Of a DNA stretch of 64,000 nt, positions 1 to 64,000 are shown one piece after another. The position numbers and the translations under genes are program-made. The stretch spans positions 77,438,001-77,502,000 of the forward strand of contig NC_134468.1 of assembly GCF_964194025.1 (NCBI RefSeq), written 5' to 3'. This DNA comes from Convolutriloba macropyga. Taxonomy: Eukaryota. How positions within the stretch are numbered: the stretch's first letter is position 1; each line of letters begins with the position of its first letter. The notes below the pieces were generated by a model. It was not told where the DNA came from. It did not search any database and worked only from the letters and a program-made list of their open reading frames with translations.

Positions 1-2
1 AA

Positions 3-134
3 TGGGCTGATGCTTTTGAGGCCATTGACGATCTCGGAAGGGACATTAAGAAAAAGATGGTTCGACAGCAAAAAAAATCTGAAACGGCCAAAACGCAAAC
101 AGAGTTGTTGCAAGATACATCGTCCACTGAATGA
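3..134 (+). CDS. 3' end of an ORF entering from upstream (WADAFEAIDDLGRDIKKKMVRQQKK...TSSTE*), possibly the last helix of a BEN-like domain
   Basis: Open frame from the window edge to TGA at 132-134. The W..AF.AID..GR pattern followed by a basic tail resembles the BEN-domain C-terminal helix. Only 43 codons are visible. Confidence 0.35.
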   Translation, partial: WADAFEAIDDLGRDIKKKMVRQQKKSETAKTQTELLQDTSSTE

Positions 135-270
135 GCTTGATGATTTGAGCTGGGAATTTAAAACGTCTGTTTGTGATAATTATGTGACTGTTATTGCCTT
201 TATATTGCCTAATGAGGTCTCAGTTATGTTTCTTTCTCAAGCTAATTTGATGCTCTGTTCTTTAATTATT

Positions 271-435
271 AATTGCTCTCAAACGGAGTTTCTAGCGACT
301 ATATTAATGCTGCTGGTCTTACCTTGTGCGATTTTTTGCTAGACCGTTTCTTTTGTCTGACACCCCCTGGCAACCGCCAGTCCCCCCTCCATATAGTAAC
401 CGCCTTGCGGAGCCGTTAGTCGTTTGAGAGCAATT
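271..435 (+). mobile_element. Non-autonomous Helentron-type (HINE/DINE-1-like) element, short copy lacking the 3' hairpin
   Basis: Perfect 15-bp inverted repeats AATTGCTCTCAAACG (271) and CGTTTGAGAGCAATT (421-435). Internal sequence matches copies at 39443, 40172 and 47222. Confidence 0.6.
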
Positions 436-772
436 CTTTTATGTTCCTGTTCCTGTGCATATATTTGATTGCCAATCTACGTATGCAAATTTATAAAATA
501 TTGCTTTGTTTATCTCATCTTACACCTATTTTGTTTTGTGTGAAAAGAAAGTGAAATCTGTTTGTCCGAATTCATTTTTCACACTTGAAGTTATCCAGTT
601 GTTTTAACTAAAAACAAAGCTTGCTTTCAAACTTGTTTTTCTTTCAACCGGCGTGTTGAGTTTTAAGCACTGCTTTTTAAAGTCATGCGAGTTTTTTTCC
701 ACAAAAGATAGGAAATCTGGCGAGTTTCTGATAACAGCTTGTTTGGGGTTTCAATCCAAACTTTTTCTCCAG

Positions 773-1405
773 ATGAGAATGTGTAATAAATTATCTTGGA
801 AAGATTTAGCGCGAATTGATGCCAAACTTACAGCAGAAATTTTTGATGGTGAATTGATAAGAACTCACAAAGTTCCAATCGAAGATGACACTGATCATTC
901 AAGTGGGTTAGAGAAACAGTGGGAAAATAAAATGCGAGCCGATTATTTATCTTTCAGCGAGTTCTTTGAGCTGAGACCCCTTACTGATTCTTTTTCTAAA
1001 GACAGTCAATATTCAAGCTTAGGCGTTTTCTCTTATATCAACCTGAAGAAAAACAAAATTTTGAAGGGCCTAACTGGCTTTCTTGCACCAATGCCTCAGT
1101 CATCTATTGTTCCCGGTTTAAACGACGTTTCCATTATACAGCATGCATCTGGTCCTAAGCTTATGTTAGGCGGAGCTTCCTTCATTAACTCCAGTTGCAA
1201 GGAAAACTGCATCTACGTGCCAAATAAAAGCAAGACAATGATACAGATTCGAGCGACTGCTGTGCTAGGTGTTCAGAAGGGAGAAGAAATAACTGTCAAT
1301 TATGGCGGAGAGTATTTCGGACCAAACCGTATGTTCTGCGAGTGTCCCCACGCATCCCTACACGGTCACCAACCAGTCACAAATTTGTGGACGAGATCGG
1401 GTTGA
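773..1405 (+). pseudogene. SUV4-20/KMT5B-C/Set9-like SET domain, N-terminal part of a fused SET-transposase reading frame
   Basis: ATG at 773 follows a polypyrimidine-CAG acceptor. LSWKDLARIDAKLTAEIFDG..IRTHKV resembles the SUV4-20 N-terminal helical segment (KELCENDDLATSLVLDP..FQTHKM). MLGGASFINSSCKENC resembles WLGPAAFINHDCRPNC. GEEITVNYGGEYFGPNRMFCEC resembles GEEI.CYYGDGFFGENNEFCEC. Confidence 0.85.
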
Positions 1406-3872
1406 GTGAAGCCCGTTGTTGCAATTCCCACCTCCTCATGGTTAATTGACGAAACAGCGTCTTCTCTCGTTGTGTTTCCATCACTTTCGAGCACGCCTTA
1501 TTCTCAATCGAAACGTCAATTCAAACAAAGGTCAAATTGTAGTTATAATTCAAGAAGCATTCGAAAGCGCCGTTACCTTAGCAAAAAGGCTAAAACTTTG
1601 ATATCAGATTCGGAGTCGGAAAAAAGCGAATCAAGCAGTTGCAACGGTTTTATTGAGCAACCCTCTCTTAGTCAGGTACCAGAGAATACAGATTTGTTTC
1701 AGCAAGTTTCAGAAAGTTCGGTGTTAGCGAATCCTTTTCCGGTAGAGTCATCAACCCCGCGTGCACTGGGTAGAGTAGATAACATGATCGACTCTTCCAG
1801 TTTGAGCGAATCCGAAACTCAGACCGACGAAACTCTTAGTGACTCTGATAACCTCATTTGTGATAATTCGAAAATGTCTGTGTCAGAATTTACCGATACT
1901 TTTTTAAGCCTGTCTGATGAAATTGCCATTAGTGACCGCTTTGCCAAGTCTCTGATTTCACTGATGGATAAGTGTTTGCCAATGAAAAAAATTTGCCGAC
2001 ATTTTATCGTCTTCAACAAATTGAGAACACGTCTTTCACTTGTGAGGAAGAAAAAGTTCCCGGTGGCGTAATCTGCCATTTGAACGTTGAGTCTCAGCTG
2101 GTTGGTTTGGTTGAGCGGAATTTAGATTTACTGAGGGCTCCAAACTGGCAGCTAAACAATGATGTGAGATTAGAGACAAAGAGCGATTGCGAAGTGCTTC
2201 ACTTTGTAATGAGCACTGACGGCGTCTCGCCGGCGAAATCGAAGAGGTTTAGCCTTTATCCTGTCTAGTTGATGCTGCTCAATTTGCCGCGGAAGCTACG
2301 TGTCTCTTACAGGAACTTAATTCTTGTTTCACTATTCGGAGGTGATAAAAAGCCTGATTGTACTTCTTTGGTCAAGAATTTGGTCGGATTTGTGAATTCA
2401 TTCAACAAACGGCGTCTGCTTACTGTTGGCAAAAATACATACAACGTTTTAGTAAACATCCGTTTGGTGGCAGTTGATGCGATCATGAAAGCGCCACTCT
2501 TAAATCAAACTCAGTTCAATGGTTTGTACGGATGCAGTAATTGCTATATACCCGGTGCCAGTCACCCTTCTGGTAAACCTTGACTGTATAGGTATGAGCC
2601 GACGCCATCAGATATTCGAACTCATACTGAACGTCAGAATGACCTATCCTTCAAACCTTCGCAAAACGCCCCAAGATTTGGATTGAAGGGTATCTCGTGT
2701 ATCGAGCAGTTAGTGTCAATTCCTGAGGATGTTGTCATTGACTACATGCATCAGGTTCTCCTCGGTGTTGTGAAGCGATCATTATACAGCATTGTGTGCC
2801 AAAAAGGATTTAACAAAATACTCAAAGAAATAGCGTCTGAGCGTCTTCTGAATTGCAAGCTTCCTAGCAATGATTACAATCGACATTTAAGGGGCGTTGA
2901 TTCGGTGAAGTTGTGGAAAGCCTCAGAGCTGAAACTTTTTCTACTGTATGGCATTATTTCTTTCTATGGTCTCCCTTCTGATCAAATGTTTACGCATTTC
3001 TTTTTATTGAGCGCTTCTATTCGATTATTGTTAGATCCTGATACTGAAAAAGACATTGATGTTGCCGCTAAGTCTCTAGCTACCTTCCGCAAGCAACTAG
3101 TGAGGTTCTACGGTGACAAGTCCGAAACATATAACGCTCATTCCTTGAGTCACTTGGCTGACCAAGTTAAGCGGTGTGGTCCTCTTTCAACAAGTTCCAG
3201 CATTGCTTTCGAAGCTGCTCACTTTCAGTTGAAAAGACGAATCAGTGAAACTACTTCCACATCTGTTTTCACGCGATTAGCGATCAAACGACACAATAGG
3301 CTTGCTGGTCGAAAGCGCGACTTCCGTACAAATGTAATGGCAATTGGCTCTGTTGTTTTGAGGAACAGTCATGAAGTTGCAGTTAACGTTGGGGACGAGC
3401 TTGCTGTCTTCCGAAGCTCTTCCGCTTTTTCTTTTCTTGAGTAAATTTTTATTGTCACAATTCGAAATGTCGTTACCTCGAGAATGGTTCCTGCGTGCAC
3501 ATTGTTAAGTTTGAGCGCGAGGATAAATGCGTTTCTTTTGGACAACTCTTGGCTATATATGTTGACATCGAAAATTGCTGCGGCGTTGCACATGTAAAAT
3601 TTTTTGAGGAATTCAAGTCGTTTCGTGAACTACTCAGCGAACGTTTTCAACAGCTCGAGGCTTCAAGCATCGACAGTATAGATATGGATTCTGATTTAGA
3701 TGAGAGCTTGGAGCTACTAAACTCTACGGCAGAAAGGCATTTTGTTGTAGAATCTTTAACCAGCGAAATTTTTGAAATAGATATAACAAAACTACTAGTT
3801 CCGTGTATTGTTCGATCCATTGGGGACCTTGTTGTAATTTCCGAGATTTGCTCTGTGTTTGAAAGAGATTGA
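1406..3872 (+). pseudogene. Ser/acidic linker plus CACTA/EnSpm-type transposase, disrupted
   Basis: Motifs STDGVSP..SKRFSLYPV(*)LMLLNLP, DAIMKAPLLNQTQFNGLYGCSNC, DYMHQVLLGVVK, WKASELKLFLLYG and YNAHSLSHLADQVKRCGPL...SIAFE. Lesions: frameshift ~1980, TAG 2266, TGA 2581, stop/frameshift ~3442. Confidence 0.85.
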
Positions 3873-4014
3873 AGTTTTCTTATATGTTCTTGCACTGTTT
3901 ACGCTATTGTTTTGTCATTAATGTTTGTTTTCAATTTCTTTTTTATGAGGTGGAGCACATCATAAAAAGCTGAAAAAGTTTAAGCGAGTTATTCGTTTTT
4001 TAGATTGTTTGTAA

Positions 4015-4587
4015 ATGCCTCGAAATTACGTGAGGAAAGTGAAGCGCAAGTATTCTGAGAAGGACATGGAGGTTGCTCTGTCGTTAGTCAGAGATGGTTA
4101 TCCTGTTGCTGATGTTGCAAAGCATATCGGCATACCCAGACAAACGTTGTACGACAACTTAAAAAAGAAGCGTGACAGGTCACGGATGCATATCCTCGAC
4201 GAGCAGACGGAGAAAGACCTATGCAAATTTTTTTCTAAAATGCAGGAGGTAGAAATTGTAAATTCTTGGAAGGTGGCACGGGAGAAGTTGATGCAACTCA
4301 TTTATGTCATAAAGGGAAGAAATAGCGTGCCCAAAAATTGGAAGAAAAACGGCAAAGCATCGAAAGATTGGCTTTCTGGTTTCCGTAAACGGAAGAATGT
4401 GCTGCTTTCGGACAAAAAGCCGAACTGGCTTCCCGATCAAATAATTGCACCTGTCGGTGAGTGTGCTTGTGGGAGGAATCCACTCTCCATCGACTTCTCC
4501 TTGTGTCTACATTGCTCGATCTGGAACTGCAGTATTTGTTTCGGAGAAGACTTGGCTTGCTCCCAGTTTATATCTAAAATTTCGTAA
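4015..4587 (+). CDS. Intact 190-aa pipsqueak-HTH + CENP-B/Tc5-type HTH DNA-binding protein with a C-terminal Cys-rich (Zn-finger-like) tail; no DDE domain
   Basis: MPRNYVRK..RKYSEKDMEVALSLVRDG..VA..AK..GIPRQTLYD is the psq-HTH pattern. EKDL....NW..NGKASKDWLSGFRKR is the CENP-B/Tc5 HTH pattern. Tail CAC...CLHC..WNCSIC...C. A splice acceptor (TTTTTTAG, ~4003) precedes the ATG and AATAAA lies at ~4610. Confidence 0.8.
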   Translation: MPRNYVRKVKRKYSEKDMEVALSLVRDGYPVADVAKHIGIPRQTLYDNLKKKRDRSRMHILDEQTEKDLCKFFSKMQEVEIVNSWKVAREKLMQLIYVIKGRNSVPKNWKKNGKASKDWLSGFRKRKNVLLSDKKPNWLPDQIIAPVGECACGRNPLSIDFSLCLHCSIWNCSICFGEDLACSQFISKIS

Positions 4588-4746
4588 GCCGCAGTTTAAT
4601 CTTTCAGTCAATAAATAGGTAAATGTGTTTTTTGTTTTTGAGCAAGACGAGTCGGCCAGGCACATAGCAGCGCGTGTTTAGATACCTTCTGTTGTGAGAA
4701 ATGAAATTTGACGCCTCTTCGTACGCAATTTTATATTTGAAAATTT

Positions 4747-6722
4747 CAGATTTGGAATAACTTGTCTCAAAAATGAATTTGTGAAGGCCATAATTTTTGC
4801 TTCAGTTTTGTGTGTGTGTGTTTTGTTTGTGCCGTATGTGTTTTGCTTCAATTTCGGGTGATCAAACACTGCGCTTGTCGAATATCAAAAGCAGTTTTGT
4901 CTGTTTTGCGGAGAAAAAAACATTTCTTATCTGTCTCCAAGAAAAAAACTTGGCGACCGTTCTTGATTTCACTCAGAACAATGTTCTTTTTTAACTCAGA
5001 CACTGAGTAGAGTATAGCTAAGGATCCTCTGTTGTGATAGATGAATTAAGGCAGCTTTTTTTACGTGCGCGTTTTTTTATTGGAGAAAATTCCGTTCAAC
5101 TTGTGTTGGTGGGGTGATTTCGTACAAGCGTTCTGGTGCTCTTCCGAGGAAACCTAGTGTCATTCTAACGTGCTCGGCAATAAGTTATGCAGTTGTGTGT
5201 TAGTTGTGCTAGTTTTTCCTACAATTTAGCGTCTGCTAATGCTTTATGACAGTATTGAACGTTTAATTAAGTCCAGAAAAAAAATGAAATTTTTAATGAA
5301 AAAAGTTTTCGATACTTCTTACTTTGGTTTTTCGGGTAGTGAGATGTTAAGTGCGACGAAGTTGGTTGGTTAGGTGACCCGGTGACAAAACCAGTTTCCC
5401 TGAATAATTTTTCTTGTTCTTTTGGTTAGGAATATCGTAACAATTTGAGATAAAAAAACACGGCGGGCCATGGGGTACATCTGCTCAAAATCCAAATTTC
5501 AATGTTTGCATGTTTGCAAACATTGGAATTTGGATTTTGAGGAGATGTACCCTAACGCCCGCCTTTTTTTGACACCTACAAACAAAGGGCTATCTGGATC
5601 GTTATTTTGCGCTAATAAAAACTTTTGCCCAGATTTGGAATAACTTGTCTAAAAAGTGAATTTATGTGAAGGTCATAATTTTTGCCTCAATTTTGTGTGT
5701 GTCTGTTTTGTTTGTGCCGTATGTGTTTTGCTCCAATTTCGGGTGATCAAATACTGCGCTCGTCGAATATCAAAAGCAGTTTTCTCTGTTTTGCGGAGAA
5801 AAAAAAAGTTTCTTATCTGTCTCCAAGAAAAAAACTTGGCGACCGTTTTTGATTTCACTCAGAACAATGTTCTTTTTTAACTCAGACACTGAGTAGAGTA
5901 TAGCTAAGGATCCTCTGTTGTGACAGATGAATTAAGACAGCTTTTTTTACGTGCGCGTTTTATTATTGGAGAAAATTCCGTTCAACTTGTGTTGGTGGGG
6001 TGATTTCGTACAAGCGTTCTGGTGCTCTTCCGAGGAAACCTAGTGTCATTCTAACGTGCTCGGCAATAAGTTATGCAGTTGTGTGTTAGTTGTGCTAGTT
6101 TTCCCTACAATTTAGCGTCTGCTAATGCTTTATGGCAGTATTGAACGTTTAATTAAATCCAGAAAAAAATGAAATTTTTGATGAAAAAAGTTTTCGATAC
6201 TTCTTACTTTGGTTTTTCGGGTCGTAAGATGTTAAGTGCGACGAAGTCGGTTGGTTAGGTGACCCGGTGACCAAAACAGTTTGCCTGAATAATTTTCATT
6301 GTGCTTTTGGTTAGGAATATCGTAACTGTTTGAGATAAAAAAACACGGCGGGCCATGGGGTACATCTGCTCAAAATCCAAATTTCAATGTTTGCATGTTT
6401 GTACCCTAATGCCCGACTTTTTTTGACACCTACAAACAAAGGGCTATCTAGATCGTTATTTTGCGCTAATAAAAATTTTTGCCCAGATTTGGAATAACTT
6501 GTCTAAAAAGTGAATTTATGTGAAGGTCATAATTTTTGCCTCAATTTTGTGTGTGTCTGTTTTGTTTGTGCCGTATGTGTTTTGCTCCAATTTCGGGTGA
6601 TCAAATACTGCGATCGTCAAATATCAAAAGTAGTTTTGTCTGTTTTGCGGAGAAAAAAAACGTTTCTTATCTTTCTCCAAGAAAAAAACTTGGCGAGCGT
6701 TCTTGATTTCACTCAGAACAAT
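4747..6722. repeat. Tandem repeat, ~855-885-bp unit, ~2.3 copies, inside the CACTA right arm
   Basis: CAGATTTGGAATAACTTGTCT recurs at ~4747, ~5630 and ~6484, with high identity between units. Confidence 0.95.
5453..5570. repeat. ~115-bp near-perfect palindrome/hairpin
   Basis: GGGTACATCTGCTCAAAATCCAAATTTCAATGTTTGCA pairs with TGCAAACATTGGAATTTGGATTTTGAGGAGATGTACCC, with outer GGCGGGC/GCCCGCC and A/T runs. Confidence 0.9.
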
Positions 6723-7181
6723 CATAATTTTACCGGTTTTCCCGGTAAGACCAGCAGCTCATTCCCGGAAATACTTGCGGGAATTTTAAATTTCCCAGTT
6801 TCCCCGGTAAAATCCCGGCCGGTAAATCCCGGAAATACTGGCGGGAATCTTAAATTTCCCGATTTTCCCGGTAAGATCCCGGCGGAGAAATCCCGGAAAA
6901 ATTGGCGGGAATCTTAAAGTTCCCGAGTTTCCCGGTAAGATCCCACTGGTGATTCCCGGAAATCCCGCCGAGATTTAATTTTTTCCCGGTTTTCCTGTCA
7001 GGGTTCTTAAACGTCCCAGATTTCCCGGCGGGAAATGCGGGATCTTGCTCTATCTTGGCACATCTTGAAATTCCCGGTAATTTTCCCGGTAAGATCCCCG
7101 GATCCTCCCCGTGTTTTTCCCGGATCTTGTCGGGAAAAAAACCGGGATCTTAATAAGATTTCCGGGATCCGACGCACTGGG
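6723..7181. repeat. CACTA subterminal short repeats (TTCCCGGTAA/ATCCCGG/CGGGAAT in both orientations) and right terminus
   Basis: Numerous CCGG/CCCGG-centred motifs in ~450 bp, ending in CTGGG; typical En/Spm subterminal architecture. Confidence 0.8.
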
Positions 7182-8093
7182 TATGAGAGCATGGCATATA
7201 GAAGTTGTACCCAAGTTAAACACAGATAGTTGTTTCAATGCAATAATGAGATTTATTGCCCGAAGAGGCAAGCCAAGTACAAATGTCAGTGACAACGGGA
7301 CGAATTTCGTTGGTGCTGAAAAAGATTTTGCAAGAGTACGTTGCAGCATGGAACAAAGAAGGGATCGAAGAACGTCTAATTCAACGAGGAATCAGATGGA
7401 AGTACAATCCACCCGCAGCACCTCACATCGGAGGAGTATGGGAGCGATTGGTGGGAAGTTGCAAGAAAGCAGTGTATGCAGTGTTGGGGAACAGATCAGT
7501 CACCGAGGACGTGCTTTCAAAATAGATGTGTATTGCATAGCAGATGTTGAACGCAAGACCGTTGACTCCTGTCAGTTCAGACGTTAACGACGTAGAAGAA
7601 TTGACCCCACAATCATATCTTGCTTGGCAACAAGAACGTTTGCTTGCCCTACCTACCATGTGCGGAAAAATTTGTTGTTCATCGAAAGCTCTTTCGACAA
7701 ACTCAAGCTTTTGCAAGTCTCATATGGGACAGATTTCGTAAAGAATATCTGCCAACTCTGAATTATCCGCAAAAATGGCGATCTACAGCAAATGAAACAC
7801 TTAAAGAAGGCGATCTCGTTTGGTTGATCAAAAACAGCAATAAGCCTGGATATTACAACCTAGGTCGAGTTACGGAGACCATTGACGGGTTTGACGGTGT
7901 GATTAGATCGGCGATAGTTCGAACGAACAACAGAATGTACAAGAGACCAGTAGTGAAGCTCGCCCCAGTACTACCTGGAAAAGATGTTTTCGCGATAGAA
8001 AACAGGGCCGACAATTTTGCGGCTGAGGATAATAAATCAGAAATCAAATTGGAAAGCGCTTCAAGGCCATTTCAAGCATTAAAACTAAAATAG
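7182..8093 (+). pseudogene. BEL/Pao LTR retrotransposon integrase core + DUF5641-type C-terminus, frameshifted
   Basis: MRAWHIEVV..L.TDSCFNAIMRFIARRGKPS...SDNGTNFVGA; IRWKYNPPAAPHIGGVWERLV; LNARPLT; IWDRFRKEYLPTL...KW; GDLVW....GRV......DGVIRSA.VRT....YKRPVVKLAP. Confidence 0.92.
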
Positions 8094-8159
8094 CATGAAG
8101 AACGAAAATTAATGCCACATTCTGATGAAGCCGTACGGATTTGTTCACTTTGTTCAACA
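8015..8159 (+). repeat. Possible remnant of the BEL 3' LTR
   Basis: Purine-rich GAAAACAGGGCCG just before, a degenerate TGTTG-like start, and an end at ...TTCAACA. No second LTR is available to confirm. Confidence 0.3.
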
Positions 8160-9904
8160 TTTATATTTAGCAACTATCATTAGTACATAATCATCACACA
8201 TGAAGTGAAACTCAAATTCGAACTACCTCAACCACCCGCAAAACAATCATACGACTTAACAGTATTGCATCAGATTCTTTGCGATTGGACTGCGAATCAA
8301 CCTGTTATTGATAGAATATTCGACAAAACTTCTACATGGCTAACAAACTTCCCATGACATCAAAATTACACTGATAAAGTGACGTTATGGAAGCGTGTTC
8401 ACATTCTGTCCACATTATTATCTACAACCAATCAACGAATGAATTTTGACATGTAAACCCACGTGACTAGCGGCATAAAAGGAGCATGAAAAACTACCAA
8501 AATCCTTTGAAAGTTTGCAATTTCGTTAATATTAAATTGACATACAGTGCGTATTGAAACACAATTTCTTGAGTGGTAAATTAATTGTTATCGTGTCTTA
8601 TTTCTGTAGATCATATCAGTAATTGTACAGTTATAACTTAACTTTGACTTGTTGAAAAGAGAATTCAATTTGATATTCTCAATTTTTTCTTCTGAGGAAC
8701 AAGGTTCCTAAGTATGAGAAGTTTTGTGCAAAGCATAAAATCAGTTTCTATTACTCGCTTTAACGAAGCCTACTCTAGTTCAACATTGGTGTTATTGAAA
8801 CCAATAGAGAGACTTGCTAACATTAAATTTAGAAAATTATTATTCTTGTTCAGTTATAGTTACAGTAACTCACCCCTTTTCTGTAATCTTTCTGGCAGAA
8901 AGCTGAAACTTTGTAGAAGTATAGACAATTTCCAAAGCTATTATTTGTTGGAATTAGATTTCCAAAGTTCGGTTTATAATTTGAGTTGCTATTAGACCCC
9001 AACAAATATTGATTGTTTCATTTCGAATTTTGATAATTTGAGGGAAACAAGATTTTTTTTCAGCCAAGCTGAGCAATTAGTTATCAGGACTAATAAAGCA
9101 ACAAGTAATGCAACGGTAATCTACATTATAGCGGAATATACAGTTCACGAAAGTTAACTACAAAAACACAATATCGGGACAGATTTGAAATCGCTGAAAT
9201 GAACTGGGCGGTGTAAAGTTTTCTTGACTTTGATACGAGAGCAGCCGTTACAATGCTCGCAAAGGTGTAAAAATAATAGACTAAAACCAGGATAATTCGA
9301 CTAACCTGCGTGTGGATGTTTACGTTAAAAAATGATTGAATCCAAGCCGAAGAAAGAGCTGGAAGAAGAGATCATGACCAAATGTGTTCAGTGTTAGAAA
9401 AATTCGGAATTATTGTTGACTACTCAGAGCTGAGGATTTATTTCAAGTTGACCACCAATCAAACTTGAGTAAACAAAATTTTCAAGCTGCGAGGGAACGC
9501 GTTTAGTATGCATTTAGTACTGATAACAATTGGATTAAAAGATATTAAGCTCAGACACAAAAAACGATATCACTGAGAGGTAATTTAACTTTCAGTCACA
9601 TATCACATCGACAACTATATTTTTTTGCAGCTTGCGGATTATTAGATAACGAAACTGAAATAGCACCTAAATTTAGACCTTATGGTGGTTTAATTGGATT
9701 TGACCATTCATGACTGCACCCTTTACTGAAATATAACAATTTATTTCGATTTCATTTAGCATTGCACGACGCAGCTGGATTCATAAAAAATTTTAGAAAC
9801 AAAGGCCCTGGATATGTTTACCACTTCCGTTACTCACCAGCAAACAATTGTTTTTTGGTCATTTGACAGGAATACTGTTTAAATTATCAGTAATTTTTTT
9901 TTCA

Positions 9905-10350
9905 TCCACGTTTTTTTGTGAATTGGAATGCTATAATATTTTGGGATCAAATCTGCAAATATTGTTGTTCTCGATCTAGAAAATGTCACACGAATATCAA
10001 TTTGATTCATTATCAAAGAACACAGTTTGTGTTGCAGTTACTACGATACAATACAATTTAAACATCCAATCAGCTTTGCAGAATTACCGGCACTTGATCG
10101 ACAAATTGTTTCTTGGCTTAGACAGAACCTGCACGGCCTTGATTGGGACGAAGATACATTTACCGATTTACCTGGAAAAAGTTTTTTTCAAAAAACACCA
10201 AAAATTGTGAGCTCATCGGCAAGCTGCTACGAGAAATTTTAATTTGTCCCTTATTTGGGAGATTTTTCCGGAGGAAACAGTTGCTTCCTGCAATCGTCAT
10301 CCGAATTGTTTAACAGCAGACGGTCATGTTTAATCTCATTGTGCAGAACA
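9905..10350 (+). pseudogene. Maverick accessory ORF, DEDD exonuclease-like remnant
   Basis: ANIVVLDLE followed by FKHP..F.EL...DRQIVSWLRQNLHGLDW; broken frames. Confidence 0.45.
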
Positions 10351-11110
10351 TAAAGCAAAAATATTTTCACAATTCAAAAGAAGTGATGCACAGAGAAAAG
10401 ACGGCAACACTGACCACCTATCTGTCATACAGCTTGAAGACATTTACTTGTTTGACTCCTCTTGACGATCAACCGATACTCATATTGAACAGAGCTCAAG
10501 ATCCTATTATTCCAATACAGAACTATTATTCAGTTGATCAACAGAAGCACGAAAATTTTTCAACAACAGATTGGGTGTAGCGCCTCAATTCCTGAACACC
10601 CGCTGTAAACACAGCTGCCAAACGTTACCTTGCAACAAAAACATCTCCAGCTTACTTTGAAAGAAATGCCAGATGACTTGCAATTGTATGTCCTGGAACA
10701 CCCCGAAATTCAAAAAGTCTTCAAACAAACATAGTATAAAGAATTTGACTCATCAACTGTTTGTTTTAAACTAGATAAAAGAAGTCATTTTAAAGGTTTC
10801 AATATGTTTGAATTCTGGTACATGAAACAGTTACCCGTTAATAACAATGAGTAACTTTCTTATTCATTTTTTTGTATCATTCTTGCTCTTTACTTTTTAC
10901 GTTTTAAGCATACAGTTTTCATAAATGCATCAAAGAGACAAAACTGATGCGGATATCAGCAATTTAGTGCTTGATGTACACAACAAGGAGAGATGTACTT
11001 AACAATGATGTACACAACTGAAGTAATATTTTCTGTTCAAGTAAGTATCCTAGTTTTGATTATCATTCTGTGCTTCACTATGTTATTTTTTATCAGAGAA
11101 TTTTAAAAAA

Positions 11111-11330
11111 ATGGACTTGGATTGCATTGTTGACCAGCTTAATTGGTTATATTTTGCTGAACCCAAAACGAAGAACAAAGTGATTCTGACACTTGACAGG
11201 ATATTCATGTCAGTTGTTTGACCAAGAGGTTTCGGCAAAACTGAGCTAAGTTTACGTATGCTACCGGGAAAAATTTTTTACCCACGTTTCCAGAAAATTT
11301 ACTCTTTCTAAATAGAATTCTAGCCGCTCT
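11111..11330 (+). pseudogene. Maverick packaging ATPase (FtsK/HerA-A32 type), N-terminal remnant
   Basis: DRIFMSVV(*)PRGFGKTEL..RML...FYPRFQKI is a Walker A with the first Gly mutated to TGA; the rest appears deleted. Confidence 0.7.
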
Positions 11331-11474
11331 TCTTGCGCAGAAATCGAAAACTTCGTGCGCAAGTTTTTAGACAGAAAAATTGATAAAATTCAAAGAACAA
11401 AATTATTCCAATCACCTAGTGGCTTTATTTTCATTCAAATATTTAACAGCCCTACGCAAATTAATTGGAGAAAA

Positions 11475-12150
11475 ATGAACACTGAAGAGTTTGTACTGAT
11501 TCTTCGTCAAATGTATGCAAAAGAGCAACCGCAAATTTTTCAGCTGCTTTCTAACGAAGACGATGTAGAAAAAGCAAAACAGATTTCACTTTCACAGAGT
11601 ATCAGTTTTCCATTACCACCTTTTGTTGCTCAGCAAGATTTGGTGATGTGGAACAACAAAACAGATATGGAAGTGAACGAAAAAAAAACAAGCGAGGAGA
11701 AAACTGATGCAATTGAAAAAATCAAAGTCAGCGAGCGAATCCTAGGAGAAAGTAAATATTTAAAAGGATCAAAAGGATTTAAAAGGCTATCCACATATTA
11801 GATGAGATACAAAAAATTGAGCTTTTCTCTTTTGACACAAAGAGAAGATTTATAATTGATGAATCAGGCACAGAAATTTTTGCTGTCGACTTTCTCTACT
11901 ATCTACATTAGCCAACCTAGAAACTAACACGCAGTCTTTTCAGAGTACTTGCTGTACTAGACATCAGCAGTCATCTTACTATCATCACGTCTGCAAAACA
12001 GTTTCTTTTACTGTCGCCCGGGGAGATATTTACCGTATTGGAAGATGACGTATCAGAATAAGAGGACGCAACTACAGGAATCCAGGGAGATCAATAACCA
12101 AAAACTGCTGGCAACGATGAGAGCAGCGTTAAGGAAGAAGAATTGAACCC
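11475..12150 (+). pseudogene. Maverick uncharacterised ORF upstream of the integrase
   Basis: MNTEEFVLILRQMYAKEQPQ...; co-oriented between ATPase and integrase, with broken frames downstream. Confidence 0.4.
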
Positions 12151-13100
12151 CTGGTTTGTGGAAAAGTTACTACCCTAGATAAACTACACAAAAGGTAGTG
12201 CATTATTTGGAAGCATAGCAAATTTAAAAAAACAAGCGGTCTGTCTCGAAAAAGAATTTTGCACTACCTCCAATCGAAAAGCCCTGACACAAAACACAAA
12301 CTGTTCAGAAAAAGTTTACCGAGACTCAAAGTTGTTTCAGACAGAATAAACGAAATCTGGTCTGATGATTTTTGTACATGGATAGAGTGCAAGGTTTTCA
12401 AACTTTATAACCTTGCAAGGTATTCAAATTATAACAAGGTGTTCAAATTTTTTGCTGGTTGCTATTTGATGTTGTATCACTCTACTCGCACGTTCAACCA
12501 ATGAAAAGAATGTATGCAGCCAATTGCGTTGAAGCGTTCAAAACGATAATAAAATCTGAACAACCAGAAAAAGCTTGGACTGTCAAAGTGCTCAAAGGAG
12601 CCTTAAAAAAATTTGCGATAAAAAGCATTCATTTATTTACAAATTGAAAGCAAAACCGAGTCAGCCTTTGCTGTAAGGAATATTAGATCGCTCAAAAACC
12701 TAAATTACAAAATCTTGGGGAAAACTGGACGTGGACTTATTTTGATGATTTGCAGAAATTTGTAAATACAACAAACAGCCGTGTAAACCATGTTACCAAA
12801 TTAGCGCCTAATAAAATTTTCAAAACACTTGAGCCAATTTTATTTTTGTTAGCCCTGATCAACACAAAGTCTTACAAAGCCAATTTTGAGGAAGGTGACT
12901 TATTACGTATTGCGAAACCAGTCGAAATTTTCAGTAATGGTTACACACAAAACTATAACAAAGAAGTGTTTAAAGTGTTCAGAACTGCCACAATGAGTCC
13001 ACCAATTTAAAATTTTTTGGATGCATACAGCGAAAAAATTGACGGAAAGTTTTACGAACCCAAGCAAGTCAAAGTAAATGTGTTGGTAACTAAAGACTGA
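12150..13100 (+). pseudogene. Maverick retroviral-type (rve) integrase
   Basis: YTKG.A.FGSI.NL...SGLSR; RLKV....INEIWSDD; QPEK.W; SAFA.RNIRSLK; TNSRVN.VTKLAPN; F.EGDL.RIAKP...F..GY.QNY.KEVF; IDGKFYEP. Confidence 0.85.
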
Positions 13101-13109
13101 AGAAGAAAA

Positions 13110-13909
13110 ATGATTACTGGAACAGAATTTAGAGTAGACTTAATATCCACCGCATCAATTGTTACTTTTGCTGAAAACACAATAGCAAAATTAAGTAACC
13201 AGTTTGCTTAACCATTTATGTTGGAAGGAGAATGGCAAGTAGCGTTAGCTTCAATATCCTTCCCATCAAACATCAACAACTTAAATTGAAACTGGATAGT
13301 CGTTTATGTACATTCAGACTCCGAAGTTGATGCCTCACATCAGCGTAGCGGACACCTTAGAAACATTTGCAAAGGCATTTACAATAGCTTGGATCAGCTC
13401 ATAAAGGATATTGTGCCTATAGCTCCTTTGAAGCAACTTCATTTTAATGTTGACAAAATTACTCATAAACTTGTTTTACAGTGTGGGACGAATGAATTCT
13501 TATCATTTGAAAAAGAAGAAGTTCCCAGTATTCTCGTGATGGTTACATCCTGTTTGGATACTAATCAAACAAAGTTCTCAATGGACACCAAAGCGATTTC
13601 CAAGTTGACATTATTTGTGGCTCCCAAATAAATTTTTTTCACATAGGCATCATAGAATATCAGATTATTGGTGATATGAGAGCCCCAGTTGTTAAAATTA
13701 TTAAAAGCGAAAGTCGTTTGAGAATTGGCATCAAAAACATTGTTACAACCATCCATCACAAGACATTTACAATTCTGGATTACAAGCCCATTTCTTTTAA
13801 AACTATTCAAAATATTAAAGTGGTGCTGAGAAACGAGGCCGGAAAACTCGTTCCAATAACGGATACAGGTAGAGTAGTAGTGAGCTTGAAAGTTCAAACA
13901 ACCGAGTGA
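13110..13909 (+). pseudogene. Maverick minor capsid (penton-like) protein
   Basis: EFRVDLISTAS..TFAENTIAK..NQ...PF.LEGEWQVALASISFPSNI...; IIEYQIIGDMRAPVVKII; YKPI...TIQNIKV.LRNEAGKLVP..DTGRVVVSL. Confidence 0.75.
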
Positions 13910-13910
13910 A

Positions 13911-14345
13911 ATGGGAGCTTACTACAGTAACCAAGCATCTCAATCAATTCCACTTTTTTTCGGTCATTATTGTCAACAAGGAAGTGGTTTTGGAGCCCTC
14001 GCCACAGGTATTGGAAGAGTTCTTGTACCATTGGCAAGAAAATTTTTATGGCTCGCCGCGAATTGACTCGGTCGAAAACGTTTAGTGCAGGGCGCATCTG
14101 AGTTAGTAGAAGTAGCAACGAATAAAACGTCGGTCAAGCAATTGTTGAAAAGCAGAGTAGCGAAAACAGCGCACAAACAAAATGGTGGTTTGCTGCAATC
14201 ACACATAAGAAGAGGTCGGCAAACTATTAGACGTCGGAGATAACAGTTTGCTAAACCTCGAAGCTAAAAAAACGTTTTCTTTGAAAAATCAGTTCTCAAA
14301 AACCACAGCCAAGAAGGAGTTGGCTGAATTTTTTTCTTGAGAGTG
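13911..14345 (+). pseudogene. Maverick small basic/core-type protein between penton and hexon
   Basis: HFFGHY.QQGSGFGALATGIGRV motif followed by a basic region; typical position before the major capsid gene. Confidence 0.55.
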
Positions 14346-14349
14346 AAAA

Positions 14350-15590
14350 ACGGCGAACTAATATTGTACTACGCTCAGAAGCCAATCACAGCTTCTTGCA
14401 TTTAATTGAAAAACCACCTTTGCTAGTTACCTTTGATCAATCATTCGAGCAAAAAACTGGACCACTTTATTTTCCCCCTAGATCAACGCTCGAATTTGAA
14501 GTTGGAGGCAATCCCAACATAGATTTGCAAAAAATTTATTTGGAAGTAAAATGTCAAAAACGAAGAGCTGATAGAACTGATTTGCGATATACCGCCAGTG
14601 ATGCAACCGCAACCGATGCCGCATGTTTTTTCAACAATGTTTACATTCATTGTTCGCCGACTGCACTGTTTTTGCAAATGAAATAAAAAAGTCCTCGGCT
14701 AATGGACTCTCCGCTCATAAAAATTTCATTGAAACAAAACTTTCACATAGATCTGATGCAAAAAAAACCTGATTAAAATGTCATGGTTACAAGTATGATC
14801 CCCGCTGGTATTTTGTGCAGCCTTATGAGATGCAAGGAAGGTAGCTGTGAGATTATCTAAACAAATTAATTTATATGGAAAGCTCGCTTTTGGTTTCTTT
14901 TCTTGTAAAAAACATCTAGAAAGTGATGTTAACCTGTAACTTTTTTTCCGGAGTTCGCAAGAAGATTTTGTTACCATTACTGAGACAGCGGCAAAAAATT
15001 GCAAAATTAAAAATGGTGAAGCCAACTTATTTGTTGGACAGATGACAGCGCCAGACAATGTTGTTGGACCCATCGAAAGACCACTCCTGAAAACTCCGGC
15101 AATGTATTGCCACAAACATTCCTCGCAACAGAAGGCCAAAGCATTTGGAAACATAAAAATAATTTCACAAAGGAACGAAAAAGGAGACTGATTGTTACAT
15201 ATTCTAGCAATGCATTCATTGGAACTAACAATAGAAATCCCTACCACTACCTAAAGTTCGATTTGCGTGAAATAACGGTGTCTCAAAACGGGTTTGCTAC
15301 AACGTGAACAACAATTTTAACAAATAATAACAAACGCCTGTATTATAATTCAATGAGTGCCTCAGCTTATGTTGAAAACGGTCATGGAATACCCCTAAAT
15401 GGTTTTGCGCATCACTTTATAATGGTGTTTGACTTAAATAATACACTTTTAATCATCCCGAACTAACAAACTCACCATTATCGGTTGAACTAAAAATTGA
15501 TACTGATTTGCCAAACAACATTGAATTTTTCTGCTGGGAGAAAAATCATCTACTGCTTCTACTGTTTACATTGACACTGCAAAAAATGGA
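14350..15590 (+). pseudogene. Maverick major capsid (double jelly-roll hexon-like) protein
   Basis: KPPLLVTFDQSFEQKTGPLY....TLEFEV.G....IDLQKIYLEVKC; SANGL.AHK.FIET; AFIGTN.RNPYHY.KFDLREITV..NG; HHF.MVFDL; PELTNS..SVEL. Confidence 0.8.
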
Positions 15591-15937
15591 TGAAGAACAA
15601 AGTTATATTCAAATTCAAAATTGCAAAAATCTGAAATTTAGATTCCGAGGTGTTTATGCAGCTGACAATTATCCCTAATACTTACCAGTTAACAATTTTA
15701 TAACTGTGAATATGTCGCGAGCTGAATCTCTGGTTCACATTGGGTGATGCTTGCAAAACGCTACGCATACCCAGTGTATACTTTGCAGATTCGTTAGCAC
15801 TACCTATGACTGCCTATAAAGACGTTTTCTCCCGCTTACAGCATTATACTGATTTACGTATGATGATGGATGTTATGGAGCACACCAGAGATATACAGTC
15901 TCACCTGCAATCAGCAGACTCGCAACTGTGTGGTATA
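15586..15937 (+). pseudogene. Maverick adenain-type cysteine protease
   Basis: KFRFRGVYAADNYP...FITVN.S.....SHWVML....YFADSL.LP and Q...SQLCG (catalytic His, Asp, Gln and Cys positions); truncated just after CG. Confidence 0.8.
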
Positions 15938-18900
15938 ACCCAAAAATCGCTCAAAATTCGAAAAATTTCGATCTCAAATCCTAGTTATTTTGATATATCT
16001 CAAGAAATACTCGTCCAAACCTGGATTAACCTATTGTTCTGAAAAGCGCTTATCCATTAAAAGCGATTCCAGCTAAAATTGACCCCTCTCGACCCGTTCT
16101 ACGTACCAAAAACTTAGCTCAAAGTTGACCCTTCCAAAAATTCTATGTTCACCTCAGAAAAACAGTCACAAAATTGTGAAAAAAGCACTGATCATTCCAA
16201 ATTTTTGCGCTGCAGCATTTTTCAAGCCGACGAACCGACATGCAAATTCTAAAGCGATTTGGAGAACTTTAAAAATCGAGTGACGCTGGAGCCCTCAATT
16301 TTTGACACTTTTCGAATCCACTCAAATTCAATGATAACTCCCACAAAAACCCCCAATTGACCCATTTTATAGACCTAGACCATCCTACTGCTCCCACTTG
16401 ACATCTCAGTACCCAAAAATCCCGTCAAAAATTAATAAAAGTTGAGTTATGACAAAAATATCGAACCCTACCAAAGTGCGTTAAAATTGACTAAAATGTA
16501 GTGTAAATTATATCCAAAAAATATGCCAAAAACTGTCCCAAATGCCTCCAGCAGCTACTCCCAGCTGCCAACTACATGGTACAAACTCAAACAACCATAA
16601 AAATCCCATATTTTTAACTATATGTTGAAAAATGATGAGAAAACGGAAATTGCGCTTCTGCTTCAATCCTCTGCTTCAAAAATTTTGTCATTTTATTCTC
16701 CACCTGACCCGATTAAAGCAACCTATACCCCCTAAAACCCTAGTGCACCCCCCCCCCCCCCCACTAGCCTTGTAGTACCATAAAAACTAGTCCTAGCTCA
16801 TCCCAGTATCAACCATGAAGACTTAAACCCAAATAAGCTCTGAAATTGCCACAATTTTGTCAGAAAAAATTCAGTTATTTCCCACTAGAGTCAAAATTAT
16901 TAACTTCTGACAGCTATTAACCATACCATCAGCACCTTCGCATATATATCTCTCAGAATATGCACTCCCAGCCCCTAGTGTCAATATAAGCTGAGAAAAG
17001 ACTGCCAAAATAACGAAAATCACAAAAATTTAAGTGTAATTTCCAGCAAAAGTGATCCAGAATGCATCTTAATACCTGAATATGCCCGATTGTTATTTCA
17101 GTTAGCCCTACTCATGAACAGTCCAACCATAGCAATATCAATCATTCTGAACAAGTTTTTCATAGCCTCATAGCCAATAACCTATCTCCTATCTGAGCCT
17201 TTTCAAAAAACCCAGGTTCACTGCAGCGAAAACGTTATAAATCGTGAAAAGATAGCTGAAACCGCCAAACGCGCTGCAGGGTTTTTTGAGCCGATAAAGC
17301 GATTCATTAATTTTGAGCTGGATCGAAGCATTTTAAAAATTGAGTGACGCTGGGCCCCTCAATTTTGGAGACTTTTTGAAAATTTACGAACGAGTTCATA
17401 AAATCCGAAAAATTGATCAAAAACCCAATATTATTAGCTTAAAACATCCGCATGCTCAAGGTCTGCACGCCCATACTAAAAAAATTGAAACTTGTTAAAC
17501 AAAATGTTGGAATAATAGAAAAAAAACGAAGCCTACCAGACTCTTCTCAAATTCGCCAAAATAGAGCCAGATTTAGACCATAAAAATAGTATCAAATAGC
17601 CAAATTATGAGCCCATATCCAATATTCAGTCTCCCTAGTAGTTGTCTAAACCTAATAAACCCATACAATTGCATAGAAATTCATAAATGTTGAAGAAAGT
17701 AAAAAAAATCGAAAATTGCACATATCTGATCAAATTTAGCCCAAAATTCTAAAGTGAAAAACTCCACATAACAAAGTCAAATCATGCACCAAACTGCACC
17801 AACAGCTGCTACCAACATAGTACTCACTATTATGATCCACAATCACTGTCAAAAATCAATTATCGACAATCTATGTCAACTTATGCACAAAACATGACGC
17901 TTCACAAATACAAACCTCGTAAATTTCACAGAAAAACCGGCACAAAACACAAGTTATTCAGCTTCAGAGCTACCAAAATGCTACCCCTGGTATATCAGTA
18001 CTAACAGTTAGCACCTGATTTAGGCCACTAGAGAATTACCAGACCGACACATGTCTCGCAGAAGCTCAATTAGTGGAAAAATCACGCCTAAAAATTAGCA
18101 TTTTGGACGTAAAAATCAATGTTCTGACCCGATAAATAGCTTCAAACCCTATAATTCAGTAATATACATTAGTACCAAGCACAGACAGTACCATTTTTAC
18201 CATTCAATACCGATAATGTATGGACAGTGACGACTTATTCAGACCGAAATTTCATGATCCAAAAATAGCCAGGTTAAGATCACAAAAACAGTCATAACTT
18301 TGCGAAAAATGCTCAAATTGCGCCAAATTTTTGCTTTGCGCTGCAGCGTTTTTTGAGACCCTGAAGCAACTTACCAATTTTGAGACCGATTGGAGCAATT
18401 TAAAAATTGAGTGACGCTGGAGCCCTCAATTTTTCGCATTTTTCGGTTTTTCATACATTATTAAAAAAGTTGAACAAAAAGTGCCCAAAAACCTGAATTT
18501 ATAGCATAGTTATTCCCCATCGATGTCTACTGAGTGGGCTAAGCCAAAAAATTTGCCCAAAATTTAATAAAAATCGAAAAATTCACATATATGCAATACC
18601 AGCCCTGATGAGGAAAAATGGCCAAAATTACGAAAAAATTACATGTAAAAACTAGTACCAAATACTCTTCTAAACCAGTTCAAATTACACACAAGCGCTG
18701 CTAACAACCGGGAAAAGTATCTAGAACCATTAGAACCAGTCTATAATCAATAATTCACAAGTAAATTAAAGTTAATGCCCGAAAATAAAAAAAGGCGTTA
18801 TTTCACCAAAATTTCACCTTCACAAATATGTCATTATAAAGTCACACACCGACATTAAAATGTTACCACATGCTCACACACACTACAGCTTCTATTTCCA

Positions 18901-18950
18901 ACAGTAAAAACCAACTATCAAAGCTACAATTGCCAAATAACAAGTAAAAA
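15938..18950. repeat. Diverged tandem array, ~1.07-kb unit x ~3, strongly A/C-skewed
   Basis: Conserved block GCGCTGCAG...AAAAATYGAGTGACGCTGG.GCCCTCAATTTT at ~16208-16302, ~17271-17366 and ~18338-18434 (spacing ~1065 bp). Confidence 0.75.
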
Positions 18951-19004
18951 CTCACCTATAGATGAAACTAAACTACATGATGAATACAATTGCACCGACA
19001 CTAG

Positions 19005-19751
19005 TCATTTCTCATTGGCGCTATCCTCAGCTACGGTACCACCACCACTAGTACTCTGACCGGACGGACCATTTGTCCTAGTAGAACGAGTCATGTACCG
19101 CTCAGCACCATCCAAACTGAATAAATGCTATCAAAATGAATAAACTGCCTCAAAATTGCACTAAAATTCGTTTAATTTGGCACAACAACATTTAAAATAC
19201 TCATTGCTATAATGACCGCTAAAAGTTAACAACACATGACGTGAAACACACTTTATCACTCTGAACACACACTTACACTCTTCACTAACATTCACTTATT
19301 CACTATGCCTCTCTCATTCTTCTTTTTAACCCCTACTTATACTCTCAATTCCCCCCACAAAACAAGCTTTGATATATACTAATTACTACCAAATTACTAG
19401 CACCATGTGAGAAGTATATTAGTAGCACCAGTCAATATTACACCTACAACTACAATATTAAAGTCAGTTTCAATAGTCCTTACACAGTTATATTAATATT
19501 AATATTACACAATATTACAGCTATTAATATAGTTAAATAAAATAAAAATAAATAATAAGTCACACTGAATCTTCCCCGACAGCCTCCTCTGATCTTTTCA
19601 CTTCCCTCCTCCTCCTCCTTCGATTTGCCCACACTCCCAACAACCCAGATACTAATGATAATAATAAGAAGAATACTAATATAATAATAATCCACCACTC
19701 AGTACCACCACCACTCCCACTGTCAATAACTATATTATCTACTGCTGTCAT
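19005..19751 (-). CDS. Predicted two-exon small single-pass membrane protein (99 aa; exons 19751-19564 and 19116-19005); may be the 3' part of a longer gene
   Basis: Exon 1 MTAVDNIVIDSGSGGGTEWWIIIILVFFLLLSLVSGLLGVWANRRRRRREVKRSEEAVGEDS. Donor GTGACT and acceptor TTTATTCAG join in frame to VLDGAERYMTRSTRTNGPSGQSTSGGGTVAEDSANEK*. Confidence 0.55.
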
Positions 19752-20265
19752 ATTAAACTTCGGATGGATCAATCTTGACCAGTGAATAGCTTTCCTTCCG
19801 ACAAACCTGGTCGTCGAAACCTTCCGACAAACAACATCCAATAATTAAGGCAGAAACAGTGATATTAAAACACATGGTGCAATATTGTGGGCAAAATAAT
19901 CTGAAAAACTCGAAAAAACATGTAAAGACTGCATAATTCGACCCCCCCAACCATTAACCCCTTCATCACACACCCAACATTCAACCAAATAACCACACTT
20001 CAACATGTTTAAACCTCATATTTAGTAGTAATATCAATAAATACACACATCAACACACATGACCCAAAAGTACAGTACACCTGAAATAAATAAACATCAC
20101 ATAAACAAGTGCCATATTGAGAAAGCTAGAACTAAAAGCCCGAGTAACGTACATAAATGAACAAATAAACACCGGAAGACCAAATAGAAACCAGTTGAAC
20201 ATCCAGAAGAGCCACATCAATAGAAGATTGTCCTGAAACATAGTTGTTATTATTGAAATACGGAA

Positions 20266-22651
20266 ATGTTATTTACAATTGTGTTAAATCTCGTACTTTT
20301 CGGCCCCACTTTTGAGACTCCGATTAACACGGAAGCAGCTCTGGCTCAAGGAATAATCTTCCATAGGGAAGGGAAGATATTAATCACTGAGAAGTCCATT
20401 AATGCGGAATTTTTAGTCCCGTTTCCTCGTTATAATTTCACGATACGACAACAAGTAGAGACTCTACTTAACGAACTCTCACAGAATTGGATAACAAAGT
20501 CAGAGTTTTGTAATATGACGTCCAGTACCACGTATCAGAATCAGACACAGGCCTTCAATGTTGACTGGCTTTACACGAAGATCCTCAATGAAACAATCGA
20601 AGCTGAAATTGAAGTCCTCAAACTACGCAACGAGACCAAAAAACTCCTCACCAGAGTTGATGAAGATCCTCACAACCGACATAAAAGAGCCGCCCCGCTT
20701 GCTACAGCAGCCGCAGTTGCTGGAATTGGACTTTTTGGTCCAGGAATAGCTATGAGCAGCGGAGGATGCGGTGGAATAACAGGAATTTTCGGATCATGTC
20801 AGCGCACGTCTCAAAACGCTGAAAACATCGATCGATTAGCTAATAGCTTTAATAGCCTCAACGACTATGTCATGGAAATCGATGCACAAACCGATGAGAA
20901 ACTTTTCCTAGTTGCTGACGAACTTGCAAAAGTTTATAAAGTTCAAAACGAAATGCAAGAAAACCAAAACAGAAACTGGAAACTAGTTGAGGAACAATTT
21001 GCAATAGACGACCACAATCTGGATGCACTAGCCACCTGTATGGAAATTCAATTATCACAGCAACAATTGAACGTTAACTTTGACACAGCAGTATCATTAC
21101 TTCTTACTCTTTATGCAGATATCAAAAGTTACAGAGCAGCTTTATATTCTTTTCGAATTAATGTTATCAATGCTATACCTACTTTACTTGATAAACGTCT
21201 TCCAATCTCATTAGTACCGCAAAAATCTTTGATAAAAATCCTGGATGCAGTCCACGATAGCCAAAAGAACGCCCCAGATCGTCTAACTTTGGCAATACCC
21301 ATGACTGACATACTTTCGTACTACGATGCGAAATTAGTACAAGAGATTTCAACAGTTGAAGACGGACTTTTACTGACATTAGCCATTCCCCTAGCCTCTA
21401 GCCAGACAGTGTTTGAAATTTATCGTGAAATTGTAATCCCTATGCCTCAGAAGGACTCTGTAGATGCCTTACGATACGTGATAGAGGAGAGTATTTAGCA
21501 ATCTCAGAAGGACAGGTGGAAACTGCAGTACTGACGAAAGCTCAGTATGACAACTGTCTTGGATCGCCACGATACCGAATCTGTCATGAGACAATAAAAA
21601 CCCACCTTGGATTCTTTTCGTGTCTAGCAACCCTCAAGTTTCACCACTCAATCTCAGCATTGAAAGTATGTGACACAGAGAAGGTTGTGTTACCCAACCC
21701 AGAACGAGCAGAGAACCTTGGATACGGAATATGGCTACTAACATCAGCTTCAAGTGATTTTACCCTTAGTGAGATTGGTACGGACGAGAATGGCCTACAG
21801 ACCAACATTCCTCATAAAGGTTGTAACATCTGTTTAATCACAGTAAAATGTGGATATAATGTTCCACATTATATCCACATTAAAATGTATGACCACATTA
21901 AAATCTGAGCTGATTTACAAAGCTGTCAGTACCTTCCAGCAACGAGAATTAATGTAAAATTACCAGATCCACTTGCACATTTAATTGACTCAGTACTCAA
22001 CATCAACGAATTTCCGAAGTATGAATCAAGCACTGAAGCAAATCTAGATTTATTAAAGAAAGTTAAAACAGAATTTATTTACACGAATCGAAAGTTATCA
22101 ACAGAATCACTAGATGCCATAGCAAAACCAATTACTACTGAAATGAAGTCATTTAAGCCAGCATTAATCGACAAACTTGAATCCTACGTTACAATCAAAC
22201 TTTTCTCTCGCTAACAATCATTGTCTTTATCGGAAATCTAGCCCTACATATTCTCTTCATGGTCTTATACCATAAAGCAGCCTTTGTACGACGAATGGTA
22301 CCAAATATCATGAAGCTTAACGGAACCAATGTACCGCTTAACCCAGTAGTTTCCGTACCCAAACATCTGAAAGCAGATGTAGTCACAACTCTAGCCAAAC
22401 AACTAAAGCAACCGCCAACAGTCATCTCTCCAGAAGAACTTGGAACCCTCAAACGACAACGACGAAATTCCATGCCTGCAACTTCTACCATATCAACACC
22501 ATGCACCAATTTAACACAGACGATGAACTGGACAACCAAGCTCAATCCCGAAAGGAGAGTATGCTTTAAGCTCTTGAAAGTCTTATATAAGTTCGACAAA
22601 TTTTATTCTTATAACAAATTAAGTACCCCTTCACTCAATAAGCTTAACTAA
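20266..22651 (+). pseudogene. env: Retroelement envelope / class-I viral fusion glycoprotein (F-like), disrupted
   Basis: Signal peptide; furin site RHKR (20677-20688) followed by hydrophobic AAPLATAAAVAGIGLFGPGIAM; heptad-rich helix; Cys-rich region; TM segment ~22200-22270. Frameshifts at ~21490 and ~22195, TGA at 21906. Confidence 0.85.
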
Positions 22652-23146
22652 TCAGTGCTTTATACACTCGAAATAACTGTTCACTTCCAGAAATTAACCA
22701 GTGCTTTAAACTAGTCATTCAACCAGAATCCTTCTCCTACTCCTTCTCAAAGTTTAGAGCCATTATTTAACGAAATAACCGTAATTATTTTCAGTGCTAA
22801 CTCAATGTCTTCTCTTAATGTTAACTTTAAACTTATGTCTTCACTCTTTACTCTGAGATTAGCGCACTTTCACATTCTAAATGTTCCTTCAAAGCTCTTA
22901 ATCTTGTCTTAACTTTCCTCACTTTAACCTTTATCCCATTTGTCTTAACTTAAACTTTATTTCTCTTAACTTCTTTAATTGTCTTAAACTTAGATGCTTT
23001 CGTTCCAAAACTCTTTTCTAAGAAAACATAAATTGGGTGGCTCCAACAAAAATATGTTTATATCCTCATACTCGTGCAGATTATATGTTTTATAGAAAAA
23101 TTGTAAAACCCAGTTCTTTCCCAAAATTTTCATGGAAAATTTTTAT

Positions 23147-23200
23147 AAAGTCCGGTAGTGTCACGCCCCTATTTCGTCCCTCATAGTTACGTGATGATAT
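23147..23200 (+). mobile_element. Putative PPT-like tract and start of a 3' LTR (TGTCACG at 23159) of the env-bearing element
   Basis: TAAAGTCCGGTAG|TGTCACG follows a long pyrimidine-rich 3' UTR; LTR end not identified. Confidence 0.4.
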
Positions 23201-23429
23201 TCCTTAAAATATCCAGAATTAAGTGCTTTATATTAATTAATATTGATTCAGTTTCAAGGCCAAATATAGCCAGTATTTCCATCTAGGCCTGTAACCTCTA
23301 ATTTTTTTATGTTTACGAAAAACAACCGCAGAGTGACAGTTTAATAGCAAACATATCAAGTGCCTAAAAGCCTCAATATTTACTTTTTTGAGTTTCTTGA
23401 TGATAAATTCACAAAATCAGTAAATAACT

Positions 23430-23612
23430 TTGTGAAAGATTATGTACTTGGTGAAGTAATTATTCTGATAAAGTAGGTGCTAAAACGGAATTTGTATATG
23501 TACTTAACAAACATCAAGAGACGTACAAAAGCCGGAAATTGCCCAACTTGTAGATCAGTAAATATTTGCGAAGGACCAATACAACTCAAGGTACAGCCCT
23601 GCGGAACCCACG
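23430..23612 (-). pseudogene. Highly degraded non-LTR reverse transcriptase scrap
   Basis: Minus strand reads VPQG....IGP...IFTD, resembling the GVPQGS.LGP.LF..Y.ND motif. Confidence 0.3.
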
Positions 23613-24549
23613 ATCACCAGAACACCAGAGAACCAGCCTGACAATCAGTTGCCCAACATCTTATAAAACTTGATAAAAACTTGAGAAACTTCTTGCTAAA
23701 GTTATTGAACAACTATTGCTAAATATAATTAAAGATTGAACTGGAAAATCTTTATAAAACGTTAAGTTACAACAGGCTTCAATAAAGCTAGATAACTCTG
23801 AGAAAAGTTATTAAATACAAGGCAAACTAGTGGATATATCACGCATCTGAACCGCTCAATAAAAGGCTATTACTAGCTAAATCTATTCAAAATATATCTG
23901 CTAAAAATCGCACTGTGAAACATCAAAATAAGTCCTTGTAAAATGACAGTTATTATAACTATTTGCTTCGAATATTTACCTCAATAACATCGTAGATTCA
24001 TACTCTAAAAATCAGTGCGTAACAGCTTTCTTTGTGCTATATGTAACGCTTCGAGAGTTTTTGTGGCACATAGCACTCATCATTTATACGCGAATGAAAC
24101 GCGAGTGATGTGCCACAACATTCGCTTACATGCTGACCTACCGATGATTCCTTTTTTTGATGCTCTGCCATCCGTGTGGTTATATGTCCGCAAGTTTGCG
24201 CGACATAGGTAGAATTGCATCTACTACTTGTTATTTCGCATACAATATGCGATTTTAGATGCTGGTCAAAACTAGACTATAATGATGGTAAACAGGTTTT
24301 TAGTTTCCATGTTGTGTAGATGCGTTATTTTTTGCAGCTTTTCCTTAAGTTAAACATTACATATAACCAAAGAGACAGGGGGTATAACGGGAAAGAGCCT
24401 TTAAAATCCGTTCTAAGTGGCGGTATCAGAATAAATCCAAATATCAAGTAATTACAACACAATTCAGAGCTCTAACAGTTAATTAGCCTCCCGATTCGTG
24501 CCAATGATTGTTTAAATTTGTTGTTCTAGAGAGTTAATGAAAATTTGAG

Positions 24550-25782
24550 ATGTCTATGATTGAATATCTGCAAAAAAATTATCTAGATGCGCAACCAAAA
24601 GAAAAAAAGAAAAAGCGGAAACGACAAAAAGAAGAGAACAATATAAAAATTATTGACTATAGTGAGGGTGACTGGCAAAATACTGAATTCAAATCAGAGG
24701 ACGAAGATATTGAACTGGACGAACTCCCGGCTGTTGCAGAGACAACAGATGAGCGACCAGCAGAATTAGTTGAAATAGAGAAATATCGTGCCAGTTCTAG
24801 TTGGAAAGTGTTAGAAGCCTCCGATGGAAACCGGAAAACAGATGATTCTCGGAAACATGACTCGATTTTTACTCTAGACGGAAAATACAATAGAAAGACT
24901 CAACTGGCGAGGAAACGACATGACTCTAGCAATGCTTCGCCATACCGGAAACGTAATGGTTCCAGTGATGCTTCACCACCCCGAAAACGACATGATCCTA
25001 GTGATGCTTCGCCACCCCGAAAACGACATGATTCAAGCGATGCTTCGCCACCCCGAAAACGACATGATTCAAGCGACGCTTCGCCACCCCCAAAAAGACA
25101 TGATTCAAGCGACGCTTCGCCACCCCGAAAACGACATGATTCAAGCGATGCTTCGCCACCCCGAAAACGACATGATTCAAGCGATGCTTCGGCACCCCGA
25201 AAACGACATGATTCAAGCGACGCTTCGCCACCCCGAAAACGACATGATTCAAGCGATGCTTCGCCACCTCGAAAAAACATGAACCAAGTAGCTGAAGATG
25301 AAAATGTGAATTCGGAGCAGAGAACTATTTACCGGGACCGAGCAACAGGTAAGAAAAAAGAAGTAAATAGAGATTTGGAGGCCAAGCAGAAAATGATACA
25401 AGATAAAGTAGCCAAGTGGAAAACAGGGGCCGCCCAAATAAAGCAGCAGAAATCTGCAGCACAAGACGCCATTCATGAAATGGGAAAAGATTTCACGAGA
25501 TCGACGGGCGACGTTGACCTAGAGAAATATCTAAAGGAGAAAACTCACGAAGATGATCCAATGGCGGATTACTTATGCAAGAAAAAGGCCAAGAGAGAGA
25601 AGAATGCTGTTTATCCGAAGTACAAAGGCTCCTGGCCAGCAAATCGTTTTAACATACCGCCAGGGTACAGATGGGATGGAGTTGATCGATCTAACGGTTT
25701 TGAGAAGAAATACTTTGACAGCATTAACAACAAGAAAGCATTTGCGGAAGCTGCTCACAAGTGGTCAGTGGAAGACATGTAG
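24550..25782 (+). CDS. BUD13: BUD13 homolog (RES splicing complex subunit), uninterrupted coding region
   Basis: N-terminal YL.K.YL...KKKKRKR; central RHDS.DASPPRK repeats; TIYRD..TG; DDPMA.Y; PKYKG.WP.NRFNIPPGYRWDGVDRSNGFE...A.KWSVEDM C-terminus. Confidence 0.96.
   Translation: MSMIEYLQKNYLDAQPKEKKKKRKRQKEENNIKIIDYSEGDWQNTEFKSEDEDIELDELPAVAETTDERPAELVEIEKYRASSSWKVLEASDGNRKTDDSRKHDSIFTLDGKYNRKTQLARKRHDSSNASPYRKRNGSSDASPPRKRHDPSDASPPRKRHDSSDASPPRKRHDSSDASPPPKRHDSSDASPPRKRHDSSDASPPRKRHDSSDASAPRKRHDSSDASPPRKRHDSSDASPPRKNMNQVAEDENVNSEQRTIYRDRATGKKKEVNRDLEAKQKMIQDKVAKWKTGAAQIKQQKSAAQDAIHEMGKDFTRSTGDVDLEKYLKEKTHEDDPMADYLCKKKAKREKNAVYPKYKGSWPANRFNIPPGYRWDGVDRSNGFEKKYFDSINNKKAFAEAAHKWSVEDM
24916..25275 (+). 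repeat. 36-bp coding minisatellite, 10 units (RHDSSDASPPRK)
   Basis: Consecutive units of CGACATGATTCAAGCGAYGCTTCGCCACCCCGAAAA. Confidence 0.97.
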
Positions 25783-27915
25783 ACGATTTGATGTTTCTAG
25801 TAATGCGAAGAAATGGGTGGGATGTTTGTTTCACTTTGACATCCGACGTGCTCAGTTGGTTGCGGTTTTTCGCAAGCACAGGACTTCGAGTTGTTGCTGT
25901 GGATTATTTTTGGCTGTTTTCACGGCTAAAACAGGAGGTTCTCAATTCTGCCTCAAACTGATTTCAGAAAGAAACTAGTAATTGATACATTCTATTGATG
26001 CAATTTTCTGTCCTTGTGATAATAGAAATTGCAGCAGAGTTTTGAGATTGTTTGACTAAATTTTGTCTGCATTTTCGACAGTCTTAGCATTCAAAAATTT
26101 TTTCACGATCCTCAATTTTTTCATGCCTAGTAATTTAGTCCTTTTGATACGAATAGGCACTTTGATAGCGATAAAATTTTCTTTTTTTTACCTTTTTGTG
26201 TTTTCCGTGGGGGCGTTACTTTATGCACGGTTATTTTGTGAGTGTTGTGCTGCTGTTTGCTGACTTTGGTTTTCATTAGTGAGTCGCTGTTTTTTTCCCT
26301 GCCTTTGGAAGGAAAAGGATGTTCCTTGTATATTAGTTCTGCTCATAACTTCATGCTCGATTGGGGTCATCTTGTTACTGTTTTTTTTACATTTTGACCA
26401 AACTATGTCGAATCTTTAAATGATTTGGTGTGGCGATGGTGTTGGTCATCTAGGTTGAAAATTTGTAGTTTTTCCCCGCTGAGAGGAATTTTCAGCGAAA
26501 GAAGTTTTGGATGATATCATGTGTTGATTTTCGTTTTTGTTTTGTGGTGAAGATATCAGGTCAAAAAATAAAGGTTTTTGTCGAAGTTTTTGGTTGCATG
26601 GAGAAATCACTCACACGGAAGAGTCTTTAGTGGATTTCCATCGATGATTTAAGATACACTTTTACATTGGAAACCATTCAATAAGAGGTTTGATCCTATG
26701 AAAATATCTGTCCTGACTGAATCTTTTAATCCCGAATTTTGAATACCATGAGCTAATAGCGCTTTTTTAACAAATTTCAAATGAAAGCATAGTTTCGCAA
26801 CAGAGATTAGGGCTTTCGGATAAATAGAAAATTCTTATATTCTGAGAAATTTTGCGGTTTTGAGAAAGTGCAATTTATATTTCAAAAATTTCTGATTTAA
26901 AGCCTTCCCTTGTTCGCAAAGTGCTACTAAAGATAATAATATGCCGCCGCTCTTTGATATCAACTGCAAATTTTACCTGACATTTCAGCTTCCATAAAGA
27001 TTAATTCTTGTTATTAATTTATTTTATGATGGTTTTAGTTCGTTGTCGTTCCGTAGACTCCCTCACAGGTGATACGCATTTGCTGTTGATCAGAGCTTTG
27101 TGATGCTTGCACCGACAAATGGCTAGCAAAGTTTGACTGAGATGAGTAAATATATATACTGAAAAAAATTCACAGATTTCGTTTTTGATGACTTTCAATG
27201 GTTTTAATGATTAATTGTACCTTGATTAAATCGTGCAAACAGTTATCAAATAATGCAGCAAATAAAAAATGAATCCGATCTTGATGAAGCTTATGCTACC
27301 ACATAGTTGGTACGATATAACTGAGACCACTGAAAACCATTGTTTTTTTTTTAGTTTTAACTTTCAAGTTTGCAAAAAGTGTTCATTTCCTCAGAAAAGT
27401 TTGAGGTGTCAATTTGTTCATAGAAATGCAAATATACAAGCAACAGTCTTGGAGCATCAAGTTTGTTTGGATTATAGACCATAATTTTTCTGACCCACTT
27501 TAGTTGGAGAGGAACCATATAATCAAATGCTTTTTTTCAGTTAATTTTGGCCGATCGATATATTCATCGTAGAGGGTTATGAGTGGTATCATTAGAAATC
27601 CCGTCCAGCGTAAAAGATATAAGTAACAAGATTTTTGTGAATTTTTTTTATTTCAACAGATTTATTGAGGTTTCAAATTTTGTGAACATTTGACGGATTT
27701 TCTTTCTTGTTCTTGTTTTCCGTGCTTTTACGCTATTTCGTCGCCAAGTTTTGAAAATAAAATGTTAAAATTGGTAACGGCAGTGTTTTTTTATTTTACC
27801 TCTGAAAACAGAAGAGTACCGAGTTCAGTAATTTACAGACAACTTTAACAATCACGTTCAAACTTATTACGTTAAAATAGCTCTCATGTGTTGTTGAGCT
27901 ATTTCATCCAATTTT

Positions 27916-28370
27916 TTTACCGGGACCGAGCAACAGGTAAGAAAAAAGAAGTAAATAGAGATTTGGAGGCCAAGCAGAAAATGATACAAGATAAAGTAGC
28001 CAAGTGGAAAACAGGGGCCGCCCAAATAAAGCAGTAGAAATCTGCAGCACAAGACGCCATTCATGAAATGGGAAAAGATTTCACGAGATCGACGGGCGAC
28101 GTTGACCTAGAGAAATATCTAAAGGAGAAAACTCACGAAGATGATCCAATGGCGGATTACTTATGCAAGAAAAAGGCCAAGAGAGAGAAGAATGCTGTTT
28201 ATCCGAAGTACAAAGGCTCCTGGCCAGCAAATCGTTTTAACATACCGCCAGGGTACAGATGGGATGGAGTTGATCGATCTAACGGTTTTGAGAAGAAATA
28301 CTTTGACAGCATTAACAACAAGAAAGCATTTGCGGAAGCTGCTCACAAGTGGTCAGTGGAAGACATGTAG
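27916..28370 (+). pseudogene. BUD13: 5'-truncated BUD13 duplicate with a nonsense change; 100-aa ORF from ATG 28068
   Basis: Copy of 25328-25782 with CAG to TAG at 28035-28037. Confidence 0.9.
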
Positions 28371-30074
28371 ACGATTTGATGTTTCTAGTAATGCGAAGAA
28401 ATGGGTGGGATGTTTGTTTCACTTTGACATCCGACGTGCTCAGTTGGTTGCGGTTTTTCGCAAGCACAGGACTTCGAGTTGTTGCTGTGGATTATTTTTG
28501 GCTGTTTTCACGGCTAAAACAGGAGGTTCTCAATTCTGCCTCAAACTGATTTCAGAAAGAAACTAGTAATTGATACATTCTATTGATGCAATTTTCTGTC
28601 CTTGTGATAATAGAAATTGCAGCAGAGTTTTGAGATTGTTTGACTAAATTTTGTCTGCATTTTCGACAGTCTTAGCATTCAAAAATTTTTTCACGATCCT
28701 CAATTTTTTCATGCCTAGTAATTTAGTCCTTTTGATACGAATAGGCACTTTGATAGCGATAAAATTTTCTTTTTTTTACCTTTTTGTGTTTTCCGTGGGG
28801 GCGTTACTTTATGCACGGTTATTTTGTGAGTGTTGTGCTGCTGTTTGCTGACTTTGGTTTTCATTAGTGAGTCGCTGTTTTTTTCCCTGCCTTTGGAAGG
28901 AAAAGGATGTTCCTTGTATATTAGTTCTGCTCATAACTTCATGCTCGATTGGGGTCATCTTGTTACTGTTTTTTTTTACATTTTGACCAAACTATGTCGA
29001 ATCTTTAAATGATTTGGTGTGGCGATGGTGTTGGTCATCTAGGTTGAAAATTTGTAGTTTTTCCCCGCTGAGAGGAATTTTCAGCGAAAGAAGTTTTGGA
29101 TGATATCATGTGTTGATTTTCGTTTTTGTTTTGTGGTGAAGATATCAGGTCAAAAAATAAAGGTTTTTGTCGAAGTTTTTGGTTGCATGGAGAAATCACT
29201 TACACGGAAGAGTCTTTAGTGGATTTCCATCGATGATTTAAGATACACTTTTACATTGGAAACCATTCAATAAGAGGTTTGATCCTATGAAAATATCTGT
29301 CCTGACTGAATCTTTTAATCCCGAATTTTGAATACCATGAGCTAATAGCGCTTTTTTAACAAATTTCAAATGAAAGCATAGTTTCGCAACAGAGATTAGG
29401 GCTTTCGGATAAATAGAAAATTCTTATATTCTGAGAAATTTTGCGGTTTTGAGAAAGTGCAATTTATATTTCAAAAATTTCTGATTTAAAGCCTTCCCTT
29501 GTTCGCAAAGTGCTACTAAAGATAATAATATGCCGCCGCTCTTTGATATCAACTGCAAATTTTACCTGACATTTCAGCTTCCATAAAGATTAATTCTTGT
29601 TATTAATTTATTTTATGATGGTTTTAGTTCGTTGTCGTTCCGTAGACTCCCTCACAGGTGATACGCATTTGCTGTTGATCAGAGCTTTGTGATGCTTGCA
29701 CCGACAAATGGCTAGCAAAGTTTGACTGAGATGAGTAAATATATATACTGAAAAAAATTCACAGATTTCGTTTTTGATGACTTTCAATGGTTTTAATGAT
29801 TAATTGTACCTTGATTAAATCGTGCAAACAGTTATCAAATAATGCAGCAAATAAAAAATGAATCCGATCTTGATGAAGCTTATGCTACCACATAGTTGGT
29901 ACGATATAACTGAGACCACTGAAAACCATTGTTTTTTTTTTAGTTTTAACTTTCAAGTTTGCAAAAAGTGTTCATTTCCTCAGAAAAGTTTGAGGTGTCA
30001 ATTTGTTCATAGAAATGCAAATATACAAGCAACAGTCTTGGAGCATCAAGTTTGTTTGGATTATAGACCATAAT

Positions 30075-30290
30075 TTTTCTGACCCACTTTAGTTGGAGAG
30101 GAACCATATAATCAAATGCTTTTTTTCAGTTAATTTTGGCCGATCGATATATTCATCGTAGAGGGTTATGAGTGGTATCATTAGAAATCCCGTCCAGCGT
30201 AAAAGATATAAGTAACAAGATTTTTGTGAATTTTTTTTATTTCAACAGATTTATTGAGGTTTCAAATTTTGTGAACATTTGACGGATTTT
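30075..30290 (+). repeat. Interspersed repeat (probable DNA-transposon end), also at ~27486-27700 (+) and ~46465-46690 (-)
   Basis: GACCCACTT...AATTTTGGCCGATCGATATATTC.TCGTAGAG...GAGTGGTATCATTA...TCCAGCGTA matches the reverse complement of 46555-46687. Confidence 0.75.
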
Positions 30291-30599
30291 CTTTCTTGTT
30301 CTTGTTTTCCGTGCTTTTACGCTATTTCGTCGCCAAGTTTTGAAAATAAAATGTTAAAATTGGTAACGGCAGTGTTTTTTTATTTTACCTCTGAAAACAG
30401 AAGAGTACCGAGTTCAGTAATTTACAGACAACTTTAACAATCACGTTCAAACTTATTACGTTAAAATAGCTCTCATGTGTTGTTGAGCTATTTCATCCAA
30501 TTTTTTGGCTGAAATTTTTGCTATTTTCAAATTTCAGACTTTTTCATCAAAGATGGCACAAAATGAGCTTCTGTCATCCACTTTGTTTAATTTACCGGG

Positions 30600-31090
30600 T
30601 CAAACGAACGACAATAGCAATGCTTAGTATTGGTCTAATCGTTGTTTCCTAAAGTAATCAGGGAACTGATTCTTAATTTAAAACAATGGCGTGGAAGTAA
30701 TTTTTAATTACTAAAAAGCTCGTTTATTTGAGTAAAGGGGATGGGATCACATGTATTTCAAATGACAACATCATTTCAGGCTGTATGTGTTATTAGAGAT
30801 AAGTTGAATGACGACTTTGATATATTGATTTTTTTGTCATATTATTCATAACTACATTTGGAAAAATTACGTGTTCCCAATAAACGAACGGCAATAGCAA
30901 TGCTAGTATTGGTCTAATCGTTGTTTCCTAAAGTAATCAGGGAGTGATTCTTAATTTAAAACAATGGCGTGGAAGTAAACTTGTTTACTAAAAAGCTAGT
31001 TGATTTGAGTAAGAGGGATGGGTTCACATTTGTTTCAAATGACGCCCTTATTTCAGGCTGTATGTGCTGTTAGAGATAAGTTGATCGAAG
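30600..31090 (+). repeat. ~280-bp tandem duplication
   Basis: AAACGAACGRCAATAGCAATGCT.AGTATTGGTCTAATCGTTGTTTCCTAAAGTAATCAGGG at ~30602 and ~30882. Confidence 0.9.
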
Positions 31091-32576
31091 ACGTGTTAAG
31101 AAATTGCCGTAGTTTGAACTCAAAAAAGTAGATCTTATAATATCTGGGGAACTTTGTTTGAAATTTGAAATTTTGATTGATACTCGTTTGAAACCATTTC
31201 TTTGAAACGCGTCGACATTCTGTTATAGCAATGGTAGAAAATTTGGACACTTTTAGTTTCAACATTTTCTTATAGAGCTGTTTTTGAATTTTTCTATCTA
31301 TATTGAAATAGATATCCTCGCCGTGTTTTTTTCAGCAACCGTAGAATTGGTAGTTTTTCCACGGACGTTATAATAATAGATTTTAAATAGTAAGATTGGC
31401 AATAGGCCTGTTTTCAAGAGTTATCGAGTTTTGAAGTTTCATGAATTAGCTTTTGGTGCTCTCTCCGCTAAAGAACTGAGCAAAATTTGTCGTTGAGAGG
31501 GGTCGGAACAGTTTTCACAAAAGTACCTTATCGAGCGTCCTTGTTCTATTATTCAATAAAAAAATAAAATTTACACTAACTGGTTAAAAAAATGTTAAGG
31601 TATATCAATATGGCTCGTGCGAGTCTGTGTTTAGCACAGAATGTTTCAAAATACCTCTTATAGGCTGTTTTTAGTAGCGTTAAATACATTTTTTCTCAGT
31701 AAATTTTTGGGCTTTTTCACTCGGGAGTATTCTATTTTTTGTGAACCGAAATAGAACATTTTTCCATCTTTCAAAAAAACTTCGTTTTTTGTATGGAGAG
31801 TTTCAGATTCAATCAACTATTCAGTTTTTAATTTACAGGAAAGCACTCAAATAAGCCCTTAAAGGGTCAGTTGGAAGTTTTTGATTCTTATATATCAGGA
31901 GTTTTTAATGCTGTGAATTATTTCCTACAAAAAAAAGTTGGTTTGATTTTAAAATATAACTCTTTTTTACAACCATTTTACCATATAAGAAACTTATCGT
32001 TTGGAGCAAGTCAATTTGTATTTGGATTTAAAGATGAACATGGTAGAAATATTCTTTAGCTGATAAAGCTATAGAAAAAGAAAGCTCAACTTAGAGCAGA
32101 TCGTCGCGGTGCAGCGGTTAGCATTTTAATAACGTTTTGACTGTCCAGGTATTCTTTTTCAGATATTTGGCCAAAATGTTGCTGGACTTCGGCTGAAACC
32201 TGATAGATTGTGGCTATTAATTTCATCATCGCAGCTGTTCCGATGTTGAAGATGTTTACTCAATAATATCAACCTAAATGGTCTCAATTACTTATCTCCC
32301 AGTTAGCTGAGACGTAAATTCATAGCGAACTGTGAATTTGTAATGCACACTATTGCTTTCTACTGAATGCAGTGCGTGCCTAGGCTTGCGAATGCTTTTA
32401 AACAGCTACGAATCCGTTCTCTCCGATTATTCTTCCGATTTCAGTTTTATTTTTATGTGATAATTAGCAGCCGATTAAACTGGTCGCATTTGTTTCTGAT
32501 GGTTGGAGACCTAGGGGATAGTATGACGCAGTCTTGAATTAGTCAAATCAAAAGTGAAGCCTCTTTAGAAATATAA

Positions 32577-34517
32577 ATGGCCGAATCATTAGCTGTTTGT
32601 CGACTATCCTTCAAAAGGAAGACCATAATTGATTCGTTGCCTCACATTACATCCTGTCAAATTGCTATTTACCTTTACTCTTCTGAAGTGTTGGACCAAC
32701 TCGTTCGCGACTCTATCATTCAGAGTGCAAAGCCATCGCAGGAATTGTACGATCAGTTGGTGAAAATATGTCGAACCAAAACTGAAGCCTTCACCAAATT
32801 CCTGGAAGCTTTGGAGCGGGTTGACAGAAAAGATCTAGCCGACCAGATTGCATCGAGCGAAGTGTTTGACACGCTTAAAATACATCTCAACTTTTTCGGC
32901 AAGAATTTGATCATAGGAAACGAGTCGAGAGTTGACGACTTCGTTGACTATATATTGGCCAAGACTCTAAAGTTGATTATAATCGAAGAGTCTATTAACA
33001 AAGATCGCGAGCAGTTTGATGCTATAAATTTGGGCTACAATGCAATGCACCACTCGCGAGACAATTCGGGTTCGAGCACGCCCTCTGTGGGTTACAACAA
33101 CAGAATTATGGATTTAGCCTTGGCCGACGCCTTTGGAGAGAAGAAACGCTGGGAGCTCTCGAACTTTCAAGATGTTTCATTTTTGCATGGAAAATTTACA
33201 CTCTTGGACGGTCCTGCTGGTATTGGGAAGTCGACGTTATTGGGACAAATTGCGTGCAGGTTTTTGAAAGGAGATTTGCCTAAGTTCCAGAATGTTATTT
33301 TGCTCACTTGTCGAAAATTGAACCAATTCGGAGGGAAGAAAATGACTTTTGAGCATTTCATTCAAAGCTATGGTTACACTGTCGACTTTGACTTCAGCTC
33401 GCCGCATTTTGCGGATCAGTTGTTTTTGTTCGATGGTTTCGAGGAGTACAATCGAAGGTGGACATTCGGAAAGGAGATGACTGGAGTTGAGGGCCGTGTT
33501 TCCGTTGATTCCTCAGAAATGACAACTGATGAATGGATCCGCTACTTAATGTGCTCAAATGGTAAAAGTGTTGTGATTGCAGCGCGACCAGGGTCCCTTA
33601 GATTCTTGAAGGATTACCCTTACAAACTGAGACTCAGGGTTCTTGGTTTCAGTGATCAAATGATCCGAGAATTCTTCAAAATGCATGGCAGTGCTGACAA
33701 ATTGGACTGGCTTCTCAGAACGAAAGATTATCTCTCAATTTATTCGCAGTTGTACAAACCATTGATAAGCTCGTATTACATTAAAGTTCTTAATCACAAT
33801 TTTGTAGAATCATCATTACCCTGTGCCTCAAGCGAGCTTTACAAACGCATGTTTTTGCTTCACATTGAAGAGAATTGTTACGTGCATGAAGTACCCGAAA
33901 TGACCGGCATCAAAACAAAGATGACTACCAAAAATCTTGTGCCAGCTTTGAATGTGATTTCTGTAAACCAAATAAAGGTGCCAAGTGATATTAAAGAAGC
34001 GTACAACTTTCTTCTGAAGGTTTGCTCAGTGTGTTTCCAAATGCTCTGTTCCGATTGCAAAGTTAACGATTGTTGTTCGAAGAATCCGTCTCTCCGAAAA
34101 AGTCAAATTTCAGAAGATCAGACGTACGAGATTGCAAAAAGGTGTGGTTTGTTTGTGCATTATGATCACAGTGCCTTCTTAGAACAAGAGGATGTTTTGT
34201 TACCACACCATTTGCGAGCAGTCGAATTCGGAGCAGCAATATTTCTCGTTCAAAAGTTTTACAGCAAGGTTTCATTCTTATTAAAGAATGCAGTGCAAAG
34301 CGCGGGGAAAATCTTGTCAAAACAGAAGGTGAAAAGTTTGTTCGGAGGAGTGGATGAGAATGCGTTTCCAGACGATGTGATCCGATTTGCGGTGGGAATT
34401 TTGGCACATTCAGAGGGCAATATAGTGCACAGACAGATCCAGGCATTGGCAAAGCTTCACTGTGCCTCTCTGTGCAGACATCTGAGTGACAATACTATCT
34501 TAAGGTTGAGTGTGGAG
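32577..34517 (+). CDS. NLR gene, first coding exon: CARD-like death-fold + NACHT NTPase
   Basis: N-terminal IAIYLYSSEVLD...AFTKFLEALE..DRKDLAD (death-fold pattern). Walker A LLDGPAGIGKSTLL, Walker B LFLFDGFEEY, sensor VVIAARP, VLGFS, and H....EF.AA. Donor GAG|GTACGT at 34517/34518. Confidence 0.88.
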
Positions 34518-35699
34518 GTACGTTCTAAAGGTTCTGGTCGAAGAGGTTTTTTTGATGACTTAAACATCTAAGCTTTTAATGTTTACCAAACTACTTGTCC
34601 GGAGCATTTGTGTGAAGGTTGTTATTGTTCCCTCAGTTGGATTTAAGTACACAAAAATTAGTCTCTGTTGATGCTGACGTTTTTAAGCTGCTTTCATGAA
34701 AATTTCAAGGAGCGAAGAGGAGAGATGGTTTTTGTTCGTTCTGCTATATGATTGACAGTGATAAAAACTGAAAAATTTTTGCTAAGCTAGAGAATTTTTT
34801 GGGTCAGGTGTTGCTTATTATCAGCTTTTTAAAACTTTTTTTACGTCCAACTATACGATCAAATTGTTCATAGCTGCGTAGCTGTAAGCTCGGTGGAGCT
34901 ATATTGCGGTTATCTTGTTTTCTTACAATTCAAAAAAATTGAATTTCTTGGGGCGCTGTATTAATAATCTGTTCACACATTTCCATGATTTTTGAAGTCA
35001 CATTTAAGAGATGATGTTGGTCGCGCTGAAACAGGAGGTTGATGGAAACAGCGAGTAAAATTTTTGTGACAAAAATGTGTTTGAACAAACAACGTTTTGT
35101 GGTTTCTCGCTTGTGGATTTTGTTCACATGCGGTAATTTGACTGATTTTTACTGTTTTTTATTTTTTTAATCTGATTTTTTCTACATGGTTTTTGCAAAC
35201 CAACCATAATCCACTTTAGGTCTAGTTTTCGTAGTCAATGAAAGTTCTTTAAAGTGTTTAATAACTTCTCCTGCAATGTCTCTTTATTTCATCATCTGAC
35301 GCTTTTTTTATTTTACATTTGTTCACATGCAAAAATGAAAAGGTCAATTCCGTTGTTTCTCTCAATAACATCGTTTGCGCGCGTGGTCATTTCTAACTCA
35401 AGCTTGCAAAAGTTTTTAGATTATTTGCGTGATTCGGTTTTGATCATACGTGACTTACCTCACTCAATAAAAAAGACTTTTGCGCTTAAGTTTAGTTTGG
35501 ATTCGTTCAAGTTCAAAGGAACTCATATGTGTAATAAAGGTTCCTAATAAAAGGTTTCTCCGGAATGGTTTTTAACAAGCTTTATTAATCTCTTGCTGAA
35601 TGTTTTTTATATGGCTTTTTGAGCGGGGCTAATAACTTTTCATATTTTAACTCATACTTTTAGCTCATAACTTTTAACTCATATTTTTTTCTATCTTTT

Positions 35700-36400
35700 T
35701 TATACGGCACGCAAGTCTATTCCGCAGCTGTTCTGGCAATCTGCTGGCTGTGCTGTTTTCGTCATACATTTTTGATGTTTGAAGCGGTTCATATAGTGAC
35801 TAACGTATTCGATGTTTTACTGATTGTGCTCTTTACAGAATTTGTCATTCTAGTGCACCTCCCCTCTGGCCGGAGCCTTAAGTATTTAATCGTCAGACCT
35901 TTAGAGGAACTAGTTCCATGACATGAAGACCTGAGCATTGCTAAGACCGTCTGGGGTTGAGCTCTTTGAAGAGTCTCCATAAACCATCTTTCGGGAAATA
36001 GAATGTGATGTCTGGGCCAAAAACGTAGTGTAACTACTCTTTCTTTTCAATTCTGCTGTCAAAGATGCAAAACTATACTATGTGATGTTTTCCGTGACGA
36101 TCACTACGTCATTCTTGTCTGGACTTTAAAACAGTTTTTTCTTTTTGCCGACGATCATTTTGCTCCCTTTTTTCATGGGCGCTGTTCAATGCTCTGCTTG
36201 AACTCCTTCATCTCCGGGTCTTGCATGCACTGACGATTATCGGACCGTTAAGGAACATTTTTAACTGTTTTAAGTCCTCGTGATTTGTGAGATCGATCGA
36301 GGACTTTGTCTCTAATTTAGACAAATGCCTATCCAGGATGGCACATGGATAGGCATTTGACAGTATAGACCGTTACGGCGACAGTAAAGACCGTTCCAGC
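35700..36400 (-). pseudogene. Degraded non-LTR (RTE-like) reverse transcriptase remnant in the NLR intron
   Basis: Minus strand HSISR..(fs)..L.R..PQTVLAML...HGT.S.KG resembles the RT segment following AFDS. Confidence 0.3.
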
Positions 36401-36835
36401 TTTCTACTCGATCCCGTCATTCTAATAACTTTTTAATTGCAATGTTTTTTCGCCTTTAGTCTTCTGAAATAGGCAATAGTTTTTCAAATTAAATCTTGAG
36501 TCCAGATCGATTCGGTTAAATTTATCAGCTTTTAGTTTTAAATTTATCAGCTTTTAATTTTTTTATACGGTATAAATATATAATTTATTTATGATTAATG
36601 TATTAATATATAATTTTGATAGTTGGAGAATCCGTAGTCAAAGATAACCGTGAGTGTTTTCCACAATCTTCCAGCTGTTTTTCGGGCGCTTTTCTGTTTG
36701 TTCCCCCTACGTTATGCACCTAGTACGTTATGCCCCCCCCCCCCCAAATTTACACAGTTGCAAATTTTGATGGTTTGGAGAATCCATAGTGAAAGATAAC
36801 CGTGAGTGTTTTCCACAATCTTCCAGCTGTTTTTT

Positions 36836-37006
36836 GGGCGCTTTTCTGTTTGTTCCCCCTACGTTATGCACCTAGTACGTTATGCCCCCCAGTTACTGAG
36901 CACGTGGTATTGCATAGTAAATCATCATGTAAAAATAATGCACGTGCGTCGGGCGGTGCAAATAATATGCGCCCACTATGCTGAGGGGCACAAACGGAAA
37001 AGATCC
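36836..37006. mobile_element. MITE (GGATCT-type TIR), left end degenerate; preceded by a ~155-bp local duplication (~36620-36890)
   Basis: CTTTTCTGTTTGTTCCCC ... GGGGCACAAACGGAAAAGATCC. Confidence 0.7.
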
Positions 37007-37035
37007 AGGAGCCCAAATGGAAAAGAGCAGTTTTT

Positions 37036-37192
37036 GGATCTGTTCCGTTTGTGCCCCTCAGCTTAGTGGGCGGATATTATTTGCACTCCCCAGACGAAGG
37101 TGCAATATTTTTGCATAATGATTTCCGATGCAATGGAACGTGCTTTGCAACGGGGGAGCATAGGGGGGCGGGGGCACAAACGGAAAAGATCG
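37036..37192. mobile_element. MITE with 8-bp TSD (Merlin-like), inverted relative to the neighbouring copy
   Basis: TIRs GGATCTGTTCCGTTTGTGCCCC / GGGGCACAAACGGAAAAGATCG, flanked by CAGTTTTT on both sides (37028-37035, 37193-37200). Confidence 0.85.
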
Positions 37193-37575
37193 CAGTTTTT
37201 TGTGGCAACTTCTCACCTTACTGTTTTGACTTTGTCCTTAACTTCTTGATTTTGCGTGATCTGATATGTTCTCCAATTTTAAGTGGCTGAACTCAGACAA
37301 AAATAGTAGTTTAAGTCAAATAAAAGTTCGGCCCAAATCTGTGTCAGTTTTTTAATCTTCAGAGGTGTCTATACTAATCTATAGTGAGGTAATTTGAAAC
37401 GCTTACTGATCTTATTGCCTCACCCACCCCCACAGACTACCTCATCCACCCCGGATTGAAGCGTTCTTCACAATTGACCGCTTAAGTTTTTGAAATTGAT
37501 TTGAAACAATCATCGGAAAACTGTTGAGGGTCTAGCTGTTTTTGTTTTAAATCTTTAGGCGTCAAAGTATTATCG

Positions 37576-37743
37576 GGATCTATTCTATTTTGCCCCCACA
37601 GTGTTTTTTATGACCCCCAGTTACAAATATGTTTTTATATAGCGCGCTACTATGTAAGAAAATAGCACGTGCGCCTGGGGGTCATAAAATATTTATGATC
37701 ACTAAGCTGGGGGGGGGGGGGGGGGGGGGGGCAGAATAGATCC
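37576..37743. mobile_element. Related MITE with 8-bp TSD (Merlin-like)
   Basis: TIRs GGATCTATTCT / AGAATAGATCC; flanks TATTATCG / GATTATCG; internal sequence similar to the 36.8-37.2 kb copies. Confidence 0.8.
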
Positions 37744-39442
37744 GATTATCGTTTGGCCATTATGATGGTTTCAAGTGCACGTTTGCCACTATGAATTTTC
37801 TGAGCAGGAGAGTTGATATAGAACAAGAAAACAGACGAGTATAAATAGGAAGTTTTTTATTACTGCACATATATAAATTTTAAGGAGCCAAAACGACTAA
37901 ATTCGGAAACTTGTCAGTGCAAGTGACTCCCGAATTTGTTATTAAAAATTATTAACTTAAATGTTCTTGACTGGGTTTTTAACATCTTATAATCAAATCT
38001 ACTTATCTTCCTTCTTTTTGTGATTTCCTTAATTAGAAATCTTTTGAAAATAGTTATTACTATCATGTCAGATTCACTTCAACTGTGTATGACGTCACTG
38101 CGTGTTTTGTTAGTGTTCTTTTAGTTTTAAGCTTGTCCGTGAAGGGAATTATTGACTATTTCTGTCGGGTTAAGATCAAGATAAAATATGTATGACTCAT
38201 ACGTGTGTGTTAGGTACCGGAGGATACGGTCTGGTTTTGGAAGATGAAGGAGCGAGTGAATTCATTGGTGGAAGGAATGTTTGAGACACTTCCACCTGCC
38301 TCCAGAAGCACAATCAATTCCACCAACAACCCAGTCCGACTCAGACTCAACAAGTTAGAAACTACAATTTGCTACTTCTACCTATCGAGGAAGCAAGCCT
38401 TTTTTTCTAACTTATCTACATTTTGACTTCTGCAGTAGGCATGCAAAACGAGATCATCCAGATGTGTTAAATTTTTATCTAACGTTAAGACCACCTATAT
38501 ACAACGTTTAACAGTACTCTAACAAACCAGTACATAACTCTATTGGCACTCTAATGACCCTGCCGTCCTCTACGAGGAGTACTCGAAGAGTACAAAAAAG
38601 AAAAAATTGTGCTTCAAAACTTGGTCACTTTAGTGAGGAGTATAAAGCTTGACAATGTGAACTTGACATTTTGAGTAATGATTTTCGTGGAGGTTTGCTT
38701 CTCAGTTCTTCGCGATAAAAAAAATAGGGGATTTTATATGTATTATCAGTGACGACTGAATATAGCTATTTTGCAAGGAGAGCATTTTGCGTATTAAAGA
38801 TTACTTTCAAAGTGCAAATTTAAAAAGCAAATGAACACGTTTTTTTAGTTCCTAAAATGTTTGATCTGCTAGAAAATTTCTATTTTATGTAGTATATTTT
38901 GATTTTGTACAGTTCTGAAGAACAAGAGCAGCTTTTTTTAGTCTTAAGTTGCTTTTGGTGTCTTAAGTTAGTCGTGACCTGATGTTTTTCAAATCCAGAA
39001 TCTAAGTTCTATTCAAGAGTTAGATATTTTCAGGATTCGCTTGTCTGTACATACAAAAATGTTCGTCTTGTCACTGTCTTTTTAATTGAATACAAACTGA
39101 TCACGCTTTGATACTTCTCTTATAATAAAAGTAGAGATTTGGAAATGGCTTTCTGGTTTTCAGTGCTGTGAAACTCTGGATTTGAAAAATTCATAGTTTA
39201 GCAGAGCAGTGTTCTTCAACTGTTTTCCTCAGAAGTTATCAAAGTTTGTTAACAAAACCTTATTAACAAACCTAATTAACAAAATTGCACCCGACGAATA
39301 CGAAAGTCTGAAGTAGTTGTGAATTTATATTTTTTGATTAGACTACCTTTCCCATCAGGGTGTATCAGGAGTGGCGGAAAAAGTTTCATCGGCTACACTG
39401 TGGTCTAAGTTATGTAGCTGTTGTAGTCTCAACAAGAACTGA

Positions 39443-39875
39443 TTTTTAATTGATCTCAAACAAAGTTTGTAGCAATTATATTAGTCCTGTTGGTCTTTTT
39501 AATGCGATCTTTCGCTTGACGGATTTTTCGTCTGACCCATTTGGCTTTTCGTCTTCAAAATCCGGATAACAGGTAGCGCCCAGAGGGCATTCAGTTCTCT
39601 TAGAGCTTTTCAGCTCACCAGTCTCAAATTATGCGATTCACAGAAATTGTTTTTTAGACTTATAAACTTATACTTATGGTGTGAAGGGCGATTCTTAGAG
39701 GTTGACCCCCCCCCCAACAACCCCCCTCCCGGTGCACGCCCGCCCGCTACGCTCAACTCACACCCCTTCAATTAAGTTAGAGCTGGCCTCAATAAACCGT
39801 AGCTAGCTAATGACAAGTCAACCGCTCGCCGGTCGTTTGAGAGCAATTCGCTGCGACGTTAGGCGGTTATGTTTT
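39443..39875 (+). mobile_element. Helentron-type non-autonomous element (HINE/DINE-1-like)
   Basis: T-run + AATTGATCTCAAAC ... CGTTTGAGAGCAATT + degenerate hairpin + TTATGTTTT. Confidence 0.75.
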
Positions 39876-40171
39876 AAAACGTTACATCTCCCTCTCGAAG
39901 TTATTCAACCAGTCAGTTTCGGTTGCATGATGCTAATAAAAACTATATGGTAGCACTCGTACTAACTTTTGTATTAATGTAAAATAAAACTAGTTTTGAG
40001 ATATCTCGAAATAAGAATTATATTGGCCGTAGTTCACTTAAACATAGTTTTTGCTATGCAATGGCGGCTAAGGTTTGACCACTTGCCGGACAAAATAACA
40101 CCTATGTGGCGTCTAGTTTTTTATGTGAATCTAAGCCAACAACACGACTTGGAAAAGCCGCTAAAATATAG

Positions 40172-40430
40172 ATTGCTCTCAAACGGAGTTTGTAGCAATT
40201 GTATTAGTCCTGTTGGTCTTTTTAATGCGATTTTTCGCTTGACAAATTTTTCGTCTGACCCGTTTGACTTTTCGCCCTCAAAAACGGGATAAAAAGGTGC
40301 CCATCTTAGAGCCTTTCAGCTCGTTAGTCTCAAGTATGAGAAGGGCGGTTCTTAGAAATTGAGCCCCCCGCCCCCCGGTGCACCCCCACCATTTTGAGAG
40401 CAATTTGCCCGACGTTAGTCGGTTATGTTT
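40172..40430 (+). mobile_element. Helentron-type non-autonomous element, internally deleted copy
   Basis: ATTGCTCTCAAACG ... TTTGAGAGCAATT, hairpin CCGAC-GTTA-GTCGG, then TTATGTTT. Confidence 0.75.
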
Positions 40431-41708
40431 ATTGATCCATGAAACTATCAGAATAAAGACAAAATTTTTTCCCATACTGATTTGCTAACTTTGTTTTAGG
40501 TTAAAACACGTTCGTAGAACCATTCAGAATAAGTAAATTTTCCCAATGCTTATTTTCTGTCTAAAGCGACTACATTAATACATACCCGCTTGTCTATTGC
40601 TATTTATACGTTTCATAATAATGCAAGTCCGCTTATCGCGATAACAACAGTTGCATAACTGATCGTTTAAATAACTTGTCTGAAACAGTTTGGAAACTGC
40701 TCTGGGATTGGACGAATGTTTTCTCCCACTTGCTTTATGAAGAAGAGTGGCGAGAATTTAATTCGGGAAAAAGTTCACAGTGGCGAAAGTTATTGCAGAA
40801 ATGATTAAAAACATTACCACTAGGTTGTTTTCACTTTTTATCATCACAATGTTATCTCATGATCGTTTTTGATATAAATGTGTTTTGCCATTTCAATTAA
40901 AATTTCACCAGCTATCTTCTAGTTGACAAAAATGTGTGAAAATTTGGGTTTAGTGGGGACGGAACATTATGTACATCCGTGCCTTAACGAGACCCATTGT
41001 TGGATCTACTCTCAGATTTTTGAATTGGTGGAATTGGAGTTCATTAATTACAATCAACAAATGCCTTTAATACTTGATATTAGTTCATACAATAGTTATG
41101 ATGCTGACCTTATTTGAAGATATGGCAGATTGTTTGAAGATATGGCAAAAAGTAAATCTGAGTCATTGCAATCGAAAACCGTTTGGTTTTTTCCAGGTTG
41201 ACCCTCAACAAGTAAGACGTCAATTAATCTACGGTAGTTTGAATAAAGCGGCGAGTATAGTTGTTGGTAATAGTTAATCATCTTTCATTTTCATTTAGAG
41301 TCCTGGTATTTGTAGATCATAAATGTCATTACCGGTATCAAAGTGAAAGGGGCTAAGTTGTAGCCCGGGGGTAGTGTTAGTGGTCTATGCATTGCATTGC
41401 AGGCAACTTGTAGATAGCACGATAGAAACAGAAGTTTTTCCTCACCGGAACAAAGATTCCAGCTCTTATTAAGCTAAAGTTAACGCTGCAATATTGCCAG
41501 TTTTTTTACTTCGCCTGACTGACATGAGTTTTTAAGTCCTCATTTTGTTTTACTCGCTTGAAAGGGAAACACACGCGCTTGAAGCTTCTCGTGACCACGT
41601 TTGAAGTATTGTTGTGGCCTTGTGGGATCTCGTGTATGTGATGTATGCATACCCTCTCTTGTCTTAAACTGTTTTCAAACATTGAATGAGAAATGCTTTC
41701 TGTTGTAG

Positions 41709-42834
41709 CACGGATGATCAAATGCAACCATCAGTGTTGTTCGCATTGGCCCAACTTCTGAAAGCCAAAGCGACCCAACCTATTTGGATTCCGACAGAGA
41801 TCGAGTTTCTCTGGATCAAGTTCGCCTGGTTCATCAACGCTGTCCTGGAGATTCCAGGCGTATGCACAAATCTCACTGCCCTGCATTTTTGGGGCTGTAG
41901 ATTTATCAAGAATCCTGATTCGGTTGGTGTCTTGCAATCCTGCTCGAACTTACGACACATCTCACTTCAATACTGTGGACTGAGTAAATTGTCAGAAGTT
42001 CAGATCGAGGAAGTCTTTAGAAGATTGCCTTCAACATTGGAAACTCTCGATTTGTCGAGAAACAACGCGGTCTTAAAAGCCACCCATTTTGATGCACTGA
42101 AACAGCTTAATTGCTTGCGGAGTGTCATATTGTTTGGAAACACTCTTCGACCGTACGACATCATTAAAATGTTACCCCAGAGAGTCGAAACCCTGTCATT
42201 GGCTAAAACAGACTTTGACAGCTCTAGTAACTTTAACTTTTCGGAAACGTTTCCACATCTGCGCAACCTCAATTTGAGTTGGAACAAAATTACGCCGGCC
42301 CAATTTATGGAAAAGCTCTCTCCATCTTTGGAGCAATTGAGCTTGCAGAGAAATTATTTCAGTCTGAAAGACTCAAACGTAAAGTTTTTCAACTTCAGCT
42401 ATTTGCACAATCTTCAAGTACTGAGTCTAGCTGACATGAAACTTGGAAATGGGATCTTGGAGCTGCCGGAAACCATATTTCCCCAAGGATTGCTAGAGTT
42501 GGACCTTTCTGGTTCCGATTTTACAATGGACGAGACGCAGACGAATGAGTTGTTCTCGAAAATACCAACAGCTGTTCAGCACTTGGATGTTTCTTCAAAC
42601 GTTCTCAAATTTGGCTCTAAATTGTCTTCTCTGTCGCGTCTATCCAACCTTCTATCTCTTGATGTTCGCGATGTGAACAACATGTTTGACAAACACGTCA
42701 TCAATTTGGTCACCCAACTTCAACCCACAATAGCATGCAGTGATGAACGAAAATTGGCGCTAAAGTTACCCAAATATTGTCAGAAATTTGAGGAAAATAT
42801 TCCCAAAACTGAAATTGAAATCACCTATTCTTAA
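41709..42834 (+). CDS. Leucine-rich-repeat exon, most likely the last exon of the same NLR
   Basis: Repeats such as LETLDLSRN, LRNLNLSWNKI, LEQLSLQRN, LQVLSLADM and LELDLSGS; acceptor TTTCTGTTGTAG at 41708. Its phase differs from the 34517 donor, so intervening small exons are required (candidates at 40.7-41.63 kb). Confidence 0.85.
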
Positions 42835-44299
42835 GTCATTTTTATGTATAATTGCATAAGCAATATGAGGGTTATTTTTCACTGGCTGTGCTTTTTGATA
42901 ATTTCGAATAATTTTAATGTACATGCTTAGTAGATTAGCTGTTGCAAATTAAATGTTTTCATAATTCCTCTTTTTCGTTATGGCGTTGGCAATGAGATAT
43001 CTATAGAATCAGGCATTGTTTGTCTTAGGTTCTGGGATTTGTGCTAAACGTCAGCATAATATTTTAAAGGAATTCGCTGTCGGAACGGCTGATATTGTTC
43101 GTTCTTAAAACTTAACAAGGCGGCTCGTTAATGTGCGTTCGCACATGATGTTCCGACCCGAGCTCATCTACATTTTTGACTAAAATGTCAACCAAATCAA
43201 GAGATAACAAAAATAGATGTTTGAGTTTAAAACAATCGTTACACATTCTATCTACTAATTGAATTACTAATGCCATGCTTCATTACAGCACCAACGTGAC
43301 CTGACATTGAAGAGACTAGAAAAAAAATAGCACCAACAAAATTTTGGCGGCAAAAAATGAATATCTAAATTTAAAAGCACCTGGTAACAACGTCAAAATG
43401 CAGTCAGATAAAACCTTAACTACACAAGTTTACCTTTTACTAACTATACAGCAGATGAAAAGTTTTCTTAACGAGACTAGGTAACAAGCCGACAAAAAGA
43501 ACGAACAGTGAGGCGAAACTTAAAAATTAATCAACATTTTTTGCACCAAGAAAATTCAAAAATCTTAAAAAACATTGGTTTTTAATAAAAAAATCCTTGA
43601 TAAATTACTAAAAAGTCATTACAAAACCAAAAGCACCCGTCTGTGGTCAGACTATGCCATAGAAACAAACTAAAGAGAAACTCAAAAAATTACAAACGAT
43701 TTGCGAAAACACAAACCTTTGCTACCATTAAAATCAATACCTATCATCTGAATATGTATTTTTAATTCAGTTGTTATTTCTGCTATTTCAGTTGAAGGAT
43801 TTATACTGAAAGATTAAATAAGTTTACTTGGGCCACATTTAAAAACCATTGGGATCTGTTATTACGCGATTGTTCTGAAGGAAGAGAAAAAGAAACGCAA
43901 AAAATGGCCATTCAATAAACGTTCAGAAAAACGAAACAACAGTGGCACATAATATCAATATATATGTTATTTCTTGAAATACACGAAATTCGATGGGACA
44001 TCTGATTGATGAATAGAAGTTAAATTTGACGAAAGGAACCTATTCGCTATATACTGAATGTTTCGAGCAACATCATTCATTCAGTCCTCAATTACAAGCC
44101 TATGAGATCTGTGAGCAATTTACGGCTACCTAAAGAACAAAAACAGCGAATTCAGGAAAAAAAATTGAGCGACAAAAGGGTCGAAGGCATTAAAAAAATG
44201 AACTTTTCACTAAACACTCTTCAATTTTAAATTAATTTTTCAGGAGCAATGGGAAAACCTTTTTTATCAATATAATTTCAAAAAATCAACAAATATAAA

Positions 44300-45950
44300 C
44301 AAATACATTAGACGCACGAAAATTGCGGGAAAACACGTATTATCAACGCCATTAAATTCATTAGCCTTCAACGGAAGCCAGTATATACAATAAATGATGC
44401 CTCGAGGGGACAATAAGTTTTTTTGCCAATCGTATTTCATCAATAAGACCTTACAACAAGTTAATGACTATGAAAACAACAACAGAGAGAGGCAAAAACC
44501 ACAAATTCAGTAGAAAAGTGCCTGAAGAAAATGTCGAAGCAACTCAAATCATAAGCTCTTCCCTGAAAACTTTATTTATGATCCGTTGAACTTCTTCCCT
44601 AAACCAATAGGGACTCTCAGCAGTAAGATGATGTGATAAGATTTCAAAAGGATCGAAAAACAAAATAAAGTACCCAAAAAAAATATGAATTCTCGTGGCA
44701 TTGATGTTTTAAAACTAATAGGTAGAAGATAAAACCGCTAACCAGATTAATTTTGGCTATAGTAGAACGGAAATGGATTCTGTTAGAACCAACAATGACC
44801 AAGAGTATTCACGAAAAAAAATTAGGAATGGTTGAATTTCAAAAAAGTTTCGAAAAATTATTTTTAAACCCTTAACAGCCAGTAAACTCAATCTTTCATC
44901 GGAGCTCAATGACGATGCTCAGATATAACCCATAGGGAGGAAAATGATGTCTGTCATGCATAGATAGTTAAAAAGACATCACAATAAGTCTTATGACAGA
45001 AAACAATAACAAAAACAGCAAAAACTAAAATTCAGTAGAAAAATGCGAGAAGAAAGTGTCGAAGACAATTAAACCATTAGCTATTCTCTGAAAACTTTCT
45101 CTGTGATCCACTGAACGTCCTCTCTAAGCCAATTGGATTACAATAATCTTTGGATAATGTGATAAAGAGTTCAAAAGTGACCAATAATTCAAAAAATCCA
45201 AAAAAAAAATTTAAAAAAATTGAAATCTTTGTCATTGAAGTCATATAACCAATAGCTAGAAGATAAAACAGCTAAACAGAATATTTTTAGTCGCAGTAAA
45301 AAGCAAGTGGGTCCAGTCAATACTGAAACTCACTAACAGTTCAAGAAAAATTTAGGAATTGTTATTGTTCAAATAAAATTTTCGAAAAATGATTTTTATT
45401 TTAACAGACATTAAATTCAATAGCTTTCAACGGAAGTCAATAAAAACGCTCAAAGATGCCCCGGTGGCAGTACATTTATGTTTGTCATGCATAGGTATTC
45501 ATTATGAGATCACAGTAAGTATAATGACTATTAAAACAACAAAAAAAAACAGGAGAAAACCAAAAAATCAGTAGAAAAGTGCAAGAAGAACGTGTCGAAG
45601 CCATTTAAACCATAAATTTTTGTTTAAAATTTTTATTGGTCATCCACAGAACATCGTTTTTAAGCTAATGGGAACTGTCAATATTTGGATAATGTGATAA
45701 GATTTCAAAAGTAACCAATAATACGTAAAAATCCAAAAAAAATTTTAAAAAATTGAAATTTTTTGTCATTGAAGTCATATAACCAATAGATAGAAGATAA
45801 AACCGCTAACCAGTTTAATTTTGGTTGCAGTAGGAAGGAAGAGGGTGCTCTCACCCCTGGACTGACTTACAATTCACTATAATAAGATTATGATTCTTTA
45901 ATATTCAAAAAAAAATTCGAAAAATTATTTTTTAAGTCTTAACAGCCATT
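44300..45950. repeat. Diverged tandem array, ~535-bp unit x ~3
   Basis: TCAGTAGAAAARTGC..GAAGAA..TGTCGAAG at ~44507, ~45032 and ~45567; TAGAAGATAAAAC.GCTAA at ~44723, ~45257 and ~45791. Confidence 0.85.
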
Positions 45951-47221
45951 AGCCGCCCCCTCAATGAAATAGACATGTTCACTTAATGCTCATTATGGAA
46001 CATATTGCACTGTTAGTCAATGAATCCCTACCATAGGACTCCAAAAAAAATAGTAAAACTTCAAAAAGAAATTCAAAATTTCATTCAAAATTACGAAAAC
46101 TCAGAATCGAAGCCAAAAAAAAACATGAGCAATTCCTTGAAAACGACGTTTTTTGTTCATTGCGCTTCATTCGACTATAAAGGAGTTTTTTCATTAATAG
46201 AACGTCGATATAAAATGTGACTTGTCTCTAGGTGACTTAAAAAAGCAAAAAAGAGAAAAGTTTTATTAAAAAAAGGGCTCTCAATTAGAGTTCGATTTTT
46301 TTTTGATAGTGAACTTCCCTATGAGACCAGAACTAGTCTTTCTATCGCCTTGCATTCAACTTTTACGAACTCAAAATTTATTCTTTTTATAGAAATTTGA
46401 ATTAATGTTTTCGTAAAAAAGATCTTAGTTTGAAGAAAATTGTACTAAAAGTGAACAATCATGCTAAAGATCCCATTGTTCACACAAAACTTCAATCCTC
46501 GATAACTCCTCGAAAAAAACGAAATTCAAAAAAATCTTTTTACTTTTGAATTCTACGCTGGACCAGCTTTTTAATGATACCACTCACATTTCTCTACGAC
46601 GAATATATCGATCGGCCAAAATTCACTGAACAAAAAAAAAAAAAACCCATTTGAGTATATAGTTCCTTCCCCCACAAGTGGGGTCGGAACAAATATATTG
46701 CTTGTTTCGTTATCCCCTCCTGTACGTGGGGAATAAAACATGTAAGCCTCTAATGCCAAGAAATTGCACAATAGGGATCATAATTTAATGGAGGTAAAAC
46801 AATAAATTCCTATACCTTTTCCCCGTAGTGAAATAGGATTAGCTACTACTGATATTATCACGTCTTTATACTGATATTTTTGAATTTTAATGCATTATCC
46901 TCGACTGAAGTTATGCGAGCACCGCTTGCATGCTCTTGCACATGCTTTTCAATGCGAAGTTTCTTTTCATCCTAAGAGAAACCTCAAGTTGACCTCATTG
47001 AGCTAAAAATTCTTTCTTAAAAATATTCATTTGTAGCTTTCTCTTGTCTTAGTACAGCCTCTCAAAATCTCGATATAGATTGATCCATAATCTATTATTC
47101 TGTTATAGTTTTTCTGCTTTTTTAATAGCCGATTGACTAGTCATTTTTTAAAAGAAATACTGAAATAGAAGGAAATGCCTTCCGTATGTTTAATCTAATG
47201 TAGCTCATAAATTGATTGACC

Positions 47222-47678
47222 TTTTTAATTGCTCTCAAACGAAATTTAAAGCAATTATATTAGATTATATTAGTTCTGTTGATCTTTTTTAATGCAATTT
47301 TTCGCTCGACCGAGTTTTCTCCGACTCATTAGACGTTTTGACCCCAAAAACGGGATAAACAGGTAGCGCCCGGCGGGGATTAAGTTCTCTTAGAGCCTTT
47401 CAGCTCACTAGTCTCCAAGTATGCGATTCACAGAAACTGTTTTGGAGACTTATACTTATGGTGTGAAGGGCGGTTCTCAGAGGTTGCCACCCCCCCCCCC
47501 CCCCTCTTGCCGCCGCCCCCCTCTCATCAGCCTCCTCCCCCCCGCGCTGCGCTCACCTCACGCCCCTTCAATTAAGCTAAAGCTAGCCTCACTAAACCGT
47601 GCCTAGCTACTGATGGAGGAAGCCAGCTGCTCGCCGGTCGCTTGAGAGCAATTCGCCCGATGTTAGTCGGTTATGTTT
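47222..47678 (+). mobile_element. Helentron-type non-autonomous element, full-length-like copy
   Basis: TTTTT-AATTGCTCTCAAACG ... CTTGAGAGCAATT, hairpin CCGATGTTAGTCGG, TTATGTTT; colinear with 39443-39875. Confidence 0.8.
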
Positions 47679-49114
47679 GTAAAGTTTTCCCAATATTATT
47701 CATCTGAAATTTTCAAAGAATGGTGATGATTAAGGACAGAAAATTTTAATTATTCAAAAAATCAAAGCATTTTTTATCAATATAAATTGAGAGGTATAAG
47801 CTTCATTTAAGCTTTAATATAGGCTTCATATTTTTCGATATTCTTGTAAAGAGTCGTTACTCAACAAATACATTGAACTTTTTATACAGCGTTTGGATAT
47901 TCGAATCTAATCAAAATAGGAAAATAGGTTTGCATTCAATCTAATCTCCATTTTGTGTCAAAATAGGAATAACTAAACTTTGAACTGAAAGATTGGAATA
48001 CTTTTTAAAAAGGGGCAGCTTTAATTAATTCCCATAAAGCACTTAATTTAACTTAATTTTGAGGTAGAGAAAATTATTTCTTTTTACAGCTGCCATCAAA
48101 ATAACTTCTTCCTAGAGCCATTAGTTTAGCCTACACTGTTCTCGTCCAATTTTTGGATTACTAATTTAACTTCCAATTTTTTGGGAATGATAAAAAAAAA
48201 TAATTAATTCTTAAATTTTTTGAACTACCTAAATTTGAATTTGATTAACAGTTTACGATATGACAGAAATCTCATTTTACCTGTACGAGGATTTCTTAGC
48301 GCAAATATTTTTAATAGTGAGTATAGTGAAACTGGTCCCAGGAAGCTTGACAGCGTAACATAAAAACCACTGGCAATAGACAGTATTCGCAAAGGTTGTT
48401 TCTTTTTAAATTTTTTGATAATTAATTGAATGTTGAAAATATTGATTTCTTCTTGAAAATACTTGATACTAGTTTTTATTGAAGCAAAGATATGAGGATT
48501 GGTGTCGACGGGTATTGGGATTGGTGTCGATGGGAGGTATGGGGATTGTTGAAGATGGAGTTTTGTTGAGATGTTTTGACTTATCTAGGATTACCTCGGG
48601 AGCAAGCAATTTCTGACCGAATCTATCCTCAACGACTTTGTGACAAGAAAACCGCACGTGAAGAAATCTTTAGATTCAAATAATGAACAGAATTGAATAG
48701 CAGTGGCGGGAATAATTCTGCGTTTCCTAAGATGCAGTTTTTTTAAAGAGGGAGAAAAGTTGAATTTATTTGCGCTGAGATGGAGAGTTTTTTATCTGCA
48801 GAGTTTAAGAATTTTTTTGTTTAACCTAATCTGCATTCTTTTCAGCAAAACTATTACACTATGCTAGAGTATCAATTTCAAGGGTGTTTTAGTGAAGTTT
48901 TTAAATTTGCGTTTTTTCTTCATTTTCAATAACTGGAGATTTTACGCCTTTCATTGGTTTTTAATTTCCCTCGTACGAAGCTTGAAGCAATTATTGTACA
49001 CGTGTTGATCTTTTTTTCAAAATTTGTGTCTGCCAATTTTAACGAGTTTTTCCGGAACATTCTTTGACTTCTCAAGTGATTTTTTCACGCTGCACTTCAT
49101 TTTGGAGTGATCTC

Positions 49115-49341
49115 AATTGCTCTCATTGTTTGTTGCTAATGTGAAAGCGATTGGGCGGCTGAGTTTGCTCGCCGTTGTAGGTTAGTAGGTAAGATGTCAG
49201 GCTGCTATCCTGGAGGTCTCGGGTTCGAACCCCTATGCGGTCGGAGATTTTGAACCCATAAAGAATGTCTAAGCTAAATTACCCCCCCCCCCCCCGCTGT
49301 CGTCCGAGAGCAGTTTATCCGACATTAGTCGGTTTGTGTTT
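49115..49341 (+). mobile_element. Helentron-type element variant whose interior is a tRNA-like sequence
   Basis: AATTGCTCTC at 49115, GAGAGCAGTT plus hairpin CCGAC-ATTA-GTCGG at the 3' end, tRNA-like block between. Confidence 0.6.
49171..49242 (+). pseudogene. tRNA-derived sequence (pseudo-tRNA / SINE head)
   Basis: A-box-like TAGGTTAGTAGG; anticodon arm TCAGG-CTGCTAT-CCTGG; T-arm/B-box GGGTTCGAACCC; imperfect acceptor stem GCCGT/GCGGT. Confidence 0.7.
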
Positions 49342-50299
49342 CGCCAATGTTTTGTATCAAATGTAATTTGTATGAACGGAATTGTGTGACGTGCATTTAG
49401 TTAGCTAGTTTTCTGATACTGTTACATTTTCTGTTGTTAATTTACTTCAAAAAATAATCGAGACTTGGAGAGTTGAATAGTTTTTATTAAATATCCTCTA
49501 GCTTTCCTTAGTTATCGAATTTGTTTGCGTTTGTCCCAATTTTTCACCCCAAATCGTTGAAGACACAAAAACCGCTGACTATTGGTACTCTTAACATCAA
49601 ATGCAATTTATTGGCCTCCAATTTTGGACGGGAAAACCTAATTGTGGACCTGGTATTTCAAATTCTTATCAGATTTCGAAATCAGTTTTGAAACCATAGA
49701 TTCCCTGCACTAGTGGGTCTTGTGTCTCTTTGAACTTTAGAAAATACGAATAGTGGTAACTTGGAAGATGCCCAATATAAAATTGATTAAATGATCAGTT
49801 TTCACATTTGTTGATTTATGATTGAATTTGCAACATTGAGTTTGCGTTGATTGAGTCTGTGTTCAACATTTGAACGAAGAAAGATGTAAATAAGTTATGA
49901 TTTTATTTAAATTTTTTAAACCTGAAATATGGATGCATATCGATCGAATGTATAAATTTTGACCAAAACAAGAGTGGCCCATTGCATTAAGAAGATATTC
50001 AATTCGATTAGTTTTTTCCAGAATGTTTGACTAGATAAGTTGATCCTGCAGAAATAATTCGAGTCAGATATCCGCAAACCTTTTGACGCATATTTGTTCA
50101 CAGGGATGAATGGAGTGTCTTACTTGCTGTAACTGTTTTTGCTATCCTCGTGAAAAGTTGTCTTATATTTCCAAACGCAATAATAATGATGCAGACTCCA
50201 AGGAAAACTTAAACGATCATTGATATTCGTTGGTTTCAAATTTCGAAACTTAGTGTACATGAAATAATTTTCAAGATCATTTCAGTTGTTTGTTTTGTG

Positions 50300-50513
50300 A
50301 TGTCTGCGGTTACGAGGAAGTCAATTGTTGTCGCCCAGAGAATTCCTCCGAATGCTTTGAAAACACTCACGAGCTACAAGGGATTCGACGTCGAAGTCTG
50401 GAACGATGACAATCCAATGCCGGATGATGAAATGAGCAAACGCTTGACAAGTGCCAGTGGAATTTTTGTGACCCTGGAGTCTAAAATCAAGGGGTCAGTG
50501 ATTCATAATTCTC
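50300..50513 (+). CDS. GRHPR: N-terminal fragment/exon of a glyoxylate/hydroxypyruvate reductase-like D-2-hydroxyacid dehydrogenase
   Basis: KSIVVAQRIPPNALKTL...KGFDVEVWNDDNPMPDDEMSKRLTSASGIFVTLESKI resembles GRHPR KVFVTRRIPAEGRVAL...[36 protein letters not shown]. The rest of the gene is not seen. Confidence 0.7.
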
Positions 50514-50914
50514 TTTGGGTAGCAAAATAAGGGAACCAATAATCTTTATTCGATGGTGCTACCGTTCGATGGGCCCTCTGGCCCCGCTTATCCGGGGACC
50601 GCATGTCACGCACCATGGCGTAGATGCAGAAAGGTCGCCGGACCACAAGCAAGTTGTGGATAATCAGTCTTACTACTAATATATCTATTTTATTATACCA
50701 ATGCAACTAAGGAACCAGCTAAAAACGGTGATAAGCACCGATATCCCGCCAAAATTACCCGCGAATTTGCAGCTCTGAGCGACAGCTACAACAAGAAAGA
50801 TTATTCACAATCTCTTTAATCCGGAATAATTGTATTGAAATAGCTGCATTGACTCAATCAATTCTTTATTTCTGACGGGCAAAGTTGGTACCGTTGTTGG
50901 GAAGACGTAAAACG

Positions 50915-53900
50915 CAAAGTGACTCAATCCTTGTGTATCTCGCACCTTCTGCTGCTAATTTTGCAGTTTGTCTCATGTTTCCAGGCTTTTTGAATAAGGA
51001 CCGTATATGTCTTGCCTTTATTGTATTTTTTCCTCAAGACTTTTGGATGTCAGAACAACGTTCAAAGTTAGCAGAAGTGGACATGTAACATTTTTGCTGA
51101 GTGATGACCTAAATGCTCTGCTGTTACTCTCATAAGCGCCGCTACATTTAACCTTTTGAGCTGTTTCATGTGATTTATTTCTTTCAAACAATGATTACCG
51201 ATTATTTTAGTCCGATTCATATTTTAAAGCAATAACTCTTCTTAACCGTCTTCTGTCCGATCACACTTGACTTTTGTTTTCGTCTGGTCTAAGTTGCCCT
51301 CGTTCAGAACGAAAGTAGCTGAACTCAATTGCTCGTGCTGATTTGAGGAAGGCTCATGCTCAAAAATTTTATATCAAATTTTATCTAAAAATAACTTATT
51401 CTAAAGTTTGATGCCCCTAAATATTGCCTAGCTTGAAAGGCTACTATCATCCCCCTCCGTTTCTCGTGGCGGGTTTATCCCGAAATAAGCGAGTTATTAA
51501 ATGTCTCGTAATCTGCTGAACAGGCTATCAACCAGCCGCGCGCCTTTTTTGGCCTCTCGAAGACGAGTATTGGAGGGCTTTCTGACGAAGAATTTGGTGT
51601 GAGTATGAAATCGGAAAAACATAACTTGTAGCATGTTTGGTGGCTTTTGCTCTACATTATTTCAGTTTTACTCCAATTTTTTTAGAACTATTTACTGTTA
51701 GAATAAAACTAAGATAGTTTCGATAGCATTCTGAAATTTTTAAAATAAGGAAATAAGTTGTCTGCTTTTTGAGGTTTTTTAGGCTACGTTAGCAGCTTAT
51801 GGCCCGTTCTTTATAACAGTGAAGCTATAAGGTCAGCTAGCTATGTGAAGGTTCTCCTGGTTTTTTGACTGGCAATTTGACTTCTATTCTCGGTTGTTTT
51901 ATCCGGATGGTCCTGGATCCTGATAATCTTATCTAATGGCTTCAATAGGGCACTCATGTGTCAATAGTGCAGTGTTTTGTTTTTTTTTTAATTCGTCAAA
52001 GTGCAATTAGTGGTTAATATGACTTTGACGCTGTTTGTTTTAATAAAATATCAGCGGGTTTTGCGAGTTTTATTTATTGTCGACGTTTCTTGTTGTCCTC
52101 TGTTTTGGTGTTAATGTTGACTGGTCGCATTCGCTCTTTAATGAGATGTTTTTTGCGACCGTAGGACGAGGGACGTATTTGTGCGCTAGGTAATGCTTTT
52201 ATGATTTTCGAGTTCAACTGAACGCTACTAAATTTTGGTTTTTTTGGTCTGTTGTGTTGATAATTGAATTTATATGAACATTACAGCCATTTTGTGCTGC
52301 TGAATTAGCATTAGTGGCCCAGAAGGTTGAAATAATGGAAAACTATGAGCAACGTTATTTTTACTGTTGCTTGAATATTTTGGTTGATTTTGAATGAGTA
52401 CGTTGATCAATTGCTTTCGGAAAAAGTTTGAAACCATTTTTGTAAACGTGTGACGTGTGTCTATTCTATGATCTGAAAGCCCGTGATAAACATGCTGACC
52501 TCTTTCTACCATACGTCCCACCGCTGGAATAATTCGTGAGCAGTTTTAATTCGAGAGTTTCTCGGGGTAAAAATCTAAAACATTTATCGCTATTTTCCAG
52601 GAGTTTCAAACTTGCTAACGTGTTCTTGCTTCTTGTTGATTTTTATGTATGATTTCCGTAAATCGCCAAGTGAATCAATCCATTGAGGGATTTCTTGAGG
52701 ATCTAGCACCTTGTGAGCTATTTTTGCAGTTTTCTCATGTGTCCAGGCTTTTCAATAAGGACCTTATGTCTTGCCTTTATCGTGTTTTTTTCTCACAACC
52801 AATTTATTTCAGAACAACATTAAAAGTTAGCAGAAGTAGACATGTAATTTATTTCTTGATTGATGATGCAAATCGTCTGCTGTTACTCTCATAGGCGCTG
52901 CTACATCTGATTTTTTGAGCTGGCTAATGATTTGTTTCTCTCAAACAATAATTACGGATTGTTTTAGTCCGATTGATATTCTAAAGCAATAACTCTAATA
53001 ACCATTTTCCTTATGATCAGACTTGGCTCATGGTTTTGTCTGGTGTAAATTGCCTTCGTTAAGAATTAAAGTAGCTGAATTGAAAAATTACTCGTGCTCA
53101 TTTGAGGAAGGCTGATGCTCAGAAATGTTATATTAAAGTTTATCTACAATCAACTTAATTCTGAAATTTTATGCCCCTAGTTTTTGCTCGGCTCTTCCGA
53201 AATAAGTTAGTTTTGAATTGCCTCGTAATCTGCTGAACGGGCTATCATCCAGCCGCGCGCCTTTTTTCGCCTCTCGAAGACGAGTATTGCAGGGCTTTCT
53301 GACGAAGAATTTGGTGTGAGTATGAAATCGGAAAAACATAACTTGTAGCATGTTTGGTGGCTTTTTGCTCTACATTATTTCAGTTTTACTCCAATTTTTT
53401 TAGAACTATTTACTGTTAGAATAAAACTAAGATAGTTTCGATAGCATTCTGAAATTTTTAAAATAAGGAAATAAGTTGTCTGCTTTTTGAGGTTTTTTAG
53501 GCTACGTTAGCAGCTTATGGCCCGTTCTTTATAACAGTGAAGCTATAAGGTCAGCTAGCTATGTGAAGGTTCTCCTGGTTTTTTGACTGGCAATTTGACT
53601 TCTATTCTCGGTTGTTTTATCCGGATGGTCCTGGATCCTGATAATCTTATCTAATGGCTTCAATAGGGCACTCATGTGTCAATAGTGCAGTGTTTTGTTT
53701 TTTTTTAATTCGTGAAAGTGCAATTAGTGGTTAATATGACTTTGACGCTGTTTGTTTTAATAAAATATCAGCGGGTTTTGCGAGTTTTATTTATTGTCGA
53801 CGTTTCTTGTTGTCCTCTGTTTTGGTGTTAATGTTGACTGGTCGCATTCGCTCTTTAATGAGATGTTTTTTGCGACCGTAGGACGAGGGGCGTATTTGTG

Positions 53901-56140
53901 CGCTAGGTAATGCTTTTATGATTTTCGAGTTCAAATGAACGCTACTAAATTTCGTTTTTTTTTGTCTCAGTTGTGTTGATAATTGAATTTATGCGACATT
54001 ATATGAACATTACAGCCCTTTTGTGCTGCTGAATTAGCCTTAGTGGTCCAGAAGGTTGAAACAACGGAAAACTATGAGCAACGTTATTTTTACTTTTGCT
54101 TGAATATTCTGGTTGATTTTGAATGAGTACGTTGATCAATTGCTTTCGGAAAAAGTTTGAAACCGTTTTTGTAAACGTGTGACGTGTGTCTATTCTGTGA
54201 TCTGAAAGCCCGTGATAAACATGCTGACCTCTTTCTACCATACGTCCCACCGCTGGAATTATTCGTGAGCAATTTTAATTCGAGAGTTTCTCGGGGTAAA
54301 AATCTAAAATATTTGTCGCTATTTTCCAAGAGTTTCAAACTTGCTAACGTAATGTTCTTGCTTCTTGTTGATTTTCATGTATGATTTCCGTAAATCGCCA
54401 AGTGAATAAATCCAGTAAGGGATTTCTTGAGGATCTAGCACCTTGTGAGTTATTTTTGCAGTTTTCTCATGTTTCCAGGCTTTTTCAATAAAAACCGTAT
54501 GTCTTGCCTTTATTGTGTTTTTTTTCTCACGACCAATTTATTTCAGAACGAAGTTCAAAGTTAGCAGAAGTAGACATGTAACTTTTTTCTTGATTGATGA
54601 CGTAAATCGTCTGCTGTTACTCTTATAGGCGCAGCTACATCTGATTTTTTGAGCTGGCTTCTGATTTATTTCTCTCAAACAATAATTACGGATTGTTTTT
54701 GTCCGATTGATATTCTAAGGCAATAACTCTTCTGACCATTTTTTCTTAGGATCACACTTGGTTATGGTTTTGTCTGGTGTATATTGCCCTCGTTAAGAAT
54801 TAAAGTAGCTGAATTGAAAATTTGCTCGTGCTGATTTGAGGAAGGCTGATGCTCAGAAATTTTATATCAAATTTTATCTACAATCAACTTAATTCTAAAA
54901 TTTTATGCCCCTAGTTTTTGCCCAGAGTAAAAAGGCTACTATCATCCCCTCAGTTTCTCGTGTCAGGTTTACTTTTTGGTGGCTTGCTCTTCCGAAATAA
55001 ATTGGTTTTTAAATGCCTCGTATCTGCTGAACGGGCTATCAGCCAGCCGCCCGCCTATTTTGGCCTCTCGAAGAAGAGTATTGGAGGGCTTTCTGATGAG
55101 GAATTTTGTGTGAGTATGAAATCAGCGAGACATAAATTGTAGAATGTTTGCTGGCTTTTTTGCTCGACATTATTCCAATTTTTATTCCAATTTTACTGCA
55201 ACTTTTTTAAAATCATTTACTGTTAGAATGAAACTAAGATTATTTCGATGTTACTCTTATATTTTTAAAACAACAAATGTGTTCTGTGCTTTTTGGCGTC
55301 TTTTCTGTGGGTTTTCAGGCTACGTTAGTTACTTGTGATGAAGAGTTTTGGTGTGAGTATGAAATAGGAAAGACAAAAGTTGTTGCATTTTTGGTTGCTT
55401 GTCTGCTCTACAATTTTTGATTTTAAAACCTTTTTTCTGTCGAAGTTCGCTTTAGAGGTTTCTCTAATGTAGCCTAGGTTAACAGTTTTTGGCCCATTGT
55501 TTATAGCTGAGAAGCTGTGAGCTGCGCCTTGCTATATGGCGGTGCTCTTAGTCTTTTAGAGTTTTTATTCGCGTGCGGCATTTCGACTTCTATTCTCAAT
55601 GCTTTTATCCCGATGCTTCTGACTCCTGACAATCTTAACTAATGGTTTCTAAAGGTCATACATGTGTCTCAATAATGCATTGTTGTGTTTTTTGATTTCG
55701 TCAAAGTGAGATTCATTGTTATGACTTTTGTTTCATTAAAATATCAGTGTATTGTGCGCGTTTCATTCATTGTTGTCGACGTTTCTTGTTGTCCTGTGTC
55801 TTTTCTAGTGGTCGCATTTGCTCTTTAATGAGAAGGAGTCCTTTGTGACCGCAAGATATAGGACGTATTTGTGCGCCAGGTAATGTTTTTCATTTTTTGA
55901 GTTCAACTGAATTTACTAAATTTCTTTTTTCGAAGTCTGAGTTGTGTTAGTAGTTGAGTTTATGAGATAGTAGAGCAACATTATGGGCACTTTGTGCTAC
56001 TGAAATTGGATTAGTGGCAAAATACCGAAGAAAGGAAAACTGAGCAACGTTATTTTGAAACCTTTTGATTGTTCTGGATATACATGCTTGAATATTTTGG
56101 TTGCTTTTAGCCTAATTGTTGATTATAATTAGTTTCAGAA
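50915..56140 (+). repeat. Tandem array of ~1.73-1.75-kb units x ~3 (repeated again at ~57628-62853)
   Basis: AAGTGA.T.AATCC...TCT.GCACCTT at ~50918, ~52668 and ~54400; units 1 and 2 are nearly identical in their second halves, unit 3 is diverged. Confidence 0.92.
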
Positions 56141-57012
56141 AATGACAATTAATTCATCTTGTGTATCAAATCGAGACTTGGAGAGTTGAATAGTTTTTAT
56201 TAAATATCCTCTAGCTTTCCTTAGTTATCGAATTTGTTTGCGTTTGTCCCAATTTTTCACCCCAAATCGTTGAAGACACAAAAACCGCTGACTATTGGTA
56301 CTCTTAACATCAAATGCAATTTATTGGCCTCCAATTTTGGACGGGAAAACCTAATTGTGGACCTGGTATTTCAAATTCTTATCAGATTTCGAAATCAGTT
56401 TTGAAACCATAGATTCCCTGCACTAGTGGGTCTTGTGTCTCTTTGAACTTTAGAAAATACGAATAGTGGTAACTTGGAAGATGCCCAATATAAAATTGAT
56501 TAAATGATCAGTTTTCACATTTGTTGATTTATGATTGAATTTGCAACATTGAGTTTGCGTTGATTGAGTCTGTGTTCAACATTTGAACGAAGAAAGATGT
56601 AAATAAGTTATGATTTTATTTAAATTTTTTAAACCTGAAATATGGATGCATATCGATCGAATGTATAAATTTTGACCAAAACAAGAGTGGCCCATTGCAT
56701 TAAGAAGATATTCAATTCGATTAGTTTTTTCCAGAATGTTTGACTAGATAAGTTGATCCTGCAGAAATAATTCGAGTCAGATATCCGCAAACCTTTTGAC
56801 GCATATTTGTTCACAGGGATGAATGGAGTGTCTTACTTGCTGTAACTGTTTTTGCTATCCTCGTGAAAAGTTGTCTTATATTTCCAAACGCAATAATAAT
56901 GATGCAGACTCCAAGGAAAACTTAAACGATCATTGATATTCGTTGGTTTCAAATTTCGAAACTTAGTGTACATGAAATAATTTTCAAGATCATTTCAGTT
57001 GTTTGTTTTGTG

Positions 57013-57226
57013 ATGTCTGCGGTTACGAGGAAGTCAATTGTTGTCGCCCAGAGAATTCCTCCGAATGCTTTGAAAACACTCACGAGCTACAAGGGATTCG
57101 ACGTCGAAGTCTGGAACGATGACAATCCAATGCCGGATGATGAAATGAGCAAACGCTTGACAAGTGCCAGTGGAATTTTTGTGACCCTGGAGTCTAAAAT
57201 CAAGGGGTCAGTGATTCATAATTCTC
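57013..57226 (+). CDS. GRHPR: Second identical copy of the GRHPR-like N-terminal fragment
   Basis: Part of the 6713-bp duplication. Confidence 0.65.
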
Positions 57227-60200
57227 TTTGGGTAGCAAAATAAGGGAACCAATAATCTTTATTCGATGGTGCTACCGTTCGATGGGCCCTCTGGCCCCGC
57301 TTATCCGGGGACCGCATGTCACGCACCATGGCGTAGATGCAGAAAGGTCGCCGGACCACAAGCAAGTTGTGGATAATCAGTCTTACTACTAATATATCTA
57401 TTTTATTATACCAATGCAACTAAGGAACCAGCTAAAAACGGTGATAAGCACCGATATCCCGCCAAAATTACCCGCGAATTTGCAGCTCTGAGCGACAGCT
57501 ACAACAAGAAAGATTATTCACAATCTCTTTAATCCGGAATAATTGTATTGAAATAGCTGCATTGACTCAATCAATTCTTTATTTCTGACGGGCAAAGTTG
57601 GTACCGTTGTTGGGAAGACGTAAAACGCAAAGTGACTCAATCCTTGTGTATCTCGCACCTTCTGCTGCTAATTTTGCAGTTTGTCTCATGTTTCCAGGCT
57701 TTTTGAATAAGGACCGTATATGTCTTGCCTTTATTGTATTTTTTCCTCAAGACTTTTGGATGTCAGAACAACGTTCAAAGTTAGCAGAAGTGGACATGTA
57801 ACATTTTTGCTGAGTGATGACCTAAATGCTCTGCTGTTACTCTCATAAGCGCCGCTACATTTAACCTTTTGAGCTGTTTCATGTGATTTATTTTTTTCAA
57901 ACAATGATTACCGATTATTTTAGTCCGATTCATATTTTAAAGCAATAACTCTTCTTAACCGTCTTCTGTCCGATCACACTTGACTTTTGTTTTCGTCTGG
58001 TCTAAGTTGCCCTCGTTCAGAACGAAAGTAGCTGAACTCAATTGCTCGTGCTGATTTGAGGAAGGCTCATGCTCAAAAATTTTATATCAAATTTTATCTA
58101 AAAATAACTTATTCTAAAGTTTGATGCCCCTAAATATTGCCTAGCTTGAAAGGCTACTATCATCCCCCTCCGTTTCTCGTGGCGGGTTTATCCCGAAATA
58201 AGCGAGTTATTAAATGTCTCGTAATCTGCTGAACAGGCTATCAACCAGCCGCGCGCCTTTTTTGGCCTCTCGAAGACGAGTATTGGAGGGCTTTCTGACG
58301 AAGAATTTGGTGTGAGTATGAAATCGGAAAAACATAACTTGTAGCATGTTTGGTGGCTTTTGCTCTACATTATTTCAGTTTTACTCCAATTTTTTTAGAA
58401 CTATTTACTGTTAGAATAAAACTAAGATAGTTTCGATAGCATTCTGAAATTTTTAAAATAAGGAAATAAGTTGTCTGCTTTTTGAGGTTTTTTAGGCTAC
58501 GTTAGCAGCTTATGGCCCGTTCTTTATAACAGTGAAGCTATAAGGTCAGCTAGCTATGTGAAGGTTCTCCTGGTTTTTTGACTGGCAATTTGACTTCTAT
58601 TCTCGGTTGTTTTATCCGGATGGTCCTGGATCCTGATAATCTTATCTAATGGCTTCAATAGGGCACTCATGTGTCAATAGTGCAGTGTTTTGTTTTTTTT
58701 TAATTCGTCAAAGTGCAATTAGTGGTTAATATGACTTTGACGCTGTTTGTTTTAATAAAATATCAGCGGGTTTTGCGAGTTTTATTTATTGTCGACGTTT
58801 CTTGTTGTCCTCTGTTTTGGTGTTAATGTTGACTGGTCGCATTCGCTCTTTAATGAGATGTTTTTTGCGACCGTAGGACGAGGGACGTATTTGTGCGATA
58901 GGTAATGCTTTTATGATTTTCGAGTTCAACTGAACGCTACTAAATTTTGGTTTTTTTGGTCTGTTGTGTTGATAATTGAATTTATATGAACATTACAGCC
59001 ATTTTGTGCTGCTGAATTAGCATTAGTGGCCCAGAAGGTTGAAATAATGGAAAACTATGAGCAACGTTATTTTTACTGTTGCTTGAATATTTTGGTTGAT
59101 TTTGAATGAGTACGTTGATCAATTGCTTTCGGAAAAAGTTTGAAACCATTTTTGTAAACGTGTGACGTGTGTCTATTCTATGATCTGAAAGCCCGTGATA
59201 AACATGCTGACCTCTTTCTACCATACGTCCCACCGCTGGAATAATTCGTGAGCAGTTTTAATTCGAGAGTTTCTCGGGGTAAAAATCTAAAACATTTATC
59301 GCTATTTTCCAGGAGTTTCAAACTTGCTAACGTGTTCTTGCTTCTTGTTGATTTTTATGTATGATTTCCGTAAATCGCCAAGTGAATCAATCCATTGAGG
59401 GATTTCTTGAGGATCTAGCACCTTGTGAGCTATTTTTGCAGTTTTCTCATGTGTCCAGGCTTTTCAATAAGGACCTTATGTCTTGCCTTTATCGTGTTTT
59501 TTTCTCACAACCAATTTATTTCAGAACAACATTAAAAGTTAGCAGAAGTAGACATGTAATTTATTTCTTGATTGATGATGCAAATCGTCTGCTGTTACTC
59601 TCATAGGCGCTGCTACATCTGATTTTTTGAGCTGGCTAATGATTTGTTTCTCTCAAACAATAATTACGGATTGTTTTAGTCCGATTGATATTCTAAAGCA
59701 ATAACTCTAATAACCATTTTCCTTATGATCAGACTTGGCTCATGGTTTTGTCTGGTGTAAATTGCCTTCGTTAAGAATTAAAGTAGCTGAATTGAAAAAT
59801 TACTCGTGCTCATTTGAGGAAGGCTGATGCTCAGAAATGTTATATTAAAGTTTATCTACAATCAACTTAATTCTGAAATTTTATGCCCCTAGTTTTTGCT
59901 CGGCTCTTCCGAAATAAGTTAGTTTTGAATTGCCTCGTAATCTGCTGAACGGGCTATCATCCAGCCGCGCGCCTTTTTTCGCCTCTCGAAGACGAGTATT
60001 GGAGGGCTTTCTGACGAAGAATTTGGTGTGAGTATGAAATCGGAAAAACATAACTTGTAGCATGTTTGGTGGCTTTTTGCTCTACATTATTTCAGTTTTA
60101 CTCCAATTTTTTTAGAACTATTTACTGTTAGAATAAAACTAAGATAGTTTCGATAGCATTCTGAAATTTTTAAAATAAGGAAATAAGTTGTCTGCTTTTT

Positions 60201-62854
60201 GAGGTTTTTTAGGCTACGTTAGCAGCTTATGGCCCGTTCTTTATAACAGTGAAGCTATAAGGTCAGCTAGCTATGTGAAGGTTCTCCTGGTTTTTTGACT
60301 GGCAATTTGACTTCTATTCTCGGTTGTTTTATCCGGATGGTCCTGGATCCTGATAATCTTATCTAATGGCTTCAATAGGGCACTCATGTGTCAATAGTGC
60401 AGTGTTTTGTTTTTTTTAATTCGTGAAAGTGCAATTAGTGGTTAATATGACTTTGACGCTGTTTGTTTTAATAAAATATCAGCGGGTTTTGCGAGTTTTA
60501 TTTATTGTCGACGTTTCTTGTTGTCCTCTGTTTTGGTGTTAATGTTGACTGGTCGCATTCGCTCTTTAATGAGATGTTTTTTGCGACCGTAGGACGAGGG
60601 GCGTATTTGTGCGCTAGGTAATGCTTTTATGATTTTCGAGTTCAAATGAACGCTACTAAATTTCGTTTTTTTTTTTGTCTCAGTTGTGTTGATAATTGAA
60701 TTTATGCGACATTATATGAACATTACAGCCCTTTTGTGCTGCTGAATTAGCCTTAGTGGTCCAGAAGGTTGAAACAACGGAAAACTATGAGCAACGTTAT
60801 TTTTACTTTTGCTTGAATATTCTGGTTGATTTTGAATGAGTACGTTGATCAATTGCTTTCGGAAAAAGTTTGAAACCGTTTTTGTAAACGTGTGACGTGT
60901 GTCTATTCTGTGATCTGAAAGCCCGTGATAAACATGCTGACCTCTTTCTACCATACGTCCCACCGCTGGAATTATTCGTGAGCAATTTTAATTCGAGAGT
61001 TTCTCGGGGTAAAAATCTAAAATATTTGTCGCTATTTTCCAAGAGTTTCAAACTTGCTAACGTAATGTTCTTGCTTCTTGTTGATTTTCATGTATGATTT
61101 CCGTAAATCGCCAAGTGAATAAATCCAGTAAGGGATTTCTTGAGGATCTAGCACCTTGTGAGTTATTTTTGCAGTTTTCTCATGTTTCCAGGCTTTTTCA
61201 ATAAAAACCGTATGTCTTGCCTTTATTGTGTTTTTTTTCTCACGACCAATTTATTTCAGAACGAAGTTCAAAGTTAGCAGAAGTAGACATGTAACTTTTT
61301 TCTTGATTGATGACGTAAATCGTCTGCTGTTACTCTTATAGGCGCCGCTACATCTGATTTTTTGAGCTGGCTTCTGATTTATTTCTCTCAAACAATAATT
61401 ACGGATTGTTTTTGTCCGATTGATATTCTAAGGCAATAACTCTTCTGACCATTTTTTCTTAGGATCACACTTGGTTATGGTTTTGTCTGGTGTATATTGC
61501 CCTCGTTAAGAATTAAAGTAGCTGAATTGAAAATTTGCTCGTGCTGATTTGAGGAAGGCTGATGCTCAGAAATTTTATATCAAATTTTATCTACAATCAA
61601 CTTAATTCTAAAATTTTATGCCCCTAGTTTTTGCCCAGAGTAAAAAGGCTACTATCATCCCCTCAGTTTCTCGTGGCAGGTTTACTTTTTGGTGGCTTGC
61701 TCTTCCGAAATAAATTGGTTTTTAAATGCCTCGTATCTGCTGAACGGGCTATCAGCCAGCCGCCCGCCTATTTTGGCCTCTCGAAGAAGAGTATTGGAGG
61801 GCTTTCTGATGAGGAATTTTGTGTGAGTATGAAATCAGCGAGACATAAATTGTAGAATGTTTGCTGGCTTTTTTGCTCGACATTATTCCAATTTTTATTC
61901 CAATTTTACTGCAACTTTTTTAAAATCATTTACTGTTAGAATGAAACTAAGATTATTTCGATGTTACTCTTATATTTTTAAAACAACAAATGTGTTCTGT
62001 GCTTTTTGGCGTCTTTTCTGTGGGTTTTCAGGCTACGTTAGTTACTTGTGATGAAGAGTTTTGGTGTGAGTATGAAATAGGAAAGACAAAAGTTGTTGCA
62101 TTTTTGGTTGCTTGTCTGCTCTACAATTTTTGATTTTAAAACCTTTTTTCTGTCGAAGTTCGCTTTAGAGGTTTCTCTAATGTAGCCTAGGTTAACAGTT
62201 TTTGGCCCATTGTTTATAGCTGAGAAGCTGTGAGCTGCGCCTTGCTATATGGCGGTGCTCTTAGTCTTTTAGAGTTTTTATTCGCGTGCGGCATTTCGAC
62301 TTCTATTCTCAATGCTTTTATCCCGATGCTTCTGACTCCTGACAATCTTAACTAATGGTTTCTAAAGGTCATACATGTGTCTCAATAATGCATTGTTGTG
62401 TTTTTTGATTTCGTCAAAGTGAGATTCATTGTTATGACTTTTGTTTCATTAAAATATCAGTGTATTGTGCGCGTTTCATTCATTGTTGTCGACGTTTCTT
62501 GTTGTCCTGTGTCTTTTCTAGTGGTCGCATTTGCTCTTTAATGAGAAGGAGTCCTTTGTGACCGCAAGATATAGGACGTATTTGTGCGCCAGGTAATGTT
62601 TTTCATTTTTTGAGTTCAACTGAATTTACTAAATTTCTTTTTTCGAAGTCTGAGTTGTGTTAGTAGTTGAGTTTATGAGATAGTAGAGCAACATTATGGG
62701 CACTTTGTGCTACTGAAATTGGATTAGTGGCAAAATACCGAAGAAAGGAAAACTGAGCAACGTTATTTTGAAACCTATTGATTGTTCTGGATATACATGC
62801 TTGAATATTTTGGTTGCTTTTAGCCTAATTGTTGATTATAATTAGTTTCAGAAA

Positions 62855-63432
62855 ATGACAATTAATTCATCTTGTGTATCAAACTCAAATGAAGAAGCGA
62901 TGAACACTGCGACGTTACTTTTTAAAAATAATCATGATGACCTCTCGATCTCAAATATCAGGCAAATTTTGATGTTAATCAAAATTGTGGAGAAACAGAA
63001 CAAAAGGCTGGAATACATGGAACGAGAGTTAGAGAATGTCTTGAGCGAACTATAGAAGATTCGAATGGCATCCCTGACTTGAATTAGAGGACTAGAGAAC
63101 TTTAGTGGTATTCCCGGAAAGGCTGCCTTGTATTCTCAAATATTCAAACACAACCAAGGTACATTTCCACAGTGCTCTTCATTATGAATAACATCTTATA
63201 GGTGGGTTTTACTGAGCACAATATTGCAGCTTGTAATCATTTGGGAAATTGTCAAGTCGTCACCGTTATTGTACAATTTTTGCATCATAAGCTTCGAGAT
63301 CTTGTTTGGCGACGAAAATCATAGCTGAGAGAAATTGTAAATAGTGAAGGAAAACGAGTGATCGTTGAAGAGCCCCTGATCATAATTCATCATGCAGTCG
63401 AAAAAAGAATTACGGTTTTAAGGAAAAAGTAG
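62855..63432 (+). pseudogene. LINE ORF1-like protein remnant (coiled coil + RRM-type)
   Basis: Coiled coil VEKQNKRLEYMERELENVLSEL, then NIAACNHLG....TVIVQF....RDLVWRRK..L......KRVIVEE.L; in-frame stops. Confidence 0.55.
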
Positions 63433-64000
63433 AAATCATGCGCGCTCAATGGGAATATAGAAAGTGCCGATGCAGTGGAGATCAAGTCGATTGATGAATT
63501 GAAACCTTTAGAATTTTCTAACGCGCCACAAGAAGAAAGGCAGAGCAAATTTCCAGTATACATTTTGAACCAATCTCCGATGCCAAATCTAACGAGGAGA
63601 CCGCCAACTGCCGGATGCTTCCAAGATCGAGTGAGGAAGAGATTTCTTCTCATATCGCCCCTTTGCGAAGATGAAAATATGGCTATTGATCACAATCGGC
63701 ATTAAGCAAGCAAGCAATTTTGTTGAAACATTTTAACAGCATCAGTTGATGATTCTGCTAGTTTGCAGTTAAGCGAAAATATAGACCAAACCTAAGCACA
63801 ATTTTCTTCACTTAAACATTCGGTCTTTAAAAGCTCACTGCGATGAGCTTTGTTTTGACTGAAACTTGTTTAACAGAAAATGAATTGGTAGAACACTTCT
63901 ATATACCAGGTTATCAGCGACTTCCAACAAAACCTAGGACAACGAGAAAAGGCGGGATTGGCGTGTTCCTCCTTGGATCAGAGCTGCTGAAAGCCTACAT

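Follow-up and report, generated by a model that had tools for sequence, protein, structure and literature searches.

At positions 773-3872 of the window (the whole 64,000-nucleotide stretch of DNA analysed here) lies a single broken reading frame, in which a SUV4-20/KMT5-like SET domain is followed by a Ser/acidic linker and a CMC DDE transposase. The linker ORF (1406-2068) is in frame with the SET ORF (773-1402, from the ATG), and only the TGA at 1403-1405 separates them, in the context ACG AGA TCG GGT TGA GTG AAG. The frame ends with a stop codon at 3870-3872, directly after the conserved C-terminus of the family. The features are listed below, with the state of each lesion in a paralog (L001), in read contigs and in a sister family (L004).

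1..132, + strand: C-terminus of an accessory ORF that lies upstream and starts before the window; weakly matched to the BEN domain
773..1402, + strand: SUV4-20/KMT5-like methyltransferase domain, an intact 210-codon ORF
791-829 and 860-874, + strand: N-terminal helices of the SET module (motif at 791-829, THK at 860-874), from motif mapping on the window copy
1121-1132, + strand: NDVS, with the Ser161 equivalent
1181-1198, + strand: FINSSC in place of NHxC
1202-1216, + strand: ENCIY, with Tyr at the Phe191 position
1295-1309, + strand: VNYGG, with the Tyr217 equivalent
1337-1363, + strand: post-SET, CECPHASLH
1403..1405, + strand: in-frame TGA replacing an Arg of the basic cluster after the post-SET; CGA in L001 and read contigs, Arg in L004
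1406..1983, + strand: Ser/acidic linker with basic patches, in the SET frame; the least conserved part of the protein
1984..1989, + strand: 1-base deletion in an A-run, giving a frameshift; extra base in L001 and read contigs
1990..2265, + strand: N-terminal part of the transposase, first catalytic Asp candidate in STDGVS (2212-2229), from alignment to 14 intact relatives
2266..2268, + strand: TAG for Trp; TGG in L001 and contigs, Trp in relatives
2269..2580, + strand: transposase core, second Asp candidate in VDAIMKAP (2473-2496) and CxxC in GCSNC (2530-2544), from alignment
2581..2583, + strand: TGA for Trp; TGG in L001 and contigs
2584..3441, + strand: transposase core continued, DYMHQ (2740-2754) and H-x4-H (3136-3156), from alignment; homologs include P0014 (PF02992)
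3178-3222, + strand: GPL..FE, with the catalytic Glu candidate, from alignment to intact relatives
3441..3444, + strand: frameshift and stop; extra A and T>A in L001 and contigs
3445..3872, + strand: C-terminal domain of the transposase, ending ..FE(H/R)(D/S/N), here VFERD (3855-3869), then stop; from alignment
4015..4587, + strand: intact accessory ORF of 190 aa, HTH_7/psq-like at the N-terminus (Pfam HTH_7, E = 6.7e-8) and Cys-rich at the C-terminus
4747..6722, + strand: ~886-bp satellite, ~2.2 units; arrays of >10 units in L001 and L002
6738-6963, + strand: 64-bp repeats after the satellite; a retrotransposon fragment then truncates the element

The lesions were compared with other copies. 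L001, which is 97.46% identical to the window over 4.6 kb, carries the undamaged letter at all five sites. At 1402-1403, AC in place of TT gives GGA CGA (Gly-Arg); one extra base is present at 1989; A>G at 2267 and at 2583 each gives TGG; and at 3441 one extra A is accompanied by T>A. L001 has lesions of its own: a 1-base deletion at window position 1144 and TAC>TAG at 2529. Logan read contigs from three runs of the same organism carry the undamaged letters, and the private lesions of both the window and L001 are absent from them; such contigs represent the majority variant only, not this particular copy. The depth of DNA words relative to a single-copy control gave a family of ~6-20 copies, which carry independent lesions and deletions. 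The majority sequence agrees with the undamaged letters, and the window copy differs from it by ~1-1.5%. The first-pass annotation had placed the SET ORF and the linker in one frame split by a single TGA, had taken the other breaks (~1980, 2266, 2581 and ~3442) for simple lesions, and had predicted CGA at 1403-1405 in an open frame of other copies. The frame analysis supports the first claim, L001 and the read contigs the second, and L001 and the majority sequence the third. Positions 773-3872 are a recently decayed, dead copy of a transposase gene, which matters as evidence for the family.

Runs X1 and X2 covered the element at high and unequal depth; this was considered as an RNA signal and rejected. 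The control, a single-copy gene and intergenic sequence, had uniform depth with zero differences, so X1 and X2 are DNA runs of the assembled individual. Expression of the element was not seen in X6, the one RNA-like run, which covers it at background depth only.

The SET module is of the SUV4-20 type

Pfam returned SET on the window ORF (E = 1.2e-7). When the window SET was searched against the PDB with phmmer, SUV420H2/H1 were matched at E = 3e-11 versus 0.018 for NSD2; with the family profile, SUV420H2 was matched at E = 1.3e-31 (SUV420H2/H1 range 1e-31 to 3e-29) and the next family was KMT2C at 2e-12. The module was also modelled with AlphaFold2 (pLDDT 88). In Foldseek, ranks 1-16 were all SUV420H1/H2, with TM 0.67-0.79 (0.68-0.79 for ranks 1-15) over ~217-246 columns, and other SET families were at TM ~0.43. 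Whole-length SUV420H1/H2 matches had TM 0.77-0.79, which bears out the earlier assignment of the N-terminal helical segment and post-SET to SUV4-20/Set9. Profiles and predicted structure show that the module is of SUV4-20/KMT5B-C type, including the N-terminal helical domain and the post-SET.

In Suv4-20h2, Ser161 hydrogen-bonds the substrate lysine and Tyr217 is catalytic (PMC3874154). The Ser161 equivalent is S in 103 of 104 family members and the Tyr217 equivalent is Y in 94 of 96; Asn182, Asn188 and Cys185 are kept in 95, 98 and 96 of 100 members. At the His183 position of the NHxC/NHDC cofactor motif, the family has S in 64, H in 21 and A in 9 of 100 members, and the window reads NSSC; the canonical NH(S/C)C is retained by ~20% of members. 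Phe191 forms the hydrophobic pocket for the substrate methyl group and bears on me1-to-me2 specificity, and Suv4-20h1 lost activity dramatically when the equivalent Phe was changed to Tyr (PMC3874154). Tyr occupies this position in 81 of 101 members, including the window copy, and Phe in 14. Together, Tyr at Phe191 and Ser at His183 suggest products or substrates that differ from those of cellular SUV4-20.

The post-SET of the window subgroup has a conserved CxCP(H/Y/F)x3-4H (CxCPx4H in the window), not the CxCxxC that is canonical and found in the P0071 subgroup. The zinc-site Cys equivalents are nearly invariant; metal binding is inferred. SUV420H1 requires acidic-patch arginine anchors on nucleosomes (PMC10697951). 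These anchors were not identified in the SET-transposase family; a basic cluster after the post-SET is conserved across it, and equivalence to R352/R357 of SUV420H1 (PMC10697951) is not established. A heterochromatin-targeting C-terminal module was not recognised in the SET-transposase proteins.

The transposase and the element around it

The window copy retains every one of the D, D, CxxC, H-x4-H and E motifs, and they line up with those of 14 intact relatives; their catalytic roles are assigned by motif. Because the window's own transposase pieces gave no Pfam match at E <= 1, the class had to come from relatives that pass Pfam cut-offs, to which the pieces align full length. P0079 scored 42 bits on Transposase_21 (PF02992; cut-off 28.6) and P0071 scored 45 bits on DUF1258 (PF06869; cut-off 33.1), with P0071, P0031 and P0079 at 38-45 bits. 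The ORFs of L001 (E = 0.024) and L004 (E = 1.7e-4) matched CMC transposase profiles below cut-off. Of the two profiles, DUF1258 stands for Mirage and Transposase_21 for CACTA (PMC3985635). The transposase belongs to the CACTA-Mirage-Chapaev (CMC) superfamily, so the initial name "CACTA transposase" held in part, in the superfamily sense only; neither a CACTA terminus nor a 3-bp target-site duplication was demonstrated.

Only a portion of the element, a large cut-and-paste DNA transposon of this superfamily, lies in the window. The contig has no more than 1665 bp ahead of the window, and the 5' end of the element lies beyond the contig start; the contig of L001 likewise ends within the element. 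The gene content comprises BEN-like ORFs, a GDSL-hydrolase-like ORF and, in the window's family, the small HTH ORF, and long tandem-repeat arrays flank the genes. A tblastn search with a 425-aa ORF of L002 found 93% identity at window 3-131, and BEN (PF10523) was matched at L002:8086-9360 with E = 0.0013. The 190-aa HTH ORF is 94-96% identical at the amino-acid level in L001 and L002 and 33.5% in L004. On the 3' side lies a BEL/Pao-type fragment, with DUF5641 at 7620-8090. Two upstream "genes" of 1305 and 800 aa in L011 were discarded, being translated short tandem repeats.

For the ends, a 20,110-bp sister element was studied; it is bounded by inverted terminal repeats and has subterminal CCATCGATGG palindromes. 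The inverted repeat, TCCCGGGTTGGRGTCCCA, extends over 54 bp at 81%. The sole mappable terminus is TCCCGGGTTGG, and CAC precedes it at the 5' end only. The flanks of the sister element showed no clear 2-3 bp target-site duplication, and a search allowing up to 3 mismatches did not find the terminus motif of the sister family in the window. As a separate observation, the NACHT/LRR genes, the BEN domain and the BEL/Pao DUF5641 domain suggest an animal origin.

The fusion and its possible role

The family L004, ~50% diverged, encodes the SET, the linker and the N-terminal half of the transposase in one uninterrupted 645-aa ORF, and its junction reads ..WTRSGRVRV... Intact 1006-aa fusion genes are present at L009 and L010 in the same genome, and >20 intact fusions of 980-1108 aa occur in other assemblies; 12 proteins (908-1108 aa) match both halves and ~10 more carry PF00856 and PF06869. 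Pfam confirms the two-domain architecture in intact relatives. The open frame crosses the junction in L001, L004, P0071 and >20 other proteins, and SET is linked to the transposase in every family examined, the gene order being kept between families that are only 30-50% identical. Between two intact paralogs, dN/dS was 0.147 for the SET (binomial p = 8e-5), 0.17 for the transposase and 0.455 for the linker; mean pairwise identity across lineages was 0.315, 0.347 (transposase core) and 0.195, respectively. The transposase of this clade is natively one protein of ~1000-1100 aa, made up of a complete SUV4-20/KMT5B/C-like module, a linker that is Ser/acidic and disordered, a DDE core and a conserved C-terminal domain. 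The SET-transposase fusion is real, old and kept by selection; the function of the SET domain is inferred only.

The proposal, made from sequence alone, that the two halves were once one ~1030-aa protein of a mobile element is upheld by L001, L004 and the intact relatives. The first-pass annotation had also named outcomes that would refute it, and neither a stop or intron in all copies nor a SET unlinked to the transposase elsewhere was found. Its suggested profile and structure checks both returned SUV4-20, and the dN/dS check found selection on the SET. Its further suggestion, that the SET modified or read chromatin at excision or target sites, is still inference only.

A native SET-transposase anatomy with an inferred role at chromatin is, as a whole, likely to be the best explanation. 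A transposase bound at the element ends would carry the SET module onto neighbouring nucleosomes. We lean, by a modest margin, towards a module that has remained a lysine methyltransferase, with H4K20 or a similar residue as its substrate in donor or target chromatin; this activity is inferred, with no biochemical data. The pay-offs are speculative and may lie in mending the excision break via proteins that read H4K20 methylation, in the choice of insertion site, or in control of the element's own chromatin. A bolder reading, in which an active H4K20-type writer is delivered to the element's own ends or to break and insertion sites and steers repair, replication licensing or silencing, is possible, and we do not favour it on present evidence. 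If this held, the elements, spread over many animal transposon lineages, would provide the first case of an autonomous transposase that has its own histone writer.

The rival that survives best holds that the SET module is a pseudo-enzyme, a handle for the nucleosome or H4 tail that tethers the transposase for target choice or retention. In its favour, His183 is replaced by Ser or Ala in ~75% of members, including this copy, and Phe191 by Tyr in ~80%, a change that nearly abolishes Suv4-20h1 activity (PMC3874154); moreover, SUV420H1 has documented non-catalytic nucleosome contacts (PMC10697951; title of PDB 8t9f). Against it, the purely catalytic and cofactor residues (equivalents of Tyr217, Ser161, Asn182 and Asn188) are nearly invariant at ~30% overall identity, and about a fifth of members keep the canonical cofactor motif. 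We consider the tether tenable, and rank it behind an enzyme that still methylates lysine.

It is unlikely that the window's two single-base indels are long-read assembly errors and that the copy is less damaged than it looks. Both lie in or beside homopolymer (A/T) runs of a long-read assembly, are unconfirmed in reads of this locus, and the window's version of the lesions occurs in none of the read contigs. This absence is uninformative because Logan contigs drop rare variants. However, three lesions are substitutions, which are unlikely to be consensus errors at an assembly coverage of 58x, and the copy differs from its paralog by ~2.5% overall.

A third rival, that the family is a host-domesticated SETMAR-like fusion and not the working transposase of a mobile element, is very unlikely. 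It could draw on the purifying selection on intact copies and on the lack of any demonstrated transposition event or target-site duplication. However, each genome holds several diverged families with multiple copies each, decaying independently (the window's family alone has ~6-20), the genes belong to 20-kb units that have terminal inverted repeats at their borders as well as subterminal repeats, and every DDE and CxxC motif is retained. That the SET and transposase are adjacent unrelated pseudogenes or a one-off capture in a coincidental frame, as the stop between the window's halves and the missing Pfam match of its transposase pieces might suggest, is all but excluded by the open junctions and the gene order kept between distant families.

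Comparison with known systems

Transposons are usually viewed as targets of histone methylation, and a few are known to bring along genes for chromatin modifiers; in this family the transposase polypeptide itself includes a complete KMT5-like domain. That the SET is conserved as strongly as the catalytic core at ~30% identity implies that engaging chromatin is an integral part of the transposition machinery throughout the clade. The first-pass annotation did not recall such a combination, and this held in part: SET-carrying transposons are known, and no description of a KMT5-type SET fused in frame to a CMC transposase was found in the literature searched, although a description in Repbase Reports is not excluded. 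A protein-cluster (Atlas) search returned transposase clusters only (Transposase_21, DUF1258 and Plavaka) and no large SET cluster.

With CACTA/EnSpm and Mirage elements the family shares transposase homology, the D/D/CxxC/H-x4-H/E motifs, subterminal repeats and large size. Unlike CACTA/EnSpm, the sister terminus is not a symmetric CACTA/CACTG and the 2-3 bp target-site duplication was not seen; an N-terminal SET is absent from the CACTA/EnSpm and Mirage families described in the literature searched. SET domains occur in HarbingerS, Phytophthora MuDR, some Helitrons and the Plavaka PAG2 of the red alga Bostrychia (PMC12730594; bioRxiv 10.1101/2025.02.11.637652). Plavaka belongs to the EnSpm/CACTA superfamily and, like the present elements, has tandem arrays beside accessory genes. 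In all of these carriers the SET is described as an incorporated or accessory gene, and PAG2 also has a DNA methylase domain, whereas in the present family a SUV4-20-type SET forms the N-terminus of the transposase itself, and the genomes are animal-type.

The module shares with SUV4-20/KMT5B and KMT5C/Set9 the whole-domain fold, with N-terminal helices and post-SET, and the conserved Tyr217 and active-site Ser161, the latter specific to the SUV4-20 family. It differs in being transposase-fused and multi-copy, in having Ser at His183 and Tyr at Phe191 in this copy and most relatives, and in the variant zinc motif CxCPx4H of the window subgroup. The intact relatives are thus natural variants of the SUV4-20 active site (H183S, F191Y and an alternative zinc motif) and could inform product specificity. 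As in SETMAR (Metnase), an N-terminal SET and a C-terminal DDE/DDD transposase are joined in one polypeptide. SETMAR is a single-copy primate host gene, which arose when an Hsmar1 mariner copy was exonised behind a pre-existing SET gene that belongs to another SET family. In contrast, the fusion described here lies inside the transposon, joins a CMC transposase to a SUV4-20-like SET, is multi-copy, and extends over many diverged mobile lineages, making the family a natural, testable counterpart of the domesticated SETMAR fusion.

Decay of the window gene and its copies

The open reading frames of window 1-5400 were listed, and the layout proposed by the first-pass annotation (a SET ORF, an in-frame TGA, a linker and four further breaks) was confirmed.

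Features of the fusion gene in the window
773-1402, +, SET ORF with ATG start, 210 codons
1403-1405, +, in-frame TGA after the SET ORF, followed by a Ser/acidic stretch in the unchanged frame
1984-1989, +, frame break, one base missing in an A-run
2266-2268, +, frame break, TAG
2581-2583, +, frame break, TGA
3441-3444, +, frame break, stop plus frameshift
3870-3872, +, terminal stop, end of the transposase frame

L001, a contig with another copy of the family, was 97.46% identical to the window copy across 4.6 kb. Base-by-base comparison showed the intact state at all five lesion sites in L001: GGA CGA at window 1402-1403, one additional base at 1989, TGG at both 2266-2268 and 2581-2583, and one extra A plus T>A at 3441-3442. 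The prediction that codon 1403-1405 is CGA in undamaged copies therefore held. L001 has private lesions, a one-base loss at window position 1144 and TAC to TAG at 2529. Because the two copies are broken at different sites, each decayed separately, starting out from an open frame. Logan contigs of the sequencing runs X1, X2 and X6 carried the undamaged letters, lacking the private lesions of both copies, and no joint between window 600 and 4700 was found in them. The window copy is dead; the interest lies in the fusion family.

In a protein search with the longest window transposase piece, all relatives came from unannotated assemblies, and fetching the contigs of the matches revealed several copies in the window's own assembly. 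One of these, L002, has a 2.1-kb internal deletion corresponding to window 782-2865. The contig carrying the window, L003, starts just 1665 bp upstream of it. The Bud13 gene plus intergenic DNA served as depth control for read runs X1-X3, which showed flat depth and zero differences over it, indicating that they are DNA runs of the assembled individual. Element depth divided by single-copy depth gave ~6-20 copies of the window family. In X6, labelled 'DNA?', the Bud13 coding part was 30-100x deeper than neighbouring intergenic DNA, so this run behaves like an RNA run. The Bud13 (RES complex) gene itself (window 24550-25782) has ~12 tandem copies of a RKRHDSSDASPP-like repeat.

The fusion family, selection and transposase class

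L004, a contig with a diverged sister family from the same genome, shares only 44-50% protein identity with the window family and has the same part order (BEN-like ORFs, SET, transposase, HTH ORF). Here SET, linker and the N-terminal half of the transposase form a single uninterrupted 645-aa ORF, with the junction ..WTRSGRVRV.. and Arg at the position of the window TGA. An exhaustive HMMER search with this ORF returned 1729 relatives, 12 of which were proteins of 908-1108 aa matching both halves. When nine long proteins were tested against Pfam, eight had an N-terminal SET plus DUF1258 and/or Transposase_21, several scores exceeding curated cut-offs. A second search added ~10 intact proteins of 1016-1108 aa with PF00856 plus PF06869. 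Two intact 1006-aa fusion genes were present in the window's genome (L009/L011 and L010), and other members in at least three further assemblies plus Logan runs. The claim that SET and transposase form one mobile-element protein thus held, given the open sites of L001, the 645-aa ORF and the intact fusion genes.

The first-pass annotation had also proposed a dN/dS comparison across copies. This was run on two intact paralogs (dS = 0.094 between them) and indicates selection on SET.

dN/dS of the parts
SET: 0.147 (7 nonsynonymous, 12 synonymous changes)
Transposase: 0.170
Linker: 0.455

The synonymous excess reached significance in SET (p = 8e-5) and transposase (p = 9e-11) but not in the linker. 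Among 14 intact lineages, pairwise identity averaged 0.315 in SET, 0.347 in the transposase core and 0.195 in the linker; the SET module is about as conserved as the catalytic core.

The downstream window pieces had no Pfam match on their own. They aligned with intact relatives across every conserved block: STDGVS (first Asp candidate), VDAIMKAP (second Asp candidate), GCSNC, DYMHQ, AHSLSHL, GPL..FE (Glu candidate) and a C-terminal FE(H/R)(D/S/N). DUF1258 represents Mirage and Transposase_21 CACTA/EnSpm, which are closely related (PMC3985635); the relatives' matches to both therefore place the transposase in the CACTA-Mirage-Chapaev (CMC) superfamily.

The SET domain and its putative function

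The first window ORF matched Pfam SET (E = 1.2e-7), and its best solved-structure match was SUV420H2/H1 (E = 3e-11, versus 0.018 for NSD2). Profile A2, built from 28 family SET regions, returned SUV420H2/H1 at 1e-31 to 3e-29, with KMT2C the next family (2e-12). The 210 SET residues of the window itself were modelled with AlphaFold2 (mean pLDDT 88), and Foldseek placed SUV420H1/H2 at all of ranks 1-16 for this model. Ranks 1-15 had TM 0.68-0.79 across ~217-246 columns, a span which includes the N-terminal helices, against just ~0.43 for other SET families. The assignment to the SUV4-20 type thus held in both profile search and predicted structure.

Residues were assigned from the published Suv4-20h2 structure (PMC3874154), numbered as in the profile-versus-PDB alignment. 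Counts come from ~100 family members, which are mutually related and hence not independent.

Family residues at Suv4-20h2 positions
Ser161: S 103/104
Tyr217: Y 94/96
Asn182: N 95/100
Cys185: C 96/100
Asn188: N 98/100
His183 (NHDC motif): S 64, H 21, A 9
Phe191: Y 81, F 14

Both post-SET Cys residues are almost invariant as well, and the window subgroup has a conserved CxCP(H/Y/F)x3-4H instead of CxCxxC. The fold and family-specific catalytic residues are retained; two residues of the pocket consistently depart from those of cellular SUV4-20. The structure paper describes Tyr at the Phe191 position as the canonical mono-methylase configuration, and reports dramatic activity loss on an F-to-Y change in Suv4-20h1 (PMC3874154). 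From these changes we infer a product or substrate profile other than me1-to-me2.

What the data show is the architecture, how old it is, that it is under selection and that catalytic residues are conserved. By inference, the transposase would carry a KMT5-like module onto nucleosomes at its binding places. We lean towards a working methyltransferase, because residues whose known roles are solely catalytic or cofactor-binding are nearly invariant; this is inferred from residue conservation, without activity data. The alternative, that the module only binds without methyl transfer, is the less likely reading. A link to recruitment of 53BP1 or ORC1 via H4K20me2 is plausible yet speculative (PMC10697951, PMC3874154). 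Expression was not demonstrated.

Element structure, neighbouring features and known systems

Similarity between the L009 and L010 paralogs ends at ..CCAACCCGGGA. The reverse complement of this end occurs once upstream in L011 (1/19 mismatches, 81% identity across 54 bp), bounding a 20,110-bp element with CCATCGATGG palindromes repeated inside both ends. No 2-3 bp target-site duplication was seen at this element and CAC precedes the terminal repeat at the 5′ end only, so a strict CACTA terminus was not shown; the label CACTA transposase held only as far as the CMC superfamily. Long tandem arrays adjoin the genes in all families.

Arrays and accessory ORFs
Window 4747-6722 (~2.2 units), L001 5724-14959 and L002 11776-21011 (>10 units each): satellite of 886-bp units, 3′ of the genes
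Window 6738-6963: 64-bp tandem repeat
L004 1-3051: upstream array, 393-bp units
L004 10086-17260: downstream array, ~352-bp units, each with a 39-nt palindrome CTCTTGGTTCTGGGAGTAATATCTCCCAGAGCCAAGAG
Window 4015-4587: intact 190-aa ORF directly 3′ of the dead transposase, HTH_7/psq-like N-terminus, Cys-rich tail
Window 1-132, L002 7381-9363, L003 1-1800: pair of BEN-domain-like ORFs 5′ of the SET-transposase gene, weak Pfam matches
L002 4630-5124, L009 5503-6000, L010 4189-4686: GDSL/SGNH-hydrolase-like ORF, ~165 aa, upstream of the SET-transposase gene

The L004 family is flanked by these two unrelated arrays, which may be binding-site arrays. The 190-aa ORF is intact in 3/3 window-family copies (94-96% aa identity; 33.5% in L004) and, as inferred from sequence, is probably a DNA-binding accessory protein. 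A weak relative of the BEN-like ORF is found in the L009/L010 family. The GDSL-like ORF is also present in L011, with a weaker match in L008 (~11800-11980), a relative's contig from another assembly. It recurs in families just ~30% identical and, judging by this recurrence, appears to be a conserved accessory gene. Two L011 ORFs of 1305 and 800 aa (L011 5585-12600) were rejected as genes, being translated short-period tandem repeats.

The short, truncated window satellite array is directly followed by a BEL/Pao-type retrotransposon pol C-terminus fragment (7111-8093; DUF5641, E = 1.4e-20), which likely marks the break in the element. The window lacks 36-38 bp at 4598-4600 that are present in other copies and reads. 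Elsewhere, identical 141-aa ORFs at 25553-25978 and 28141-28566 are spaced by 2588 bp, which points to a recent ~2.6 kb tandem duplication. Window 22900-24075 and 27425-27621 are very high-copy repeats (DNA-run word depth up to ~300,000 versus ~57 single-copy, many internal joints). NACHT-domain and leucine-rich-repeat ORFs (32577-34571 and 41686-42834) are pieces of an NLR-like gene, consistent with the genome being that of an invertebrate animal.

Overall, the first-pass observation held and its interpretation was supported, with corrections on the CACTA label and SET-gene precedent. In the literature searched (Repbase Reports lay outside the search), no description was found of a CMC transposase with an in-frame KMT5-type SET. 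Transposon-borne SET genes are not unprecedented, being known inside HarbingerS, Phytophthora MuDR, Helitrons and Plavaka PAG2 (PMC12730594; bioRxiv 10.1101/2025.02.11.637652). For the SET-CMC transposase, the comparison system is SETMAR, a domesticated SET-mariner fusion.
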